From Candidatus Hydrogenedens sp. (GTDB lineage Bacteria > Hydrogenedentota > Hydrogenedentia > Hydrogenedentales > Hydrogenedentaceae): a stretch of DNA of 64,000 nucleotides. Made by a program: the position numbers and the translations under genes. The notes beneath the pieces are model-generated. The model was not told the origin of the DNA. It saw only the letters and a program-made list of their open reading frames with translations, and ran no database searches. The stretch lies in the NCBI GenBank assembly GCA_049968235.1, contig JBMFRC010000010.1, positions 39,468 through 103,467 of the forward strand, given 5' to 3'. Positions 1 to 64,000 of the stretch are shown piece by piece. The first letter of the stretch is position 1. The number at the start of each line of letters is the position of its first letter.

Positions 1-88
1 TGATATGGTAATAATTGTAGCAGGCTATCCTTTGTCAGTTGCATGTCCTACAAATCTTATAAAGGTGCATGTTATTTAATGGGACTTT

Positions 89-832
89 ATGAATAGACAG
101 GAATGGTATATATCTGCCTTTGAAGAATGGTATCCAATTATTTACCAACATAGAGATGCAAAAGAAGCCCGGAAACAGGTCACGTTTGCGTATTCAGAAT
201 TAAATTTGCATTATAACAGCAAAACTCTGGATTTATGCTGTGGTTATGGTAGGCATTTAGTTTTTTTGTCTGAGAAAATATCATTTGTAGTGGGTTATGA
301 CTTATCATTATACTTGCTAAAAACAGCACAGCGTCTTTTACCCAATAAAATATCTCTTGTAAGAGGGGATGTGCGATATTTACCTTTTTCTCCTAAAAGT
401 TTTGATGCTGTTTTGAACTTTTTCACAAGTTTTGGCTATTTTGAGGAAGATAGAGAAAATGTTCGTCAGATAGAACAGGTTTCGTTTGTTTTGAAGAATA
501 AAGGGAAATTCTTATTTGATTATCTAAATTCGATACAGGTACAAAAAATAAAAAATGTCATAACAGAGAAAACATATAAGACGTATATAATAAAAGAAAA
601 TCGTTGTTATGATGAAAGTAAAAAAGAACTTAGAAAAGATGTTTCTATTTATTTAAATAATCAACTAAAAAAATTTTATACTGAAAGAGTCAGGGTATAT
701 AGCCTTGAAGAAATATTAAAAATGTTCTCATCTCAAAATTTATGCATTCAAAAAATATATGGCAATTACAATAAGGAACCATATACGGAAGAAAGTCCAA
801 GACTTATAATTGTCGGGGAGAAAAATGAATAA
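89..832 (+). CDS. class I SAM-dependent methyltransferase
   Basis: Motif I LDLCCGYGRH (GxGxG SAM-binding loop); size and layout typical of type-11 methyltransferases; stop overlaps the bshC start. Confidence 0.65.
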   Translation: MNRQEWYISAFEEWYPIIYQHRDAKEARKQVTFAYSELNLHYNSKTLDLCCGYGRHLVFLSEKISFVVGYDLSLYLLKTAQRLLPNKISLVRGDVRYLPFSPKSFDAVLNFFTSFGYFEEDRENVRQIEQVSFVLKNKGKFLFDYLNSIQVQKIKNVITEKTYKTYIIKENRCYDESKKELRKDVSIYLNNQLKKFYTERVRVYSLEEILKMFSSQNLCIQKIYGNYNKEPYTEESPRLIIVGEKNE

Positions 833-2342
833 TCTGTTTCAGGATTTTTTACTATCCAAAAATGAGTTAAGAGAGTTTTTTCCATGGCTACCTGTTGACG
901 GAATAAAAAAAATAAATGATTATATCAATAATAACTACAAGTTTATAGAAAAAAAACATATCGCATCACCTGTGATAATAACGGGACAACAACCTGCTGT
1001 CTTTGGTGGACCTCTATATACTATTTATAAAATAATTACAGTTATTCAATTATCCTCATTGCTACATAATAATTATGGAATTAAAACTCAACCGATTTTC
1101 TGGGTTCATTCGTGGGACCACGACTGGGAAGAAGTCTGTTATACGAATTTTCTTACTTATAACTATGAAATATACCCGTTTAGGTTTAATCCTGATAATA
1201 ATGAAAAGGGAAAACCTTTATATAAACTAAAATTGGACAAAGATTTTATAGAAGCACAAATACCTGAAATTTTCAAGAATGTTAAAGGTTCTGAATTTGC
1301 TTCTCGATGGCAGGATTTTCTTCTAAATTCAATATCTTCGTGTGACACTCTTTCGGATTGGTCTGTAAATATTCTAAAACAAATATTCAAAGATGAAAAC
1401 CTTTGTTGGTTTGAACCCCATAATGCAAAGGATTTTAAAATTTTACAGCAGGTCATGGAAATATCTATTGATAATCATTCCTTATTATTTGAACATTTTA
1501 ATAAAACAACAAGTCTTTTAAAAGAAACAGGTTATAAACCTCAGGTGCATAAATTACCTGACAATGCGTTCTTTTTCCTTGAAGAAAATAATTATAGGAG
1601 TAGACTTAAATTCCACGATGGCGTTTTTTATTCTGAAATATCAAAAAGAAAATATGCTGTTTCTGAGATAAAACGTATATTACATTATGAACCGGAACGC
1701 TTCTCCCCTAATCTTTTATTAAGGTGTATTTATCAACAGATGATTTTTCCCGTAGTAGTTTATGTTGGGGGACCTGCAGAAGTTGCTTATTGGGCTCAGT
1801 TAAAAGATTTATTTTTATTTTTTAACTTGCCTATGCCGATTGTATATCCTCGCAAGAGGTTAATATTATTACCTTCTAAAATAAAAAAATGGCTTTCAGA
1901 ATTAAACATAAATGTATATAATTTACCTCAAATATACGATAATATAAAAGATAATAAATCTTTTGTTATATCAGATAGTCTAAATAGTGAGATAGAAAAA
2001 ACTAAAATAAAGTTTATAGATAATGCGATGTCATTCTTTGATAATTTAATTACGATATTTAATGATAAATCTTTAGATAATTACCGCAAAACATATTTAT
2101 CAAAAATGGAATTTGAGGCACAACGATTGATTGATAATTTCACCAAATTACAGAGAAATAAAAATGAGATATTTCAGAAGCATCTTACTCATATATTGAA
2201 TACAATTTATCCAAATAGTTTAGAACAGGAACGGTTTTTTTCGCCCTTTTCTTTTATCCCGGAATATAGCCATGATTTTATTAAAATGATAATGAATAAA
2301 ACAGATGTTATAGATTTTGATATAGGGATTGTAGAGATATGA
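826..2342 (+). CDS. bshC: bacillithiol biosynthesis cysteine-adding enzyme BshC
   Basis: Recalled BshC/YllA signature blocks match: TGQQPAVFGGPLYTIYKI, IFWVHSWDHD, and PERFSPN...GGPAEVAYWAQLK. ATG at 826 sits after GGGGAG; the ORF track starts at TTG 810. Followed directly by bshB and bshA. Confidence 0.8.
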
Positions 2343-3046
2343 ATGATATAGATATTTTAGCATTCGGAGCCCACCCGGACGATGTTGAATTGGGGATTGG
2401 AGGAATTTTAGCAAAATGTGTCCAGAATGGTTTAAAAGTGGGTATTATTGATTTAACACGGGGAGAAATGAGTTCTCGTGGAACAGTTGAAGAAAGAAGA
2501 TTAGAGGCAGAAGAAGCAGGAAAAATAATTGGAATATCTTTAAGAGATAATCTTTATCTAAAAGATTCAGAGGTTCAGAATGTTCCTGAACAAAGATTGC
2601 CTGTTATTTCTACTATCAGGAAATATCGTCCCAAAATTATTTTTGCTACTATGAATGAAGATAAACATCCTGACCATCACAATGCCCATTTTTTAATAAA
2701 AGAATCTAATTATTTTTCAGGCTTATTCAAAATCAAAACAGAATACGAACCTTATCGTTGTCCAACATTACTTTTTTACTACCCCTATTATGAAGTCCGG
2801 TCTCCTAATTTTATTGTTGATATTTCAGAGTATTATGATAGGAAAATAAATGCTTTAAAAGCACATCGCTCACAATTTTTTAATCCTGGATATTCAGGAA
2901 ATAAAACTTTTATTTCTTCCGAGAGATTCTGGCATAGTATTCGGGACCGATGTGCGTATTGGGGAAGTAGAATTAATGTGTCTTATGCTGAAACGATTTT
3001 TAGTATAGAACCTGTAAATTTATCATCACTTAAAATAATTATTTGA
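2339..3046 (+). CDS. bshB: bacillithiol biosynthesis deacetylase BshB1 (PIG-L/LmbE family)
   Basis: N-terminal AFGAHPDDVELGIGG is the PIG-L/LmbE zinc-site signature; ~235 aa, matching BshB1 size; ATGA overlap with bshC. Confidence 0.8.
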   Translation: MNDIDILAFGAHPDDVELGIGGILAKCVQNGLKVGIIDLTRGEMSSRGTVEERRLEAEEAGKIIGISLRDNLYLKDSEVQNVPEQRLPVISTIRKYRPKIIFATMNEDKHPDHHNAHFLIKESNYFSGLFKIKTEYEPYRCPTLLFYYPYYEVRSPNFIVDISEYYDRKINALKAHRSQFFNPGYSGNKTFISSERFWHSIRDRCAYWGSRINVSYAETIFSIEPVNLSSLKIII

Positions 3047-3047
3047 C

Positions 3048-4196
3048 ATGAAAGATATAAAAGAAAAATTAAAGATTGGTATTAGTTGTCATACCTCTAC
3101 AGGAGGTAGTGGGATTGTAGCAACGGAACTGGGTTTAGCACTTTCTTCACGAGGACATGAAGTTCATTTTGTAGCAGATAACATTCCGTTCCGATTGAGG
3201 GATAATATTGAGAATGTTTTTTGTCATATTGTCGAACCTGTAAATTATCCTGTATTAAATCAGCCTCCTTATTATCTGGCTATGGCATCACGAATTGCAG
3301 AAGTCGTAGAAGAACATAATATCCAGATATGGCATGCTCATTACGCAATACCTCATGCAAGTATTGCCTTACTTGCAAAAGAAATGTTACCGCCAGAGTT
3401 AAAATTCTGCCTTATAACTACTCTTCATGGCACAGATATAACGATTGTAGGAGCAGACCCGTCATTGTATCGAATAACAAAATATGCAATGGAACATAGC
3501 TGTGCAATAACTGCGGTATCTAATTGGTTAAAATATGAAACGGAGCGGGAATTTCAATTATCTAAACCTGTTCATACAATACACAACTTTATAGACCCTT
3601 CCCGTTTTCATACAAAAAATAAGGTGCGTATTCCTTTTATGGAGAAAAATAAAAAAGTAGTTATGCATATTTCTAATTTCAGAGCGGTCAAAAGAGTCAC
3701 CGATGTAATTCGTGTTTTTAAAAAGATTTCCGATAAGATGGATGCTCAACTAATCATGGTTGGGGAAGGACCCGAAAAAGTCTCTTCCGTTGGGGTTGCA
3801 AGGCAATTAGGTATATTAAATAAGGTAAAATATATAGGTAATTATCATAATATTGAGGAACTTTTACCTCATGCTGATTTAGTATTACAACCCAGTGAGC
3901 ATGAAAGTTTCGGAATGGTGGCATTAGAAGCCATGGCATCGGGTGTTCCTGTTATCGCTACCAAAAGTGGTGGGATACAGGAATTAATTATTGATGGAGA
4001 AACAGGTTTTTTGTGTGAAGTAGGAGATATAGGAACTATGGCTGATTGGGCTATTCAAATTCTATTTGATAAAAAATTAAAGACAGAGATTGGAAAAAAG
4101 AGTAAAGAGAGAGTAAAAAAATATTTTAGTGTTGATAAAATAATACCTCAGTATGAAAAGTTATATATAGACACAATAAATAAATACAAAAGATAA
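3048..4196 (+). CDS. bshA: N-acetyl-alpha-D-glucosaminyl L-malate synthase BshA (GT4)
   Basis: N-terminus KIGISCHTSTGGSGIVATELGLALSSRGHEVHFV closely resembles B. subtilis BshA; C-terminal GT4 EX7E-region (ESFGMVALEAMASGVPVIAT). Confidence 0.85.
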   Translation: MKDIKEKLKIGISCHTSTGGSGIVATELGLALSSRGHEVHFVADNIPFRLRDNIENVFCHIVEPVNYPVLNQPPYYLAMASRIAEVVEEHNIQIWHAHYAIPHASIALLAKEMLPPELKFCLITTLHGTDITIVGADPSLYRITKYAMEHSCAITAVSNWLKYETEREFQLSKPVHTIHNFIDPSRFHTKNKVRIPFMEKNKKVVMHISNFRAVKRVTDVIRVFKKISDKMDAQLIMVGEGPEKVSSVGVARQLGILNKVKYIGNYHNIEELLPHADLVLQPSEHESFGMVALEAMASGVPVIATKSGGIQELIIDGETGFLCEVGDIGTMADWAIQILFDKKLKTEIGKKSKERVKKYFSVDKIIPQYEKLYIDTINKYKR

Positions 4197-4200
4197 TACT

Positions 4201-5112
4201 ATGGGAAACAAAAACATCATAAAAATTGGTATCTTTTACGACGGTAATTTCTTTTTTCATGTCAGCACCTATTATAGATATGTTCATCCACCGCGTAAGA
4301 GAATTTCTATTGATGGACTGCATGAGTTTATTCGCAATAGGGTTGCGGAATTTGAAAATACAGATAAGCGATATGTCCATATAGTAACTTCTCACTTTTT
4401 TAGAGGCAGATTATCGGCTAAAGATGCGGAACTCGAAGGTAAATTGTATTCTGAACGTGTTTTTGAAGATATATTAATGAGTGAAGGTGTTGTTACACAT
4501 TATCTGCCTATAAAGACAAGAAGTGAGAAACGGCATGAAACGGGAATTGATGTATGGTTTGCATTAGAAGCCTATGAAGCGGTTGTGCATAAAGAATTGG
4601 ATATAGTTGTGTTAATCACGGGAGATGCTGATTTTATTCCTTTGGTAAAAAAAGCACAGTCAGCAGGGGCAAAAGTTATGATTTTAGGATGGGATTTTAA
4701 ATATACCGATGAAACAGGGATTGAACAGTCTACATTAACATCAATGGAACTTTTGAATGTCTCCACCTATCCTCTAAAAATGCATTTAATAATTGAGGAA
4801 GGATTGCAAAAAGATGCTCCTGAAATCCTAAGTCTATTTTTTGAACTAAAAGAAGAGACACAGAATAACCATGTGAAATCCTATATGAAAGGAAAAATTC
4901 ACTCGTTGAAAGAAGGATATGGATTTATATCATCCCCTGAATTTCCCAATAATGTTTTCTTCCATTATTCTGCTTTATCCAATCATAATTATCAAGATTT
5001 AAGCATCGGTCAGAATGTGGAATTTCTTATCCGGGAAACAGAAAAAGGAATCGTAGCACATCCTGTTATTGTAATTGATAATCCCTATAACGAGAATAAT
5101 TCAATGAAGTAA
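4201..5112 (+). CDS. NYN/LabA-like domain protein fused to a C-terminal cold-shock (CSD) domain
   Basis: N-terminal NYN/LabA motifs (IGIFYDGNF, LITGDADFIPLV); C-terminal KGKIHSLKEGYGFISS...GQNVEF is a CspA-type OB fold. Confidence 0.6.
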   Translation: MGNKNIIKIGIFYDGNFFFHVSTYYRYVHPPRKRISIDGLHEFIRNRVAEFENTDKRYVHIVTSHFFRGRLSAKDAELEGKLYSERVFEDILMSEGVVTHYLPIKTRSEKRHETGIDVWFALEAYEAVVHKELDIVVLITGDADFIPLVKKAQSAGAKVMILGWDFKYTDETGIEQSTLTSMELLNVSTYPLKMHLIIEEGLQKDAPEILSLFFELKEETQNNHVKSYMKGKIHSLKEGYGFISSPEFPNNVFFHYSALSNHNYQDLSIGQNVEFLIRETEKGIVAHPVIVIDNPYNENNSMK

Positions 5113-5114
5113 TT

Positions 5115-6182
5115 TTATTTTTCTTTTTCAAGTTCATCCTGCCAGGGAAGTTCTTCTATTTTCTCTATTTGTGTCCCTTTTACAGGATGCCATCTTTTGT
5201 TGTTGGGAGTAACCGATACCCATTCATACTCACCTGTGCCCGGATATAATGAATACAGTTTTCCACCTTTTGGCACATAATCAGAGCCATACCCACCTTT
5301 TCCTGTTGCTCTTCCGTAAATTAAATCTACCCCCTCAATGATGCCTGAATAATCATTTACATGGTCGTGTCCGCAAATACATGCTTTTAGTCCCGGGATT
5401 TTCTTTATAAATGCTAACGATTCACCTTGTTCTTTTTCGTAACATACATTTTCAAATTTAACACCTGATGCTATTTTATTTTCCCATATAGTATGGTATT
5501 GATATATAGGGATATGACAAGCCATAAATGTTGGAATAACATTTATATTTTCTTTGCACCATTGGTCAATCCATTGTCTTTGTTCATTCATTAATCCATA
5601 TTTGTTGCTATTTAAGCAGACAAATCTCCACAATTTTTGATTGGATTCGTTTTCAATTATCACTTGGTAATTGCCTTCATTTATTCCACCTCGATACATA
5701 GAGTTTTTAGCGGAGGCTAATATATCATGTCCTTTGCTGTAATCTGATAACATATCATGATTGCCCCATGTATAAAACCAGGAAATGTTCAAAGAACCAA
5801 AAAATTCTACTGCTTCCTCTAAATACATTAAACCTCTTCCAAAAGCATTTTCATTCCAGACATCGCCAGTTATTGCTAATAGATGGGGTTGTGTAAGGTC
5901 TAATAATTTCTTAATAATATCTCGAGTTGTATTATCCACATTCTTATCTCTACGATAAGGATTAAAATGTATGTCTGTTATTTGTAATAATTGTATCGAT
6001 TTTGGATTCCCCTGTATTTTCAATGTGTAAGAATCTTCTTTAACAGTTTCTGATTTTTGCATTCCAACGAGGATTTTCAGCTCTTTTTTCTTAGCCCATA
6101 CTCTTTTCATATTTAAGACTGTAAATGTTCCAACTAAACTGGAAGCAATAAAAAATCTTCGTGTAATTTTTTCATTCTTCAT
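5115..6182 (-). CDS. secreted calcineurin-like metallophosphoesterase
   Basis: GDVWNE, GNHD and GHDH metallophosphatase motifs; N-terminal signal peptide, with RRFFIAS possibly Tat-type. Confidence 0.65.
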   Translation of the reverse strand: MKNEKITRRFFIASSLVGTFTVLNMKRVWAKKKELKILVGMQKSETVKEDSYTLKIQGNPKSIQLLQITDIHFNPYRRDKNVDNTTRDIIKKLLDLTQPHLLAITGDVWNENAFGRGLMYLEEAVEFFGSLNISWFYTWGNHDMLSDYSKGHDILASAKNSMYRGGINEGNYQVIIENESNQKLWRFVCLNSNKYGLMNEQRQWIDQWCKENINVIPTFMACHIPIYQYHTIWENKIASGVKFENVCYEKEQGESLAFIKKIPGLKACICGHDHVNDYSGIIEGVDLIYGRATGKGGYGSDYVPKGGKLYSLYPGTGEYEWVSVTPNNKRWHPVKGTQIEKIEELPWQDELEKEK

Positions 6183-6255
6183 ATTAGTCTCCTTCTATTG
6201 TTTTTGTTTTTTTATAATATATGAAAATCTACCAAGAATAAAACCGGATATTTAT

Positions 6256-7113
6256 ATGAAACAAATTTTTTTACCTATAAATTCTTTAATAAGACTATCT
6301 ATATATGATTTTGGTGTTAAAGGACCACCTATAATTTTTTGCCATTTTACAGGCGGGCTGGGAAAATTATGGAAAAATGTTATTACCCCTTTAAGAAATA
6401 ATTATCATTGTTTTGCCTTCGATGCGAGGGGGCATGGGGATTCTTCCAAACCTTTAGAAATGAAATATTATGACTGGAATGAGCATCTCTCTGATTTAAT
6501 TGCTGTGGTTAAATATATAAAAAAATTATCAAATTCAGATTGTATATTTGGTGTTGGGCATTCATTCGGTTCTGCCTGTTTATCTCAGGCTGTTATTAAA
6601 ACTAAGAAATATATTTCATGGAAAAAAATTATCCTTATAGAACCTATTTTAGGTCCTGATACATTTGATTTTAGAAAATCTAAAATGTCTGAAATTGCAC
6701 AAAAAAGACGCGGATATTTTGAATCGGAAAAACAAATTGATACAATATTGCGGAATAAACAACCTTATAGGAATTGGGATATTGAGTCATGGAATATATT
6801 TAAAGAATGTGGCTTTACAACTAATGCGAGTGGAAAATATTATTTAAAGTGTACTCCTGAAATAGAATCCTATCAATATCTTTATGGTAATCCTTTGGGC
6901 TGGTTTGAACAATTAAAAAAAATAGATATTCCTGTTCTTTTAATTTATGGTAAAAATAGTGAGCTGTTACCTTTGGGTATCTACCAGTTAGAACAAATAA
7001 AAAATTCTTATTTAATGAAAATTCCGGAAGTCGGTCACTTTTTCCCACAAGAAAAACCTTCATTCCTTGCTAATATAATAAAAAATTGGTTTTCCTTTGA
7101 AAATAATTGTTGA
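6256..7113 (+). CDS. alpha/beta-fold hydrolase
   Basis: GHSFGS nucleophile elbow (GxSxG); overall length and pattern fit the alpha/beta hydrolase fold. Confidence 0.6.
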   Translation: MKQIFLPINSLIRLSIYDFGVKGPPIIFCHFTGGLGKLWKNVITPLRNNYHCFAFDARGHGDSSKPLEMKYYDWNEHLSDLIAVVKYIKKLSNSDCIFGVGHSFGSACLSQAVIKTKKYISWKKIILIEPILGPDTFDFRKSKMSEIAQKRRGYFESEKQIDTILRNKQPYRNWDIESWNIFKECGFTTNASGKYYLKCTPEIESYQYLYGNPLGWFEQLKKIDIPVLLIYGKNSELLPLGIYQLEQIKNSYLMKIPEVGHFFPQEKPSFLANIIKNWFSFENNC

Positions 7114-7167
7114 TATTAGTATTAATTTTGATATAATAACAAAAAAAAAACAATAAAGGGTAATGCT

Positions 7168-7734
7168 ATGCAAAAGTTAATTTATTTACAACCAAATATT
7201 TTTATTATTTTAATCCTTGTTTCTGTCTTCTCTCTCCGAGTTTTTTCTGATGAAACATGTGAGACAAAAAGTAGTGGTTTGAAAATAAGATTGGAATTGG
7301 GTTCATCTTTCAGGATTGCTCATGATAGTAATGATATTGATGGTTATTTAATTTCTTCTTTTGTTGATATCGGTAAAGAACTCTCCCCTCGAACAAATTT
7401 ATCTTTAAGACTATTACCTGTTTTCGGTTATATTCAGGAAAAAAATATGGAAGATATAATAGGGTTTGGAATTGGCGGTGCTTTAAGAATTTATTTTAAA
7501 AAGAATCAGGAAAAAGGATTTTTTACAGAGATACATGAAATTGTTTGTTTGCATGAAAACAAATTTGAAGGAAATGATTCTAATGTTAATTTCTATTCGG
7601 CAATCGGCATTGGTTATCAATTCTGCCCTAACTGGGATATGTTATTAAGATTTGGTCATATTTCGAATGCGGGGATAAAAGACGAAAATGAAGGAACAAA
7701 TCTTTTAGGTTTTGGCGTGGGATATACATTTTAG
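7168..7734 (+). CDS. PagL-like lipid A 3-O-deacylase / outer-membrane beta-barrel acyl hydrolase (tentative)
   Basis: Signal peptide; ~170-aa beta-barrel-like sequence ending in aromatic F; HISNAG matches the PagL His-x-Ser-Asn catalytic motif. Confidence 0.4.
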   Translation: MQKLIYLQPNIFIILILVSVFSLRVFSDETCETKSSGLKIRLELGSSFRIAHDSNDIDGYLISSFVDIGKELSPRTNLSLRLLPVFGYIQEKNMEDIIGFGIGGALRIYFKKNQEKGFFTEIHEIVCLHENKFEGNDSNVNFYSAIGIGYQFCPNWDMLLRFGHISNAGIKDENEGTNLLGFGVGYTF

Positions 7735-7735
7735 A

Positions 7736-8110
7736 TTAATCATGAGTACTTAAAGGCTGAAAGTTAGTTATAAATTCATTTATCATGTTTAAACTATGGG
7801 TATAGGGAAAAACTCCTGAGTAAATAATTCGTTTTTCTATGTTGATTTTATTTTTTTCATTTTCTATTAGGACATAGATGGGCAATTCATAAGGTATATG
7901 GGAAAAATATCTTATTTCAAAGACTTCATCATTGGATAATTTTTGTGATTCTTTATAATCTATAAATATGATGTCATAATTTTCATGGAATATCTGTTCT
8001 TTTGCGAAATCTATATTACTTAAATGAGTAATCTCATGCCCCAATGCTTCTAATTCACTAACAATGGGGGCAGCTAAAATGCTATCACTTATAATTAATA
8101 TTTTCAACAT
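7736..8110 (-). CDS. stand-alone degenerate receiver (REC)-like domain protein
   Basis: REC-like beta-alpha pattern (ILIISD, DIIFIDY) but lacks the conserved Thr/Lys; 124 aa. Confidence 0.35.
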   Translation of the reverse strand: MLKILIISDSILAAPIVSELEALGHEITHLSNIDFAKEQIFHENYDIIFIDYKESQKLSNDEVFEIRYFSHIPYELPIYVLIENEKNKINIEKRIIYSGVFPYTHSLNMINEFITNFQPLSTHD

Positions 8111-8234
8111 GTTTTTGAAATTTTCTTTTACTCTTATTATACATTAGAAAATTAAAAATATAACATTGTTGACAATTCATGAAATTAAAATATAAAATAT
8201 ATTTAATTAAATAATTGACATAAGGACTTTTAAC

Positions 8235-8963
8235 ATGAGTAGTAACAGAAAAAAGATAGTATTTGTGATTTTTATTCTTCTATTTGTTCCTATATATTTA
8301 TATGGACAACAAGACAAACCCGAAAATAATTCTAAAGCAGAGACACCTCCTTCGGCAACATTAGAAAAAGAAGAAGGAAACCAACCAGCACCCGAAAGTG
8401 AAATAGTTTTACCCGGCGATATTATTTATTTTAAATCAGGAAAAAAAATGAGCGGTATACAGGTACTTCGTGAACTTCCTGATAAAATTGAAGTTCAAGT
8501 AAGTGAAAATGCAGAACCGTTATTATTGCCAAGACGATTAATAAAATCTATTGAATACGACAATATAGACCCTCTAAAAAATAAGATACAAAAAGATATT
8601 TTATCTTCTCAAAAACAGGATGAAAATGTAATTCCGGGCGAAGAACTATCTAAAGAGTTTAATCAAAAAATGAGAACTCCTCTTTCGGATAGTGTTATAT
8701 CATATAAGGATGAGGGGTTGCTGAAAATTCTTGGTGAGTTGACGCAAAAAGTTGGAGTTACTCTTGAAATTGATGAGTCAATAAGGACTATACCCCCCGA
8801 AGAGAGAAAAAAGAGTTTTGATATACCAGCTGGAACATCACTTTATAAATTTTTACAAACAGATTTTTCAATGGCATGTCCTAATATCCAAATTACATAT
8901 AAATACGACAAAATATTTATTTCTTTGAAAAGTCCTGGAACAAATAGCAATAATTCTCAATAA
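8235..8963 (+). CDS. secreted hypothetical protein (possible STN/secretin-N-like C-terminal domain)
   Basis: Signal peptide, low-complexity acidic linker, C-terminal LLKILGELTQKVGVTLEIDESI segment. Confidence 0.35.
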   Translation: MSSNRKKIVFVIFILLFVPIYLYGQQDKPENNSKAETPPSATLEKEEGNQPAPESEIVLPGDIIYFKSGKKMSGIQVLRELPDKIEVQVSENAEPLLLPRRLIKSIEYDNIDPLKNKIQKDILSSQKQDENVIPGEELSKEFNQKMRTPLSDSVISYKDEGLLKILGELTQKVGVTLEIDESIRTIPPEERKKSFDIPAGTSLYKFLQTDFSMACPNIQITYKYDKIFISLKSPGTNSNNSQ

Positions 8964-8978
8964 ATTCTCTTCTAATAT

Positions 8979-10166
8979 TTATTTTCTTAATATTACTATG
9001 CTTTCGATATGTGGTGTGTGTGGAAACATATCAATACCTATCACTTTTTGAATTGTCCAACCATTTTGATTTAGTTCTTTCAAATCTCTACACATAGTTA
9101 CAGTTTCACAAGAAATATATACAATTTTATTTGATTCTGCTTTTGTTAAATAAGGAATTAATTTTTTTGCACCTGTTCGCGGAGGGTCAAGTAAAATTGT
9201 GTCCCATTTTTCATTCAATAAATATTTATACATTACCTTTTCATCCCCGATTACATATTTAAATGTTGAAAATTTATTTGCCATGTTTATAGCAATAGGG
9301 TCTATATCTATTCCAACGATATATTTTTCTTTGTCCAAATCTATTGTAAAGTTTCCGGTACCGCAATATAAATCCAATATTTTTTGGTCATTCTGGATAG
9401 TTTTTTGGACTTGATTTTTCAATATTTTGTTAAGTATAAGACTATTTTGAGAGAAACAACTATTTACGATAGGCATATTATCATATAGAAAGTAGTTTTT
9501 TGAAGTATTATTTATTATTATTTTATGGTAGTTATAATCATTTTCATTATTATTTTCACATATAATTGGTGGGTATAATATATATTCATTTGTTTCTGGA
9601 TTTATTGTTATACATATATCATTTTTTATATTTTTTTGTAATAACTTTCTTCTTACTGTTTCTATTGTCTTATTTGTTATTACACATTGTGATACATCGA
9701 CTATTTGTTTTGTATGGAACTTATAAAATCCTAAATTCTTCCCGTCGCCATGATATATAACTCTTGTTCTATAATGATATTGATTATTTTGGTCATAGAT
9801 TATTTCAACATTAACTTTTTCTCTTGTCAAGCTTCTTTCGATATTTTCTTTCAGCAATTGCTTTTTATACTCAATTTGTTTATGATAATCTAACATTCCC
9901 CACATACAGGCTCCGCAACTACCCATTTGGGGACACAACTTTGTTTTTCTATATGGGGAATCTTTTATTATTCTTTCTATTTCTGCCCATACTAAGTTTT
10001 TTTGTTTTAGAATTGGCTTTATCAATAAGGTATCACCGGGATATGCGAAAGGAATCAAGTGAACCAATCCTTCCAATCTTCCTAACCCATATCCCCCATT
10101 TACAACTTTTTCAATCTCTATTTCGAACAAATTATTTTTTGCCATTATTTTTGCTCTTGAACCCAT
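8979..10166 (-). CDS. 23S rRNA (uracil-5-)-methyltransferase RlmD/RumA family (TRAM + [4Fe-4S] + SAM MTase)
   Basis: TRAM-like N-terminus (GGYGLGRLEGLVHLIPFAYPGD), Cys cluster (CPQMGSCGAC), SAM motif DLYCGTGNF, C-terminal catalytic Cys region. Confidence 0.7.
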   Translation of the reverse strand: MGSRAKIMAKNNLFEIEIEKVVNGGYGLGRLEGLVHLIPFAYPGDTLLIKPILKQKNLVWAEIERIIKDSPYRKTKLCPQMGSCGACMWGMLDYHKQIEYKKQLLKENIERSLTREKVNVEIIYDQNNQYHYRTRVIYHGDGKNLGFYKFHTKQIVDVSQCVITNKTIETVRRKLLQKNIKNDICITINPETNEYILYPPIICENNNENDYNYHKIIINNTSKNYFLYDNMPIVNSCFSQNSLILNKILKNQVQKTIQNDQKILDLYCGTGNFTIDLDKEKYIVGIDIDPIAINMANKFSTFKYVIGDEKVMYKYLLNEKWDTILLDPPRTGAKKLIPYLTKAESNKIVYISCETVTMCRDLKELNQNGWTIQKVIGIDMFPHTPHIESIVILRK

Positions 10167-10858
10167 TTTTCATATTTCTTGTGAGTATCGATGATTTTAT
10201 AATGTAATGTTAAAATTTCGTTTTCATCATAACAATCTAATGGACAAATGTATATTTGAGGTAATTTCATTATGGGTTTACTTTTGCAATTATCTTTTTT
10301 TTGTATTTTCATATATAAGGAATGTATTCCCATAGTATTTAAATATCTAATATCTAAATCCATCCCATATTCGTTATAAAAGAGAAGGGTATTCCTTTTA
10401 TCGGTTTGAATATAAGATAATTCCTTATTATTAATACCGATTTCTTTTATTTCTATATTTTTTATTTCTTTATTAAAATTAAAATAGAAAGGAACAAGTT
10501 CAACATCTTCTGACAAAGGGTTGTTTGTTAAAAATTCACCTTTGATAAATAGAGCGGGAAAGTTATTTAAGCCATAGTAACGGATTTTCAATCGGTTTTG
10601 TTCAAAATAAAGTATTTGTAATATTCCATAGGATTTTTCATCATAATCCTCCGAAAAGTCTAAGTCTGTAATTTCATAATTTATTTTTTCCCCATTTTCT
10701 TTCAGAAATGAGATATTGATTTCACTTTTTCCAACCCATTCAAAATTATCCGGTAAAGATTTTATAGATTCAAGAGTACCTGATATTACAGACCATGAAA
10801 TCTTTATTTTTGATGTAATTACTTCTGCTTTTATTCTATCGACACAAGATAAAAACAT
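10145..10858 (-). CDS. hypothetical protein
   Basis: Coherent 237-aa ORF overlapping the rlmD-like start by 22 nt; no recognisable motifs. Confidence 0.4.
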   Translation of the reverse strand: MFLSCVDRIKAEVITSKIKISWSVISGTLESIKSLPDNFEWVGKSEINISFLKENGEKINYEITDLDFSEDYDEKSYGILQILYFEQNRLKIRYYGLNNFPALFIKGEFLTNNPLSEDVELVPFYFNFNKEIKNIEIKEIGINNKELSYIQTDKRNTLLFYNEYGMDLDIRYLNTMGIHSLYMKIQKKDNCKSKPIMKLPQIYICPLDCYDENEILTLHYKIIDTHKKYEKWVQEQK

Positions 10859-10870
10859 AGTTATATGATA

Positions 10871-11479
10871 TTACACCATTAAATCAATTATAAGTCCTGC
10901 GGGATTATCCAGGGAATTCAATAGACCTTGCACAGCATTATTATTTATGGGGTGATCTATTTCAATATTGTTCTGTTCTTGCTTTAATTTTTGTATTTTT
11001 TTTAATTCATTTTCAATTTCTTTTAATCGTTTTTCAATAACTCTTTTTTCTTCTCCTTCTGCATTTTTTAACTTTATTTTTAAGATTTTTTGTTCTGCTT
11101 TAAGTAAATTTTCTTTTATTTTTATTGCGTTGCTCGTTTTTTCTTGGTTTGTATTTATTTTTTGTTCTTCATTTGTTAAATTCAGATTTTTATTTTTTTC
11201 TTCATTCTTTTTTTCTCTTGTAACAATAGTTGTGGTTCCTCCAACCATTGTGAGGAAAGAGCCATTTTTTCTCAATTTATACTCTGTATTTAAAAATACT
11301 ACTTCTTTTCCCTCTATAAGTGCTTCTGCTTTTAATCTTTGTCTATTTCGTGCTTCTTGAGAAAAAACGGTAAAGGCACTCAGTGAAGCAGGAGTTGGAG
11401 GAGCCACACCGGGTTCTCCAGGGTCTAACCTATAGAATGTTAATGGATTATTTACAATATTTGTATTTAGGACATTCAT
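10871..11479 (-). CDS. hypothetical protein with Lys/Glu-rich coiled-coil C-terminus
   Basis: 202-aa ORF, Pro/Gly-rich N-terminus, strongly heptad-like KE-rich region. Confidence 0.4.
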   Translation of the reverse strand: MNVLNTNIVNNPLTFYRLDPGEPGVAPPTPASLSAFTVFSQEARNRQRLKAEALIEGKEVVFLNTEYKLRKNGSFLTMVGGTTTIVTREKKNEEKNKNLNLTNEEQKINTNQEKTSNAIKIKENLLKAEQKILKIKLKNAEGEEKRVIEKRLKEIENELKKIQKLKQEQNNIEIDHPINNNAVQGLLNSLDNPAGLIIDLMV

Positions 11480-11548
11480 AATATTTTATATCGTTTTTTT
11501 ACTACATCATAATTATAACAAAAAAGATTATCCCTAATTGGTTAATTT

Positions 11549-12397
11549 TTATCCGATTTTTTCATTACTTATGTCCTGCAAACTATCTCCTAACAGATTC
11601 AGAAGGAGTAGTATGACAACAAAAGAACAACCTGGAAAAAGTAGTAACCATGGATATTCTTCCATTACTTCTACTCCCTCGCGAATTAATACGCCGAGAG
11701 AACACATTGGGGGTTGTACTCCCAAACCGAGAAAACTCAAGAAAGCCTCCAATAGGATTACCTGGGGAATAGTTAGTGTAGTATAAACGATAACAATATT
11801 TAATAAATTGGGAATAACATGCTTAAATAAAATACGGGGAGTTGAAAATCCAAGTGCTTTTGCAGAATATATGAATTCCTGTTGTTTGATGGAGAGAACT
11901 TTTCCACGAACAATTCGTGCCATAGTAAGCCATTCTACCGCACCTATGGCTATAAATAACAAGTAGAAATTTCTACCGAAAAATGTCATCAGAATAATTA
12001 CAAACATTGTAAAGGGCATAGTATAAAGAATATCTATGAAATACATCATCCATGTATCAATCCATCCACCTATATATCCTGAAATAGAACCATAAGTAAC
12101 CCCAATCAATAAGGCTACCATTGTTGCACACAATCCTACCCAGAAAGATATTTTAATGCCATAAAGTGTCCTTATAAATAAATCTCTCCCTAATAAATCT
12201 GTTCCGAACCAATGTTCAAAGGAAGGTTTTACCGCACTCAATTCAAGATTCTGTTCATCGTATGTAACATTTAAAAAAATTGGAATTATAAAAGAAGAGG
12301 TAATGATAATAAACAGGAGCAATGATGCCCATTTCCCTTTTTTATTTATATTTGGTTTAATTTTTTGAATTAAAGTTTGATATTTACACATTTTCAT
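11549..12397 (-). CDS. oppC: oligopeptide ABC transporter permease (OppC/DppC family)
   Basis: Six-TM permease with the binding-protein-dependent transport EAA-region typical of OppC. Confidence 0.75.
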   Translation of the reverse strand: MKMCKYQTLIQKIKPNINKKGKWASLLLFIIITSSFIIPIFLNVTYDEQNLELSAVKPSFEHWFGTDLLGRDLFIRTLYGIKISFWVGLCATMVALLIGVTYGSISGYIGGWIDTWMMYFIDILYTMPFTMFVIILMTFFGRNFYLLFIAIGAVEWLTMARIVRGKVLSIKQQEFIYSAKALGFSTPRILFKHVIPNLLNIVIVYTTLTIPQVILLEAFLSFLGLGVQPPMCSLGVLIREGVEVMEEYPWLLLFPGCSFVVILLLLNLLGDSLQDISNEKIG

Positions 12398-12409
12398 CTA
12401 TCTTCATAT

Positions 12410-13327
12410 TTACTCGTATGAAATCCTTGGGTCAAGAAAACCTTGAATAATATCTACAATTAAATTAAATAGGAGTATTAAAAGTGCATAGATAAAAACG
12501 ATACCCATTATCATTGTATAATCACGGTTGAAAGTTGCTTCAACAAATTCTCGACCTAATCCAGGTATCTGAAAAATAGTCTCTACAATAAATGAACCTG
12601 TTAGTAGCCCTGCAGTAGCAGGTCCTAAAAATGTTACTAATGGTTGTAAAGCTCCTTTTGATGCATGAATTAATAATATTCTTTTTCCAGATGCTCCTTT
12701 TGCAATGGCAGTTCTTATATAATCTTTCTTCATTACTTCTATTATTCCTGAACGCATGATTCGTGTGATATATGCGGAATATACAAATCCTAATGAAATA
12801 GAGGGTAAAATTTTTTGTTGTGGGAAATCCCACCCAGCCACAGGCAGTATTTCCCATTGTAATGCAAATATAAATACTAAAACAGGACCTATAACAAAGG
12901 CGGGAATACATATTCCCAGAACAGCAAAGGAGGTAAGGCATGTATCTATCCATGTGTTTTGATAAAATGCGGATATAATACCGCATAAACAACCCACAAA
13001 AAGTGCAAAAATTAAACTATATATACCTAACTCAATAGATATGGGAAGACGCATTAAAATCCATTCTCGAATGGTGTAACTTGATTTGCGAAAAGAAGGA
13101 CCGAAATCAAAATGAATAACTCCATATAAATATCTTAAATATTGTTTTATTATGGGTTCATCCAGATGGTAGTATTCCTCTAAACTGCGTTGAACCTCTT
13201 CGGGGACATTTTTATCTCTGTCAAAAGGACCTCCGGGTGCTAAACGTATCAGAAAAAAGGTAAGTGTAATTATTGCTAATAATACAGGTATAAAAAGTAA
13301 TGTTTTTCTAAGTAAATATTTCCTCAT
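12410..13327 (-). CDS. oppB: oligopeptide ABC transporter permease (OppB/DppB family)
   Basis: Permease with the conserved N-terminal LIRLAPGGPF region of OppB/DppB. Confidence 0.75.
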   Translation of the reverse strand: MRKYLLRKTLLFIPVLLAIITLTFFLIRLAPGGPFDRDKNVPEEVQRSLEEYYHLDEPIIKQYLRYLYGVIHFDFGPSFRKSSYTIREWILMRLPISIELGIYSLIFALFVGCLCGIISAFYQNTWIDTCLTSFAVLGICIPAFVIGPVLVFIFALQWEILPVAGWDFPQQKILPSISLGFVYSAYITRIMRSGIIEVMKKDYIRTAIAKGASGKRILLIHASKGALQPLVTFLGPATAGLLTGSFIVETIFQIPGLGREFVEATFNRDYTMIMGIVFIYALLILLFNLIVDIIQGFLDPRISYE

Positions 13328-13343
13328 TAATATTCTTTCTGAA

Positions 13344-14954
13344 TTAATTTTGCAAGTTTTTTATCTTTAATTCCTGCCATCGGATATAACCAAGGACATT
13401 AGGAGTAAAATTTGATACTCTGGAAGAAATCAATATTTTCCATGTGTAAAAATATATGGGTATTATTGGTAATTCATCTAACAGTATTTTTTCTGCTTGA
13501 AACATAATAGCATTTCTTTTTTGTTCATCTGCCTCTCTATATGCTTGTTCTATAAGAGTATCAAACTGCTTATTTTCCCATCCTGTTCTATTGTTCCCAC
13601 CATAACTTAAAAAACATTCGAGAAAATTTATTGGGTCAAGAAAGTCGGCAATCCATGCGGAACGAGCAATTTGATAGTCTAATTGATTCATCGAAGATAG
13701 ATATACCTTCCAGTCTTGATTTAATAGTTTAATGTCGATATTTAAATGTTTTTTCCACATTCTTTGAATCGCTTCTGCTATGAGTTTATGGGCTTCAGAA
13801 GTATTAAAAAGAATTTCAATTGTCGGGAAATTTTCCCCATTGGGATAACCTGCTTCTGCAAGGAGTTGTTGGGCATATCCAGGATTGTAGGTAATATCCT
13901 GTGGAGATTTATAAATGCCCATTCCGTCAGGTACATAATGCGTTGCGGGTTGCTCTCCACCTTTCAAGACAAATTCTGTAATTTGTTGGCGGTCTATCGA
14001 ATATGCCAGTGCTTTTCTTACTAAAGGATTATTTAAAACAGGATGTTTTACATTAACTCTATAGTAATATACGCCGATGTAAGGATGAAGGATTAAGGAT
14101 TGAGGTTGGTTGATTTTATAGTATTCTAATTTTCTCAAAGGAATTGTGCTTGTTAAATCCAGATAATTTATTCTAAAAAGGCGTTCTTCTGTCATCTGAT
14201 TATCTATGGGATAAAAAGATATCGTATCTATAGAAACATTATTTTTATTCCAATAAAATGGGTTCTTTTTAACCCGTATAATTTTATTAGGTGTCCATTC
14301 TTCTAATTGATAAGGACCATTACTTACATGATTGCCTGTGTGTGTCCATGGATTATTTCTTTCATTAATGATGCCGTATTTTTCTACTGTTTTTTTATGT
14401 ATGGGAAACCATATATTATGTACTTGCATTTTCAAAAAATATGTGGTGGGGTATTCGAGTTCTATTTTTAGTGTATTTTCATCAATTGCTATAACTCCCA
14501 CATTTGCGAAATTTTCTATTTGCCCTTCATAAAATTTTTTTGCATTTTTGATGCAAAAAAGGAGATATGCATATTCAGATGATAGTTTTGGAGAGAGTAT
14601 TCTTTCCCATGAGTTTATAAAATCTTGAGCAGTAACAGGGTCGCCATTAGACCAACAGGCGTTTTTTCTTAGGTAGAAAGTATAATTCTTTTTATCGTCA
14701 GAAATTACCCATTTTTCTGCCACTGCGGGTATTGGCTCTAATGTCTTTGGGTCAAGAGATGTTAACCCTTCAAAAAGAGCACTTAAAACACGATGCTCCG
14801 TTACTCCTGAAACAGTTGCAGGGTCTAAATCCTGAACCTCTGCCCCATTCCCTACAAATAATTCGTTATCGTTTTTTGGTTTATATGATGAACAAGAGAG
14901 ACAAATTACTACAAGTAATATTATTACAGATATGTAATATTTTTCATTGAGCAT
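13344..14954 (-). CDS. oppA: peptide ABC transporter substrate-binding protein (family 5, OppA-like), lipoprotein
   Basis: Signal peptide/lipobox (LSCSS), ~536 aa, SBP_bac_5-like blocks. Confidence 0.7.
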   Translation of the reverse strand: MLNEKYYISVIILLVVICLSCSSYKPKNDNELFVGNGAEVQDLDPATVSGVTEHRVLSALFEGLTSLDPKTLEPIPAVAEKWVISDDKKNYTFYLRKNACWSNGDPVTAQDFINSWERILSPKLSSEYAYLLFCIKNAKKFYEGQIENFANVGVIAIDENTLKIELEYPTTYFLKMQVHNIWFPIHKKTVEKYGIINERNNPWTHTGNHVSNGPYQLEEWTPNKIIRVKKNPFYWNKNNVSIDTISFYPIDNQMTEERLFRINYLDLTSTIPLRKLEYYKINQPQSLILHPYIGVYYYRVNVKHPVLNNPLVRKALAYSIDRQQITEFVLKGGEQPATHYVPDGMGIYKSPQDITYNPGYAQQLLAEAGYPNGENFPTIEILFNTSEAHKLIAEAIQRMWKKHLNIDIKLLNQDWKVYLSSMNQLDYQIARSAWIADFLDPINFLECFLSYGGNNRTGWENKQFDTLIEQAYREADEQKRNAIMFQAEKILLDELPIIPIYFYTWKILISSRVSNFTPNVLGYIRWQELKIKNLQN

Positions 14955-14963
14955 GTTGTTCGT

Positions 14964-16436
14964 TTATTTGTCCCACTTATCCCATGGAGCCGGATTTATT
15001 GGCTTATATTCTTCAAGTATAAAGGAATTTGCGATAACTTCCCGTATTTCTTGCGGTGATTTTAGGGCTCCAACGGCTAGTGCTTGAACACCGATATTCC
15101 CTAATACGGTTGCTTCTATGGGACCTGCTATAACAGGGATATTACATGCATCCGAAGTCATTTGACATAGAAGTTTATTCTGCACACCTCCACCAACAAT
15201 ATGTAATTTTTTTATCTCGCAATTTAATAATTTATTTAATGATTTAATTGTTTGCCGATAATTTAATGCTAAACTTTCGAGGGCACATCGGACAATTTCT
15301 CCTTTAGTTTGGGGGATGTTAAATCCTAATTCTTCGCATATTGTTTGTATGGCTTGGGGCATATTTTCAGGGGCTAATAGTCTTGGTTCATTGACTGGAA
15401 TAAGAGATTTAAAAGGTTCGGCTTCTTCGGCTTCTTTTGTCATTTGGTCATACGAAATTTGAAGTCCTTCACGTTCCCATGTTCTTCTACATTCTTGAAC
15501 AAGCCATAATCCAAATATATTTTTCAGGTAACGGATTTTGTTACCTACACCTCCTTCATTTGTAAACCCTGCTTCCATACTTTCTTTTGTAATATTGGGT
15601 TCATTGAGTTCTGTCCCTAATAATGACCATGTGCCACTGGATAAGTATGCCCAGGGTTCAGATGTATCTATAATCGGGATAGCAGAAACTGCACATGCGG
15701 TATCATGTGTAGCAGGGGTTATAACAGGTGTTTCGGGAGAAATACCTGTATAATGAGCAATTTCGGGGAGTAAACCTCCCAGTATTGTTCCCGGTGGAAT
15801 AATTTCTTCTAATATATTTTCGGGTATTGAAAATTTTTTTATTAATTCCTTGCTCCAATTTCTTTGTTTTGCATCCAACATTTGTGTAGTGGAAGCATTT
15901 GTATATTCACAGGAACGAACTCCACTTAACAGATAACCGAATAAATCTCCCATTAAAAGAAGAGAGTCTGCTATTTTCAAAAAAGGTGATTTTGTTTTTA
16001 TTAAACTTAGAATTTGAAATAATGAATTGAATGGTAAAAATTGTATGCCTGTAATTTTATATATCTCTTCTTTAGGTAGGATGGAAAAAGCATAGTCCAT
16101 CATATCCTGTGTTCGTTTATCCCTGTAATGTACCGGGTTGGCTATTACAGAACCATCTTCGGCAATTAAACCGAAATCAACTCCCCATGTATCTACGCCC
16201 ATACCATCTAAATCGGATGTATATTCTTTTGCACATTTTCTTAACGCAAAACACATTTCTTCATAAATGCGTGCTAAATCCCATTGACGAACACCTAACA
16301 TTATTAAACCTTCAGTTCTGAATCGATGAATTACCTGTAAATCTATTTTATGGTCTTTTAATGTTCCTAATACTGCCCTTCCACTTTCGGCACCTAAATC
16401 AAATGCTAAAAATTGGTATACTTTTTTACTCATCAT
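14964..16436 (-). CDS. rhaB: FGGY-family carbohydrate kinase, rhamnulokinase-like
   Basis: N-terminal AFDLGAESGRAV resembles RhaB AVDLGASSGRV; FGGY N- and C-domain pattern; GH78 rhamnosidase lies nearby. Confidence 0.55.
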   Translation of the reverse strand: MMSKKVYQFLAFDLGAESGRAVLGTLKDHKIDLQVIHRFRTEGLIMLGVRQWDLARIYEEMCFALRKCAKEYTSDLDGMGVDTWGVDFGLIAEDGSVIANPVHYRDKRTQDMMDYAFSILPKEEIYKITGIQFLPFNSLFQILSLIKTKSPFLKIADSLLLMGDLFGYLLSGVRSCEYTNASTTQMLDAKQRNWSKELIKKFSIPENILEEIIPPGTILGGLLPEIAHYTGISPETPVITPATHDTACAVSAIPIIDTSEPWAYLSSGTWSLLGTELNEPNITKESMEAGFTNEGGVGNKIRYLKNIFGLWLVQECRRTWEREGLQISYDQMTKEAEEAEPFKSLIPVNEPRLLAPENMPQAIQTICEELGFNIPQTKGEIVRCALESLALNYRQTIKSLNKLLNCEIKKLHIVGGGVQNKLLCQMTSDACNIPVIAGPIEATVLGNIGVQALAVGALKSPQEIREVIANSFILEEYKPINPAPWDKWDK

Positions 16437-16489
16437 TAATACCCTTTCTTTTACGAATCTTTATTATGTCTTCTATTTTATTCATAATT

Positions 16490-17491
16490 TTAATCAATTA
16501 CAACTACACCACTTCCATTAAGAATACCATTTTTTAATTTTTGAAGTATCTGGTTGGAATATACTAAAGATGTTTTTTCAACATGCGTTTTGATGGGTAT
16601 ATTCTTAACTTCTTCAAATAATTCCTGACCATCATTTCTTGTGTTTGCTGAGACAGAAATAATTTGTTTTTCATAAAAAAGATGCTTTTCATATTCCAGA
16701 GAAGGTGTATCTGACATGTATATACCGGCTAAAACGAGTTTACCTCCTTTTTTTAAGTATTGTAAGGATGTAGGGATAAGATTTCCATTTGGGGCAAAGA
16801 TTATTGATGCATCGGGCAAATCTGGCATTTTTGATGGGTTATTATCTGTCCAATCAGCACCTAATTCTTTTGCTAATTTCTGGTGATTTTCTTTTCGACT
16901 TACTACAAATACAGAAGCACCTTTTGCTTTTGCAATTTGTAATATAATATGAGCGGAAGCACCAAAACCATAAAGAGCCACTATTTGTCCTTTTTTAATT
17001 TCCGATTTTTTCCATGCCCTATACCCTATTATTCCTGCACAAAGTAACGGGGCTGTTTTTATATCATCCAAATTATTCGGTAGTGGATAGGCATAATCTT
17101 CATGTATTAAGGTGTATTCTGCATAACCTCCATGTTCATGGTAACCCGTATATAAACTATGCTCGCATAAATTTTCTTTCTCTGTTTTACAAAAAGAACA
17201 GATTCCACAGGTTTTTCTTAGCCATGCAATTCCTACCTTATCCCCTATTCTAAATTTTGTGCATTTGTTCCCTGTTTTTTCTACAACACCTATAATCTGA
17301 TGTCCTGGGATTATAGGTAATCTTTTGGCATGTAATTCACCTTCAATAATATGCAGGTCTGTTCTACAAATAGCACAACATATTACTTTTATCAACAGCT
17401 CTTTTTCATTAGGTTCGGGGATATCCCATTCTTCTATAGTTAATGGAGAAGTCTCAATAGAATTCTGTTCCCTTAAAACCATCGCTTTCAT
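16490..17491 (-). CDS. zinc-dependent alcohol dehydrogenase (MDR family)
   Basis: Catalytic zinc motif CGICRTDLHIIEGE; GHQIIGVV; structural-zinc Cys cluster (CGICSFCKTEKENLC); GxGxxG. Confidence 0.75.
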   Translation of the reverse strand: MKAMVLREQNSIETSPLTIEEWDIPEPNEKELLIKVICCAICRTDLHIIEGELHAKRLPIIPGHQIIGVVEKTGNKCTKFRIGDKVGIAWLRKTCGICSFCKTEKENLCEHSLYTGYHEHGGYAEYTLIHEDYAYPLPNNLDDIKTAPLLCAGIIGYRAWKKSEIKKGQIVALYGFGASAHIILQIAKAKGASVFVVSRKENHQKLAKELGADWTDNNPSKMPDLPDASIIFAPNGNLIPTSLQYLKKGGKLVLAGIYMSDTPSLEYEKHLFYEKQIISVSANTRNDGQELFEEVKNIPIKTHVEKTSLVYSNQILQKLKNGILNGSGVVVID

Positions 17492-17567
17492 ATTTATTTT
17501 CCCTTATACGGTAACATTTTCTGCTTTTTATGTATTATAATATAATAAGATTTGTAAGGAATAGACT

Positions 17568-17864
17568 ATGATAAAACAACCTGTGCCATATAAAAGAATT
17601 ATTTTTGTTTGCACGAATAAAAAAGAAGATTTATCAAAGCCATGTTGTGCTGCTAAAAAAGGTGAGGAAATAGCAACAAAATTAAAGCAGATTGTACGAG
17701 AAAGAAATTTGAAGGACCAAATTCGAGTTTCCAAATCAGGTTGTATGGGCAAATGTGAGCATGGACCGAATCTTATGGTTTACCCGGAAGGTATCTGGTA
17801 TAGTAATATTAAAGAAGAAGATTTACAATTTCTTTTTGATGAACTACTAAAACCTTTATTATAA
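17568..17864 (+). CDS. thioredoxin-like [2Fe-2S] ferredoxin
   Basis: Cys pattern C..CC...SGCMGKCEHGP typical of the NuoE/Fdx4 thioredoxin-like 2Fe-2S family. Confidence 0.6.
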   Translation: MIKQPVPYKRIIFVCTNKKEDLSKPCCAAKKGEEIATKLKQIVRERNLKDQIRVSKSGCMGKCEHGPNLMVYPEGIWYSNIKEEDLQFLFDELLKPLL

Positions 17865-17944
17865 TCATATCTGCTGACCCTAAATTATCTTTAAGATAAA
17901 CTTTATGTTGTATGTATACTGTCAAAATTAAAATTTATGAATGC

Positions 17945-18028
17945 GGAGGGTTAGGATAATTGGTAATCCACCGGTCTTGAAAACCGGCGCCTTCGGGCTT
18001 GGGGGTTCGAGTCCCCCACCCTCCGCCA
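17945..18028 (+). tRNA. tRNA-Ser(UGA), type II with long variable arm, CCA encoded
   Basis: Acceptor GGAGGGT/ACCCTCC, discriminator G, encoded CCA. U8. D-stem GGAT/ATCC. Anticodon stem CCGGT/ACCGG with loop CTTGAAA (anticodon TGA). 13-nt variable arm forming GCC-TTCG-GGC. T-arm GGGGG-TTCGAGT-CCCCC. Confidence 0.85.
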
Positions 18029-18055
18029 TTTTTCTTAACATTTAGGAGGAATATT

Positions 18056-19030
18056 ATGAATGTAGGAATTTTAGGATGCGGGACAATGGGACGGCTACAT
18101 GCAGAAATGGCTGGGAAATGTGGTCTTAAGGTGGTCCAATGTTCTGATGTTAATTCTCAAAGTGGTAAAGCGTTGGCAAAAAATTTTAAAGCCAGATTCG
18201 TGAAGAATTGGGAAAATATTGTAGCAGATAAAGATGTGGATATAATCGCAATAGCCACACCTACACCGTTACATTTTCCCATGCTGGATATGGCAATAAA
18301 AAAAGGGAAATATATCTTTTGTGAAAAACCTCTTTGCAGGACTGTGGAGGAGTGCAAAAAAGTTATTCAAAAAGCAGAAAAAGCAAAAGTTAAACTTTTT
18401 GTGGGGCATGTTGTCCGTTATTTCCATGAATTTGAGGCAATTCAGGAACAGATTAAATCAGGAAAAATCGGTGATGTAGGTTTTATTAAAATGTATCGTG
18501 GAGGAATGCCACCGCAAGGTAAGAACAATTGGTTCTGTGATTTTTCAAAAAGTGGTGGGGTTACATTTGATTGTATGATACATGATATTGACTGGCTACG
18601 GTATATCTTTGGTGAGGTTAAAACGGTATATTGCCAAAATCTTATAGAAAAGAATTGTGCACCTTTAGATTATTCCCAGGTAACAGTTCGTATGCAAAAT
18701 GGTGTTCTGGCTCTGGTTATCGGTACATGGGCTCATCCCTCGGGATTTCGCGTTAAAGTTGAAGTATGTGGTAGTGATGGTCTTATGTATTACGATAATA
18801 TGGAAACCCCTTTAGAAGTTCAGTTAAGGGAACAAAGTAAACGGCAAGGAACAATTGTTCCCGAAAGTCCTGTAATAAAAAGCCCTTATCAAAAAGAATG
18901 GGAAGATTTTATAAACTGGATTAAAAACGGTAAAGAGCCACGCGTTTCTATGTATGATGCACTCAAGGCAGTAGAAATCGTAAGTGCATGTCTTCGTTCT
19001 GCAAAAATTAAACAACCTGTGAATTTATAA
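18056..19030 (+). CDS. Gfo/Idh/MocA family NAD(P)-dependent oxidoreductase
   Basis: Rossmann motif VGILGCGTMGRLHAE, EKPL motif, typical length; GGAGG RBS 7 nt upstream. The ORF-track start at 17999 overlaps the tRNA and is rejected. Confidence 0.75.
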   Translation: MNVGILGCGTMGRLHAEMAGKCGLKVVQCSDVNSQSGKALAKNFKARFVKNWENIVADKDVDIIAIATPTPLHFPMLDMAIKKGKYIFCEKPLCRTVEECKKVIQKAEKAKVKLFVGHVVRYFHEFEAIQEQIKSGKIGDVGFIKMYRGGMPPQGKNNWFCDFSKSGGVTFDCMIHDIDWLRYIFGEVKTVYCQNLIEKNCAPLDYSQVTVRMQNGVLALVIGTWAHPSGFRVKVEVCGSDGLMYYDNMETPLEVQLREQSKRQGTIVPESPVIKSPYQKEWEDFINWIKNGKEPRVSMYDALKAVEIVSACLRSAKIKQPVNL

Positions 19031-19042
19031 GGAGGAAATAAC

Positions 19043-20041
19043 ATGGTTAAACTCGGGATTATGAGTTTTGCTCATTTACATGCTTATAGTTATGCACATT
19101 GTGTCAATCTAATTCCTGATGTGGAATTGACTGCTATCTGGGATGATGATAAGGAAAGAGGGAAAGAAGCTAGTAAACAATATCAAACAAATTTTGTTGA
19201 AAATTTGGATGAGTTTTTAAGTCTTCCCATAGATGGTGTCATTATTACATCCGAAAATGTTAACCATAAACCTATGACGATAAAATCGGCAGAAGCAGGG
19301 AAATGGGTACTTTGCGAAAAACCCCTTGCTACAACTATTGAGGATGCTATGTTAATGATAAATACCTGTAGAAAAGCGGGTGTGGGTTTGGGCGTTGCTT
19401 TCCCTTGCCGATTTTTAACTCCCATTTTGAAGGCTAAGGAATATATAAAGTCAGGAAAATTGGGAACGATTCTTTCAATCTCCTGCACGAACAATGGTTC
19501 ATATCCCGGTGGTTGGTTCGGTGATGTGAAACTATCGGGAGGTGGAGCGGTAATGGACCATACGGTACATGTTGCTGACCTTTTAAGATGGATGCTGGAC
19601 AGAGAATTTGATAGCGTATATTGTGAATTGGGCAATCAAATGCATAAGGGAATTTTGGAAACGGATGACATGGGTTGTTTGCAATTAGAAATGGAAGGGG
19701 GTATCCAAGTATCTCATATTGCGAGTTGGAACCGGCCGAAGAGTTTCCCAACATGGGGCGATGTAACAATGGAGTTTATAGGAACAAAAGGTGTTTTATA
19801 TCTGGATGCATTTAATCAGAAATTGAACATATATAGCGATTTTGCGATGAAAACGGAATGGGGATTTTGGGGAGATAATCCTGATTTGGGATTAATTCAG
19901 GATTTTGTAAAATCTATACAGGAGAAAAGAGACCCCATGTCAAAAGGAATTGATGGTTTGCGTTCTGTGGAAGTTACTGTATTTGCATATGAGTCGTATA
20001 AGGCTGGCAAAAGGATTAAAATAAAAAAAGCAAAATGTTAG
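19043..20041 (+). CDS. Gfo/Idh/MocA family oxidoreductase paralogue with degenerate dinucleotide-binding motif
   Basis: EKPL motif present but the N-terminal glycine-rich loop is replaced by LGIMSFAHLHAY; RBS AAGGAGG. Confidence 0.65.
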   Translation: MVKLGIMSFAHLHAYSYAHCVNLIPDVELTAIWDDDKERGKEASKQYQTNFVENLDEFLSLPIDGVIITSENVNHKPMTIKSAEAGKWVLCEKPLATTIEDAMLMINTCRKAGVGLGVAFPCRFLTPILKAKEYIKSGKLGTILSISCTNNGSYPGGWFGDVKLSGGGAVMDHTVHVADLLRWMLDREFDSVYCELGNQMHKGILETDDMGCLQLEMEGGIQVSHIASWNRPKSFPTWGDVTMEFIGTKGVLYLDAFNQKLNIYSDFAMKTEWGFWGDNPDLGLIQDFVKSIQEKRDPMSKGIDGLRSVEVTVFAYESYKAGKRIKIKKAKC

Positions 20042-20045
20042 ATTG

Positions 20046-20615
20046 TTATGAAATTTGTTTTTTCCACTTGTAAAGTATATCGTAAAGAATAATTCCGAAA
20101 CTGGTTGCAACATTGATAGTATTTTTATAACCGTACATAGGGATATGAATAATATCATCAGCAATTTTTAATACCTTTTCCTGAACCCCCATCACTTCGT
20201 TTCCAAAAACAATTGCTACAGGTGAATGCCAGTTGTAATCAAAACAGGATTTTGAGTTCTCAGTAATCTCTATTGCAACAACAGGAATAGATTTTTCTTT
20301 TAATCCCATTATACAATCTTTTGTCCGTTCATAATAACTCCATGGGATATATTCATGGGCTCCTAATGCGGTTTTTTCTATTTTCTTATGGGGAGGATGT
20401 GCAGACATACCACAGAGATATATATGTTCTACCGCACCTGCATCTGCGGTTCTGAAAATGGAACCTACATTATAGGCACTTCTTAAATTGTCCAGTATTA
20501 CATGAATAGGATTTCGCTCTATGGGATGTAAAGAAGTAATATCCAATCCCTTATAAAAAGGTTCCTGAGGAGAATAAGGAATAGGGTCTCGTTTGAACTG
20601 TTCTAATTCATCCAT
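20046..20615 (-). CDS. SpoU/TrmH-family RNA 2'-O-methyltransferase
   Basis: SpoU motifs (NVGSIFRTADAGAV, IVFGNE). Confidence 0.65.
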   Translation of the reverse strand: MDELEQFKRDPIPYSPQEPFYKGLDITSLHPIERNPIHVILDNLRSAYNVGSIFRTADAGAVEHIYLCGMSAHPPHKKIEKTALGAHEYIPWSYYERTKDCIMGLKEKSIPVVAIEITENSKSCFDYNWHSPVAIVFGNEVMGVQEKVLKIADDIIHIPMYGYKNTINVATSFGIILYDILYKWKKQIS

Positions 20616-20649
20616 ATTTCTAGGAAAGTTTAAACCTTTATAAAAAGTG

Positions 20650-20658
20650 TGCTATAAT
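20650..20658 (+). promoter_or_regulatory. candidate extended -10 promoter element (TGcTATAAT) for serC
   Basis: TGnTATAAT match ~80 nt upstream of the serC ATG; -35 region is weak. Confidence 0.3.
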
Positions 20659-20737
20659 TATTGAAATTATAGAATTTGGGCTTCATTTTACTAAAATCTC
20701 AACAATCAATTCACTTTTAATCTTTTAGGAGAATAAT

Positions 20738-21829
20738 ATGTTAGAAGATCGTGTTTTTAATTTTTCTGCGGGTCCATCTATGTTACCGGAACCTGTCCTT
20801 GTTAAAGCACAGCAAGAATTATTGGTATATCCTGGTGCTGGTGCATCAGTTATGGAAATAAGTCATCGTTCTAAATCCTTTGATGAGATTTTGGAAAGAG
20901 CAAAAGATTATTTAAAAAAATTACTGAATATGCCGGATAATTATAAAGTTATTTTCACGCCCGGTGGTGCAACCATGCAATTTTCTATGTTAGCAATGAA
21001 TTTCCTAAATGGGGGTATGGCAGACTATATAAATACAGGTTCGTGGGCATCAAAAGCGATGGGTGAAGGGAAGAAACATGGAAATGTCCGCGAGGCGTGG
21101 TCAGGTAAGAGTGAAAATTATGTCCGTATGCCCTCCTCCTCCGAAATAAGTATATCTGATGAAGCAAGGTATGTCCACTTTACTTCCAACGAAACAATTC
21201 AAGGGATAGAGTTTTTTAGTGAGCCCGATGTCGGTGATAAACCTTTATTTTGTGATGCTTCTTCCGATTTTCTTTCTCGTCCTATAGATATAACAAAATA
21301 CGCATTAATATATGCGGGTGCACAAAAGAATGTAGGTCCATCTGGTATTGCGGTAGTAATTATTCGCGAAGATTTATTACCGCTTGTTCCTGAAAAACTA
21401 CCTTCTCTGTTAGACTATAAACTCATGGTTGAAAATAACTCGCTGTATAATACACCGTCTACATGGAGTATATATATTGTGGGTCTTGTGCTTAAATGGC
21501 TTTATGAGGATATTGGTGGTTTGGCAAAAATTGAGGAAATAAATAAAAAGAAAGCGGAATTGTTATATAAAGTTATTGATGACAGTAATGGTTTCTATAA
21601 GGGACATGCTCAAAAAGAAAGCCGTTCACGGATGAATGTAACCTTCCGTCTTCCTGATGAAGCACTAGAAAAAGAATTTATAGCCAAAGCAAGTGCAGAA
21701 GGATTAAAGGAATTAAAGGGACATCGTTCAGTGGGTGGGTGTCGTGCTTCTATTTATAATGCCATGCCGTATGAAGGTTGCGTAACATTAGCGGAATTTA
21801 TGAAAGATTTTGCCCAGTTGCATGGCTAA
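20738..21829 (+). CDS. serC: 3-phosphoserine/phosphohydroxythreonine aminotransferase
   Basis: N-terminal FNFSAGPSMLPEPVL matches SerC; class V aminotransferase layout; 363 aa. Confidence 0.8.
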   Translation: MLEDRVFNFSAGPSMLPEPVLVKAQQELLVYPGAGASVMEISHRSKSFDEILERAKDYLKKLLNMPDNYKVIFTPGGATMQFSMLAMNFLNGGMADYINTGSWASKAMGEGKKHGNVREAWSGKSENYVRMPSSSEISISDEARYVHFTSNETIQGIEFFSEPDVGDKPLFCDASSDFLSRPIDITKYALIYAGAQKNVGPSGIAVVIIREDLLPLVPEKLPSLLDYKLMVENNSLYNTPSTWSIYIVGLVLKWLYEDIGGLAKIEEINKKKAELLYKVIDDSNGFYKGHAQKESRSRMNVTFRLPDEALEKEFIAKASAEGLKELKGHRSVGGCRASIYNAMPYEGCVTLAEFMKDFAQLHG

Positions 21830-21839
21830 TAAATGCAGT

Positions 21840-23132
21840 TTATTTATTTCTTTGTATTAGTTCGTCTATAGTGTTAATAACAGTTTCGCCTAATTGTGGA
21901 CCATAAAAAGATGCGGTTACTTCATAACCGCTTTGTTGATATTCTTTTTCCGTAAGAATATATCCTATTAGGTCGTTGGTAAGAGAGGTAACAACAGGTA
22001 TTTTTATTCCTTGATTTTCTAATTTCTGTTTTACATTCATCCCTATTTCGGTTATAGGTTCGCCGGGGAAGGTGACTATTGCACAACCATTTATCTGTAT
22101 GAAATGAAACGGTGCTTTTGAGGGAAACAGTTGGTTTATCATAGCATTGGCCATTTCCTCTGAAACTTTATATTCGTCACCTGCTATTTTAAAAAAATCA
22201 GGTGCAATTTTTTTAGGTGGTAATTCTTTCCATAGGACATCATGTTTTAATATTGATATTGGCTCGGGTTTTAATTCTTCGATTATATCTATTACGAGTT
22301 TTGCTAAACTGAGTCCATAGTTTTCCATTGTCTCCCATGCAGAAGCCCCTTTATAACCTGAAGGTGCGACATCACCCTCCGCACCGTTAGAAAACATACA
22401 GGTCGTTCCGGGATAAAAGGTTTCGATTGTTCTTTGTATTATTCCCGGATAACCTGCTGATAATAACATTTCATTAGGTGTCATTATTGTTTCATGTGCA
22501 GTAAAATTGACAAAAACTACCCATGGTTTCTTTTCCTTATCAAACCGTAATACGGTGAGATATGGGTCTGTGGGAAGTTCTTCATGCCTTCTATTTTTAT
22601 TTAATCCTTTTGTTTCAATTCTTCCTGCTGAAAAGGTTACTGGTGATAGGTTTTTTACGGATTCCTGGATTCCTTTTGCAATTTGAGAAGAGATATACTG
22701 TAATACCTGTGCATCAAAAATACCTATGTTAGGATTGTTAACAATATTTCTTTCATCAATGGACATACCCTCAAGTCCTGCATGAGTATGGCTCGACATC
22801 ATTAAAACATTATTTGGATTAACATAGGGCAGTTCTGCTTTTTTTATTGTATGTTCTACCAAACTCCAGGGTACATGACAAATATCTAAAGTGATTATGA
22901 ACAAATATTCTTCTTCGTTTTTCAGTGTTAAAATCTTTGCCCATGTTTCATCATGAGTGCCTAATGCAGGTTTGCCCTGTCTTTCTCCATATCCTCCCAG
23001 TTGGGCTTTTAAACCTTCATTGATTGGATTTATAGAGACTCGGGCCACACCTGCATAAATTTCTGCAAAAGACATAAAACAATACCCTAATAAAAATACC
23101 GCTGTTATTACAAATAATGTGTATCTATTCAT
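21840..23132 (-). CDS. secreted hydrolase, neutral/alkaline ceramidase N-terminal-domain-like (tentative)
   Basis: Signal peptide; N-terminal region with a GYG motif recalling the ceramidase N-domain; 430 aa (shorter than full ceramidases). Confidence 0.35.
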   Translation of the reverse strand: MNRYTLFVITAVFLLGYCFMSFAEIYAGVARVSINPINEGLKAQLGGYGERQGKPALGTHDETWAKILTLKNEEEYLFIITLDICHVPWSLVEHTIKKAELPYVNPNNVLMMSSHTHAGLEGMSIDERNIVNNPNIGIFDAQVLQYISSQIAKGIQESVKNLSPVTFSAGRIETKGLNKNRRHEELPTDPYLTVLRFDKEKKPWVVFVNFTAHETIMTPNEMLLSAGYPGIIQRTIETFYPGTTCMFSNGAEGDVAPSGYKGASAWETMENYGLSLAKLVIDIIEELKPEPISILKHDVLWKELPPKKIAPDFFKIAGDEYKVSEEMANAMINQLFPSKAPFHFIQINGCAIVTFPGEPITEIGMNVKQKLENQGIKIPVVTSLTNDLIGYILTEKEYQQSGYEVTASFYGPQLGETVINTIDELIQRNK

Positions 23133-23136
23133 GTAT

Positions 23137-23754
23137 TTAATCTACAACGAATGTAGCCCTTCCCGAAATGGAAGAAAGTTTGGTAGAGACTCGGAATAAT
23201 ATCGTATATTGTCCCGGTGATAAATTAGGAGGTAAACGGAATTGCTGACTGCTTACCCATGTTCCATCATTTCTGTTAAAAGAGGAAGATGATAAGTCTG
23301 CGATCAGTTGTTCGCCTTTTAAAAGACTTCTTGTTTCTGTTACTGAGGTTCCGGAACCGGTTCCCAATAAAGCATACTGGATTGTTGCTTCAATCATATT
23401 CCCGGGGGTAACCACATTGGGTAAAACTTCTGCGCGTTCAAAAGATAATCTTTCTCCCTGTGTAGGCTGGTAATTATATTCTTTGGAGGTCTCCTCTGCG
23501 GATTTTGCTTTTTGTGCTTTTATGTCATGAGCAACTAAACCTGCAATCCCACCGAGGACTGCACCTATTGCAGCACCTTCAAGTGTATGTCCAGATTGAT
23601 GTCCTATAATAGCACCTGTTGCACCACCTAAAGCAGCACCTAATCCACCTGCTTCTCCGTAGGTTTGACATCCCGTCCCATAGAATACAATGGAAATAGT
23701 TAATATCATAAGTAAAAATAGTGTTAGAAACTTTTTCATAGTGTCTCCTTTCAT
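23137..23754 (-). CDS. glycine-zipper lipoprotein
   Basis: Lipobox-like GTGC, long GxxxG glycine-zipper run (GAGGLGAALGGATGAIIG...). Confidence 0.5.
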   Translation of the reverse strand: MKGDTMKKFLTLFLLMILTISIVFYGTGCQTYGEAGGLGAALGGATGAIIGHQSGHTLEGAAIGAVLGGIAGLVAHDIKAQKAKSAEETSKEYNYQPTQGERLSFERAEVLPNVVTPGNMIEATIQYALLGTGSGTSVTETRSLLKGEQLIADLSSSSFNRNDGTWVSSQQFRLPPNLSPGQYTILFRVSTKLSSISGRATFVVD

Positions 23755-23763
23755 GTTCTTCTT

Positions 23764-24495
23764 TTAACTTTCATCATAAGGTATATAAGGTATTATATTA
23801 TTATATCTTAATGAAAGTATATATTCCTTACTTTCATCATCTAAATAAACGAATTCTACGCCGTATTTATTTACCATTTTTTGTTCTTTATTTATTATAT
23901 TTGTTATATCCCAGCGAATGATACCTTTACCTGTTATAGGATGAACATTTTGATTTTTTGCTTGTATAGAAAATTCAACGATTTCATGATTTCCTATTTT
24001 CTCTTCTGTAGAAAATGAAAATCCGCCTCTTCCTATTAATATATTATCTATTTTATTTTCATCTAACTTTCGTATCCAACCAGAATATTGCCCCTGGTTT
24101 TCTATATCCATCTGTAGTCTATTTTCCAGAGGGGTACATAATCTTTCTATTGTAGTTGCAAGAAAAAGGAGTTGAAAAGGTTTATATATAACGGACTCTA
24201 CCCCGAGTTGATATAATTCGTGAGCAGGCACATCATTATATGCGGTAATTGTAATAATAGGAAGATTGTAAACATCCATTTTTTTAACCATTTTAATAAT
24301 TTCAATCCCAGAAACTTCGGGTAGCCGTAGGTCTGTAATAAGCAGGTCAGGTTTCATTTCTGAGAAGTTTTTACAAAAATCTTTAGGATTGTAAAAAGTA
24401 CTTGTTTCATATCCCCTGCTTTCCAATTCTATTGCAATCATTTCATTCAGGTCTATTTCATCTTCAAGTATAAATATTGTTTTTTTACTTTTCAT
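23764..24495 (-). CDS. response regulator: REC domain plus C-terminal PilZ-like domain (tentative)
   Basis: Canonical REC residues (DE, LLITDLRLP, ITITA, IYKPF); C-terminus has an IGRGGFSF segment recalling the PilZ DxSxGG motif but no clear RxxxR. Confidence 0.55.
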   Translation of the reverse strand: MKSKKTIFILEDEIDLNEMIAIELESRGYETSTFYNPKDFCKNFSEMKPDLLITDLRLPEVSGIEIIKMVKKMDVYNLPIITITAYNDVPAHELYQLGVESVIYKPFQLLFLATTIERLCTPLENRLQMDIENQGQYSGWIRKLDENKIDNILIGRGGFSFSTEEKIGNHEIVEFSIQAKNQNVHPITGKGIIRWDITNIINKEQKMVNKYGVEFVYLDDESKEYILSLRYNNIIPYIPYDES

Positions 24496-24823
24496 TTTTT
24501 ATAATCTTATATTTTTTAAGGTTAATAACAAATCCTGTCTTTTTTGAGTTTCTATCTAATTCCAGTGTTCCGCCATGTATGTCCATAATTGCTTTTGAAA
24601 GACTTAGCCCTAATCCCGTACCTTTTCCTACTTCTTTGGTAGTAAAAAATGGGTCAATGATTTTGTCTTGTATATCTTCTGGAATTCCATGACCATTATC
24701 TTCAATTTCAATTCTAATGTTGTTGTCAATTTCAATTACCTTTATTGAAATTTCTGGGTTTATTACTTCTTCAATTGCATCCGCTGAATTATTTAATATA
24801 TTTACAATTACCTGAGTTAACAA
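24485..24823 (-). CDS. histidine kinase HATPase_c (N/G1/G2 box) fragment, C-terminal part of the frameshifted sensor kinase
   Basis: NILNNSADAIEE (N box), DNGHGIP (G1), GKGTGLGLS (G2). Its frame continues upstream to ...KQNIEFTYQNNNREIYVEAVPAL, reaching into the end of the 809-aa ORF. Confidence 0.7.
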   Translation of the reverse strand: MLTQVIVNILNNSADAIEEVINPEISIKVIEIDNNIRIEIEDNGHGIPEDIQDKIIDPFFTTKEVGKGTGLGLSLSKAIMDIHGGTLELDRNSKKTGFVINLKKYKIIKNEK

Positions 24824-24891
24824 TGCCGGAACTGCCTCGACATATATCTCTCTGTTATTGTTCTGGTAGGTAAATTCTATATTTTGCTTTT

Positions 24892-27321
24892 CTATTCTCG
24901 TTTAATTTGTTCAATTGCCTCTTCAATAATCTTGTCTAATTTAGATGGATGCAATGTATGTTTTGTTTCCTGTCTCGAGAATACTTTTAATGCTTTGACT
25001 AAATTTTCTATTCTTGTTACATTTTTTTGTATTTTATTAATGAGCATAGGAATATTCTTGATAGAGGATTCATTTGTCTCATTTATATATTTACTTAAAT
25101 GTTGTGTGGTAAGCGAAATTACGGCTAATGGGTTATTAACTTCATGAGCAATACCACTTGCCATAATACCCAGTGAAGATAGTTTCTCTATGGCTTGTAT
25201 TTTTTTCTCCTGTTCTTTTATTAATTTTTCCTTTTGCTGTCTTTCGATAGATATGGCTATCATCTCCGCCACTATTTTTAATGCATGTAATTCAGAAGAT
25301 GACCATTGTCTCTCTTTAACACAATCATCAAAACCAATTAATCCCCACCATTCACCAAAAACAAAAATAGGCACAACCGCTATTGAAATAATATCTTGTG
25401 CTTCAAGTGTCGATTTTTCAATTTCTGGGAAATTTTTTACACATCCAAAAATAGGATGTCCATTGGATAACATTTGTACCCATCTTTTATAACCATTTTT
25501 TTCATAATTAAACGACTGTAATTCCGTATTATGAATTTGTGGTTTTATTTCCGGTGCAACCCATTCGTATAATTGGTCTGTTAGTATGGTGCCATTTTTT
25601 AAAACACTATTTTTAAATAGATAGGTTCTACTTACATTTGTTGCTTCCCCAAGGATTCTTAATACTTCATTAATTTCATCTTCCCAGTTTTTTGATGTAT
25701 ATAGGCTTGACGCACATTTGGATGCAGATTCTAATATTTTCTCTCTCATTTTTAAGTGTTCTTCCGACTGAACTCTTCTTACCATGTTCCCTACAGAATT
25801 GCAGAAAAAATAAATCTGATTGATTTCTTCATTATCAAACTTATTGTTAATTCTAAAAAACAATATTACATCTCTAATTAGATTTCTATCTTTAACGGGA
25901 ATATATGAAATAGATAGGGATAAATCTGTGTTATCTTTTTTATATATCGTTAAGTTTTCTGTAACAGGTATCGAAACTCTTTTTATATTTGGATTATTGA
26001 GGTATTCCATTTCTAATTTTTCAATTATCTCTTTTATTTCTTTATTGATATCTTCCTTATAAAAAGAGATTTTATGTCGTTCATTTATCTCTGTTTCATA
26101 TATACTTTTTCCAGCTTCGTCGCTAAATAATGTAACCGCACAGCAGCTTGTTAAATCGACAGCATTTTTTAAAAATTCAAACAATATTTCATCTGACGAC
26201 TTTTCTCTTTGTTTCGAAATATCCAATATCATTCGGGCATACAAATGTTCTCTTTCTAAAAATTTTTCTATTTTTTTCCGCTGTGTAACATCCTGCCCAA
26301 AACCAAATATATACTCTTTATCCCCTCCTATTTTAAGATATACTGACTTTATTTCTTTATGGACAAGGTGTCCATCTTTATGCTTATGTATGGTGTTAAA
26401 AGGACTATCATATCCATTTTTTAAATCATTGAAATGTTTACTAAAATTTTCTTTTGTATATAAAATATCAATTTCAGGGACACTTAACTTACGAAAAGTA
26501 GGCAAATCGTAGCCGAGACTTTTTGAAGCGGATTCATTTACATAAGCAAACTTTCCATCTGGATAAAGCAAATAGAATTCATTCCCAGCATTATCAACAA
26601 TATATTTAAATATTGTTAGATGTCCTTCTACCTCTTTTACAGATGTAATATCATAGAAAAATATATTGAATATATATCCACAATTGATTTTTAATTTATT
26701 TATATATAACTTTATCCACTTCTTGTTTCCTTTTTGGGTGGTTATAGGAAATGGATTTTCCAGTAGTTTATTTAGTTTTTTTTGGTTTGTATATAAATGA
26801 ATTTGCGGAAAGAAATCTTTTAATAGAAAATTTCTATTACTATTTTCAGGTATTTCTAAAAACTTTAAGGCTTTGTTATTAGCAAATAATATTTTCCCTT
26901 TCTCTACTAATAAATATCCTAAATCCGTTTGTGATGTTAAACTAAATAAAGTAGGTATGTATTGTTCTGTTTTCTTTTCTTCAGTAAGATATTTATTACA
27001 GAGTGGATAGATAAAGGCGAAATTCTGGTAAGTTTCTTTTTTGTCTTTATTATTAGGAAATGATATAAGATTATGTGTAATATGAAAATTATAAATGTTT
27101 CGTTTTTTTGTTTTTATTCTATATATAGTTACAGATTCGCCTAAATTCCCTATACCACTTTTATTTAATACATTTTGAAATAGGTTCAGGTCATTCCTAT
27201 GTATATTATCTATCCAGATATTAGGTGATATTTTATCCAGATTTAGGCAATCCTGAACGAAAGATTGAAATTCTTCATCGTAGCCTGCAATTTCTCCCTT
27301 TTGATTAAAGACAATAAACAT
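24892..27321 (-). CDS. multi-PAS/GAF sensor histidine kinase, N-terminal 809 aa ending just after the HisKA H-box (interrupted)
   Basis: PAS-like segments, H-box SSLGIMASGIAHEVNNPLAV; the ORF stops about 80 aa after the H-box, before any ATPase domain. Confidence 0.7.
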   Translation of the reverse strand: MFIVFNQKGEIAGYDEEFQSFVQDCLNLDKISPNIWIDNIHRNDLNLFQNVLNKSGIGNLGESVTIYRIKTKKRNIYNFHITHNLISFPNNKDKKETYQNFAFIYPLCNKYLTEEKKTEQYIPTLFSLTSQTDLGYLLVEKGKILFANNKALKFLEIPENSNRNFLLKDFFPQIHLYTNQKKLNKLLENPFPITTQKGNKKWIKLYINKLKINCGYIFNIFFYDITSVKEVEGHLTIFKYIVDNAGNEFYLLYPDGKFAYVNESASKSLGYDLPTFRKLSVPEIDILYTKENFSKHFNDLKNGYDSPFNTIHKHKDGHLVHKEIKSVYLKIGGDKEYIFGFGQDVTQRKKIEKFLEREHLYARMILDISKQREKSSDEILFEFLKNAVDLTSCCAVTLFSDEAGKSIYETEINERHKISFYKEDINKEIKEIIEKLEMEYLNNPNIKRVSIPVTENLTIYKKDNTDLSLSISYIPVKDRNLIRDVILFFRINNKFDNEEINQIYFFCNSVGNMVRRVQSEEHLKMREKILESASKCASSLYTSKNWEDEINEVLRILGEATNVSRTYLFKNSVLKNGTILTDQLYEWVAPEIKPQIHNTELQSFNYEKNGYKRWVQMLSNGHPIFGCVKNFPEIEKSTLEAQDIISIAVVPIFVFGEWWGLIGFDDCVKERQWSSSELHALKIVAEMIAISIERQQKEKLIKEQEKKIQAIEKLSSLGIMASGIAHEVNNPLAVISLTTQHLSKYINETNESSIKNIPMLINKIQKNVTRIENLVKALKVFSRQETKHTLHPSKLDKIIEEAIEQIKRE

Positions 27322-27333
27322 GTGAAAATATCT

Positions 27334-28194
27334 CTATTTATTTTCAAACTCTGATAAAAACTTTTTAGCGTCTGATATATATCCCTTTATCTCTTCTCTT
27401 GTTTCTTTTATAATATTTTCTCTTATTTGAGGGAATATGTTTGTTAACAATTTTATATTAACTTTATTAAAGTCTCCTGCCATACCAAAATTTTCTACTC
27501 TTGATATTTCACTGGAAAGATGAATAATATATGTTTCTATAGGATATTTATTTGTTAAATTTTCGGGTTGGTTGTGATTTGTCATCGGAGCATACAAAGT
27601 TTCCGGAAGGTTCCATTTCTGTGCTAACCAGCTATTCACATCATAATATGTTAGAGATAAATTTTCTTTTTCTTCTTTATACAGTGGAACCTGATTATCT
27701 TTGCCTTTCTTAACTACGGTTTTATATTCTTCTTTTAATGCAAGTGCCAAACAATATTTACCAATATCATGCAATAATCCCGCAGAAAAAAGAGTTTCTG
27801 GAACTATATCTGTTTTAATTTTTGTTGCTAATATCTGTGCGGATTTTCCTGCTCCTAATGAATGAAGCCAGAAATCTTTGGGGTCGATTGCTAATTGCTT
27901 TTTTGTGGTAAATAAATCCAATATTGTAGTACTCAGTGCTAACATACGAACAGTTTCAAATCCCAAAACGACTATAGCCCGTTTCAAATTGTCAACCTTA
28001 AACCGAAGTCCGTAAAATGCGGAATTAGCCAATTTTAAAACTCTTGCGGATATTGCGGGGTCGTTTTCCATTATTTTTGTCAAATCTTCCGCAGAACTAT
28101 TCTCATCATTAATAGCATCGATTAGTTTCGTCATTACCACAGGTAGGGTGGGTAAATCCTCACTCATTTCCAGTTTTTTTAGTATATCTTCCAT
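27334..28194 (-). CDS. HDOD domain-containing protein
   Basis: HDOD hallmark pattern (LPTLPVV..., DPAISARVLKLANSAFYG, LLHDIGK). Confidence 0.7.
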   Translation of the reverse strand: MEDILKKLEMSEDLPTLPVVMTKLIDAINDENSSAEDLTKIMENDPAISARVLKLANSAFYGLRFKVDNLKRAIVVLGFETVRMLALSTTILDLFTTKKQLAIDPKDFWLHSLGAGKSAQILATKIKTDIVPETLFSAGLLHDIGKYCLALALKEEYKTVVKKGKDNQVPLYKEEKENLSLTYYDVNSWLAQKWNLPETLYAPMTNHNQPENLTNKYPIETYIIHLSSEISRVENFGMAGDFNKVNIKLLTNIFPQIRENIIKETREEIKGYISDAKKFLSEFENK

Positions 28195-28229
28195 ATTCTT
28201 CTCTATATTTATTTCCTAATTATTATACA

Positions 28230-29132
28230 CTAACAAGTATGCAATTTACATATCTTATTTATATCTATTATTGTTGCTTTTATTAAATCGCTGTTTATAT
28301 TTTCTTCCACAGTTCGCTTTGCCTGTTTTAAGTTTTTATTAAGTATAGCATATATATGTTTTTGTAGTTCATCAAATTTTACATTTTTTTTCTTATGTTT
28401 CTTTATTGTTATTAATAATATACGGTAATCATTCCAAGTCCCCAGATAATTCTGAATTTCTTTTAAGATATTTAACCATGTATTTAATGGATTTTCGTAA
28501 ATCTCTTTATAAACCTCAAACATATATCTTATTTTTTTTATTATAATTCGAAATCGGTGTATTTTTTCACTTAAAGGGTTATATATTTTTTTTATACACC
28601 TATATTCATCATTAATATTATTTAGTGCTAAATTGATTTTTTCCATTCCGTATCTATAAATACACCAACTTATAGGAGAAGACATTGGGAAATTTAAAGT
28701 AAATTTATTAATCCTTTCTTCTAATATTTGTTTTGCAATAAGACAGTTATTAATCTCTTTTTTTTGTTTTTTATCTATGTAAGTCAATAGATAATCGAAG
28801 GTATAGTTCGACAAAACTTTTGGGGTATTTTGTTTAATGGATGTGATTAATTGGTATAAAACATCGAGTTCTCTTCTTTTCCCAAGAAGTTTTGTTATTT
28901 TTTTATTTTCGTTGATGTATTCTTTTCTAATTTCTTTAGATAAGAAATGTTTGTATTCGGCAAATAAAGCCCTATTTCTTCTGGAAGTTACACGAATATC
29001 ATGAATAGCATCTGGGTCTAAACTTTCAAGAAGGGGAAGTTTTTCTTTTATAAAGTTGTAATTATGCTCGATATATTTAAGAAAAATATCTTTTGAGACA
29101 TTACAATATTTAACTTCCCCTTCTTGATTCAT
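28230..29132 (-). CDS. CHAD domain-containing protein
   Basis: HDIRVTSRRNRALF matches the CHAD conserved His/Arg helix motif; alpha-helical, ~300 aa. Confidence 0.5.
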   Translation of the reverse strand: MNQEGEVKYCNVSKDIFLKYIEHNYNFIKEKLPLLESLDPDAIHDIRVTSRRNRALFAEYKHFLSKEIRKEYINENKKITKLLGKRRELDVLYQLITSIKQNTPKVLSNYTFDYLLTYIDKKQKKEINNCLIAKQILEERINKFTLNFPMSSPISWCIYRYGMEKINLALNNINDEYRCIKKIYNPLSEKIHRFRIIIKKIRYMFEVYKEIYENPLNTWLNILKEIQNYLGTWNDYRILLITIKKHKKKNVKFDELQKHIYAILNKNLKQAKRTVEENINSDLIKATIIDINKICKLHTC

Positions 29133-29149
29133 ATATTATTCTTTTGGGG

Positions 29150-31873
29150 TTATTTTACAACAAATTTGTATGTTCCTGATGATAAGTCAAATACATCCTG
29201 TGTAGTTTCTGTTGTAACAGGTTCTACCTTAGGATTAGCCATTACTTTCATATTTTCTTTTTTGGGAACAACTACTTTTGCTTTACTATTGGGTGGAATA
29301 TTGATAACCATAGTAAGCGAACCATCAGGATTTTTATCCCATCGTGATAAAACACGACCGCGAACTGTGTCAATGTATGCCTGAGCGTAGTTTAAAGGTC
29401 CTTCCCATGGTTTCGGTGCAATTGTAAAATATTTGTAGCCGGGTTCAGGTAAACGGCGGATTCCGGCGATTCCACCAAAGAACCAATCCATTACACTTCC
29501 AAACATTTGATGATTGTGGGAATTCATTTCGGGTCCTGTTTTATATTCCCATAATTCCCATAAGGTAGTTGCACCTAATTCAATCATATATCCGTAACTT
29601 GGAAAATCTTTTTGTAAGACAACCTTATATGCGAGGTCTGCCATGTTATTATCATTCAAAACATCATAAACATATTTGGCACCTAAAATTCCGCAGTATA
29701 AATGTCCATTGCGTTTTACTTCGATTTCCTCTTTAAGTTTTTTCAGTGCAAGTTCTTTATATTCACCCTGAGCAATACCTAAAAAGAGTGGGAATATTTG
29801 CTGGAATTGGGTTCCTTCATAAGGGGTTCCATCCTTATCTTTACCATAGCAGTAGTAGCCTTTTTCTTTATTAAAGTACTTGTTATTGAATGCTTCGGCA
29901 ACTTTTTGTTTTTTATCATTAAAGTAATTTACATCGTCTTGTTTACCTAAAACACCGGCAAGTTCTTCTAAAACTACCGCAGTCCAGTAGTAGCACCCTG
30001 TTCCTATAGGTTCCATAGGTGATTTTTCGAGTGCTACCCAATCTCCATAATGACAATATTCCATAACTCCATCTTTTTCATCTTTTTCCATTGATTTAAA
30101 CCAACGGACGAGATTGTTGTAGTGCAATTCTACAACACGGCGGTTTTGGTAGTATCTCCAGGAATACCATGTAATCAATGGATAGGCTATTGCCCATGGA
30201 GGGGAACCTTTTTTATCGCCCCATATATTGGCTGGGCATGTATCCGGAATATATCCTTCAGGACTCTGTGAATCTGCAATATCCCATAGCCATTTCTGGT
30301 AATATGCGGCGACATCAAAATTCATAATCGTTGCCTCAGAAGCAAGGTGTGCATCTCCCATCCATCCCATTCGTTCATCTCTTTGTGGACAATCGGTCGG
30401 AATGCTCATATTATTTCCTAGAATAGCCCAAAGGACTATGTCGCGTATATTATTAATGAGTGGATTATCACATTCGAAATGACCTGATTTTGGAAGGTTG
30501 GAGTGGAATATTTGTGCTTCTAATTTATCTTCAGTAAGTTCACCCGGATAACCTGTTATCTCCGCATAGCGATAACCATGTTGTGTAAAGCGGGGCATGT
30601 ATTCTTCTTCTCCTTCTCCTTTCAGGATATATTCATCTGTTACTTTTGCACTTCGAATATTTTCTACATTCAAACGGCCATCTTCATATAACAGTTCTGC
30701 ATGTCTCATTCTTATCTTTGTTCCTGCGGGACCTTGTGCCTTAATTTTTATTACCCCTGTCATATTTTGACCGAAATCTACTATATAAACTTCTTCATTC
30801 TTATCAGGTCCGCCATCACTTCGTTTTGTGATGGATTTGGGTTTTAAATAACCTACGACCTGTATTGGAGGCATTACCTGTGCTACTAATTTTTCAGGTA
30901 TATGTTCAGACATGGCAACCGGTAACCAGTTGGAATCATCGTAATCTGCTGTATCCCAACCATTTTTCTCTAAACGAGCGTCATAGGTTTCACCGTGGTA
31001 TAAACTTTCACTTACAATAGGTCCTGTGCTTGCTTTCCATGTATTATCCGTAATGATTTTCTCTTTTGTCCCATCTTCATAGATTACATGTAATTCTAAC
31101 CAACCTGTGCATGTTTTTTTCCACCATCCATGTCCTAACATCATTCCAACTGCATTTTTTCCTTGTTTTAGCATTGGTGTTACATCATGGGTAACATACA
31201 GGGTTCTTTTCTCAAATACAGTATAAGCAGGGTCTAATATATGGTCACCCACTTTTTGGCCATTTACATGTAATTCTACATAACCGAGACCTGATACATA
31301 CGCTCGTGCCTGTTTTACAGGTTTTGTAAGTTCAAAAACTTTTCTTAACATAGGTGATATTCTTTTTCGCTCATATTCTTTTCGTTTATCATCCTTTACT
31401 GGCTCATCATCTTTTTCTGGATGTCGTATCCATTTTGCCGTCATCTCTTTTGTTGGATCCAAAAAAGCAGTTTCAAAATATGCAGGTTCACTAAAACGCG
31501 TTGTCTCACCATTCTGGTAGGTAACCTTAACTCGCCAATAGTATCTTGTAAAACTTTCCAATGCAGGTCCAGCATATTCGATGTGGACGTTATCTCCGGA
31601 TTCTATCTGTCCTGAGTCCCAAACATCAGGTTGATTCTGTAATAACTTTTCTGCTGATTTTGAAACCTGTATTTGATAAGATTTCTGAAACACCTCATAT
31701 CCATTTTCAGGTAAAATCCAACTGAAACGGGGTATATTTGTATCTATGCCTATAGGATTTGTTAAATACTCAACCCTTAAATTTAAGGGAGGTATCTGGG
31801 AATGGGCTACTGTTGGAATTACAGTAATAAGCAAAGTAAGTGCAATGGAAGTGATTAAATAAATTTTTAACAT
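29150..31873 (-). CDS. alpha-L-rhamnosidase (glycoside hydrolase family 78), secreted
   Basis: Signal peptide; N-terminal PLNLRVEYLTNPIGIDTNIPRFSW is the GH78 signature block; ~900 aa multi-domain layout. Confidence 0.8.
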   Translation of the reverse strand: MLKIYLITSIALTLLITVIPTVAHSQIPPLNLRVEYLTNPIGIDTNIPRFSWILPENGYEVFQKSYQIQVSKSAEKLLQNQPDVWDSGQIESGDNVHIEYAGPALESFTRYYWRVKVTYQNGETTRFSEPAYFETAFLDPTKEMTAKWIRHPEKDDEPVKDDKRKEYERKRISPMLRKVFELTKPVKQARAYVSGLGYVELHVNGQKVGDHILDPAYTVFEKRTLYVTHDVTPMLKQGKNAVGMMLGHGWWKKTCTGWLELHVIYEDGTKEKIITDNTWKASTGPIVSESLYHGETYDARLEKNGWDTADYDDSNWLPVAMSEHIPEKLVAQVMPPIQVVGYLKPKSITKRSDGGPDKNEEVYIVDFGQNMTGVIKIKAQGPAGTKIRMRHAELLYEDGRLNVENIRSAKVTDEYILKGEGEEEYMPRFTQHGYRYAEITGYPGELTEDKLEAQIFHSNLPKSGHFECDNPLINNIRDIVLWAILGNNMSIPTDCPQRDERMGWMGDAHLASEATIMNFDVAAYYQKWLWDIADSQSPEGYIPDTCPANIWGDKKGSPPWAIAYPLITWYSWRYYQNRRVVELHYNNLVRWFKSMEKDEKDGVMEYCHYGDWVALEKSPMEPIGTGCYYWTAVVLEELAGVLGKQDDVNYFNDKKQKVAEAFNNKYFNKEKGYYCYGKDKDGTPYEGTQFQQIFPLFLGIAQGEYKELALKKLKEEIEVKRNGHLYCGILGAKYVYDVLNDNNMADLAYKVVLQKDFPSYGYMIELGATTLWELWEYKTGPEMNSHNHQMFGSVMDWFFGGIAGIRRLPEPGYKYFTIAPKPWEGPLNYAQAYIDTVRGRVLSRWDKNPDGSLTMVINIPPNSKAKVVVPKKENMKVMANPKVEPVTTETTQDVFDLSSGTYKFVVK

Positions 31874-31910
31874 ATTGTTTCTCCTTATATTAAGTTTTTG
31901 TTTTTGCTTA

Positions 31911-32432
31911 TTAATTGAAATACTCGGTTTTAAATTTTAGTATAACATTACCTATATCTCGTGCAGATATAATCTCAAAATAAATATAGTTTGTTTCAAA
32001 TTTAATTATACCAAAACTTGCTTCATTTCCTCTGTCAATTGTTTTTTTTAAGTGTCCAGGATTAAAACAAATTTTATTATTTTCTTTTTTTATTATAGGA
32101 GTATGTGTATGTCCAAAACACTGAATATTACATTCTTTCCCACGACTTTTTAGTATAAGATCTATTGTATGAGCAAAGGCAATCTTTACATTATGGATTT
32201 CTTCAATAACGACTTTTGGTATTTTACCATCCTCAAACTGGTCACACCATAGACCGGGAACGACTTTAATGGGATAACCTGTAGAAATTAAATATTCGCC
32301 ATCCTCATAGTTATCACCGAGATGATAAATTGTATGAACGTTTCCTTCGTGTAATAAATAAGCACAAACTCTTTCCATTAAAAGAATATTCCCATGTGTA
32401 TCACTTATTACACCTATTGCTATATCTGACAC
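31911..32432 (-). CDS. YfcE/MJ0936-family metallophosphoesterase (phosphodiesterase)
   Basis: GVISDTHGN, HLGDN, GHTHTP motifs; 173 aa. Confidence 0.7.
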   Translation of the reverse strand: MSDIAIGVISDTHGNILLMERVCAYLLHEGNVHTIYHLGDNYEDGEYLISTGYPIKVVPGLWCDQFEDGKIPKVVIEEIHNVKIAFAHTIDLILKSRGKECNIQCFGHTHTPIIKKENNKICFNPGHLKKTIDRGNEASFGIIKFETNYIYFEIISARDIGNVILKFKTEYFN

Positions 32433-32457
32433 AGTTGAATTTCCTGAACTTTTTTGT

Positions 32458-32478
32458 TATTGTTATAACATAACAATA
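32458..32478. promoter_or_regulatory. perfect 9-3-9 inverted repeat TATTGTTAT-AAC-ATAACAATA, candidate Fur-family (Fur/PerR/Zur-like) operator
   Basis: Lies 44-64 nt upstream of the ferritin-like gene; A/T-rich TTGTTAT half-sites resemble Fur-family 7-1-7 boxes, but with a 3-nt spacer. Confidence 0.35.
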
Positions 32479-32521
32479 TTTGTTCATCAAATTAAAAAAT
32501 TTTTAATAGAAAGGAGTAATT

Positions 32522-33019
32522 ATGGGAACAAAAGGTAGAGAAATCGTAAAAATGGATGTTGAACATCTATTACTTCTTTTAAATAAAGCCTATTCTGATG
32601 AATGGTTTGCTTATTATCAATATTGGTTAGGCGCAAAGGTCGCAAAAGGACCTATGAAAGAGGCAGTCATGGCAGAACTTTTGCAACATGCAGGAGATGA
32701 ACTCAGACATGCAGATATGGTAGCCCTGAGAATAATCCAATTAGGTGGTTCTCCCGTAGAAAGTCCGAAACAGTGGTATGAAATGTCTAATTGTAGTTAT
32801 GACCCACCATCTGACCCGTATGTTCGCGTTCTTCTGGAACAGAATATTAAAGGCGAACAGTGTGCTATACAAACTTATAATGCACTCCTTGCGGAAACTA
32901 AGGAGGGAGACCCCGTAACTTATAATATGGTTTTACAAATACTTCAAGATGAAGTTATGCACGAAGAAGACCTTCAAGCTCTGTTGGAAGATTTGGACTT
33001 GATGACATCAAGAGGTTAA
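32522..33019 (+). CDS. ferritin-like diiron protein (bacterioferritin/Dps-like fold)
   Basis: Ferritin-like helix pattern with E..H ligands (AELLQHAGDELRHAD; EVMHEED); 165 aa; good RBS AAAGGAG. Confidence 0.55.
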   Translation: MGTKGREIVKMDVEHLLLLLNKAYSDEWFAYYQYWLGAKVAKGPMKEAVMAELLQHAGDELRHADMVALRIIQLGGSPVESPKQWYEMSNCSYDPPSDPYVRVLLEQNIKGEQCAIQTYNALLAETKEGDPVTYNMVLQILQDEVMHEEDLQALLEDLDLMTSRG

Positions 33020-34500
33020 TAAAATATTTCTTTATTTAATAGCCCTCTCTGTTGAAAATCGATGAGATGGGCTTTTAATTGTTGTCGTGCTAGAATAAGG
33101 CGTTCTTGCGGGATGTCATCGTAGGATTTTATTAATAACTCTTCAAAAGAAGTAATACCACTATTTATATTTTGAAGTATCTTTTCTTCTCGTTGTTTGC
33201 GATGTTGGGTTAGTATGTCAATAATCAGATTTCCTGACATATTGAACCATGGGACACCATGACCGGGAATTAACAAATCAATTTTTAATTGATTTAACTT
33301 ATTTAATGAGTCCATATACTCGGACATTGACCCTTCCTCATCCGGGTCAATAACAACAGGTCCTTCTGAACTTATCATATCTCCAGCAATTAATGTTTGA
33401 GTTGTTGTTTCATAATAACAAAGATGTCCTTTTACATGGCCCGGAGTAGAAATAATATTTATTATCCACGGGAAATCCCTATCATTTAAGACAAACTGTT
33501 GCCCATCTCCTATTGTTTTATCGATAGGAATATTTCCTCTTTGGGCAGATTCAAAGGATGCGTATTTAGGTATATCAAAATGTTTTGATATTATATCTAT
33601 CCCTTTAGCGTGGTCTGAGTGTTCATGAGTTATACAAACCCCTACATACTTTGAGCCTGTCCTAATAAAATGTTCTAACCAATAAATCATTTCTTCAATA
33701 CTTTCTTCTTTCCCTTCTCCAGGGTCAATAATAATCATCTCTTTTTTCCCAATAACAATGGAATTCACATTTTTAAAAAATGTTTGTGGTGGTGCTGGTA
33801 ATGGAAATATATGTACACCTGCTCTTGGATGAAAATATGAATAACCATTATCCTTCCATGGAATTTTTTTTAGGTATTGATAGGCATTGGGAAAAGAAAA
33901 TGCTTCTATCTGCTCTAAAATAAATGCAACAGGTGTAGAAATAGATATTTCCTGCTTGTGCCAACGGTATAGAATGTTTTGAGGTGTATCCCATTCTATT
34001 AAATCAACTTCTTCATTCTTTTTACCTTCAATTACATAATATTCAGGTTTCCATTCGATAAAGAAAAAATAAGTTTCAAATCTTTGGGGTAAACCGGGTG
34101 GTGTAATCCACGGTCCAGAAAAAAAGTATTCGTCCAAATTTAATTTAAGATTAAATTTTTTTTGTACCTCTACAAAATTTATTTCTCTGTGATGGAACCG
34201 CTCCCATATTTCGTTTAACTCTTCATTAGAAATATTTTTCTTTATCTGTATAGGAAGATATCCTGTTTCCTCAAATGTTTCACGAATGGCTCCTACCAGA
34301 GCAGATTTAATTTTTTCACTATTAGAACCAAATACTTCACATTTCTTATCTTCTTCTTCGATACTACCACCGGGAAATGCGTGATGTCCCGGTAAAAAAG
34401 ATAATGTCTCTCCCCTTTTTATAACTAAAACTTCTATGTCTCGTTTATTTTTTCTCCAAACAACACAAACTCCTGCAAGTTTTATAGAATTAAAACTCAT
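33016..34500 (-). CDS. bifunctional-architecture protein: N-terminal NUDIX hydrolase + C-terminal MBL-fold metallo-hydrolase
   Basis: NUDIX box GAIRETFEETGYL (GX5EX7REUXEEXGU); MBL motif CITHEHSDHAKG (HxHxDH) plus downstream His. Confidence 0.65.
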   Translation of the reverse strand: MSFNSIKLAGVCVVWRKNKRDIEVLVIKRGETLSFLPGHHAFPGGSIEEEDKKCEVFGSNSEKIKSALVGAIRETFEETGYLPIQIKKNISNEELNEIWERFHHREINFVEVQKKFNLKLNLDEYFFSGPWITPPGLPQRFETYFFFIEWKPEYYVIEGKKNEEVDLIEWDTPQNILYRWHKQEISISTPVAFILEQIEAFSFPNAYQYLKKIPWKDNGYSYFHPRAGVHIFPLPAPPQTFFKNVNSIVIGKKEMIIIDPGEGKEESIEEMIYWLEHFIRTGSKYVGVCITHEHSDHAKGIDIISKHFDIPKYASFESAQRGNIPIDKTIGDGQQFVLNDRDFPWIINIISTPGHVKGHLCYYETTTQTLIAGDMISSEGPVVIDPDEEGSMSEYMDSLNKLNQLKIDLLIPGHGVPWFNMSGNLIIDILTQHRKQREEKILQNINSGITSFEELLIKSYDDIPQERLILARQQLKAHLIDFQQRGLLNKEIFY

Positions 34501-34588
34501 TTTTTTAACTCCGCAATTTTTAATAAAATATAAGTTCTTATTAACTTATATTAATTCAACATTTTACAACATTTCCGAGGATTTAATA

Positions 34589-35767
34589 ATGTATATTTCA
34601 AAAAGGTTTGAAAATTATGAACTATCCGGTGGATTAAATCCAATTGCAGAGGCACATCGATACTATATTTCACAAGGGAAAGAACTCTTTGACTTAACCC
34701 TTTCAAATCCAACAAAAGCAAACTTTTTGTATCCCGAAACTGAAATATTACAAGCATTATCTAAAAGCCAATCTTTATTGTATGAACCTACTCCTAAAGG
34801 CTCTTACGAAGCAAGAGAAACCATATCTCTGTATTATTCTTCACTTGGTTTTTCTGTCTCTGTGGATGATATATTTCTAACATCAGGAACATCTGAAGGT
34901 TATTCCTATATTATTAAATTAATTTGTAATCCTGATGATGAAATATTAGTACCCGCTCCTTCCTATCCATTACTCGATTTTATTGCTTCTTTAGAATTGG
35001 TTAAAGTTGTTCCGTACCATTTTGAAGAACAAAATAATTCCTGGTTTCTCTCCACAAAGAATATCATCAATTCTGTAAATAATAAAACAAAACTTTTATT
35101 TCTTGTACAGCCGAATAATCCGATAGGGAATATACTTTCTCATGTAGAAATTCATGACTTACTTTCTTTCGCTGAAGAATATAATCTTGTAATAGTAGTT
35201 GATGAAGTTTTTCGGGACTACCTTTTTTCCAATGAATCGCCTCATTTATTTTCTTCATCCCAGATACCTATTTTTACTCTTAATGGCATTTCAAAAACTC
35301 TTGCATTACCTCAACTCAAATTAAGTTGGTTTGTCTGTTCCTGTCCTGAAAACAGGAAAAAGGAATTATACGAAGGTTTAGAAATAATTGCTGATACATA
35401 TCTTTCTGTCAATACACCGGTTCAAGTAGCATTAGCAGATTTATTCCAAATAAAAGATTCTATACAGATACAAATACAAAATAGAATATCCAATAATCTG
35501 AAGTACGCCATAACCCAATTTTCTAAATGTCCTTATATCACTTCTTATCCACCTCAGGGAGGTTGGTATCTTGTTATAAAAATTTCTAATACCATAGAAT
35601 CAGAAGAGAAATTAATTATTGATTTGCTAAATCAGACCGGTGTATATGTCCATCCGGGGGGTATGTTTCGTTTTCCTGATAATAATTTTTATATGATTTT
35701 AAGTTTACTGCCAGAAGAAAACATATTCCAGGAGGGTATTCAAAGAATTATTAAGTATTTTAGTTAA
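34589..35767 (+). CDS. PLP-dependent aminotransferase (class I/II fold)
   Basis: Aminotransferase-like blocks; NGISKTLALPQLKLSW fits the PLP-Lys region. ATG 34589 follows GAGGA; the ORF-track start at 34436 overlaps the upstream gene and is rejected. Confidence 0.5.
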   Translation: MYISKRFENYELSGGLNPIAEAHRYYISQGKELFDLTLSNPTKANFLYPETEILQALSKSQSLLYEPTPKGSYEARETISLYYSSLGFSVSVDDIFLTSGTSEGYSYIIKLICNPDDEILVPAPSYPLLDFIASLELVKVVPYHFEEQNNSWFLSTKNIINSVNNKTKLLFLVQPNNPIGNILSHVEIHDLLSFAEEYNLVIVVDEVFRDYLFSNESPHLFSSSQIPIFTLNGISKTLALPQLKLSWFVCSCPENRKKELYEGLEIIADTYLSVNTPVQVALADLFQIKDSIQIQIQNRISNNLKYAITQFSKCPYITSYPPQGGWYLVIKISNTIESEEKLIIDLLNQTGVYVHPGGMFRFPDNNFYMILSLLPEENIFQEGIQRIIKYFS

Positions 35768-35774
35768 TCTCTAT

Positions 35775-37622
35775 TTATTTAGGTACAGGGAAAAATGTTG
35801 ACATAGCAAATTCTTCTTCAAATTCCGGGATAGTAGATAAGTCAATATGTTTAATATGCCTTGATATTTCTTTGATATTATCCCTCAATTCTTTGTTTAT
35901 TAAAGCGTATTTTGCCCCTGCCAAACTACTATTGCCAATAAAATCTATTTTTGAATCAACAATTTCTTTTGGAATAATTCCAATCGTTTTCAAATTTTCT
36001 TTGTTCAGATGAAAACCAAATGTCCCTGCAATATATATTTTGTCTATTGCTGAAAGTCCTATTCCGGCTTTTTTTGTTAACAGTTTTATTCCACATTTTA
36101 TAGCGGAACATGATAATTGTAATTGTCTTACATCACGGGCTGAAAGGAATACTTTTTTGTCTTTATTATGAAATACTTTAAAAATGACATTCGAATTATA
36201 CGTTTCTACTCTTTTACGAATTTTTTCGGGGATATTCATGTTATTTGTTAATTCTGATAACATTCTTCCTGTGGTATCAATAACCTTCATCTTTAACAGG
36301 ATTGCTAACAAATCTATCAAAGCACTTCCACACATTCCTATGGGTTCTATATTCCCAATTACCTTTATATCTATATCATCATCCTTAAATATTATTCTTT
36401 CTATTGCACCGATAGATGCTCTCATACCACACTCTATCCGTACACCTTCAAAGGCAGGACCTACTGCAGTGGATGTTGCCCATAGATTTCTTTTGTTAGA
36501 TACAACAATTTCACCATTTGTGCCTAAATCAACAAAAATAAATGAATTCTCTTCTTTTAAGGCATTTATAGCCAGTAAACCAGCGGAAATATCTCCTCCG
36601 ACAAAACCTCCAATTGCAGGGTAAATATACATTTTTGCTTCCGGATGTGTATGTATGCCTATTTCTTTTGTTGGTAGCGTAAGACTACTTATAAAAGTTG
36701 GCATAAAGGGATATTCGCCAAGTGATGAAGGGTCTAAATCTAACAACAAATGTATCATTGTTGTATTTCCTGCAATTACAACATCGTAAATATCATTTTG
36801 ATTTATTCCTGCTTTCTCTATCAATTGCGCAATAAGGTTATTAATCCCCGATACAACACTTTTTTGCATTAATTTTTTATTATCTTCGGATTGTATGGCA
36901 TACGATATCCTACTTATAACATCATCACCATATAATATTTGTGGATTCAGTTCTGATATATCTCCATGAATTTTTCCAGATACTAAATTTATAAGTTCTA
37001 CTGCAATGGAAGTTGTTCCTAAATCTACCGCAATACCATATAAACCATTATATTCTTCTTCTCTTTTTATATCTAATATCTGATTTTCAGTGTATATTAA
37101 AATATAAGATTTTTTTATATCTTTTTTAATATGTGCTATTTTTTTTAATATCTGGACAGAAACATATTTCTCACCGATGAGATTAAAAATATAATCCAGA
37201 TATGACTTTGACTTTTTTATTTCTTCTTCGATATGTAATTTTATTACATGAATAAGGGGGTTGACCTTTGTTTCAATTTTTATCTGGTAGGGTTTCCTGT
37301 ATCTATATATTTCTTTTTGTTTATCTATATGTATTTGCGGTAAATAAACAATAATGTCTGTTTCTAAAATGAATTGACATGAATTAACACGCAAACGCGA
37401 TTTTCCTCCCTCTAACTCTTGACTTCGTTTTTCTATATATTCTATTTCCACTAAACATTTTCCGCATATTCCTCTTCTACCACATGAGGAGGGAACAATA
37501 TATCCATGTTCATATAAGGCATCTATTAAAATACTTCCTTTTTTTACTCTTATTTCTTTATTTGTTGGCATAATTTTTATTAATATATCACCCAAAATAG
37601 ATTCCTTTCTTGTTATTCTCAA
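35775..37622 (-). CDS. RACo-like protein: N-terminal plant-type [2Fe-2S] ferredoxin + ASKHA (DUF4445-like) ATPase domain
   Basis: Cys pattern CGRRGICGKC...C (CX4CX2C...C); ASKHA phosphate motifs GIAVDLGTTSIAV and IFVDLGTNGEIVV; 615 aa as in reductive activators of corrinoid proteins. Confidence 0.6.
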   Translation of the reverse strand: MRITRKESILGDILIKIMPTNKEIRVKKGSILIDALYEHGYIVPSSCGRRGICGKCLVEIEYIEKRSQELEGGKSRLRVNSCQFILETDIIVYLPQIHIDKQKEIYRYRKPYQIKIETKVNPLIHVIKLHIEEEIKKSKSYLDYIFNLIGEKYVSVQILKKIAHIKKDIKKSYILIYTENQILDIKREEEYNGLYGIAVDLGTTSIAVELINLVSGKIHGDISELNPQILYGDDVISRISYAIQSEDNKKLMQKSVVSGINNLIAQLIEKAGINQNDIYDVVIAGNTTMIHLLLDLDPSSLGEYPFMPTFISSLTLPTKEIGIHTHPEAKMYIYPAIGGFVGGDISAGLLAINALKEENSFIFVDLGTNGEIVVSNKRNLWATSTAVGPAFEGVRIECGMRASIGAIERIIFKDDDIDIKVIGNIEPIGMCGSALIDLLAILLKMKVIDTTGRMLSELTNNMNIPEKIRKRVETYNSNVIFKVFHNKDKKVFLSARDVRQLQLSCSAIKCGIKLLTKKAGIGLSAIDKIYIAGTFGFHLNKENLKTIGIIPKEIVDSKIDFIGNSSLAGAKYALINKELRDNIKEISRHIKHIDLSTIPEFEEEFAMSTFFPVPK

Positions 37623-37691
37623 CTTCTCACATTTTATATGATATTATAATGAAAAACCATTGGAATTCTTATAGTTTGGAATTATATTTAT

Positions 37692-38849
37692 ATGAAAGGT
37701 TTTTGGTATTTTTTGCCTGCACAATTCAGGTCTATTATATCCGCGTGGATAAATGCTCCTGTTTTTCCGACCATTTTACAAATAGAACCTACAAATCGTT
37801 GTAACCTGAAGTGTATTATGTGTCCTCATGGTTGTAATAAAATTTCCGAATACAATGATTTATCTTTTCCTATATTAACAAAGATTATAGAGGATATATT
37901 TGAATATAAATACTTAAAGGGTGTTCATATTCAAGGATTAGGAGAACCGCTTTTATATCCTGATTTGCTCAACGCCATAAGGTTTTGTAAAGAAAAAAAT
38001 TTAGAGACTTATTTTAATTCAAATTTGACAATAATGTCAGAGGAAATAGCGGAAAAACTGGTTGAATTTCAACACGACAAAATTGCAGTTTCCATTGAAT
38101 CGGTCAATCCAGAATTATATTTGTGGATACGCCCCGGTTCAAAAAATCATTCTCTTCATAGGGTATTGAATAATATAAATATTCTTGCTAAAACAAAGAA
38201 GAAAAAGAATTCTCGATATCCAGTTATTGCAGTCCATTCTATATTATTCAAAAGTATGATAGACCAAATACCGGATATGGTCCACACTTTAAAGGAAACA
38301 GGAGCAAATATGTTGTGTTTTCAACACTTAATTACAATTGGTATTCCTGATGATAAAATACTTCCCGATGGCAAACCTATCAAAGATGAGTGTGTCCAGA
38401 ATCTTTCCATTGCTGAAAAAAAAGAAATATTACAATTAATTCGTTCATTAAATTCAGTAGATTTTGAAGTTATTCCTCCACATGATTTTGATTTTTTTGA
38501 TGAAGTGTTACCACCTCATGAAGGAATACTTACATGTTTCGATTTGTGGGAAAAACCTACAATATTAGCAAATGGTGATTTTATGCCCTGTTGTTATACG
38601 CTCGGCTATCATCAGTTTTTAATGGGAAATATTTATGATACAGATTTTAAATCTATCTGGTTTAATGATAAATATAAGGACCTTCGATGGCAACATGTTA
38701 GTGGCAACTTAAATCCTGTTTGTGCTAATTGTAGTCAGTTGTATCAGGTAACACACCCTTCTTCAAAATTATTTTTCGAAGGTAAAGTAGAAAAATTTCA
38801 TTTTTATCCTAATACATTTCTGGGAACTCAAAAATATTCTTTTTACTGA
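37692..38849 (+). CDS. radical SAM protein with Cys-rich C-terminal (SPASM/twitch-like) extension
   Basis: CNLKCIMC (CX3CX2C), GLGEPLL SAM-binding motif; C-terminal cysteines (CFDLW, PCCY, CANCSQ). Confidence 0.65.
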   Translation: MKGFWYFLPAQFRSIISAWINAPVFPTILQIEPTNRCNLKCIMCPHGCNKISEYNDLSFPILTKIIEDIFEYKYLKGVHIQGLGEPLLYPDLLNAIRFCKEKNLETYFNSNLTIMSEEIAEKLVEFQHDKIAVSIESVNPELYLWIRPGSKNHSLHRVLNNINILAKTKKKKNSRYPVIAVHSILFKSMIDQIPDMVHTLKETGANMLCFQHLITIGIPDDKILPDGKPIKDECVQNLSIAEKKEILQLIRSLNSVDFEVIPPHDFDFFDEVLPPHEGILTCFDLWEKPTILANGDFMPCCYTLGYHQFLMGNIYDTDFKSIWFNDKYKDLRWQHVSGNLNPVCANCSQLYQVTHPSSKLFFEGKVEKFHFYPNTFLGTQKYSFY

Positions 38850-38858
38850 TGGTTTAAT

Positions 38859-39959
38859 ATGCATATATGTCATATATATAAAGATGTGTTTCCTCCTATA
38901 GTGGGAGGAATAGAAAAGTTTATCTTTCAGTCTATTCAAGAACAAAAACAATGGGCAAAAATCACGGTCATCATTTGTAGTCGAAATATTCATTCCTTTA
39001 TGGAGACAAAAGGTGGAGTAGATTTTATCTATGTAGGTGAATGGGGTCGTCTTCTGAGCACTCCCATTTCTCCCCTATTCCCTTTTTATATTAAAAGTAT
39101 CAAACCCGATTTGTTTGTTGTTCACACACCCAATCCTCTTGGTGAGTTATCTGTTTTAATAACACAAAGGAAAATACCATATGTAGTTCGTTATCACAGT
39201 GATGTTGTCCGGCAAAAAATTGCTATGAAATTTTATGCCCCTTTCTTTTATAATTTTTTAAAGAAAGCGAAACTTATCATACCAACGAGTGATATTTACG
39301 CAAATAATTCACCTTTTCTGCGTTCTTTTTTGGATAAATGCAGAACGGTTCCTTTAGGTATTGATTTTCATCGTTTTTTACAATCTAATACGGAAAGAGT
39401 AAAAGCGATACAAATGAAGTATGGAACACCTTTTGTGTTTTTTTGTGGTGTTCATCGTTATTATAAAGGTATTCATATTTTGTTAAAATGTTCCCCATAT
39501 ATAAAAGTTCCTATTGTAATAGCAGGTGATGGTCCTGAAAGGAAACATCTCGAAGAAATGGCAAAGAGTACCGATAAGAAAAATATTTATTTTGTTGGTA
39601 AACTGACAGATGAAGATCTGGTCCAATATTTGCATGCATGTTCCATTTTTGTTTTTCCTTCTATAGCGAGAAGTGAAGCATTTGGTTTGTCAATTATTGA
39701 GGCTCATTCTGCGGGAAAGCCTGTAGTAGCAACAAAACTTGGAACAGGCGTTGAATGGGCTAATCTTGATGGAATAACAGGCATTAATGTGCCCCCAAAT
39801 AATGAACATGCCTTAGCACAGGCTATCCAGTTCCTGTTAGATAATGAGGACATCAGAGAAGCCATGGGGAAAACTGCTAAGGAACGAGTTCAATCTGAAT
39901 TTGACATAAAAGTAACTGCTCCTAAAGAGTTCGATTTATATCGGAGTGTAATTGGTTGA
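38859..39959 (+). CDS. glycosyltransferase family 4
   Basis: GT4 C-terminal EX7E region (SEAFGLSIIEAHSAGKPVVAT); starts 10 nt after the radical SAM stop. Confidence 0.7.
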   Translation: MHICHIYKDVFPPIVGGIEKFIFQSIQEQKQWAKITVIICSRNIHSFMETKGGVDFIYVGEWGRLLSTPISPLFPFYIKSIKPDLFVVHTPNPLGELSVLITQRKIPYVVRYHSDVVRQKIAMKFYAPFFYNFLKKAKLIIPTSDIYANNSPFLRSFLDKCRTVPLGIDFHRFLQSNTERVKAIQMKYGTPFVFFCGVHRYYKGIHILLKCSPYIKVPIVIAGDGPERKHLEEMAKSTDKKNIYFVGKLTDEDLVQYLHACSIFVFPSIARSEAFGLSIIEAHSAGKPVVATKLGTGVEWANLDGITGINVPPNNEHALAQAIQFLLDNEDIREAMGKTAKERVQSEFDIKVTAPKEFDLYRSVIG

Positions 39960-41053
39960 TGGATATATTTTCTTTTATTTATGCTTTTGCTATATTTGTA
40001 TCGTTTATATTGTCTATTTTTTTAACAGAATTGTTTCGTCAGTTCGCAATTGCTCATAACATATTAGACCATCCTCATGGGAGGAAAACACATAAACAAT
40101 CTACTCCTTTATTAGGAGGAGTGGGAATATTTTTAACATTTCATATTACGCTCTTAATAATTTTTTTGATATATCTTTTTTCATCCGATTTCAGAGAAGC
40201 CTTACCCGGAAGTTCTATTTTTAATTTTTTGGGTCTGGGTTCTTTCCAAAAAGTTATAGGTATTTTATTGGGAGGAATTATTATTTTCTTTCTAGGACTT
40301 GTTGATGATATGACAGTTCTCAGCCCATGGATAAAATTGACAGGACAAGTCATATCTGCATTTATTTTGGCATGTTCAGGTATAAGAATAGAAATGTTCT
40401 ATTTTTCTAATTGGATTTTATCCTATTTCATAACTATTATCTGGATTGTCTTATTAACAAACTCCTTAAATTTACTGGATAATATGGATGGTCTTTGTGC
40501 AGGTATATCTTTTATTTGTGCCATTTCTTTCTTTTTCTGTATTCAACCTTATGATGAATTTTTAATAAGACTCTTGTTAATGATTTTTGCGGGTAGCGTT
40601 GCGGGCTTTTTATTTCATAACCTTAATCCTGCCAAAATATTTATGGGTGATGCGGGCAGTATGTTTTGTGGATTTTTCCTTTCTACAATCAGTGTGTTAG
40701 GAACATTTCATCTTGAAGGAACACCCTCGAGAGTTGCTATTTTAGCACCTGTAGTTATTTTAAGTGTGCCTTTATTTGATACTTTCAGTGTAATATATCT
40801 TCGATGGAAAAATAACAAACCTATCATGCTGGGAGATAAAAGACATTTTTCACATCGCCTTGTAGAATTGGGAATGACTCAGCGACAGGCTGTAGAATTC
40901 ATCTGGCTGGTAGGAACTATTTCCGGTATCAGTGCTCTTTTTCTTCCAATGTTAGGTTTTAATTTTAGCGTTTTAATTATACTTCAGGTATTAGGTATAT
41001 ATATTCTAATTGTATTGTTAATGAATGCTCCCAAAAGTACCAATAGTAAGTAG
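39956..41053 (+). CDS. WecA/MraY-family polyprenyl-phosphate N-acetylhexosamine-1-phosphate transferase
   Basis: Signature NSLNLLDNMDGLCAG; 10-11 TM helices; ATGA overlap with the upstream GT4. Confidence 0.75.
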   Translation: MMDIFSFIYAFAIFVSFILSIFLTELFRQFAIAHNILDHPHGRKTHKQSTPLLGGVGIFLTFHITLLIIFLIYLFSSDFREALPGSSIFNFLGLGSFQKVIGILLGGIIIFFLGLVDDMTVLSPWIKLTGQVISAFILACSGIRIEMFYFSNWILSYFITIIWIVLLTNSLNLLDNMDGLCAGISFICAISFFFCIQPYDEFLIRLLLMIFAGSVAGFLFHNLNPAKIFMGDAGSMFCGFFLSTISVLGTFHLEGTPSRVAILAPVVILSVPLFDTFSVIYLRWKNNKPIMLGDKRHFSHRLVELGMTQRQAVEFIWLVGTISGISALFLPMLGFNFSVLIILQVLGIYILIVLLMNAPKSTNSK

Positions 41054-41073
41054 TTATAGAAATTAGGTTTGAT

Positions 41074-43974
41074 ATGAAAAAAAATAAAAAATTTTCTAAA
41101 AAGGTTAATCAAGAAGAAAGTCAAAAACTATTTTTTCTTTTCCAAAATAGTTTGGAATTTAATGAAAAAATTCTTGATATCCCTGTTTTATATTTTTTTA
41201 TTACCTTTTTCCTTACTTCCCTACTATCAGTTACAATTTTATTACTCGCTTATTTCAATTTATTAGATGGTTTGAAACCCTGGTTTTTGTCCCATTTTGA
41301 TGTATTAAATTTTACCAGATATTCCAGAGGAAATACAGATATTGGAATCGTGCTGGCAAGCCTTGTATCTGTTGCGGGTCTTTCTATAATTCATCCAATT
41401 TTCGGGATATGTGGTATCACATTGATTAGATGCTGGCTTGATGGTTACACTTATCCAACGGATAATACATATTTTGTCTGGACAATTATTTTTGTTTCGT
41501 TATCTTATATTATTAGAACATTTTTACAGAAACAAAAAATTAGGTTTGATATTCATACTATTTCATTACTCTTATTTGCATCTATCCTTATTCTAGTACT
41601 ACCTATTTCCTGGCAGATTGGAAAAAGTTATCGTTATCTTATTCTCTGGGCATCTTATGCTTTACTATTCCTATCCGCATACGGAAGTATAAAAACAAGT
41701 TCACAAAAAAATATCCTTACCTGGGTAATTTTGTTAACTCTTGGATTACAAACATGGTATGCATTTTTCCATTTCCAATACGTTTTGCCTTTTTTAAGGA
41801 AAAGTCTTTTAATGGACCCAGCGCTACGAATTAAATTTTTTGGAACAGCGGAACTTTCTAAGGAACTTATTTACCGTTTTAATATAAATCGTGCCTTTGG
41901 AACAATGCTATTTCCGAATGCTTTGGGTGGTTTTATTATTCTACTTTTGCCTTCTGTTTTTTATTGGACTATCTATCATTTATATGTGTTATACAACGAA
42001 TGGCAAAATCCCAAAAAGGAACTCATTAAAAAGAAACAGGAACGCGGAGTTTTAATACAAACGGCTATTATCTGGTTCGTTTCGACAATAATTATCTATA
42101 CAACAGAACTTTTCCCCTTAACATACACCTTTGAAGAGAGTTCTAATATTGATGTTTATCTAACGGCTGGTTTTGCAGGATTAATGAGTTTAATTCCCTC
42201 AGGAATATTTGCATGGATATGTTTTAAAAAAGGATATAAAACGGGAAAATATTTTGTTTTTACTCTTATTTTTTCATTATGTTCATTCTTTTCCTTAATA
42301 TCTCTATGGTTGACTTATTCAAGAGGTTCATGGTTAAGCCTTTTCCTTTCCATTTCTCTGTTGTCTATTCTTTTTATCTACTTTCGGTTTATTAACAAGC
42401 AAAAGAAACAAATTCTGCCATCTATAATTTTTATTTTTTTAGTAGTTATTTGTCTTATAACTATCACTGTATTGGGAAATATTGCATTTGCAGAAAATAC
42501 AGAACAGGTTTCAACAAATAACGAAACTCTTTCTAATATGAAGAACACCAACAACAATTTGAGTAATGAGAACAAAGCAGCAGAAGAAATAATGGAAAGT
42601 GGGGTGGGCGTGTCATGGGAGCATTTAAGTGACCCTTCATCTTTTCGGTTACGTTGGAGTTATTGGAAGGTAGGCTTAAATATGTGGTTTCATAACCTTT
42701 TTACAGGTGTGGGTTTAGGGAATTTTGCTCTTGCATATCCTCACTACCAGTATTTAGGTGCTGGTGATGTTAAAGAATGTCATAATGGCTACCTTCAGAT
42801 ACTTTGTGAAACAGGTATTTTAGGAGGAATTTTCTTTTTGTTTTTCATAATAACCATTCTTTATAAAATAGGAAAAAGCATAAAAGAAAATAGAAATTAT
42901 TACAGTATTGCATGGAGTATTGGGATTCTTGCATTTCTTATACATGCAGGTTTAGATATACATTTCTCCCACCCTTCTCTTGTAACATATTTCCTTATTG
43001 CACTGGCATTATTCTTAAATGAAATGAAACGAGAAGAATCAAATGAACAGTGGGACACAGAAGAAAAGGTAAAATTTTATCTTACGCCGTTATTTCTTGT
43101 GTTATTTTGTATTGTTATTTTTGCTTCTTCTCTATTTCCCTACACAAGAGACCTTGTACGTAGTAGAATGTCTTTTCTGAATGTTGGTAAAGATACAGAA
43201 ATTCCACTTGTTCTAAAGTCTATTAATTACGTTTTTACAGATGTATTTGAATATGCCATGAAAAAATCTGATAAACAACCCAAAATGTCGGCTACAATTT
43301 TGAAATTTTTCTTTGTTGATTTAAATAAACTTCGAATGTTTGGGAATTTATATGTACCGGAAGGGAATGGTAGTAATAAAGCGACTATACTTCCTGAGGG
43401 AAATCCTGTTCCTGATAATGCGGTTTTATTAGTTAAAGAACCATGGCTCCTAATTAATAGAATTCGTAATTCCAGTCTTCATTATGCGGAATATTTAAAA
43501 CAAATTGATAAAATTTTTCCATACCAGGAAGATATACCTAATTATCTTAATGAAATATATAAATTAATATTTTTATATTCTCCTTATGAAACTCATAGCG
43601 AAATTGTAAATAATTCTCGTGAAGAAATGCTTCATTGGGCAAAAGAAGCCATTCGTCGAAGCCCATACAATGGTGACCTTTATTATAATTACGGAAAATC
43701 ACTCTGGTTCTCGGCAACAAAAGATTGTGCAAACCCGGATGAGAGAAATAAGTATATTAAAATTGCTATTGAAAATTTTGAAAAGTGTGCTTTGCAATGG
43801 AAAAATATACCTTTCTATTGGGATGAATATATAGCACACATGAAAGATGCTGTTGGTTTCTTTGAAAGTAATAATCAGATAGAAGAGAAAAATAAGATAC
43901 TGGAGAAGATAGAAGAAGCAAGCCGATATGTAAAGATACTCAAGGAAGAAAGGGCAAAATTAAACCTGTGGTAA
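41074..43974 (+). CDS. large polytopic membrane protein with O-antigen ligase/Wzy_C-like core and C-terminal ~300-aa soluble TPR-like domain
   Basis: More than 12 TM helices; Wzy_C-like loop ...HNGYLQILCETGILGG...; helical repeat-rich C-terminus; 966 aa. Confidence 0.55.
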   Translation: MKKNKKFSKKVNQEESQKLFFLFQNSLEFNEKILDIPVLYFFITFFLTSLLSVTILLLAYFNLLDGLKPWFLSHFDVLNFTRYSRGNTDIGIVLASLVSVAGLSIIHPIFGICGITLIRCWLDGYTYPTDNTYFVWTIIFVSLSYIIRTFLQKQKIRFDIHTISLLLFASILILVLPISWQIGKSYRYLILWASYALLFLSAYGSIKTSSQKNILTWVILLTLGLQTWYAFFHFQYVLPFLRKSLLMDPALRIKFFGTAELSKELIYRFNINRAFGTMLFPNALGGFIILLLPSVFYWTIYHLYVLYNEWQNPKKELIKKKQERGVLIQTAIIWFVSTIIIYTTELFPLTYTFEESSNIDVYLTAGFAGLMSLIPSGIFAWICFKKGYKTGKYFVFTLIFSLCSFFSLISLWLTYSRGSWLSLFLSISLLSILFIYFRFINKQKKQILPSIIFIFLVVICLITITVLGNIAFAENTEQVSTNNETLSNMKNTNNNLSNENKAAEEIMESGVGVSWEHLSDPSSFRLRWSYWKVGLNMWFHNLFTGVGLGNFALAYPHYQYLGAGDVKECHNGYLQILCETGILGGIFFLFFIITILYKIGKSIKENRNYYSIAWSIGILAFLIHAGLDIHFSHPSLVTYFLIALALFLNEMKREESNEQWDTEEKVKFYLTPLFLVLFCIVIFASSLFPYTRDLVRSRMSFLNVGKDTEIPLVLKSINYVFTDVFEYAMKKSDKQPKMSATILKFFFVDLNKLRMFGNLYVPEGNGSNKATILPEGNPVPDNAVLLVKEPWLLINRIRNSSLHYAEYLKQIDKIFPYQEDIPNYLNEIYKLIFLYSPYETHSEIVNNSREEMLHWAKEAIRRSPYNGDLYYNYGKSLWFSATKDCANPDERNKYIKIAIENFEKCALQWKNIPFYWDEYIAHMKDAVGFFESNNQIEEKNKILEKIEEASRYVKILKEERAKLNLW

Positions 43975-43992
43975 AATTCAGGATTTTGAATA

Positions 43993-45084
43993 ATGAGTAG
44001 TATTCCTACGCAACAAAAACGAATTAATTTAATACGTGACATAATAAAGAAATATGAATGCGATGCTTTTTTAAGTTTTTGTCCTATTGATAATAGATAC
44101 TTATCAGGCTTCTCAGGTTCTACTTCTGTTGTTTTAATTACTCGTGAAAATTGTTTTTTCCTTTCTGATTTTCGTTATAAAGAACAAACTAGTAATGAAG
44201 TCTTTAATTTTTCCATTTCAATTGTTTCTGGCAATCTTGATAACAAACTCTTAAATATTGTTAAATCAAACAAAATAAAAAAAATCGCTGTAAATACCGA
44301 AAAGATAAGTTTGAGACTATCAGAAGATTTGAGAAAAAAAGGTAGATTTGAACTTATAGATGCAAGAGAAGAACTTTCACAATTGCGCATTTTGAAAGAC
44401 ACCAATGAAATAGATAACATTCGACAGGCGTGCAAAATTACGGAAATGTCCGTGTTTCATTGTACTTCTTTTCTTAAAGAAGGGGTTACAGAGAGAGAAA
44501 TTTCTGCAAGAATTGATTATGAATTTCGAATCAATGGTGCTGATGGTTCTGCTTTTGATACTATCGTTTTATTTGGAAAGAATTCATCTCTACCCCATGG
44601 TAAACCCGGTGATAAAAAACTTTCTATTGGGGATATCGTGTTAATTGATTGTGGGTGTCTTTATAAAGGTTATTGTTCTGATTTAACCCGAACATTTGTA
44701 TATGGAGCCATTCCAGGAACATGGTTTACAGAGATATATGAAACGGTCTTATCTGCACAAATAAATGCCTTAAAGGCTCTGACGCCCGAAAAGAAAACAA
44801 ATGAAATAGACCATATTGCTCGCAGGTATATATCAGGAAAAGGCATGGGAACATATTTTGGGCATGGATTAGGGCATGGTGTTGGCATGGAGATTCATGA
44901 ACCTCCACGATTGAATACAGATAGTTCAACTACATTAAAAGAAGGTTTTGTGATTACAATCGAACCCGGTATATATATCCCTGGTAAAGGTGGAGTTCGG
45001 ATAGAGGATACAGTTTTAATTACAAAAGATGGATATGAACGATTAACCACATCGGATAAGTACTTAAAAGTTCTTCCTCTTTAA
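43993..45084 (+). CDS. M24-family Xaa-Pro aminopeptidase/dipeptidase
   Basis: HGLGHGVGMEIHEPP M24 signature and pita-bread metal ligands (D...D...H...E...E). Confidence 0.75.
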   Translation: MSSIPTQQKRINLIRDIIKKYECDAFLSFCPIDNRYLSGFSGSTSVVLITRENCFFLSDFRYKEQTSNEVFNFSISIVSGNLDNKLLNIVKSNKIKKIAVNTEKISLRLSEDLRKKGRFELIDAREELSQLRILKDTNEIDNIRQACKITEMSVFHCTSFLKEGVTEREISARIDYEFRINGADGSAFDTIVLFGKNSSLPHGKPGDKKLSIGDIVLIDCGCLYKGYCSDLTRTFVYGAIPGTWFTEIYETVLSAQINALKALTPEKKTNEIDHIARRYISGKGMGTYFGHGLGHGVGMEIHEPPRLNTDSSTTLKEGFVITIEPGIYIPGKGGVRIEDTVLITKDGYERLTTSDKYLKVLPL

Positions 45085-45088
45085 TTGT

Positions 45089-46855
45089 TTACTCTATAAC
45101 TCCAAAACTTCTTTCAGGTAAAAGGACGAAATTATTTTCGGTTTTTATTTCTTTGCAATAGGTATTAGGCACTTTATTTTCGTTTTGATAATAATAAATG
45201 CGATTACAATCGTTTTTGTTTGTTAATTTTATTTTTTGTTGTTTATTAGATAAATTTGCCCAATACAGTCTATCCCCTATTTTTGTAATTTTGACAAAAT
45301 TAGGATTTGAAGTAATAACAGGGTAAATCTTATCTCCCGGCTGTGTATAGTTTGTAAAGATTTTTAATGCATAATATATCGGGAATACTTGCCAATTTTT
45401 ATCTGAATATCCCCATAAACCTATCCGCATAGGTTCTTTTAGTCCCGGATACCTCATTTCCTGTAAACACCATATACTAAAACCTGATACTCCTTGATTT
45501 AACCCATCTATTATTGCTGAATATGTATAAAGAGCACCCTCATATTCTTGCATAATTGGATTAATAGAAGGAGGTTGAAATCTATGGTCCGTTATACCAA
45601 ATTCTGTTACTACAAAAGGCTTCTTCCTATTTAGTCTACTATTTTTTATTAATCCTATACGAGTATTAAATAATTCATTTGAAAAATGAGCGGTGCTAAA
45701 ATGCCAATAGAAATGCGATGCCCAGACATCAACTGTATTGCTATAATCTTTATCCTTCAAACAGGCATCAAACCAATCTGTACCCATTGCATCATCACTA
45801 CCAATTATTTTTAGTTTTATATTATTTTCTCTGAATTTCTCTTTTAATATCTTATGAAGTTCAGTAAATTTTTGAAATCTATTTTCATTTGCTTTAAAGA
45901 AATAATTCGGTTCATTTGTTAAAGTAAAATATTTTATATTAACGAATTTTTTTTGTTTAATAAGGTAATTTAAAAGTCCAATGATAGTATTTACTCTTTT
46001 TTCTGTATTTTCCCATGTATCTTTCATACCCCAATCGACACATGTTATATTTATATCTATATTCAAATCTTTATACTCTTGAAGTGTTTTACATAAACTT
46101 TGAATTCCATCACTATCAAATGTAAATGTTTTACCATCATCTGAAGGATTCCAATCTTTGAACCAAACAAATGTTCGAACCCAGTGAGGTTTTAATTCTT
46201 TCAGCCTATTTTTGCGAATTTTTATTGCTTCTTCATTTACCCCATCTTGTTGTAAATTATTCTTATCATAAAATCTACCATCATCTTCAGCACCAAATCC
46301 AATCAACCGATGTTCTAATGGTTTTTTACTAATATTCAGGTGTAGCACATCCTCATCATAAGAATCTCTTGGGGAAAAACAAGAAAAAATCGGTTCTTCA
46401 CTTTCAATTTTTCCTTTATTATGTATGTAAATTGATACTCTTACTTTTTTCGTATTGGGAGGTGTTATTGCATATAACTTTATTGGTATACAATCTGGTG
46501 TTGGTTCTGTCAGCCTTTCTTCGACAAATTCTATTCTCTTCCCTTCTCCATCAATAAAACTTATACTAAGTCCACCCCCTATAGAATTTTCTTTCCAGAC
46601 TAACCGCATTCGGGCAGTAGCATAGACAAACCGTTCCCCGTCAACTGGAAAATCAGAAGAGATATGGTGCCATTTATTTTCTTCATTGTTTTCAGTTACT
46701 TCTAATTCAAGTATTTTTTCTTTACCCAATGTTGTGATTATCTTCTTCTTTGTTAAGGAATCCGAATTGAGCCATTGTAATTCCTGGCTTCCAATTTCAT
46801 TGGCATAATCAAAGATTACATGGACAATAAATATAAAAGTAAATAGATAATACAT
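45089..46855 (-). CDS. clan GH-A glycoside hydrolase (GH5/GH30/GH39-like) with N-terminal beta-sandwich domain
   Basis: LTNEPN (acid/base Glu) and VTEFG (nucleophile Glu) spaced as in (beta/alpha)8 GH-A enzymes; signal/TM N-terminus. Confidence 0.45.
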   Translation of the reverse strand: MYYLFTFIFIVHVIFDYANEIGSQELQWLNSDSLTKKKIITTLGKEKILELEVTENNEENKWHHISSDFPVDGERFVYATARMRLVWKENSIGGGLSISFIDGEGKRIEFVEERLTEPTPDCIPIKLYAITPPNTKKVRVSIYIHNKGKIESEEPIFSCFSPRDSYDEDVLHLNISKKPLEHRLIGFGAEDDGRFYDKNNLQQDGVNEEAIKIRKNRLKELKPHWVRTFVWFKDWNPSDDGKTFTFDSDGIQSLCKTLQEYKDLNIDINITCVDWGMKDTWENTEKRVNTIIGLLNYLIKQKKFVNIKYFTLTNEPNYFFKANENRFQKFTELHKILKEKFRENNIKLKIIGSDDAMGTDWFDACLKDKDYSNTVDVWASHFYWHFSTAHFSNELFNTRIGLIKNSRLNRKKPFVVTEFGITDHRFQPPSINPIMQEYEGALYTYSAIIDGLNQGVSGFSIWCLQEMRYPGLKEPMRIGLWGYSDKNWQVFPIYYALKIFTNYTQPGDKIYPVITSNPNFVKITKIGDRLYWANLSNKQQKIKLTNKNDCNRIYYYQNENKVPNTYCKEIKTENNFVLLPERSFGVIE

Positions 46856-46868
46856 TCGATTATAAATT

Positions 46869-49800
46869 TTATTTGTTATTTTCTATCTTTCCACGGGTGA
46901 ACAGGTCATATAAAATTGGGATTACTATCATTGTGAGAATTCCGCTTGAGGTAATACCACCTATACTTGCAATACCTATATCTGTTCTTATCTCACTTCC
47001 CAGTCCTTTTCCTATTGCAATAGGAACCGTACCTGCAACGGCTGCCAATGTAATCATCAAAATGGGTCTAAATTGTTCTCGTGCAGATTGTATCATAGCC
47101 TTATGTCTTGAAACACCTGATGCTACAAGTTGATTAAGTCGGTCAATAATAAGAATAGCATTATTTACCACAATACCGGACAACATAACAAAACCAAGTA
47201 GAACGAACATCGAAATAGAATAACCTGTTAGATACAGCGATATAACAACACCTATCAATCCTAAAGGTAAAGTTATTAATATAAAAAATGGTTGTTTAAA
47301 AGATTCTAAAATGGCTGCTAATACAAGTATAATCAAAACCACGGCAATGATACCTGCTCTTGCAAATTCTACTTGTGCTTCTACCATAACTTCGTTTTCA
47401 CCAAAGAAATAATAATCATATCCCTGTGGTAAATTACCATATTTCTTAATTACATCCGTCAACTCTGCTACTGCTGTTCCTAATGGTTTTCGCGGTGTAA
47501 GTCCTGCAAATAATTTTTCTATTTTCCGTTTATTTTTACGTAACACATTTATGGGAGCTACTCTTTCTTCAACTTTTGCTACCGTTGTTAGGTTTATAGG
47601 TTTACCGGGTGCACCGGGCAACAAAAAATTTTCTACCTGTTGTTTCCCTTCTATTTCATTGAATTTGACAACAATATCATAATTTCTTCCCTCCTGTTTA
47701 TAAACTCCGGCTGTAATTCCTTCAAGATTTCCACGAAGAAGCATCCCTAACACAACGGGTGGAATGTTTAAATCAGTTAGTAGAGGTTTATTCGGATAAA
47801 TCTTTAGTTCGGGTCTCCCTAAACGAATACTTGTATCAATATCTTTTAACCCTTCTAATTTTTTTGCATACGGTTCTATTCTTCTAACTATCTTTTGTAT
47901 TTCTTCTCTATCATCACCAAAAATTTCTAACTCTATAGGTATGGATTGTCCCCCTATAGCAGCAGGACTTCCCACTCTATATTGACAATCAGGATAATTT
48001 TCTAATAACTTTCTTATTCTATCTTTCAATGCGTCAATAGGCATATCGGGTCGTTCTGGTTTCTCATTGAAAACCAGAAGTATCTGCGCTACATAAACAC
48101 CTTCCGATGTTTGCCCCATAATCCCCTGTATTTTACCTATAGAAGAAAGCACATGTCTCAAATAAGGTAACTCTTTTACTTTTTCTTCTACTTCTTTAAC
48201 CCTTTTTATTGTATTTTTTAAATTATAATGAGTTGGGTATTCTAAGCTGATAAAAATAGTTCCTCTATCCGGTTCTTCAAAAAAACCAAAGCCCATCTTT
48301 TGAATCAAATTAAAGGTAAAAATAAATATGACTACCACACTAACGGTGAATAAAAAAGAAGCCCATCGCTTATGTTCAAAAAACTTTAAAATTGCCACAT
48401 AACCCGTTCTAATAAAATCTAAAAAAGTATTAAATATTTGTTCAAACTTATAGATAATTCCTTTTTTAGTAGTAGATTTTAATAAAAGGGAAGCAAGCAA
48501 TGGTGTCATAGTAAATGAGATAAATAATGAAACGGCTGTAACTATAATCATCGTCCATGCAAAGGGAGCCAGAAATAGACCTACTTGAGAACCCATCGTT
48601 GCGATAGGAAAAAGTACAACAAGATTTGTTCCTGCACTTGCAAGCACTGCAACGAATACACGGCTTGCTCCCTTTATGGCTGATTCTTTGGGGTCTTGTG
48701 TCCTCTGAAATTCTGTCATAATACTTTCTAAAACCACGATAGAGTTTGTAACGAGTATTCCCACGGATAACCCCATGGATATAAGGGTACTGATATTTAA
48801 ACTATAACCTAATAAACTTATAAAAAATAGACCTACAATTATGGTTAACGGCATGGTAATTCCAACGATGAATGTAAGACGTAAATTATGTAAGAAGAAG
48901 AAAAGTATCAGAGCAGTAAGAATAATTCCTTGAATAATATCCCCTGTTGTGCTATCCACTGTTGCTTTAATAAAACTCCCTTCATCATTTACCCAGACTA
49001 AATCCATGCCTGTAGGTAAAGATGTTTGTATATTCTGAATAGCAGAACGAACTGCATTTACTACTTTTACAGTGTTTGCTTCTGCTCTTTTCACAATTCG
49101 AATATAAACACATGATTTACCATCAAGAAATGCAGTCTGTCTTATTTCCTTGGAGGTAAAAACAACCTTCCCAACATCTTTAATATAACATCTTGAACCT
49201 TCTTTAGATATTATAGGCAAAGTTTCTAATTGTTCTACCTGGTTATATTCCGCATCATATTTGACTGAATATTCCATACCCTCTTCTTTAATTCTTCCGG
49301 AAGGAATTAAGCGAACTCCTTTTTGAATGGCTTCTACAATATCTAAAGAAGTTAACCCTCGTGAAGCCAGTTTATCTCTGTCCAGAAGTACATGCACCTC
49401 TCTTTTTGCCCCGCCAATTAGCTCGACACTTGCAACGCCCTCGATTGTCGTCAACTTATCCTTTAACTGATTATCAGCATAATCATATAATTCATCTATG
49501 GGAATATCTCCTGTAAGGGCTAAATCTATTATAGGAACTGCATTAATATCGAATTTTAATACCTTAGGTTTTTCTGTTCCCTCTGGAAAATCGTTTTGTA
49601 TAAGGTCTAATTTCTCACGGACATCGTATGCAGCGACATCAACATCAACATTAAGTTGAAACTCAAGAAAGGTCTGACAAACGTTTTCCATACAATTTGA
49701 AGTAACATGTTTTAATCCATCTATGGTAAAGACCGCATCTTCAATTCTTCGTGCTATATCTGTCTCTATTTCTTCAGGACTTGCCCCTGGGTATACAGTT

Positions 49801-49943
49801 ACAACAGTTACATACGGGACATCTACTTTCGGGAAAAATTCTAATCCCATTCTGTAATAGGCATCTATTCCTAAAAAGGTAAGCCCAATGAATAGACATG
49901 TTGTGGCAACAGGTCGTCGAACAGATAGTTCTATTAAATTCAT
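46869..49943 (-). CDS. RND multidrug efflux transporter, AcrB/HAE1 family
   Basis: 1024 aa, 12-TM/2 large periplasmic loop layout; N-terminal MNLIELSVRRPVATT typical of AcrB. Confidence 0.85.
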   Translation of the reverse strand: MNLIELSVRRPVATTCLFIGLTFLGIDAYYRMGLEFFPKVDVPYVTVVTVYPGASPEEIETDIARRIEDAVFTIDGLKHVTSNCMENVCQTFLEFQLNVDVDVAAYDVREKLDLIQNDFPEGTEKPKVLKFDINAVPIIDLALTGDIPIDELYDYADNQLKDKLTTIEGVASVELIGGAKREVHVLLDRDKLASRGLTSLDIVEAIQKGVRLIPSGRIKEEGMEYSVKYDAEYNQVEQLETLPIISKEGSRCYIKDVGKVVFTSKEIRQTAFLDGKSCVYIRIVKRAEANTVKVVNAVRSAIQNIQTSLPTGMDLVWVNDEGSFIKATVDSTTGDIIQGIILTALILFFFLHNLRLTFIVGITMPLTIIVGLFFISLLGYSLNISTLISMGLSVGILVTNSIVVLESIMTEFQRTQDPKESAIKGASRVFVAVLASAGTNLVVLFPIATMGSQVGLFLAPFAWTMIIVTAVSLFISFTMTPLLASLLLKSTTKKGIIYKFEQIFNTFLDFIRTGYVAILKFFEHKRWASFLFTVSVVVIFIFTFNLIQKMGFGFFEEPDRGTIFISLEYPTHYNLKNTIKRVKEVEEKVKELPYLRHVLSSIGKIQGIMGQTSEGVYVAQILLVFNEKPERPDMPIDALKDRIRKLLENYPDCQYRVGSPAAIGGQSIPIELEIFGDDREEIQKIVRRIEPYAKKLEGLKDIDTSIRLGRPELKIYPNKPLLTDLNIPPVVLGMLLRGNLEGITAGVYKQEGRNYDIVVKFNEIEGKQQVENFLLPGAPGKPINLTTVAKVEERVAPINVLRKNKRKIEKLFAGLTPRKPLGTAVAELTDVIKKYGNLPQGYDYYFFGENEVMVEAQVEFARAGIIAVVLIILVLAAILESFKQPFFILITLPLGLIGVVISLYLTGYSISMFVLLGFVMLSGIVVNNAILIIDRLNQLVASGVSRHKAMIQSAREQFRPILMITLAAVAGTVPIAIGKGLGSEIRTDIGIASIGGITSSGILTMIVIPILYDLFTRGKIENNK

Positions 49944-49945
49944 AT

Positions 49946-51154
49946 CTATTTCTCCTCCAACACCTGCACAGTCTGACCATCTTTAATAAAGGATTGTCCC
50001 ATACTTACAACTTTATCTCCTTCCTTTATCTCACCCTCAATGATTTCTATCCAGCCATCTGTCTCAAAACCTGTCTTTACAACCGTTTTTGCAGACTTTC
50101 CATCAATAATTTTATATAAATATTTTTCATTCCCTTGCGTGAGAATACATGGTTTAGGAACACCAATGTTTTCTCTTTGTTCTAATAATACCTCTATTTT
50201 AGCCATAACTCCTGGGACAACTTTTTCATCCATTTTACCCAGAATGGCTTTTATTTCAAATGTCCTTAAATTTGGTAATACCGTTGGACTCTTATAATTA
50301 ACTGAGAAAGTTCCCATTTTAGTATCCTGTAAATACAAATCTAATTGTGTTTCTTTTTCTTTTACATGTAAATAATATTCAGCAGGTAAAAATGCGGAGA
50401 CCTCTAATACTTCTGGATTATCTATCTTTACAACCGGTCTTCCTCCACCTATAAATTCATTCTGTTCAACAAATTTATAACTTACTTTACCCGAAATTGG
50501 TGCATATACTAATGAGTCTGAGAGATTTTTTTCTGCGATTTTGAGGGCATGTTCCGCTTTCTTTAGTTGTTCCTTTGCTAACTGACATACTGCTTCTGCA
50601 TGTTCTAAACCTGCTTTTGATGCTTTGTACCTTGTTTCTTGAAGTTCATAAGTATCTTTTGAAACAGCTTTTTTTTCTAAAAGACGCTGAAACCTTTCAT
50701 AGTCAATCTGTGCTTTATCAAACTGCGCCTTCATATTTGAAAAATTAGCATCCGCTTCACGAATAGCACACTTTGCAACATTCAGGTCCTGTTTAGCAAT
50801 TTCAACTGCTTGTTCAACTCTTATTTTGTCTATCTGAAACAAGGGCGTCTCATTGGCTACAACGGTATCACCTTCATCTACAAATAAATCTGTAAGCACA
50901 CCATCAATCCGAGCAGATACTACAACATGTTCCTTTGAATCTACAGTTCCCTGAACTCCAATTGTTTTAGTAAAAAGTTTCTTTTGAACAGTTTCAACCT
51001 TTACAGGAAATGCATCTTCTGGATTATTCTCTTTTTCGGCTAATACAATTTGTTTACCACAACTTATATTGCCTAAAAAAAGTAATAGGATAATAAATAA
51101 TTCATAAAATCCCTTCTTTTTAGTTTTTATCATCTTTAGACTTCTCCTTTTCAT
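49946..51154 (-). CDS. RND efflux periplasmic adaptor (membrane fusion protein, HlyD/AcrA family)
   Basis: Lipoyl/coiled-coil/beta-barrel pattern and size; directly upstream of the RND pump. Confidence 0.75.
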   Translation of the reverse strand: MKRRSLKMIKTKKKGFYELFIILLLFLGNISCGKQIVLAEKENNPEDAFPVKVETVQKKLFTKTIGVQGTVDSKEHVVVSARIDGVLTDLFVDEGDTVVANETPLFQIDKIRVEQAVEIAKQDLNVAKCAIREADANFSNMKAQFDKAQIDYERFQRLLEKKAVSKDTYELQETRYKASKAGLEHAEAVCQLAKEQLKKAEHALKIAEKNLSDSLVYAPISGKVSYKFVEQNEFIGGGRPVVKIDNPEVLEVSAFLPAEYYLHVKEKETQLDLYLQDTKMGTFSVNYKSPTVLPNLRTFEIKAILGKMDEKVVPGVMAKIEVLLEQRENIGVPKPCILTQGNEKYLYKIIDGKSAKTVVKTGFETDGWIEIIEGEIKEGDKVVSMGQSFIKDGQTVQVLEEK

Positions 51155-52583
51155 GATGACTATCTTTTTCGTTTTCGTTATAAATTAAACTTCCTGAATA
51201 TGTTTTTCCGGTTGAATTCCACAATACCGCAACTGCTATTTGTTCTTGAATTCTGGCGTTAATAAGATTTATTTCTGCAATACTTAATTCATTCTGGGCT
51301 GTTACAATATCTACTTCCGCAAGTAATCCTTCATTCCATTTATCATTTGCTTCTCTAAATTTCTCCTTATAATAGATATACGCCTGTTCTGCTAATTTAA
51401 GGTCTTCTTTTGCCTTTTCCCAATTGGCTTTTGCTCTAATTACTCCTGACATTAATGCTAATGAAGTATCTTCCCTTTCCAGAAATGCCTTTTCTCTCTT
51501 TTCCCTTGCTATCCGATATTGTTGTATATTTGCAAAGCCATTAAATAATGTTAATACACCTTGCAAACCGGATAACACAGACTGAGAATACATCGTATAA
51601 GAGTTGGACGTATACTGCCATTGTGAAAATCCACCTATTAAAGGCAAAAAATTAGTAATTGCAAGTCGTATTTCATCTTCACTAATTTCTACTTTACGGT
51701 CTTCTATTAAAACACGAGGATGATTTTTTAACGCGGTATAAATCAGTTCTTCTGTATTGTTTGCAGGGAGAGGTATGTCTACCTGTTTTGATAATTTGAT
51801 TTTTTGAAGAGGTGAAATCCCCAATACTGTATTAAATTGGGCTTTTACTGTTTCTATTTCTTGCTGACATTGTTTTAAATCTCGTTCTCTTGATTGTTTT
51901 AATAAATATACTTGTTCTTTTTGGGATTGGGTAATCATTCCTTCTTCATAAAAAGCATTTATTTGTTCTGTTAATTTATCAGCATTATCTAATTGCAATT
52001 GTAAACTATCTTTCATGTTTTCTAATGCTAATATCTGAAAATATAAAGCAGTTGTCTGAAGGGCTATCATCTGACAGGTGTAATCTTTTACAAGATTACT
52101 TATATTGACACCTTTATTTCTCAAGTCATATAAAAACCATGTAGCAGGAGCAAAAATGGGCATCTGTAATTGAACTGTATCCATTCGAATAGTTTGGTCC
52201 TGCATGGCTGTTGATAAAGGACCGAGATTAACCACGGGTTTACGATCGTAATTAACAACCTGAAATTCTGCATTGATTTGGGGTAAAAAATTGGAAAAAG
52301 ATATATTTTTTTCTAACTTTGCTATTTTTTGTTCTATCTCTGATATTTTTACTTGTGCATTATTCTGCAATGCTATTTGAATACACTCATCTAAGGTTAA
52401 TTCCTGCTCTGTCTTGACTTTTTCTGGTGTTTGTTCCTCTATTTTTTGATTAAATTTTGAAAGAGATTCATCGCGATATTGGTCTGGATTTATATGAACA
52501 CAGGATGTAAATATAATTGTCCAAAAAAGTAGTAGGGTTAATAAAAAAGTATACGTTTGTATGTATATTTTACTGAATTTCAT
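51120..52583 (-). CDS. TolC-family outer membrane efflux protein
   Basis: Two-repeat coiled-coil OEP pattern, signal peptide; overlaps the adaptor gene start by 35 nt. Confidence 0.7.
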   Translation of the reverse strand: MKFSKIYIQTYTFLLTLLLFWTIIFTSCVHINPDQYRDESLSKFNQKIEEQTPEKVKTEQELTLDECIQIALQNNAQVKISEIEQKIAKLEKNISFSNFLPQINAEFQVVNYDRKPVVNLGPLSTAMQDQTIRMDTVQLQMPIFAPATWFLYDLRNKGVNISNLVKDYTCQMIALQTTALYFQILALENMKDSLQLQLDNADKLTEQINAFYEEGMITQSQKEQVYLLKQSRERDLKQCQQEIETVKAQFNTVLGISPLQKIKLSKQVDIPLPANNTEELIYTALKNHPRVLIEDRKVEISEDEIRLAITNFLPLIGGFSQWQYTSNSYTMYSQSVLSGLQGVLTLFNGFANIQQYRIAREKREKAFLEREDTSLALMSGVIRAKANWEKAKEDLKLAEQAYIYYKEKFREANDKWNEGLLAEVDIVTAQNELSIAEINLINARIQEQIAVAVLWNSTGKTYSGSLIYNENEKDSHHEKEKSKDDKN

Positions 52584-52592
52584 ATATGTTAT

Positions 52593-53246
52593 TTATTCCT
52601 CTTTTAAGTCTAAACCTTTCAATATCAGACTGGTAATATGTTCTTGTAGTTGCAATAAGAATTCCTGTGTATATTTTTCCGCTATATCTAACGCTAATTT
52701 AATACCGGGTTCCGCAAAAACATAGAATGAAATTTCACCGAGAATAGAAAAAGCCCAGAACCTGCATTTTGCTAATGTTTTTGCTGAATTACATTTCTTT
52801 AAAACTTCAACTAAAGCATTTAATTCTGGAATAAATGTTTGGAATATAACATTTTCATATTTAGGAGGAGGTTCTATTAAACTTCTAAGAAGTAATCGTG
52901 AATACCATGCTGGATATTTATCAGAGAGATAATTTTGAACTCTTTCTTCAATCAATTTGCTGATTATTTCGATACACTTCTCTTTTGAAGAATAATTGAT
53001 ATTATTATCTTGCAATATTCTCTGTGCAAGTGGACAACGTACTTGCCACGCTACATATCGAAGAGTTTCAACATACAAGTTTTCTTTTGAGCCGAAGTAA
53101 TAATTAATAGCAGCAATATTAACATCTGACTTTTCTGCTATCTCACGAATAGAAACACCATCAATACCGGAATTAGCGAAAAGTTCTCCGGCTGTTTCAA
53201 TTAATTCAAGTCTTTTACCTGTCCATTCTTGATAATTTTCTAACAT
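52593..53246 (-). CDS. TetR/AcrR-family transcriptional regulator
   Basis: N-terminal HTH (FANSGIDGVSIREIAEKSDVNIAAINYYFGSKENL) is the TetR_N signature. Confidence 0.8.
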   Translation of the reverse strand: MLENYQEWTGKRLELIETAGELFANSGIDGVSIREIAEKSDVNIAAINYYFGSKENLYVETLRYVAWQVRCPLAQRILQDNNINYSSKEKCIEIISKLIEERVQNYLSDKYPAWYSRLLLRSLIEPPPKYENVIFQTFIPELNALVEVLKKCNSAKTLAKCRFWAFSILGEISFYVFAEPGIKLALDIAEKYTQEFLLQLQEHITSLILKGLDLKEE

Positions 53247-53299
53247 TTTTAGTAATTAATCCTATTTTAAAGATAAAATCATAACACAAACATTTGCTT

Positions 53300-53321
53300 A
53301 AATCAAACGATTGTTTGATTT
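53300..53321. promoter_or_regulatory. 9-4-9 perfect inverted repeat AAATCAAAC-GATT-GTTTGATTT, candidate TetR operator
   Basis: Lies ~55-75 nt upstream of the tetR start, at the head of the tetR-tolC-mfp-rnd operon. Confidence 0.35.
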
Positions 53322-53342
53322 TTGTTGTGAAAAGCAATTAGC

Positions 53343-53364
53343 CTAAACTAAAGTATTAGTTTAG
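53343..53364. promoter_or_regulatory. second 9-4-9 perfect inverted repeat CTAAACTAA-AGTA-TTAGTTTAG (operator and/or terminator hairpin of the upstream FadL-like gene)
   Basis: Same geometry as the neighbouring palindrome; overlaps the FadL-like stop codon; not followed by a U-run on the transcribed strand. Confidence 0.3.
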
Positions 53365-54577
53365 AAATGATGTGTATAACCTAAGACGAGAGAAAAACCA
53401 CCTGTACTAAGTTCTGTACCTTTTCCTAAATGAGATAGTAAATCACCTCTGCCTGTATCTTTCATTGTATTTTTTAAACCCAGCACTCCTGAAATACTTA
53501 TTTCGTCATTATCAGTTATTTTTCTTGCTATTCCTAATGTAATATGGTCCTCACATAATACAGGAACTAATCCCGCTAAGAATACGTGGTCTTCTGTAAT
53601 TGGAGAATTTCCATGACTGAAACCGCTCATAATCCTTGTCTTTTCGTTCATTCGATACTCTAAACCTATTTTTGTGCAAAATTGATTTACCCAATTAAAG
53701 CCACCATCTAATAAATTTCTACCATAGGCTGGAATCCCTTCCCAATTCAACCATTTGAAATCCAGAGTTAAGGTTAATTTATCTGTAAAATCATAAGCAA
53801 CACCTGCGTTTATTATTTGGGTTGGTCGAGAGGATATTTAAGTAAATCATTGTATTTATGGAATTTTTCGGTCCAATGACGAGATGTATATGTTGCTCCT
53901 AATGCGAATTTATTCCATCTCTTGTAAATACTTATATTAAATCCAGCGCCTAATGAATCATCCCATTCAAAATCACCTTTTGTTGGTAATAAATTTAATG
54001 TAATATGGTCAGATTTAAAGCGAGAAATAGAGCCATGAAGTCCTAAACCTAAAGCCCAATCGTTATCAAATTTGTATGCATAAGCAACTACAAGGCGGGC
54101 ATGCTGATAAAATAATCTACGGTCTGCATTAAATAGTCTTAATAATAAATTTCTTGAACTTTGGTAGTCTACACCTGTTCCACTTGGGACATATAAACCA
54201 AATCCCAGAGTACCTGTTTCCAGAGGTATAATCATACCGCCGGATGCAATATTAAATAACCCATCTCCATCTAAATCTTCCAGACGATTTCCTAGAATAC
54301 CCCGAGGTTGCATTTCTATATCCGTTTTTACTATATACCAGTTAATATCTAATCGTTTATCTAACTCGACCATACTTGCGGGATTCATATAACACCAATA
54401 TGCACTTCTTGGACTCGCTATTCCACTGGAGGCTCTACCTAGCTGGAAGGCATCATTCCCCAATACAAATACACCTTCATTTGCTGACAGGTTATTCATA
54501 ATAGTGAATAAAAAAGAGGCAATTACTACGATAACCATAGGTGAGAATTGAAAACATCTTTTTGATAACTTTAGCAT
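53361..54577 (-). pseudogene. FadL/TodX-family outer membrane transport protein split by a single-base frameshift at ~53813-53840
   Basis: N-terminal part (GRASSGIASPRSAYWCYMNPASMVEL) and C-terminal part ending ...GYTHHF are FadL-like. Frames join if one A is added to CCCAAATAA, giving ...DQPKIINAGVAYDFTDKL. Confidence 0.65.
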
Positions 54578-54773
54578 AACATACTACCTTTTATTGATAC
54601 TATTGATTTAATTGTTTATATTTAATTAACATATTTATTTTATTATATGTTATATATTGTTATTATTTATTACAAATTAGATTATACCATAATACAAATC
54701 TATAATATCAATAACATGAATAAATAATAGTGTTATTTTTATTATGAATAGGGAGGGCTGTTATCTATTACTA

Positions 54774-54893
54774 CTACCTTTTTTTAATTTCTTTTATTAA
54801 AATACTGAATAGAAACCAAAGAATTAAGAACCACCCCGCTACAGAACTTCCAATTAATATGGATATTAAGGTAATTCTTAATTCTTGTGTCAC
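54774..54893 (-). CDS. 39-aa single-TM membrane peptide, translationally coupled (GTGA overlap) to the upstream CBM/coiled-coil gene
   Basis: GTG start overlapping the upstream TGA stop, AAGGAAG SD 7 nt upstream; VTQELRITLISILIGSSVAGWFLILWFLFSILIKEIKKR (hydrophobic core, basic tail). Confidence 0.35.
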   Translation of the reverse strand: MTQELRITLISILIGSSVAGWFLILWFLFSILIKEIKKR

Positions 54894-55798
54894 TCTTGTT
54901 CTTCCTTAATAATTCGCCAGTTTTTTTTATGAGGAACTAAAATGGGAACTTTTTCTTCAATCACAGGAGGTTTTTTATTTTCTTTTTCTTCTATGGATAT
55001 ATCACTATTATCTAATGAATTATTCCTTATCCTCTCTAACTTTTCCCGGATTTTTTTATTCTCCTCTTCTAACATGTTGATTTTATTTTTTAACTGTATA
55101 TTCTCTTTTAACAATTCTTCTATTCGTTGTTCTATTTTTTTTAGATTATCTTCTAAGTTTTTATTTTCTTTTTCTTTTGTGGCGTTAATAGATTCTTCTT
55201 TTATTTCTTCATTGTTTTCTTCATCGTAATTTAATAATACATCATCAAACCATGCAGAACCTGTCCCTTCTATTGCGCAACGGATTACACAAAAATCTGC
55301 TTCTTCTGGTATTGTTGTTCTTATATTTAATTTTTTCCATTCATTTGTTCCTGACAAAGTTTCTGTTTTTTTCCCTTCAATAATCCGAGCAGGATTTTGT
55401 CTCCAAAACTGTAAAAGAAAATAGGCTTTATAAATATTGTCTGTTTTAATCCAACCTTCAAAATATACGTCTTTTCCTTTATAGGTATTAATGGGTATTC
55501 TCTGACTCCAATTATTTATTGGTTCTTTCTGATAATTGTTTGTGTTATTTAACAAAATTGATTTTCTGCCTGTAAGATATGTTGTTCTATCGATTTTTCC
55601 AAAAGAGCCATCCTGAGGCTGGACAAATAACGACCAGTGTAATAGGACAGATTTACTCTCTTCTTCAAATCCTGGATTTTTTATTAAATTTTCCGAATAA
55701 ATAATAATATTTATAATAAAGAAATAAAATAGGGATAAAAGTAATTTTTTACTTCTATTATTCCTCTGTCTCATTATTATTTTTCTATTAATGGACAC
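54890..55798 (-). CDS. secreted CBM4_9-like carbohydrate-binding-module protein with C-terminal coiled coil
   Basis: NPGFEE...W start typical of CBM_4_9; C-terminal KE-rich heptads; overlaps the pilT stop by 11 nt. Confidence 0.45.
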   Translation of the reverse strand: MSINRKIIMRQRNNRSKKLLLSLFYFFIINIIIYSENLIKNPGFEEESKSVLLHWSLFVQPQDGSFGKIDRTTYLTGRKSILLNNTNNYQKEPINNWSQRIPINTYKGKDVYFEGWIKTDNIYKAYFLLQFWRQNPARIIEGKKTETLSGTNEWKKLNIRTTIPEEADFCVIRCAIEGTGSAWFDDVLLNYDEENNEEIKEESINATKEKENKNLEDNLKKIEQRIEELLKENIQLKNKINMLEEENKKIREKLERIRNNSLDNSDISIEEKENKKPPVIEEKVPILVPHKKNWRIIKEEQE

Positions 55799-56903
55799 TT
55801 AAACCTTGCATTCTAAGTTTTAGGTCTTTAGGTGATGTAGCATAACTTAAAGCAGTTTCTGTTGAAATTCTTTTTTGAGACCATAAGTCAAACAAAGCCT
55901 GGTCGAATGTTTGCATACCATATTGGTCTTTCCCTTCCTGAATAAGGGACACTATATCACGGAAAGGTTTACCCTGTTCGATAAAGTCCCGAACGGCTCT
56001 TGTACCAATAAGTATTTCTGCGGCAACGCATCTCCCAATACCACTTGCCATAGGAACTATTCTTTGAGAAATGACACCTCGCAGGACACTTGCTAATTGT
56101 TTCCTGACAAATAAATGTTGATGGGGTTCAAAAAATTCTATGATACGATTTAGTGTTTCTACTGCGTCTACAGTGTGTAATGTAGATAAAACAAGATGTC
56201 CCGTTTCTGCGGATGACAAAGCAGTTCTTACTGTTTCTGTATCTCGCATTTCACCGATAAGTATTACATCAGGGTCCTGTCGAAGTGCTGCCCTTAAAGC
56301 ATTTGCGAAAGAAAGTGTATCGTGTCCTATTTCTCTCTGCGTTATAATACATTGCTTATCTCTGTGAACGAATTCCAGAGGGTCTTCAATTGTTATAACA
56401 TGGTCGGAACGTGTGTTGTTTATTTCATCTATCATTGCAGCAAGTGTGGTTGACTTACCACTTCCTGTAGGTCCTGTAATGAGTATTAAACCATTCTTTA
56501 ATTTGCATAACTTTTTTAATATAGTTGGCAAATTTAATTCATCTATTGTCAATACTTTTAATGGAATTAATCTCATGACGATGCGGATATGTCCGTCATC
56601 ACGACAAATATTTACACGGAAACGTGCTTTGTTTTCAAAATAAAAGGAGATATCTATTTCGAAAACCTTTTCATATTTACTAACATCTGTAGGAGATGCT
56701 AATTCATGAAGATATACTTTTAAATCTTCATCGGAAAGGATATGTTCCTCATCTATTCTTTTTAATACTCCATCAATCCTCAATATAGGTGGGTTGTTAT
56801 ACTTCAAGTGAATATCTGAGGCATTCTTTTGTATTGCCATTTCCATAAGTTCTTTTAACGGAATTGTCATCATTCCATCCTTGTATTTATAAAGTTTTAT
56901 CAT
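55788..56903 (-). CDS. pilT: type IV pilus retraction ATPase PilT family
   Basis: N-terminal ASDIHL; Walker A GPTGSGKSTT, Asp box, Walker B, His box; PilT-specific region; 371 aa. Confidence 0.8.
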   Translation of the reverse strand: MIKLYKYKDGMMTIPLKELMEMAIQKNASDIHLKYNNPPILRIDGVLKRIDEEHILSDEDLKVYLHELASPTDVSKYEKVFEIDISFYFENKARFRVNICRDDGHIRIVMRLIPLKVLTIDELNLPTILKKLCKLKNGLILITGPTGSGKSTTLAAMIDEINNTRSDHVITIEDPLEFVHRDKQCIITQREIGHDTLSFANALRAALRQDPDVILIGEMRDTETVRTALSSAETGHLVLSTLHTVDAVETLNRIIEFFEPHQHLFVRKQLASVLRGVISQRIVPMASGIGRCVAAEILIGTRAVRDFIEQGKPFRDIVSLIQEGKDQYGMQTFDQALFDLWSQKRISTETALSYATSPKDLKLRMQGLSVH

Positions 56904-56955
56904 TTTATTATAGAATATCTTACTACAAAATGTAATTTTCTTTCAGGAATTTTTT

Positions 56956-57690
56956 ATGTCTATCCGCATAATCCTACATTCGTTCTCTTCAGTAGAAGAA
57001 AATATATCTGCTGAGGAATTTCTTTTTCAACAGAAAAACCAGTGTAATGATGAAGATATTCTTCGTATCTGGGAAAGTGAGGTTTATTTTATTGTTTTAG
57101 GTAGTTCTCAATCTGTGGACGAAGAAGTCTTTTTAAACCATTGTCTTTCACAGGGCATAAAAATCATTCGTAGATGTAGTGCGGGTGGTGCAGTATTACA
57201 AGGTCCCGGTTGTATCAATTTCTCGCTTTTCTTAAATCTTGACAAATATCCACAGTTACGAAATATTCGTGCTTCATATGATTTTTTATTGTCTAAATTA
57301 AGTAGAGTTTTATATCAGGAGTGGCAATTGGAAACAACTATTGAGGGAATTAGTGATTTATGTTATATGGGCAAAAAAATTTCAGGTAATGCCCAAAGAC
57401 GGAATAGTAAAGTATTATTGCATCATGGAACATTATTATATCGTTTAGATTATAACTTATTAGAGAACACTTTAAAAATACCCAGAATACAACCTGAATA
57501 TAGAGCAGGACGAACACATAAAGATTTTGTGGGTATTTTGCCTCTTTCACGACAAGAACTCATAAATTGTATATTAAAAGCATTTGCATCAGATGGTTTC
57601 GATTCTACTTTTACAGATATAGAAATCGCAGGAATCAAACAACTTGTTCGCACTAAATATAGTAAAAAGGAATGGAACTTTAAGAGGTAG
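56956..57690 (+). CDS. lipoate/octanoate-protein ligase family catalytic-domain protein (LplA/LipM-like)
   Basis: KISGNAQRR is the LplA/LipB lipoyl-AMP binding Lys motif; BPL/LPL catalytic-domain length. Confidence 0.6.
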   Translation: MSIRIILHSFSSVEENISAEEFLFQQKNQCNDEDILRIWESEVYFIVLGSSQSVDEEVFLNHCLSQGIKIIRRCSAGGAVLQGPGCINFSLFLNLDKYPQLRNIRASYDFLLSKLSRVLYQEWQLETTIEGISDLCYMGKKISGNAQRRNSKVLLHHGTLLYRLDYNLLENTLKIPRIQPEYRAGRTHKDFVGILPLSRQELINCILKAFASDGFDSTFTDIEIAGIKQLVRTKYSKKEWNFKR

Positions 57691-57694
57691 TCAT

Positions 57695-58690
57695 CTAATT
57701 ATTGAGCGGAAGTGAGGGATTCGCTGTAAAAGAAAAATCGGCTGAATATCCATTCTTAAGTCGAAAATATCCTGCAGATGCAATCATGGCTCCGTTATCT
57801 AAACAATATTTGAACTCTGGTAAAAATACATCTACATCTAATTCTTCTTTCAATCTTTTTCGCAGAAGAGCATTGGCAGATACTCCCCCAGCAACAACTA
57901 ACCTTTTTAATCCGGTCTTTTTAAGTGCAATCTTTGTTTTTGTTAGCAGCACATCAATGGCACTCCATTGAAAACTGGCAGAAACATCGGCAATCCATTG
58001 TGGTGTCCTTTCTATTTCTGGGACATCTCTTACTTTATATAAAACAGCAGTTTTTAATCCACTATAACTAAATTCTAATGATTCCCTATCGGCAAGTCCT
58101 TGGGGAAAAGAATAATATCTAGAATTTCCGTTTTCTGCACTTTTTTGTATGGAAGGTCCTCCCGGATAAGGAAGTCCTAATATACGAGCAACTTTATCAA
58201 AACACTCTCCCACTGCATCATCCCGTGTATTTCCTATAATTTCATATTGATGTGGCATTTTACATTTAATTAATAATGTATGACCACCACTAACAACAAG
58301 AGACAAAAAAGGGTATTCAGGTTGATGTTCAAGTAGCATAGACGCAAAGATATGACCTTCAATATGATGAATAGGAATAATAGGTATCTTTCGACTCCAT
58401 GCGAATGCTTTTGCAAAATTAACCCCTACTAACAAAGAGCCCATAAGTCCAGGACCCTGGGTAACTGCTACTGCGTCCGGTTCATTGTTAGTTTCTTCCA
58501 ATACTTTTTTGACTAATCTTGATATGTGAATTAAATGTTGACGAGATGCAATTTCTGGAACAACCCCGCCAAAATCCGCATGAATCGGGACTTGACTTGC
58601 TAAATAATTTGTAATAACTTCCCGACCTTCTTTAACAATGGCAACACCTGTTTCGTCACACGATGACTCAATCCCCAAAACATATTTCAT
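57695..58690 (-). CDS. tsaD: tRNA N6-adenosine threonylcarbamoyltransferase TsaD
   Basis: N-terminal VLGIESSCDETGVAIV and HHIEGH metal-binding motif. Confidence 0.85.
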   Translation of the reverse strand: MKYVLGIESSCDETGVAIVKEGREVITNYLASQVPIHADFGGVVPEIASRQHLIHISRLVKKVLEETNNEPDAVAVTQGPGLMGSLLVGVNFAKAFAWSRKIPIIPIHHIEGHIFASMLLEHQPEYPFLSLVVSGGHTLLIKCKMPHQYEIIGNTRDDAVGECFDKVARILGLPYPGGPSIQKSAENGNSRYYSFPQGLADRESLEFSYSGLKTAVLYKVRDVPEIERTPQWIADVSASFQWSAIDVLLTKTKIALKKTGLKRLVVAGGVSANALLRKRLKEELDVDVFLPEFKYCLDNGAMIASAGYFRLKNGYSADFSFTANPSLPLNN

Positions 58691-60336
58691 TCAAACATCT
58701 CCGATACATGTACTAATTCAAATCCTTGTTCTTCCATTCTGGGAAGTTCTTCTTTCAGCACTTTTATTGTGAGGTCTCTGAAATGACCTATCCCGATGGC
58801 TTTCCCATTTTTTTTCGCTATTTTTTTTAGTATTTCCAGACTTTCTTTTATCTTGGCTGTGGTATATTCATGGTCTAAAAACATATCTCTTTTCAACGTA
58901 GGTATTCCCTCTGCTTCTGCTACTTGATAGGCTTTACTTCCACCCACAACTAAACTATCAACAAAAAACATTTTTTTTTCTTTAAGGACTTTCATAAATG
59001 ATTTTAGTGGCGCCTCTTTTAATGTAAAAACGCTTCCCGTGTGATTGTTGACACCTTTGGCTTCTGAAATTTGTTCCAATGCATTTTTTGTTTTTTCCTC
59101 AATTTCTTTTTCTGTCATATTAACAAGTAGTTCACACGGGAAAGACCCTTTTTTTACTCCTTGTTTGGTTTGCATGGGCATATGAAGCATTATTTCAAAA
59201 CCTTTTTCTTTGGCTTTTTTAGCCAACTCTTTTGTATATCTCGTATCTGGAAGTATTGATATATTTAATTTATTAGATAATTCCAATGCAGGGTCTTCTT
59301 CTGGGTTGCGAAAACCGCCATCATCTAATATAATTGCGATTTTTGGTTTCTGTGTGTCTTCATTATCTATGCTATCTTTTTTTTTATCATTTAATTCCTG
59401 CTCGTTTTCTACATTCGAATTCAGACTATAAACTATTACGGGTTCGAAATATTCCTCAATATATTTATTTACATCGTATTTGGTTGATAAAGAAGTTTTT
59501 ATTGTTGATGTCGTTTCGTCATTTAAACTGTCCGCAAACTTCTGGATACTAATTGTAAGTATATTTTTATTATTAATAAAAATATTGTGTTCCAGAATAT
59601 TTTTTTCTTTATCTATATTCGTTTTTATATCTGAATTCGGAAACTTTTCTGAAATCAGTCTTTTTATATCTGCCAAAAAAGCATCATCATTCATATCGTT
59701 AGAAATAAACAAAGTATAATTTTTATGAAACCACATGCTATTACCGTCAGAAACAGGTTCGGGAAGGCTTTCTACAAATTCTGTTGGGGATATATAACGG
59801 GTTAATAATAGACTCTTTACCAATGAATATAAATCACCATCTTCTTGTTTTGTTGTTTCTACATTGCTTTGTTCGTTCTTTATATTAATGTTTATTTTTG
59901 CAATCTGTATACCGTCAATTTGAAGTAAAAGTGTCCGCGTTGTCTCCAAATTACTATCACTTGTATCTATCCCGATACCCGATTCATAAATCTTTTTCTT
60001 TAATATTCTCACTGTTTTATCTAATAATTCATCGGAAGGAATGTAAATGTCATATTCACCATTTACGAACATGTGCTTTTTTTCAATTAGCTCTTTATAG
60101 CCCTTGAAATTGTTTTCTAAATTCATTTCCTTAATGATATTTTGTATAACTTCGTGATACTGTTTTGAAACACCTCGAACATCAATAATGCGATTATTTT
60201 GATAGTTCAAATATATAATCAATATAAGCAATGATAGAATTGAAAGTGTTAAAGCACATAAACTTATAATGATAAATGGATTTATAATATTTTTATCTTT
60301 TTCCATTTGTCGGGTTGAATCCGCGATAACAGACAT
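58687..60336 (-). CDS. membrane-anchored divergent polysaccharide deacetylase (YibQ-like) family protein
   Basis: N-terminal TM; C-terminal KIAIILDDGGF...MLHMPMQ...NNHTGS matches the YibQ/DUF610 pattern. Confidence 0.55.
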   Translation of the reverse strand: MSVIADSTRQMEKDKNIINPFIIISLCALTLSILSLLILIIYLNYQNNRIIDVRGVSKQYHEVIQNIIKEMNLENNFKGYKELIEKKHMFVNGEYDIYIPSDELLDKTVRILKKKIYESGIGIDTSDSNLETTRTLLLQIDGIQIAKININIKNEQSNVETTKQEDGDLYSLVKSLLLTRYISPTEFVESLPEPVSDGNSMWFHKNYTLFISNDMNDDAFLADIKRLISEKFPNSDIKTNIDKEKNILEHNIFINNKNILTISIQKFADSLNDETTSTIKTSLSTKYDVNKYIEEYFEPVIVYSLNSNVENEQELNDKKKDSIDNEDTQKPKIAIILDDGGFRNPEEDPALELSNKLNISILPDTRYTKELAKKAKEKGFEIMLHMPMQTKQGVKKGSFPCELLVNMTEKEIEEKTKNALEQISEAKGVNNHTGSVFTLKEAPLKSFMKVLKEKKMFFVDSLVVGGSKAYQVAEAEGIPTLKRDMFLDHEYTTAKIKESLEILKKIAKKNGKAIGIGHFRDLTIKVLKEELPRMEEQGFELVHVSEMFE

Positions 60337-60357
60337 TATTAATACTCTACCATTTAA

Positions 60358-61212
60358 CTAAATATTTATAGGAATATCTATCCATTCAACATATTCAATA
60401 TCTTCTTTTAAGAATCTATTCCCGATTTTTTTAAACTTTTCTGGAGCGTCTGTAACAAAATACATGATTTTGTTACCATTAGATATTTTTATATCTTTTC
60501 TCATTAAATTGCAACTTTGTAATAAATTTACTACCTCTACTGCGGTTTCTTCTGCACTATCTACTATTTGTATAGAAAAATTATTAAATGTATTTTCTAT
60601 GGTTTTTTTTAGTAATGGGTAATGTGTACATGCCAATAATAATGTATCAATATTCTCTTTTATTATCGGTGTCAGATATTCAGACACTATCAAAGAAGGG
60701 ATTTCTCCTTCTATCCATCCTTCTTCAACTAATGGAACAAATAAAGGGCATGCTTTAGAAAATATGTGAACATCTGGAGCAATATTTTTTATAACTTTTT
60801 CATAAGATTGGCTACTGATAGTTCCTTCAGTTCCTATAATCCCCACTCTTTTATTCTTTGTTTTCTTTACAACTGCTTTTGCTCCCGGTTCAACAACACC
60901 AATAATAGGTATGTCAATTTCTTTTTTAATTGTATCTAAAGCAAATGATGAAGCGGTATTGCATGCAATAATTAGGAGTTTTATCCCTTTTTGAATCAGG
61001 AAATTTGTACAGGAACGGGCATATCGAATAACAGTTTCCGGCGACCTTGTGCCATAAGGAACCCTTGCGGTATCGCCTAAATAATAAAACATCTCATTAG
61101 GCAATTTCTTTTTTAATTCCGCAAGCACCGTTAATCCACCAATTCCAGAATCAAATACTCCTATCTTTAAATCGTTATGGTTCAAGTTAGAGTCTGTCAT
61201 TTTTTTATTCAT
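60358..61212 (-). CDS. murI: glutamate racemase
   Basis: IGVFDSGIGGLTV and ACNTAS/CTHYPLL catalytic Cys motifs. Confidence 0.85.
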   Translation of the reverse strand: MNKKMTDSNLNHNDLKIGVFDSGIGGLTVLAELKKKLPNEMFYYLGDTARVPYGTRSPETVIRYARSCTNFLIQKGIKLLIIACNTASSFALDTIKKEIDIPIIGVVEPGAKAVVKKTKNKRVGIIGTEGTISSQSYEKVIKNIAPDVHIFSKACPLFVPLVEEGWIEGEIPSLIVSEYLTPIIKENIDTLLLACTHYPLLKKTIENTFNNFSIQIVDSAEETAVEVVNLLQSCNLMRKDIKISNGNKIMYFVTDAPEKFKKIGNRFLKEDIEYVEWIDIPINI

Positions 61213-61843
61213 TACATATTAGGGAATAATCGGGGGTAAATGATTGAGACCAACTGATATGCTTCGGGAATTCTACCATAGGAACAGAACCCTCGATAAG
61301 GAATTTTACTCCTTTTACAACTGTATTTTCGGTTAACTCTTTTTGCATGAGTGAATCTACTATTGAATAAGTAAATAATGATTCAAATAATGTGGTGGTA
61401 TTTTTCTCATATTTTGTTATGATGAGGGAAGGTAAATCAATAATCAATTCTCCTTCTGGGGTTAAAAAAATACCTCTCAGAGTAATATCTTCTGGAAAAG
61501 GTGGAACATAGGTTTCAACTTTTATGTTCTTCATAGCATTTAATATCTGTTTGCAGTTCTCTTGATAGGATGTCTTGCTTTCAATTTGAATTTCAAGCGG
61601 GTGTAAACAGGTCCCCTCTTTTGATAATACATATATAGTTACACTTTTATTCTGAGATGCCTGTTGCGTTGAATTATTCGGCAATTTTTGTGGAGATGTA
61701 TTAACAATTGTATTGACAAGTGCAGAATTTTCCTGTATTAACTCATAAACCATAAACACTATTATCAAAATAGCAATTATAGTAATTGCAGACCATATAG
61801 TAAAGAATAATCTTCGTATTGTTTTTTGTTTCAATTCATTCAT
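61205..61843 (-). CDS. GerMN-domain-like membrane-anchored protein (tentative)
   Basis: N-terminal TM; GerMN-like blocks (VTIYVL..., ITLRGIFLTPEGELIIDL); sits between the amidase and murI as GerM-like genes often do. Confidence 0.4.
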   Translation of the reverse strand: MNELKQKTIRRLFFTIWSAITIIAILIIVFMVYELIQENSALVNTIVNTSPQKLPNNSTQQASQNKSVTIYVLSKEGTCLHPLEIQIESKTSYQENCKQILNAMKNIKVETYVPPFPEDITLRGIFLTPEGELIIDLPSLIITKYEKNTTTLFESLFTYSIVDSLMQKELTENTVVKGVKFLIEGSVPMVEFPKHISWSQSFTPDYSLICNE

Positions 61844-61844
61844 T

Positions 61845-62954
61845 TTACTTCTTTTCTTTTATACTGTTTTTTATATTTTTTATCGTATCTGTAATAATTG
61901 AGTATATATCTGACTTTTTATCCAGAAAAGTATCCCATTTTTCTTCTTTTAAATCATCCTTATATCTTGGAATAAGTTCCAATATTATCCCGGGAATATT
62001 CGTACAATCGCTCAAATATAAAGGGAAAGAGTATTTTTCAACTCTCATGTCTTTATATTTTTCCTTTATTGACTTAATAATTTCATCGGCAATATAGTTG
62101 TTTTTTGTGTTTAAATCATTATTGGAAAGTTTAGAAACAAAAATTACCAAACCTTCCCTTTCTTTCACCGGGGCTTCTGTATGGACACTAATAAAATAGT
62201 CTACTTTTTCATTTAGCATACCATTACATCTTTCTTTCATACCTATAAATTGTTCACTTACTCTGCTTAATGCTGTATTTATGTTATCTTTTTTCATTTG
62301 TTCATCAAGATTTGTGGCAAATAATAATGTTATTTCCTTTTCATATTTACCCGAAGGGAGAGTTAGGCCTCTATCCTCTCCCCCATGCCCTGCGTCGATA
62401 AAAATTTTATCTAATGTAAATATATTCTCCTTTTTCGGTGTAACAATTTCCTGGTCTGTAGAAACTTTTTCCATTAAATATTTTTCATTTATTTCTGTTT
62501 CATTTTCTTTGGTGTTATCAATAGGTTGTTCTTCAACAGTTTTTTCTTGAATGGTATCTTTTGTCTCTAACTTTCCGCCTGTTATATTCTGGATTAATAG
62601 TTTTGCATCATTTAGCTCTATCCATATTGTATCCTGCCATATTTTTATCGGATTTTGAAGTTGAATAAGTTTTGTTTCTGTTATATCGTTAATACTGGCA
62701 AGATTGTTCTGAAAATCTAAGTTCACATTTTTATTATTTATGGATAATTTAACAAGGTTATCTTGTATACTAATTGCTCCATTTATCTTCATGATTAAAC
62801 TTGGAAGATGAATGTAAATTCTCCCCTCTTCGTAGTAAGAATCTATATTTACAGTTTGCTCCGAATCGGGTAGTGAAATTACAACATTTACAGCATAAGC
62901 AAGTTGTATTACAGATGAAAAAAACAAAATACACAATAATATTTTTTTATTCAT
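61845..62954 (-). CDS. N-acetylmuramoyl-L-alanine amidase (Amidase_3, AmiC-like) with N-terminal AMIN-like domain
   Basis: IFIDAGHGGEDRG zinc-site motif, downstream HTEA; signal peptide. Confidence 0.75.
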   Translation of the reverse strand: MNKKILLCILFFSSVIQLAYAVNVVISLPDSEQTVNIDSYYEEGRIYIHLPSLIMKINGAISIQDNLVKLSINNKNVNLDFQNNLASINDITETKLIQLQNPIKIWQDTIWIELNDAKLLIQNITGGKLETKDTIQEKTVEEQPIDNTKENETEINEKYLMEKVSTDQEIVTPKKENIFTLDKIFIDAGHGGEDRGLTLPSGKYEKEITLLFATNLDEQMKKDNINTALSRVSEQFIGMKERCNGMLNEKVDYFISVHTEAPVKEREGLVIFVSKLSNNDLNTKNNYIADEIIKSIKEKYKDMRVEKYSFPLYLSDCTNIPGIILELIPRYKDDLKEEKWDTFLDKKSDIYSIITDTIKNIKNSIKEKK

Positions 62955-63146
62955 TGCATAAAACCAGAACGATTTTTTACTTACTTTTTTCCAAATTGAT
63001 GATTCTTTGTTTGATAATCAAACTTTTGTCAAAAGATTTTACATTTGATGAAAAAGGTTTTATTGTATTAATTAATATTCCTATAAAAATAACGAATAAT
63101 ATCAAAAGAATTATAATTCCTATGATTTTCCTTTTTCTTTCAGAAC

Positions 63147-63575
63147 TCATTTCTCTTTTCTTTTTATTTCTAATATTTCATGAGTTGTCAATGATTCGCC
63201 AATTTTAGGTACTTTTCTTTCATTCAACTTAATCTGTGATTGTGCTTTAATAACTTCTGCGTTTAATTTTTCTAAACATGCCTGACATAATTTTTTTGTA
63301 GCACTTATTGCAGGTGCACCACACATACCACATTTAATATTCTCACCTAATTCGATGGAACTAACTAACATTCCAAGGTCTATCATTCTGTTTACAACCC
63401 GAATGTCCACCTGTGCCTTTTCTGCAATTTCTTCTGCATTAAGATTAGGCTCATCTGCGACTACTCTTCTTACTTTTTCCATATCCTCATCTTCTGCTTT
63501 TTGGCATATTGAACAGACAGGGGATGACTTCTTATTGAACATTTTTCCACATCGGGCACATGTTGCTAATGGCAT
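63147..63575 (-). CDS. TIGR03826-like flagellar-operon zinc-ribbon protein (YvyF-like)
   Basis: Two CxxC...CxxC zinc ribbons (CARCGKMF...CSIC; CGMCGAP...CQAC) flanking an acidic/helical middle, as in YvyF-family proteins. Confidence 0.5.
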   Translation of the reverse strand: MPLATCARCGKMFNKKSSPVCSICQKAEDEDMEKVRRVVADEPNLNAEEIAEKAQVDIRVVNRMIDLGMLVSSIELGENIKCGMCGAPAISATKKLCQACLEKLNAEVIKAQSQIKLNERKVPKIGESLTTHEILEIKRKEK

Positions 63576-63576
63576 A

Positions 63577-64000
63577 TTATGTTTCTCCTTTCATTGAATA
63601 CCACAATTTGATAGATGAAAAATCAATTTTTGCATTACCTATTATACTTGATTTTATAATTTTTCCGTTATTATTTGTAGAAAGAGCACAAACTAAAGAC
63701 TTTATAGGAATCTGTTTTTCATTTCTTAAAGCCTTTGCGGGTTTGGGATACTCAACATTTACCCATACCATTTCTTTTATCCTTTTATCTATAAAAGGAC
63801 CTATATCATCAATACCTACAATAGTAATCTTTGCTTCTGGAGTAAAAATATATTTGTCTTCTACTCCTTCTGGGGTAAGATAATTTTTATTAATATCCCT
63901 ACTATTTATTTCTTTTGCTATTCTTTCTTTTTCTTTTTCTATTTTCTGCTGGTCACCATTATTTATCTTACCGTTATAACGCAGTCTATCCTGTATCCAT
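63577..64000 (-). CDS. hypothetical protein, C-terminal 141 codons of a gene whose start lies beyond the window
   Basis: Open frame runs continuously from the window edge (…WIQDRLRYNGK…IVGIDDIGPF…) to the stop at 63577, 1 nt before the next gene start. Confidence 0.4.
   Translation of the reverse strand, partial: WIQDRLRYNGKINNGDQQKIEKEKERIAKEINSRDINKNYLTPEGVEDKYIFTPEAKITIVGIDDIGPFIDKRIKEMVWVNVEYPKPAKALRNEKQIPIKSLVCALSTNNNGKIIKSSIIGNAKIDFSSIKLWYSMKGET

What the first reader, a model, noticed from the sequence alone, without database searches (positions are those of the whole stretch)
35775..43974. Radical-SAM / GT4 / WecA-like / giant O-antigen-ligase-TPR operon with a divergent RACo-like [2Fe-2S]-ASKHA gene
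Four tightly coupled + strand genes form one operon. The gaps are 10 nt, then an ATGA overlap, then 20 nt.
- a radical SAM enzyme (CX3CX2C, GGEPLL, Cys-rich SPASM/twitch-like tail)
- a GT4 glycosyltransferase
- a WecA/MraY-type polyprenyl-P HexNAc-1-P transferase (NSLNLLDNMDGLCAG)
- a 966-aa polytopic protein with a Wzy_C/O-antigen-ligase-like core and a ~300-aa TPR-like soluble tail

Only ~70 nt separate this operon from a divergently transcribed RACo-like gene.

This looks like a lipid-linked glycan initiation-transfer module, either PglL/O-OTase-like or a novel surface-glycan ligase. It carries a radical-SAM tailoring step and a possible ATP-dependent reductive activator. I do not recognise this combination as a described system.

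The locus contains no Wzx flippase, Wzz or sugar-nucleotide genes. That argues against a classical O-antigen cluster.
Basis: partly seen in the sequence, partly recalled or inferred. Interest (0 to 1): 0.65.

Follow-up and report, generated by a model that had tools for sequence, protein, structure and literature searches.

The report
Hydrogenedentota surface-glycan transfer operon
This is a lipid-linked sugar assembly-and-transfer gene set found across one uncultured bacterial phylum, built around an unusually large WaaL-like enzyme with a periplasmic TPR domain; the radical SAM gene is a lineage-specific add-on and the neighbouring RACo gene is probably unrelated.

Summary
The window comes from a low-GC Candidatus Hydrogenedens bacterium.

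The conserved unit is three genes: a GT4, a WecA-like polyprenyl-phosphate HexNAc-1-P transferase, and a 966-aa Wzy_C enzyme. This trio recurs in five distant high-GC Hydrogenedentota lineages, usually followed by an M24 peptidase gene and efp. None of those lineages has a radical SAM or RACo gene nearby.

The radical SAM has five conserved tail cysteines, enough for one auxiliary cluster (twitch-like, not full SPASM). Its substrate class is unresolved. It heads the operon only in the Hydrogenedens clade. None of 71 out-of-clade relatives has RACo, PNPT or Wzy_C nearby.

RACo relatives elsewhere are stand-alone genes, and published genetics link this family to B12 reactivation.

Verdict: an uncharacterised, phylum-specific variant of a known glycan-transfer logic. 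The proposed radical SAM/RACo partnership is not supported.

The parts
37692..38849 (+). Radical SAM enzyme (385 aa) with a twitch-like C-terminal domain. First gene of the operon in the Hydrogenedens clade only.
38859..39959 (+). GT4 (GT-B) glycosyltransferase; conserved core gene.
   Evidence: Pfam Glycos_transf_1 and Glyco_transf_4. 46-49% identical orthologue sits immediately upstream of the PNPT in five distant lineages. No NCBIfam equivalog reached.
39956..41053 (+). WecA-like polyprenyl-phosphate HexNAc-1-P transferase (PNPT); conserved core gene. Alternative start at ATG 39959.
   Evidence: Pfam PF00953, 109 bits. NCBIfam WecA 91 bits (cut-off 326) and MraY 49 bits (cut-off 192). PDB relatives are MraY and GPT. 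49-54% identical in distant lineages.
41074..43974 (+). 966-aa WaaL-fold (Wzy_C) polytopic enzyme with extra TM helices and a periplasmic C-terminal beta+TPR domain.
42634..42813 (+). Catalytic periplasmic loop (aa 521-580) carrying invariant R527 and H570-N571.
   Evidence: R527 aligns to CmWaaL R265 and H570 to H313. It is the most conserved region, 64% identity to distant orthologues.
43138..43971 (+). Family-specific periplasmic C-terminal domain (aa 689-966): small beta subdomain plus TPR-like helical repeats.
43993..45084 (+). M24 Xaa-Pro peptidase gene, 18 nt downstream. A conserved neighbour, probably co-transcribed, with a housekeeping role.
   Evidence: Pfam Peptidase_M24 + Creatinase_N. 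It follows the Wzy_C gene in all clade loci whose contig reaches that far and in 4 of 5 distant lineages, where efp comes next.
37639..37648 (.). Conserved TGATATTATA block in the divergent intergenic region. It is an extended -10-like element facing the radical SAM gene; its reverse complement is TATAAT facing RACo.
   Evidence: The core G[A/T]TATTATA (window 37640-37648) is conserved in 8 of 8 clade loci, including the most divergent, L002; the leading T (37639) is not conserved.
35775..37571 (-). RACo-like [2Fe-2S]-ASKHA gene. A neighbour by clade-specific synteny, not supported as part of the system.
   Evidence: Pfam Fer2, Raco_middle, RACo_C_ter. AcsV 399 bits against a cut-off of 800. 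Stand-alone in out-of-clade relatives. Absent near all out-of-clade radical SAM relatives and near distant Wzy_C orthologues.

Best explanation
The + strand run 37692-45084 is one operon of a low-GC Candidatus Hydrogenedens bacterium.

Its conserved core is a Hydrogenedentota-wide three-gene module that builds a short lipid-linked glycan and transfers it en bloc in the periplasm.
1. The WecA-like PNPT puts a HexNAc-1-phosphate on polyprenyl phosphate at the cytoplasmic face (inferred from family).
2. The GT4 adds a second sugar (inferred).
3. An unlinked flippase moves the Und-PP-disaccharide across the membrane (inferred; none is encoded in the window).
4. The 966-aa WaaL-fold enzyme binds the pyrophosphate with invariant periplasmic arginines and uses invariant His570 as the catalytic base. 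It transfers the glycan to an acceptor selected by its periplasmic beta+TPR domain. Fold, residue conservation and topology are shown; the chemistry is inferred by homology.

The acceptor is unknown. My estimates are periplasmic or surface protein about 0.4, lipid A-core about 0.3, polymerase or other for the rest. I favour protein because the extra TM helix plus periplasmic C-terminal domain is the PglL/PglS/WsfB arrangement, not the WaaL one.

The twitch-type radical SAM is a lineage-specific addition placed at the head of the operon. It most likely tailors the sugar or the lipid-linked glycan, but its substrate is not resolved.

The RACo-like gene is a syntenic neighbour. It most likely reactivates a corrinoid enzyme encoded elsewhere.
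For: - Domains.
- Core trio orthologous in five distant lineages, with GT4 46-49% and PNPT 49-54% identical against Wzy_C 27-31%, and usually followed by M24 and efp.
- R527 and H570 align to CmWaaL R265 and H313 and are invariant.
- Conservation peaks in the two periplasmic loops (52% and 64%).
- Topology puts residues 689-966 in the periplasm.
- O-OTases share the WaaL active site and have a 13th TM plus a periplasmic C-terminal domain (PMC12800693). PglL and WsfB combine Wzy_C with a C-terminal TPR (PMC2943079).
- The C-terminal domain is family-specific.
- The radical SAM is present only in the clade (9 of 9 loci in the metagenome scan). None of 71 out-of-clade relatives has RACo, PNPT or Wzy_C nearby.
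- 9-nt gap and conserved upstream -10-like element.
- One-cluster cysteine pattern aligned to BtrN.
- RACo relatives stand alone elsewhere. Fer2+DUF4445 proteins are genetically tied to B12 reactivation (PMC5764234).
Against: - No acceptor, glycan or flippase has been identified.
- The PglL-specific Pfam domains (PglL_A, Wzy_C_2) are absent.
- The window encodes PagL, so lipid A exists and some WaaL function is expected. I could not test whether the genome has another Wzy_C protein.
- The only solved relative is WaaL, so the fold match cannot separate ligase from O-OTase.
- PNPT and GT4 fall far below every NCBIfam equivalog cut-off, so sugar specificity is unknown.
- The radical SAM fold matches peptide-modifying enzymes (SuiB, SkfB, anSME) as well as sugar-modifying ones (BlsE, DesII, BtrN).
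- No corrinoid client for RACo lies in the window.
- The conserved intergenic element could serve both divergent genes.
Confidence: 0.55

Rival explanations
1. The 966-aa protein is the phylum's true O-antigen/LOS ligase (WaaL). It ligates the PNPT+GT4-made short glycan to lipid A-core, and the TPR domain docks to LPS assembly or transport partners.
For: WaaL is the top hit by fold and sequence. The catalytic Arg and His are conserved. The organism has lipid A and an outer membrane: PagL, TolC, FadL. The trio is conserved phylum-wide like a core envelope function.
Against: Canonical WaaL is about 400 aa with 12 TM helices and no periplasmic C-terminal domain. This protein has extra TM helices and a 278-aa periplasmic domain, like O-OTases. 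No LPS-core genes are adjacent in any locus. WaaL is the only solved family member, so the best hit does not discriminate.
Confidence: 0.3
2. The 966-aa protein is a Wzy-type polymerase. It polymerises a disaccharide repeat, and the periplasmic TPR domain acts as a scaffold towards an export machine.
For: Pfam Wzy_C also covers some polymerases. TPR domains are known scaffolds in polysaccharide export (reference cited in PMC2943079). Two transferases would give a simple repeat unit.
Against: No Wzx, Wzz, Wza or OPX gene is in the window or in any related locus. The invariant His-Asn motif aligned to the WaaL catalytic His is typical of ligases and O-OTases (the generalisation is my own knowledge).
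Confidence: 0.1
3. One reading: the radical SAM and RACo work with the glycan module, and RACo acts as an ATP-dependent reductive activator of the radical SAM enzyme.
For: The divergent arrangement has a short spacer and is kept in all 14 clade loci that reach the RACo side. One conserved AT-rich element could serve both promoters. No corrinoid client lies nearby.
Against: The adjacency exists only inside a nine-gene syntenic block. None of 71 out-of-clade radical SAM relatives has RACo nearby, and none of the out-of-clade RACo relatives examined has a radical SAM nearby. The radical SAM has no B12-binding domain. RACo-family proteins are tied to corrinoid reactivation. Radical SAM clusters are normally reduced without ATP (my own knowledge).
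Confidence: 0.06
4. The radical SAM is a protein or peptide maturase of the anSME/RiPP type. It acts on a protein, possibly the glycosylation acceptor, rather than on a sugar.
Against: No precursor-peptide ORF lies in the 120-nt spacer or between the genes. Only one auxiliary cluster is possible, unlike anSME and most RiPP SPASM enzymes. The best sequence match is BtrN, with DesII close behind. Relatives sit with GT2, methyltransferase and GDSL genes or beside a sugar-catabolic cluster.
Confidence: 0.2

Closest known systems
Neisseria-type general O-glycosylation (initiating phosphoglycosyltransferase, PglA GT4, PglL O-OTase); also Acinetobacter PglS
   Same: The logic matches: lipid-phosphate initiation, GT4 extension to a short glycan, then en bloc transfer by a Wzy_C enzyme. 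That enzyme has a WaaL-like active site, an extra TM helix and a periplasmic C-terminal domain.
   Different: The protein is about twice the size. The PglL_A and Wzy_C_2 Pfam domains are absent. The C-terminal beta+TPR domain is family-specific. The initiator is a PNPT (WecA-like), not a PglB/PglC-type transferase. No acceptor or flippase is known.
WaaL O-antigen ligase (Cupriavidus metallidurans, PDB 7TPG/7TPJ)
   Different: WaaL is 403-413 aa and lacks the periplasmic C-terminal domain. This protein has about four more hydrophobic segments, a 112-aa catalytic loop with a low-complexity insert, and a 278-aa periplasmic tail.
S-layer O-OTases WsfB and WsaB/WsaA (Paenibacillus, Geobacillus)
   Same: Wzy_C is combined with a TPR module, either fused (WsfB) or as a separate partner (WsaA) (PMC2943079).
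   Different: Those are Gram-positive S-layer systems set in large glycan clusters with sugar-nucleotide genes. This one is a diderm with a minimal three-gene core.
BtrN, the twitch-domain radical SAM dehydrogenase of butirosin biosynthesis (PDB 4M7S/4M7T)
   Same: It is the best PDB sequence match (E 1.6e-15). The C...C...CxxC cysteines of the tail align with the invariant cysteines here, consistent with one Cys4 auxiliary cluster.
RACo/RamA/AcsV corrinoid reductive activases and Fer2+DUF4445 B12-reactivation proteins
   Same: The domain architecture is the same: Fer2 + Raco_middle + ASKHA C-terminal domain.
   Different: It scores below the AcsV and RamA cut-offs (399 against 800, 129 against 500). 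No corrinoid protein or methyltransferase was found in the window.

Membership tests
O-antigen ligase superfamily (Pfam Wzy_C, WaaL-type GT-C fold) | Wzy_C profile match above the gathering score | tested here: met
   72.6 bits against a cut-off of 31.7. 21 of 21 family members match.
O-antigen ligase superfamily (Pfam Wzy_C, WaaL-type GT-C fold) | WaaL-like transmembrane fold | tested here: met
O-antigen ligase superfamily (Pfam Wzy_C, WaaL-type GT-C fold) | Conserved periplasmic Arg and catalytic His | tested here: met
   R527 and H570 align to CmWaaL R265 and H313 and are invariant in 21 sequences. The functional role is taken from PMC12800693.
Canonical WaaL (lipid A-core ligase) | About 400 aa, 12 TM helices, cytoplasmic C-terminus, no extra soluble domain | tested here: not met
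   966 aa and 16 hydrophobic segments. The extra TM at 670-688 places a 278-aa domain in the periplasm.
Canonical WaaL (lipid A-core ligase) | Lipid A-core is the acceptor | not testable with these tools
   Needs LPS analysis. PagL in the window shows only that lipid A exists.
PglL/PglS-type O-oligosaccharyltransferase | Additional TM helix plus periplasmic C-terminal domain after the WaaL-like core | tested here: met
   Hydropathy count anchored on the WaaL-homologous loop. PglS architecture described in PMC12800693. This is a topology inference, not an experiment.
PglL/PglS-type O-oligosaccharyltransferase | PglL-specific sequence domains (PglL_A, Wzy_C_2) | tested here: not met
   Only Wzy_C is found at E<=0.1 in all 21 members.
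PglL/PglS-type O-oligosaccharyltransferase | Transfers glycan to Ser/Thr of proteins | not testable with these tools
   Needs glycoproteomics or reconstitution.
Wzy-dependent polymerisation system | Wzx flippase and Wzz/OPX partners encoded with the polymerase | tested here: not met
   None in the 64-kb window or in any related locus.
WecA (TIGR02380) | Score above the equivalog cut-off | tested here: not met
   91.1 bits against 326. The PNPT superfamily Pfam PF00953 is met at 109 bits.
MraY (TIGR00445) | Score above the equivalog cut-off | tested here: not met
   49.4 bits against 192.
Radical SAM superfamily | CX3CX2C cluster motif and Radical_SAM profile | tested here: met
   C37/C41/C44 are invariant. 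PF04055 scores 59.6 bits.
Full SPASM domain (two auxiliary clusters) | Seven-Cys motif including CX2CX5CX3C | tested here: not met
   Only five conserved tail Cys (C282, C300, C301, C344, C347). After CX2C there are no further Cys. The motif definition is my own knowledge.
Twitch-domain radical SAM (BtrN-like) | Four Cys aligned with the single auxiliary cluster ligands | tested here: met
   The profile alignment to 4M7S/4M7T aligns C..C..CxxC. BtrN has one Cys4 auxiliary cluster (PMC10337720).
Twitch-domain radical SAM (BtrN-like) | BtrN is the closest overall fold, and the enzyme is a carbohydrate dehydrogenase | tested here: inconclusive
RACo/AcsV/RamA corrinoid reductive activase | Fer2 + middle + ASKHA architecture | tested here: met
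RACo/AcsV/RamA corrinoid reductive activase | Score above the NCBIfam cut-offs | tested here: not met
   AcsV 399 against 800; RamA 129 against 500.
RACo/AcsV/RamA corrinoid reductive activase | Encoded with a corrinoid protein or methyltransferase client | tested here: not met
   No corrinoid-related Pfam domain among the >=150-aa ORFs scanned across the window. The client may be elsewhere in the genome.

The most novel reading that the evidence does not exclude
The Hydrogenedens lineage has recruited a one-cluster twitch radical SAM enzyme to modify a polyprenyl-diphosphate-linked (or nucleotide-linked) sugar. A phylum-specific giant WaaL-fold enzyme with a unique periplasmic beta+TPR domain then transfers that sugar to proteins. 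That would be a previously undescribed general O-glycosylation system carrying radical chemistry on the glycan. In the most extreme version, the divergent RACo-like ATPase supplies low-potential electrons to the radical SAM.
Probability: 0.12. Interest if true: 0.65.

Novelty: new variant of a known kind. Interest (0 to 1): 0.36.

Why it matters
Hydrogenedentota are uncultured and common in anaerobic digesters, and nothing is known about their envelope.

A three-gene glycan module kept next to housekeeping genes across the phylum is probably a core envelope feature. Its transferase carries a periplasmic domain found almost nowhere else. The module is small enough to reconstitute in E. coli.

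If the acceptor is protein, this would add a new O-oligosaccharyltransferase lineage with a distinct acceptor-recognition domain, which could be useful for bioconjugation. If the acceptor is lipid A-core, it would show a new WaaL architecture.

The radical SAM add-on could reveal anaerobic radical tailoring of a surface glycan.

The negative result also matters. RACo-like genes next to non-corrinoid genes should not be read as functional partners without evidence beyond shared synteny.

Tried and rejected
- Promoter and terminator consensus scans gave counts equal to shuffled controls, so they were uninformative.
- Rfam found only a tRNA in the window. There is no riboswitch, cobalamin or otherwise, near the locus.
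- The genome-contig scan with RACo returned a single close locus, Ca. Hydrogenedens terephthalaticus. It named the organism but gave no breadth.
- The AFDB50 fold library was unavailable.
- The WaaL structure paper could not be read. Residue roles rest on PMC12800693 and my alignment.
- I looked for a RiPP precursor ORF in the spacer and found none.
- I looked for a corrinoid client of RACo across the window and found none.
- I considered the convergent class I/II aminotransferase as a partner for a keto-sugar product. I rejected it because it is not a DegT-type sugar aminotransferase and scores best against amino-acid aminotransferases.
- I considered a link between the GT4 and EF-P modification, because efp follows in other lineages. 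I rejected it because aroQ-pepP-efp is a common housekeeping gene order (my own knowledge) and efp is absent here.
Full report
**Observation**

The six ORFs are where the finding puts them:

| Gene | Coordinates | Strand | Length |
|---|---|---|---|
| RACo-like | 35775-37622 | - | 615 aa |
| Radical SAM | 37692-38849 | + | 385 aa |
| GT4 | 38859-39959 | + | 366 aa |
| PNPT | 39956-41053 | + | 365 aa |
| Wzy_C protein | 41074-43974 | + | 966 aa |

Pfam confirms each domain. NCBIfam places none of them in a characterised equivalog. The best scores against their cut-offs are AcsV 399/800, W-cofactor maturase 129/380, WecA 91/326 and MraY 49/192.

The junctions are as follows:
- Radical SAM to GT4: 9 nt.
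- GT4/PNPT: an overlap reading TTGATG.
- PNPT to Wzy_C: 20 nt.
- Wzy_C to M24: 18 nt.

Orthologue lengths (601-607 aa) suggest that RACo starts at the ATG at 37571. That gives a spacer of about 120 nt.

Pfam scans of the window's >=150-aa ORFs found no Wzx, Wzz or sugar-nucleotide gene.

**Organism**

The 966-aa protein is identical to one on a GenBank MAG contig. The RACo neighbourhood matches Candidatus Hydrogenedens terephthalaticus at 76%. Every named homologue is from Hydrogenedentota (taxonomy).

The window is 32% GC. It encodes TolC, RND efflux, FadL and PagL proteins and peptidoglycan enzymes, so the organism is a diderm with lipid A.

**What is conserved**

Homologues of the 966-aa protein are few: 23 in a word-indexed search of 5.8 billion proteins.

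In the low-GC clade, a nine-gene block is syntenic in every locus. The block is NUDIX-MBL, aminotransferase, RACo, radical SAM, GT4, PNPT, Wzy_C, M24 and a GH-like gene. Identity to the 966-aa protein is 47-79% in this clade. The metagenome scan added nine more such loci.

In five distant lineages the picture differs. These have 54-68% GC and 25-31% identity to the 966-aa protein. Only GT4 (one to three copies), PNPT and Wzy_C remain together. They are usually followed by aroQ, M24 and efp, and there is no radical SAM or RACo.

In those clusters the GT4 and PNPT are 46-54% identical to the window proteins. That is much higher than for the Wzy_C protein. The conserved functional unit is therefore the trio.

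**The 966-aa enzyme**

- **Model quality:** an AF2 model built on 21 sequences is confident (pLDDT 81, pTM 0.82).
- **Sequence:** the family profile hits only WaaL significantly in the PDB (E 2.8e-8).
- **Active site:** R527 and H570-N571 align to CmWaaL R265 and H313-N314. They are among 55 invariant residues.
- **Conservation pattern:** identity to distant orthologues peaks in two periplasmic loops, 233-277 (52%) and 521-580 (64%). The C-terminal domain is always present but diverges fast, at 18-22%.
- **Topology:** counting from the WaaL-homologous loop, three TM helices return the chain to the cytoplasm. A fourth, at 670-688, carries residues 689-966 back to the periplasm.
- **Precedent:** this is the arrangement described for the O-OTase PglS (PMC12800693). 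PglL and WsfB are reported to combine Wzy_C with a C-terminal TPR (PMC2943079).
- **Limits of the resemblance:** the PglL-specific Pfam domains are absent.
- **Distribution of the tail:** an exhaustive search with the tail found 82 matches among 1.84 billion representatives, almost all at the C-terminus of 850-1010-aa proteins. Ten of ten tested carry Wzy_C centrally.

**The radical SAM**

The family is narrow. Clade orthologues are 59-90% identical, a small group is at 36-40%, and the rest are generic relatives.

There are eight invariant cysteines: the CX3CX2C triad plus five in the tail. That is enough for one auxiliary cluster.

The best PDB sequence match is BtrN (E 1.6e-15) with the tail cysteines aligned. 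DesII also ranks high. BtrN has one Cys4 auxiliary cluster and oxidises a secondary alcohol (PMC10337720).

Out-of-clade relatives sit in varied contexts:
- Next to an MFS sugar transporter in a fucose-type catabolic cluster.
- Next to URO-D, HTH and methyltransferase genes.
- Among further radical SAM paralogues, methyltransferases, a GT2 fragment and a GDSL hydrolase.

None of the 71 has RACo, PNPT or Wzy_C within 8 kb.

In the clade, the gene lies 9 nt upstream of GT4. It sits behind a conserved TGATATTATA element, an extended -10-like motif 43 nt before the ATG. There is no precursor-peptide ORF nearby.

**RACo**

The family is very large, with more than 7,600 hits at E<=1e-30. A 35%-identical relative in another Hydrogenedentota follows a BtuFCD-like importer and a glycoside hydrolase. 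A Lentisphaerae relative is stand-alone. Neither has a radical SAM nearby.

Price et al. 2018 showed by fitness genetics that Fer2+DUF4445 proteins support B12-dependent methionine synthases lacking the activation domain (PMC5764234).

No corrinoid client lies in the window. The radical SAM has no B12-binding domain.

The adjacency is therefore explained by synteny. A functional link is neither supported nor strictly excluded. The reverse complement of the conserved intergenic element is a perfect TATAAT facing RACo.

**Mechanism**

Shown here:
- The fold, the conserved active-site residues and the periplasmic tail of the 966-aa enzyme.
- The orthology and tight coupling of the trio.
- The lineage-restricted presence of the radical SAM.

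Inferred:
- The PNPT makes Und-PP-HexNAc.
- The GT4 adds a sugar.
- An unlinked flippase exports the product.
- The WaaL-fold enzyme transfers the glycan en bloc to an acceptor chosen by the beta+TPR domain.

I favour protein as the acceptor (about 0.4) over lipid A-core (about 0.3) because of the O-OTase-like architecture. The data do not decide between them.

**Novelty**

The logic is known from Pgl-type O-glycosylation and WaaL ligation. Three things are new:
- A phylum-restricted giant enzyme family with a unique periplasmic domain.
- A minimal, conserved three-gene core kept beside housekeeping genes.
- A twitch radical SAM placed at the head of the operon in one lineage.

I found nothing in the held literature on Hydrogenedentota envelope glycans.

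Noticed in passing
window 810-4196 (+): A bacillithiol biosynthesis operon, bshC - bshB (PIG-L deacetylase) - bshA (GT4), preceded by a SAM methyltransferase at 89-832. A PIG-L + GT4 pair also lies near the RACo relative in L018 (18146-20024).
   Followed up: no
window 7168-7734 (+): A PagL-family lipid A 3-O-deacylase, which shows that the organism makes lipid A. This keeps the WaaL reading of the 966-aa protein alive.
   Followed up: partly
window 37639-37648: A TGATATTATA block whose core G[A/T]TATTATA (37640-37648) is conserved across 8 clade loci. It reads as an extended -10 towards the radical SAM, and its reverse complement is a perfect TATAAT towards RACo, so the divergent promoters may overlap.
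   Followed up: partly
window 42478-42633 (aa 469-520 of the 966-aa protein): An Asn/Glu-rich low-complexity insert in the catalytic periplasmic loop. It is disordered in the model (pLDDT 24-40) and poorly conserved (16% identity to distant orthologues). It makes the loop 112 aa long.
   Followed up: no
window 41428-41466 and 41797-41922 (aa 119-131 and 242-283): Two further invariant periplasmic motifs, RxWLDGYTYPTDN and R..ELxxRxNxNRAFGxxxFPN. They lie outside the Pfam Wzy_C region and have no assigned role. They may form part of the donor or acceptor site.
   Followed up: no
L003, L006, L007, L009 (downstream of the Wzy_C gene): In high-GC Hydrogenedentota the trio is followed by (aroQ)-M24 peptidase-efp and then his/trp or accBC genes, a housekeeping context. 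In the window, efp is missing and a GH-like gene plus an RND efflux operon follow instead.
   Followed up: partly
L018 4424-12469: A distant Hydrogenedentota RACo relative follows a Peripla_BP_2/ABC/FecCD (BtuFCD-like) importer and a GH14/GH42-like gene. A nitroreductase-family gene follows it. This hints at a cobalamin-related context.
   Followed up: no
L007 1-3586: About 6 kb upstream of the trio in one distant lineage lie an LPG_synthase_TM gene, an unrelated radical SAM and a carbamoyltransferase. The radical SAM gave no tblastn match to the window enzyme.
   Followed up: no
window 45089-46855 (-): A 588-aa protein with only a sub-threshold GH59 hit and no NCBIfam match. It is conserved in synteny throughout the clade (50-77% identity).
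   Followed up: no
window versus L003-L011: There is a sharp GC split: 32-36% in the Hydrogenedens clade against 54-68% in other Hydrogenedentota loci. PNPT and GT4 nevertheless stay about 50% identical.
   Followed up: no
window 17945-20041: A tRNA gene (17945-18025) overlaps the predicted TTG start of the first of two tandem GFO/IDH/MocA oxidoreductase ORFs (17999-19030), so that ORF's real start is probably further downstream.
   Followed up: no

What the first reader, a model, noticed from the sequence alone, without database searches (positions are those of the whole stretch)
35775..37622. RACo-like reductive-activator architecture with no corrinoid protein in the neighbourhood
The N-terminal plant-type [2Fe-2S] ferredoxin (CX4CX2C…C) fused to an ASKHA ATPase domain is the architecture of reductive activators of corrinoid proteins. 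The window contains no corrinoid/B12-binding protein and no methyltransferase of the usual client type. The nearest redox-cofactor enzyme is the divergent radical SAM. The client of this activator is therefore open; it may act on a radical SAM or another Fe-S enzyme.
Basis: inference. Interest (0 to 1): 0.5.

Follow-up and report, generated by a model that had tools for sequence, protein, structure and literature searches.

The report
Stand-alone corrinoid reductive activator gene
This is an ordinary, intact member of the large family of ATP-driven enzymes that re-reduce vitamin-B12-type cofactors, encoded away from its client as about four in ten sampled relatives are, so the missing neighbour is not evidence for a new kind of client.

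Summary
ORF 35775-37622 (-) encodes a 615-aa protein with a plant-type [2Fe-2S] ferredoxin domain, a RACo middle domain and a RACo ASKHA domain. It matches the RACo crystal structure (3ZYY) at E 2.5e-95, and its AlphaFold model matches RACo at TM 0.82-0.86. All four Cys ligands and the ATPase motifs are invariant. No corrinoid protein, client-type methyltransferase or cobalamin riboswitch occurs in the 64 kb.

The inference does not follow. In a sample of 37 family loci with at least 5 kb on both sides, 16 lacked a nearby corrinoid gene. Published fitness genetics shows that unlinked ferredoxin+DUF4445 proteins reactivate B12 for methionine synthases that lack their own reactivation domain.

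The adjacent radical SAM/SPASM gene is divergent and heads a glycosyltransferase/O-antigen-ligase operon. Its adjacency sits inside a conserved block in Candidatus Hydrogenedentes relatives.

The best reading is a stand-alone RACE-type activator whose corrinoid client, most likely MetH, is encoded elsewhere. I could not test that client assignment. A different ~310-aa radical SAM family recurs beside orphan RACo-like genes in related lineages. That keeps a low-probability non-corrinoid reading open.

The parts
35775..37622 (-). Gene for a 615-aa RACE-type (RACo/Ram family) reductive activator, apparently monocistronic
   Evidence: ORF. Pfam gives Fer2, Raco_middle and RACo_C_ter. PDB 3ZYY matches at E 2.5e-95. 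The fold matches RACo at TM 0.82-0.86. The closest relatives, at 76-41% identity, are from Candidatus Hydrogenedentes/Hydrogenedens MAGs.
37335..37583 (-). N-terminal plant-type [2Fe-2S] ferredoxin domain (residues ~14-96); cluster ligands C47, C53, C56, C82
   Evidence: Pfam Fer2 covers residues 16-85. The four Cys are invariant in 16- and 39-sequence alignments that include RACo. The region is modelled as a beta-grasp with pLDDT 72-91, apart from the loop at 66-73.
37041..37334 (-). Linker region (residues ~97-194), divergent in sequence
   Evidence: Pfam RACo_linker (PF17650) was not detected at E<=0.1. The segment still aligns with RACo residues ~108-200 and is modelled as an alpha/beta unit with pLDDT 76-94. 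The shorter relatives P0032, P0046 and P0059 lack it entirely.
36564..37040 (-). RACo middle domain (residues 195-353), carrying the first ASKHA phosphate motif D200-x-G-T-T
   Evidence: Pfam Raco_middle at E 7e-58. D200, G202, T203, G285 and N286 are invariant.
35787..36542 (-). C-terminal ASKHA ATPase domain (residues 361-612)
   Evidence: Pfam RACo_C_ter at E 1e-71. Invariant motifs are D365-x-G-T-N-G-E371, G388-P-A-F-E-G393, C431-G-S433, A532-G-x-F-G536 and G563-N564. The column of RACo Ser398, the Co(II) ligand (PMC4934906), is Ala here within S-T-A-V-G-P-A-F-E-G. Corrinoid-linked homologues P0041 and P0116 show the same substitution.
37623..37691 (.). 69-bp AT-rich divergent intergenic region between the RACo-like gene and the radical SAM/SPASM gene
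   Evidence: Sequence. Promoter-like matches are no more frequent than in shuffled sequence. This is context only, and no shared regulation was shown.
37692..38849 (+). Context, not shown to be linked: radical SAM/SPASM gene (385 aa, C37-x3-C41-x2-C44), first gene of a GT1/GT4/Wzy_C/M24 operon (38859-45084)
   Evidence: Pfam Radical_SAM plus SPASM, with no B12-binding domain. No NCBIfam model reaches its cut-off; the best is the W-cofactor maturase model at 129 bits against a cut-off of 380. Downstream genes are spaced by 10, -4, 21 and 19 bp on the same strand.
34589..35767 (+). Context: class I/II aminotransferase, convergent with the RACo-like gene (3' ends 7 bp apart)
   Evidence: Pfam Aminotran_1_2. 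NCBIfam tyrosine/alanine aminotransferase-like models score below cut-off. Homologues are 390-397 aa, so the likely start is M52 of the listed ORF.

Best explanation
The gene encodes a functional RACE-type metallo-ATPase, the family of RACo, AcsV, RamA, RamQ and the O-demethylase activating enzymes. By analogy with RACo, the N-terminal [2Fe-2S] domain accepts one electron from a cellular donor. The middle and ASKHA domains dock onto a corrinoid protein whose cobalt has been oxidised to inactive Co(II). ATP binding and hydrolysis then make the uphill transfer from [2Fe-2S] to Co(II) possible and restore the Co(I) nucleophile. The gene is a stand-alone repair function, so its client is encoded elsewhere in the Hydrogenedentes genome. 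The most likely client is a cobalamin-dependent methionine synthase that lacks the C-terminal reactivation domain (PF02965). Shown here: the architecture, the fold, the intact metal and ATP motifs, conservation across the lineage, the absence of a client in 64 kb, and the commonness of unlinked family members. Inferred: corrinoid reduction as the activity (about 0.8) and MetH as the client (about 0.4, untested).
For: The domain architecture and scores are. The model matches RACo structures 3ZYY and 4C1N about 40 orders of magnitude better than any other ASKHA protein. C47, C53, C56, C82 and all ASKHA phosphate and adenosine motifs are invariant from Hydrogenedentes to RACo, and homologues at 76, 65, 57, 52 and 41% identity keep them. 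The family is very large, with 5,609 clusters at 50% identity scoring E<=1e-30. Distant members sit in classical corrinoid operons: B12-binding with MTHFR, Pterin_bind and URO-D, and B12-binding with MttB. Unlinked members are common: of 37 GTDB-species loci with at least 5 kb on both sides, 21 have a B12-binding, MttB or pterin-binding ORF within 5 kb and 16 do not. The relatives that score best against the window protein are such orphans, from Phycisphaerae, Kiritimatiellia, Planctomycetota and Hydrogenedentota. The 144 genes flanking 43 orphan loci fall into 185 Pfam families with none dominant. From the literature, unlinked ferredoxin+DUF4445 proteins (PGA1_c15200, Dde_2711, DvMF_1398) are cofit with MetH and are needed for methionine synthesis where MetH lacks PF02965 (PMC5764234). 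RACE-type ATPases are described only as corrinoid reducers (PMC7317905).
Against: No corrinoid protein of this organism was seen, and I could not search the rest of the genome, so even the organism's use of B12 is unverified; the window has no cobalamin riboswitch. The protein falls below the curated cut-offs of both named subfamilies: AcsV 399 bits against 800, and RamA 129 bits against 500. All relatives outside the lineage are about equally distant at 31-37% identity, so no orthology to a characterised activator can be claimed. The Co(II)-ligating Ser398 of RACo aligns with Ala. None of the RACo-family loci sampled lies next to a MetH-like gene. That is expected if MetH-serving members are unlinked, but it gives no positive support. 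Orphan relatives are recurrently adjacent to a ~310-aa radical SAM.
Confidence: 0.7

Rival explanations
1. The activity is the same (ATP-driven Co(II) to Co(I) reduction), but the client is a corrinoid protein other than MetH, encoded elsewhere. Candidates are an MtaC/MttC-type methyltransferase system, a type-1 mlp cluster, CoFeSP of a Wood-Ljungdahl pathway, or HgcA.
For: Family members at 34-36% identity lie in B12-binding/MttB and B12-binding/pterin-MT/URO-D operons. A crude NJ tree places the window clade beside MttB-linked activators. An HgcA has been reported from a Hydrogenedentes MAG (PMC12953829), and a RACo homologue has been proposed as its activator (10.1101/510180). mlp clusters often include methionine aminotransferases (PMC10418091), and an aminotransferase lies next to this gene.
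Against: Activators of dedicated methyltransferase systems are usually co-located with them (PMC10418091), and here nothing of the kind occurs within 26-35 kb on either side. The NJ placement sits on a long branch and disagrees with the BLAST ranking. The HgcA-activation hypothesis was not confirmed experimentally.
Confidence: 0.2
2. The activator delivers an ATP-energised low-potential electron to a non-corrinoid acceptor, such as the [4Fe-4S] cluster of a radical SAM enzyme, either the neighbouring SPASM protein or another one.
For: A radical SAM/SPASM gene lies 69 bp away and divergent in all Hydrogenedens-type loci. This core arrangement is kept in L173 even though the outer flanks have changed. 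Separately, a different ~310-aa radical SAM family (35-52% identical among copies) lies beside orphan RACo-like genes on the same strand in at least four separate lineages: L008/L009, L014 (Hydrogenedentota), L017 and L023 (Lentisphaerota), with L115 at 5 kb. By my rough estimate that is far more than chance for a single-copy gene.
Against: The window's radical SAM is not homologous to that family beyond the generic core (24% identity). It is on the opposite strand and heads a glycan-assembly operon. The whole 20-kb block is syntenic, so adjacency carries little information. Seen from the radical SAM side the pairing is the exception: among the 80 best metagenome loci, only L091-L095 (68-78% identical to the L008 protein, so probably its own lineage), where sequence extends downstream, have a RACo-like gene next to it, and L115 has one about 5 kb away. 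Its usual neighbours are an MBL-fold protein, a NifU-ParA/NUBPL Fe-S carrier and a Thi4-like protein. No RACE-type ATPase is known to reduce an Fe-S enzyme; that role belongs to archerase-type ASKHA proteins with a bridging [4Fe-4S] cluster, and Pfam found no match to that family.
Confidence: 0.07
3. The gene is an evolutionary relic with no current function.
For: No client is visible, and the protein lies on a long branch relative to all other family members.
Against: The 615-codon frame is intact. All cluster ligands and ATPase motifs are invariant. The gene is retained in relatives down to 41% identity.
Confidence: 0.03

Closest known systems
RACo of Carboxydothermus hydrogenoformans (PDB 3ZYY; complex with CoFeSP 4C1N)
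   Same: It shares the four-part layout of [2Fe-2S] ferredoxin, linker, middle and ASKHA domains. Identity is 33% over ~600 residues (E 2.5e-95), the fold TM is 0.82-0.86, and the Cys ligands and ATPase motifs are identical.
   Different: It is not next to CODH/ACS or CoFeSP genes. The linker domain is too divergent for Pfam to detect. The Co-ligating Ser398 aligns with Ala. The score is half the NCBIfam AcsV cut-off.
RamA-like ferredoxin+DUF4445 proteins needed for MetH function (PGA1_c15200 of Phaeobacter inhibens; Dde_2711 and DvMF_1398 of Desulfovibrio)
   Same: They have the same domain composition and are encoded away from the client. The proposed role is B12 reactivation for a methionine synthase lacking PF02965 (PMC5764234).
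   Different: Whether this organism's MetH lacks PF02965 is also unknown.
RamA of Methanosarcina (TIGR04270) and bacterial RamQ / O-demethylase activating enzymes
   Same: The ASKHA core is homologous (TIGR04270 matches residues 195-606 at E 2e-37), and the chemistry is the same.
   Different: On my own knowledge, RamA carries C-terminal [4Fe-4S] ferredoxin motifs, whereas this protein has an N-terminal [2Fe-2S] domain; Pfam found only Fer2-type domains here. The score of 129 bits is below the 500-bit cut-off. Those activators are normally clustered with their methyltransferase systems.
Archerase-type activators (HgdC, BcrAD, DCCP-R)
   Same: They are also ASKHA ATPases that energise one electron with ATP (PMC7317905). 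This is the known solution for Fe-S clients.
   Different: They form a different ASKHA subfamily with a [4Fe-4S] cluster. The window protein gave no Pfam match to that family.

Membership tests
RACE-type reductive activators of corrinoid enzymes (RACo/Ram family; Pfam PF17651+PF14574, formerly DUF4445) | RACo middle domain plus RACo-type ASKHA C-terminal domain | tested here: met
   PF17651 at E 7e-58 and PF14574 at E 1e-71, both far above the gathering scores.
RACE-type reductive activators of corrinoid enzymes (RACo/Ram family; Pfam PF17651+PF14574, formerly DUF4445) | Fe-S electron-donor domain; in the bacterial type, an N-terminal plant-type [2Fe-2S] domain with four Cys | tested here: met
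   Fer2 scores 33 bits against a cut-off of 21. C47, C53, C56 and C82 are invariant in alignments A1 and A4.
RACE-type reductive activators of corrinoid enzymes (RACo/Ram family; Pfam PF17651+PF14574, formerly DUF4445) | Intact ASKHA nucleotide-binding motifs | tested here: met
   DxGTT (200-204), GN (285-286), DxGTNGE (365-371) and AGxFG (532-536) are invariant or nearly so.
RACE-type reductive activators of corrinoid enzymes (RACo/Ram family; Pfam PF17651+PF14574, formerly DUF4445) | Three-dimensional fold of RACo | tested here: met
   The AF2 model (pLDDT 87.8) matches 3ZYY_Y at TM 0.86 and 4C1N_K at TM 0.82, with E 1e-45 to 1e-50. The next-best ASKHA proteins are at E ~1e-7.
RACE-type reductive activators of corrinoid enzymes (RACo/Ram family; Pfam PF17651+PF14574, formerly DUF4445) | RACo linker domain (PF17650) | tested here: inconclusive
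   Pfam did not report it at E<=0.1. A segment of similar length aligns to RACo and is confidently modelled. Bona fide relatives vary, and some lack the linker.
RACE-type reductive activators of corrinoid enzymes (RACo/Ram family; Pfam PF17651+PF14574, formerly DUF4445) | Serine that ligates Co(II) in the complex (RACo Ser398) | tested here: not met
   The aligned column is Ala, within S-T-A-V-GPAFEG, with Ser and Thr two and one positions upstream. Homologues that sit in corrinoid operons (P0041, P0116) also have Ala there, so the residue does not define the family as a whole.
RACE-type reductive activators of corrinoid enzymes (RACo/Ram family; Pfam PF17651+PF14574, formerly DUF4445) | ATP-dependent reduction of a protein-bound Co(II) corrinoid | not testable with these tools
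   This is a biochemical property.
AcsV / RACo sensu stricto (NCBIfam NF040756, activator of CoFeSP) | Score above the curated cut-off and genomic association with CoFeSP/ACS genes | tested here: not met
   The score is 399 bits against a cut-off of 800. No CdhD, AcsE or CODH domain occurs in 64 kb.
RamA (TIGR04270, methylamine corrinoid protein activase) | Score above the curated cut-off | tested here: not met
   The score is 128.7 bits against a cut-off of 500, and the match covers the ASKHA core only. Pfam finds no Fer4-type domain.
MetH-reactivating RamA-like proteins (Price et al. 2018) | Ferredoxin+DUF4445 protein encoded apart from the client | tested here: met
   the definition comes from PMC5764234.
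MetH-reactivating RamA-like proteins (Price et al. 2018) | [quoted passage not shown] | not testable with these tools
   Only this window and 10-kb flanks of homologues could be read. No Hydrogenedentes MetH could be retrieved.
Archerase-type ASKHA activators of Fe-S enzymes (HgdC/BcrAD family) | BcrAD_BadFG-type ASKHA domain | tested here: not met
   No such Pfam hit was found. The donor domain here is [2Fe-2S].

The most novel reading that the evidence does not exclude
The orphan RACE-type ATPases of Hydrogenedentota and PVC-group bacteria, including this one, may not repair corrinoid proteins. They may instead act as ATP-driven low-potential reductases for a non-corrinoid partner such as a radical SAM [4Fe-4S] cluster. 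That would explain why two unrelated radical SAM families turn up beside them: the SPASM type here, and a ~310-aa TYW1-like type in L008, L014, L017 and L023.
Probability: 0.07. Interest if true: 0.8.

Novelty: new member of a known kind. Interest (0 to 1): 0.25.

Why it matters
As it stands, the result is a correct annotation for a poorly studied candidate phylum. NCBI names its closest relatives only 'ASKHA domain-containing protein', whereas this gene is a RACE-type corrinoid reductive activator. It predicts that these Hydrogenedentes depend on a Co(I)-cycling B12 enzyme, probably MetH without its own reactivation module. More generally, in this sample more than 40% of family members are encoded away from any corrinoid gene, especially in Planctomycetota, Phycisphaerae, Kiritimatiellia, Lentisphaerota and Hydrogenedentota. 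Absence of a neighbouring client should therefore not be read as a sign of new chemistry. Only if the low-probability radical SAM link proved real would this become a new class of ATP-driven electron delivery.

Tried and rejected
1. An exact-sequence look-up of the window protein found nothing on record, so the source contig could not be extended.
2. I tried to learn whether Hydrogenedentes have MetH or another corrinoid enzyme. Paper searches gave nothing usable for the Hydrogenedens lineage: there were no hits for Hydrogenedentes plus methionine synthase, 'Abyssubacteria' have Wood-Ljungdahl genes but are a different lineage, and one paper reports a Hydrogenedentes HgcA. The sequence tools cannot be aimed at one organism's genome, so this stayed untested.
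4. I tested whether the MBL-fold, radical SAM and T2SSE-adjacent genes near the closest short relatives (L008/L009) are orthologues of the window's NUDIX-MBL, radical SAM/SPASM and 302-aa genes. They are not.
5. A 935-aa gene downstream of the Hydrogenedentota RACo-like gene in L014 looked like a possible short MetH. It is a PAS histidine kinase.
6. A weak B12-cap-like HMM hit (E 0.003) to the zinc-ribbon ORF at 63147-63575 lacks DxHxxG and was rejected as spurious.
7. The NJ tree of 91 sequences was too poorly resolved at depth to place the window clade, and the BLAST ranking disagrees with it.
8. Promoter and terminator scans around the gene were no better than shuffled controls.
Full report
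**The observation**

The ORF at 35775-37622 on the minus strand encodes 615 residues from a TTG start. Pfam finds a 2Fe-2S ferredoxin domain (residues 16-85), the RACo middle domain (195-353, E 7e-58) and the RACo C-terminal ASKHA domain (361-612, E 1e-71). Against PDB sequences the best match is RACo of Carboxydothermus hydrogenoformans (3ZYY), at E 2.5e-95 over residues 15-612. BLAST identity to RACo is 33%.

An AlphaFold2 model built on 39 homologues (pLDDT 87.8, pTM 0.85) matches the RACo chains 3ZYY and 4C1N at E 1e-45 to 1e-50 and target-normalised TM 0.82-0.86. Sugar kinases and Hsp70 follow only at E about 1e-7.

The cluster ligands C47, C53, C56 and C82 are invariant. So are the ASKHA motifs DxGTT (200-204), GN (285-286), DxGTNGE (365-371), GPAFEG (388-393), CGS (431-433), AGxFG (532-536) and GN (563-564). 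This holds in alignments that span the window protein, its relatives and RACo itself.

**The rest of the window**

I scanned essentially every ORF of at least 110 aa with Pfam. There is no B12-binding domain or cap, no CoFeSP subunit, and no pterin-binding, MttB, URO-D or MtrH methyltransferase. No ORF of at least 70 aa has the DxHxxG...SxL...GG signature. Rfam finds one tRNA and no cobalamin riboswitch.

The window carries housekeeping and envelope genes. These include a bacillithiol cluster, a peptide ABC transporter, a rhamnosidase, an RND efflux pump and TsaD.

**Organism and local context**

The closest proteins, at 76-41% identity, come from metagenome bins named Candidatus Hydrogenedens or Hydrogenedentes. 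Identity then drops to 37% or less.

In six relatives the gene sits in the same arrangement:
- A radical SAM/SPASM gene lies divergent, about 70-100 bp away.
- That gene is followed on its own strand by GT1, a GT4/WecA-like transferase, a 966-aa Wzy_C protein and, in most loci, an M24 peptidase.
- On the other side lie a convergent class I/II aminotransferase, then a NUDIX-MBL fusion, ferritin, a phosphoesterase and a rhamnosidase.

Because the whole block of 20 kb or more is syntenic down to 41% identity, adjacency alone says little. In L173 (57% identity) the outer flanks have changed, but the core is kept: the radical SAM operon, the RACo-like gene, the aminotransferase and NUDIX-MBL.

The radical SAM protein has no B12-binding domain, and no NCBIfam model reaches its cut-off. 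Its tight spacing with the glycosyltransferases (10, -4, 21 and 19 bp) ties it to glycan assembly. The RACo-like gene itself appears monocistronic.

**How unusual is an unlinked activator?**

The family is huge, with 5,609 clusters at 50% identity scoring E<=1e-30. Distant members at 34-36% identity sit in textbook corrinoid operons. One locus has B12-binding with MTHFR, a pterin-binding methyltransferase and URO-D. Another has B12-binding with MttB.

I fetched 80 family loci from GTDB species genomes. I then searched their ORFs with HMMs grown from B12-binding, MttB and pterin-binding seeds. Of 37 loci with at least 5 kb on both sides, 21 have such an ORF within 5 kb and 16 do not. A few of the 16 probably have CoFeSP or URO-D neighbours that my seeds missed, because Pfam of the neighbours found 3 CdhD and 3 URO-D matches.

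The orphans come largely (though not only) from Planctomycetota, Phycisphaerae, Kiritimatiellia, Lentisphaerota, Hydrogenedentota and similar lineages, and the best-scoring relatives of the window protein are of this kind. The 144 genes flanking 43 orphan loci fall into 185 Pfam families with none dominant. An activator without a client next door is therefore common in this family.

**What the literature says**

RACE-type ASKHA ATPases reduce Co(II) to Co(I) in corrinoid proteins at the expense of ATP, with a flexibly linked [2Fe-2S] domain as the donor. Fe-S clients are served by a different ASKHA class, the archerases, which carry a [4Fe-4S] cluster (PMC7317905).

Price et al. showed by fitness genetics that ferredoxin+DUF4445 proteins encoded apart from methionine synthase are required for methionine synthesis. 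The proteins are PGA1_c15200, Dde_2711 and DvMF_1398. They are cofit with a MetH that lacks the PF02965 reactivation domain, with r of 0.90-0.92 (PMC5764234). This is a direct precedent for a stand-alone activator.

Activators of dedicated methyltransferase systems, in contrast, are usually co-located with those systems (PMC10418091).

RACo Ser398 ligates Co(II) in the complex (PMC4934906). In my alignment that column is Ala in the window protein, but it is also Ala in homologues that sit in corrinoid operons. It therefore does not discriminate.

**Best explanation**

The protein is a functional stand-alone RACE-type activator. Its client is a corrinoid protein encoded elsewhere, most plausibly MetH without its own reactivation domain.

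Architecture, fold, motifs, conservation and the commonness of unlinked members are shown. The activity (about 0.8) and the identity of the client (about 0.4 for MetH) are inferred.

None of the sampled family loci is adjacent to a MetH-like gene. That fits the unlinked pattern but is not positive evidence.

The protein is not a member of the curated AcsV subfamily (399 bits against a cut-off of 800) or the RamA subfamily (129 bits against 500). It lies on a long branch roughly equidistant from all outside relatives, and a crude NJ tree could not place it.

**The radical SAM idea**

For the window's own neighbour the evidence is against a link. It is on the opposite strand, belongs to a glycan operon and sits within block-wide synteny.

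One thing turned up that keeps the idea alive at low probability. In the closest short relatives (L008/L009) and in L014 (Hydrogenedentota), L017 and L023 (Lentisphaerota), a different radical SAM lies on the same strand close to the orphan RACo-like gene: 7-363 bp away in four of these loci and 1.9 kb away in L023. It is ~310 aa and TYW1/COG0731-like, with no SPASM or B12 domain, and the copies are 35-52% identical to one another. That is far more recurrence than chance adjacency of two single-copy genes would give.

It is unrelated to the window's SPASM enzyme beyond the generic core (24% identity). Seen from its own side the pairing is the exception. Among its 80 best metagenome loci, only L091-L095 (68-78% identical to the L008 protein, so probably its own lineage), where sequence extends downstream, have a RACo-like gene beside it, and L115 has one about 5 kb away. 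Its usual neighbours are an MBL-fold protein, a NifU-ParA/NUBPL Fe-S carrier, a Thi4-like protein and flavin reductases, and never a B12 or pterin gene.

I record this as an unexplained side observation and not as support for the window's gene acting on a radical SAM.

**Verdict**

This is a new member of a known kind and of low to moderate interest. The decisive step is a whole-genome domain scan of a Hydrogenedens-type genome for corrinoid proteins and for the domain make-up of MetH.

Noticed in passing
L008:9062-9994 (+) with L008:10001-11572; also L009, L014:1-588, L017:2692-3615, L023:6914-7855, L091-L095, L115: A ~310-aa radical SAM family recurs on the same strand next to orphan RACo-like genes in at least four separate lineages, often with a ~280-aa MBL-fold gene. 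Its N-terminus reads FGPVPSRRLGRSLG...CxxxCxxC, it is TYW1/COG0731-like, and its C-terminus is winged-helix-like. Elsewhere its usual neighbours are MBL-fold, NifU-ParA/NUBPL, Thi4-like, FMN-reductase and PNPOx-like genes. Its function and its link to the activator are unexplained.
   Followed up: partly
window 24485-27321 (-): The PAS-GAF-HisKA histidine kinase is split into two ORFs: 24892-27321 (809 aa, lacking the ATPase domain) and 24485-24823 (112 aa, HATPase_c only). In relatives L001, L002 and L171 it is one gene of 936-944 aa. This points to a frameshift or stop, meaning either a pseudogene or an assembly error.
   Followed up: no
window 810-4196 (+): An apparent bacillithiol biosynthesis cluster is present: BshC-like (810-2342), PIG-L/BshB-like deacetylase (2339-3046) and GT4/BshA-like glycosyltransferase (3048-4196). 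This suggests the Hydrogenedentes organism makes bacillithiol or a related thiol.
   Followed up: no
window 33016-34500 (-): A 494-aa fusion of an N-terminal NUDIX domain and a C-terminal metallo-beta-lactamase domain is conserved beside the aminotransferase and RACo-like genes in all Hydrogenedens-type loci. Its function is unknown.
   Followed up: no
window 41074-43974 (+): An unusually large (966 aa) Wzy_C/O-antigen-ligase-like membrane protein lies downstream of the radical SAM/SPASM, GT1 and GT4/WecA-like genes. A radical SAM heading a glycan-assembly operon may deserve its own look.
   Followed up: no
window 17945-18025 (+): A tRNA gene (Rfam, 62 bits) overlaps the TTG start listed for ORF 17999-19030, so that ORF's real start must lie further downstream.
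   Followed up: no
window 63147-63575 (-): A 142-aa double zinc-ribbon protein gave a marginal hit (E 0.003) to my home-made B12-binding/cap HMM. It has no DxHxxG motif, and I judged the hit spurious.
   Followed up: yes
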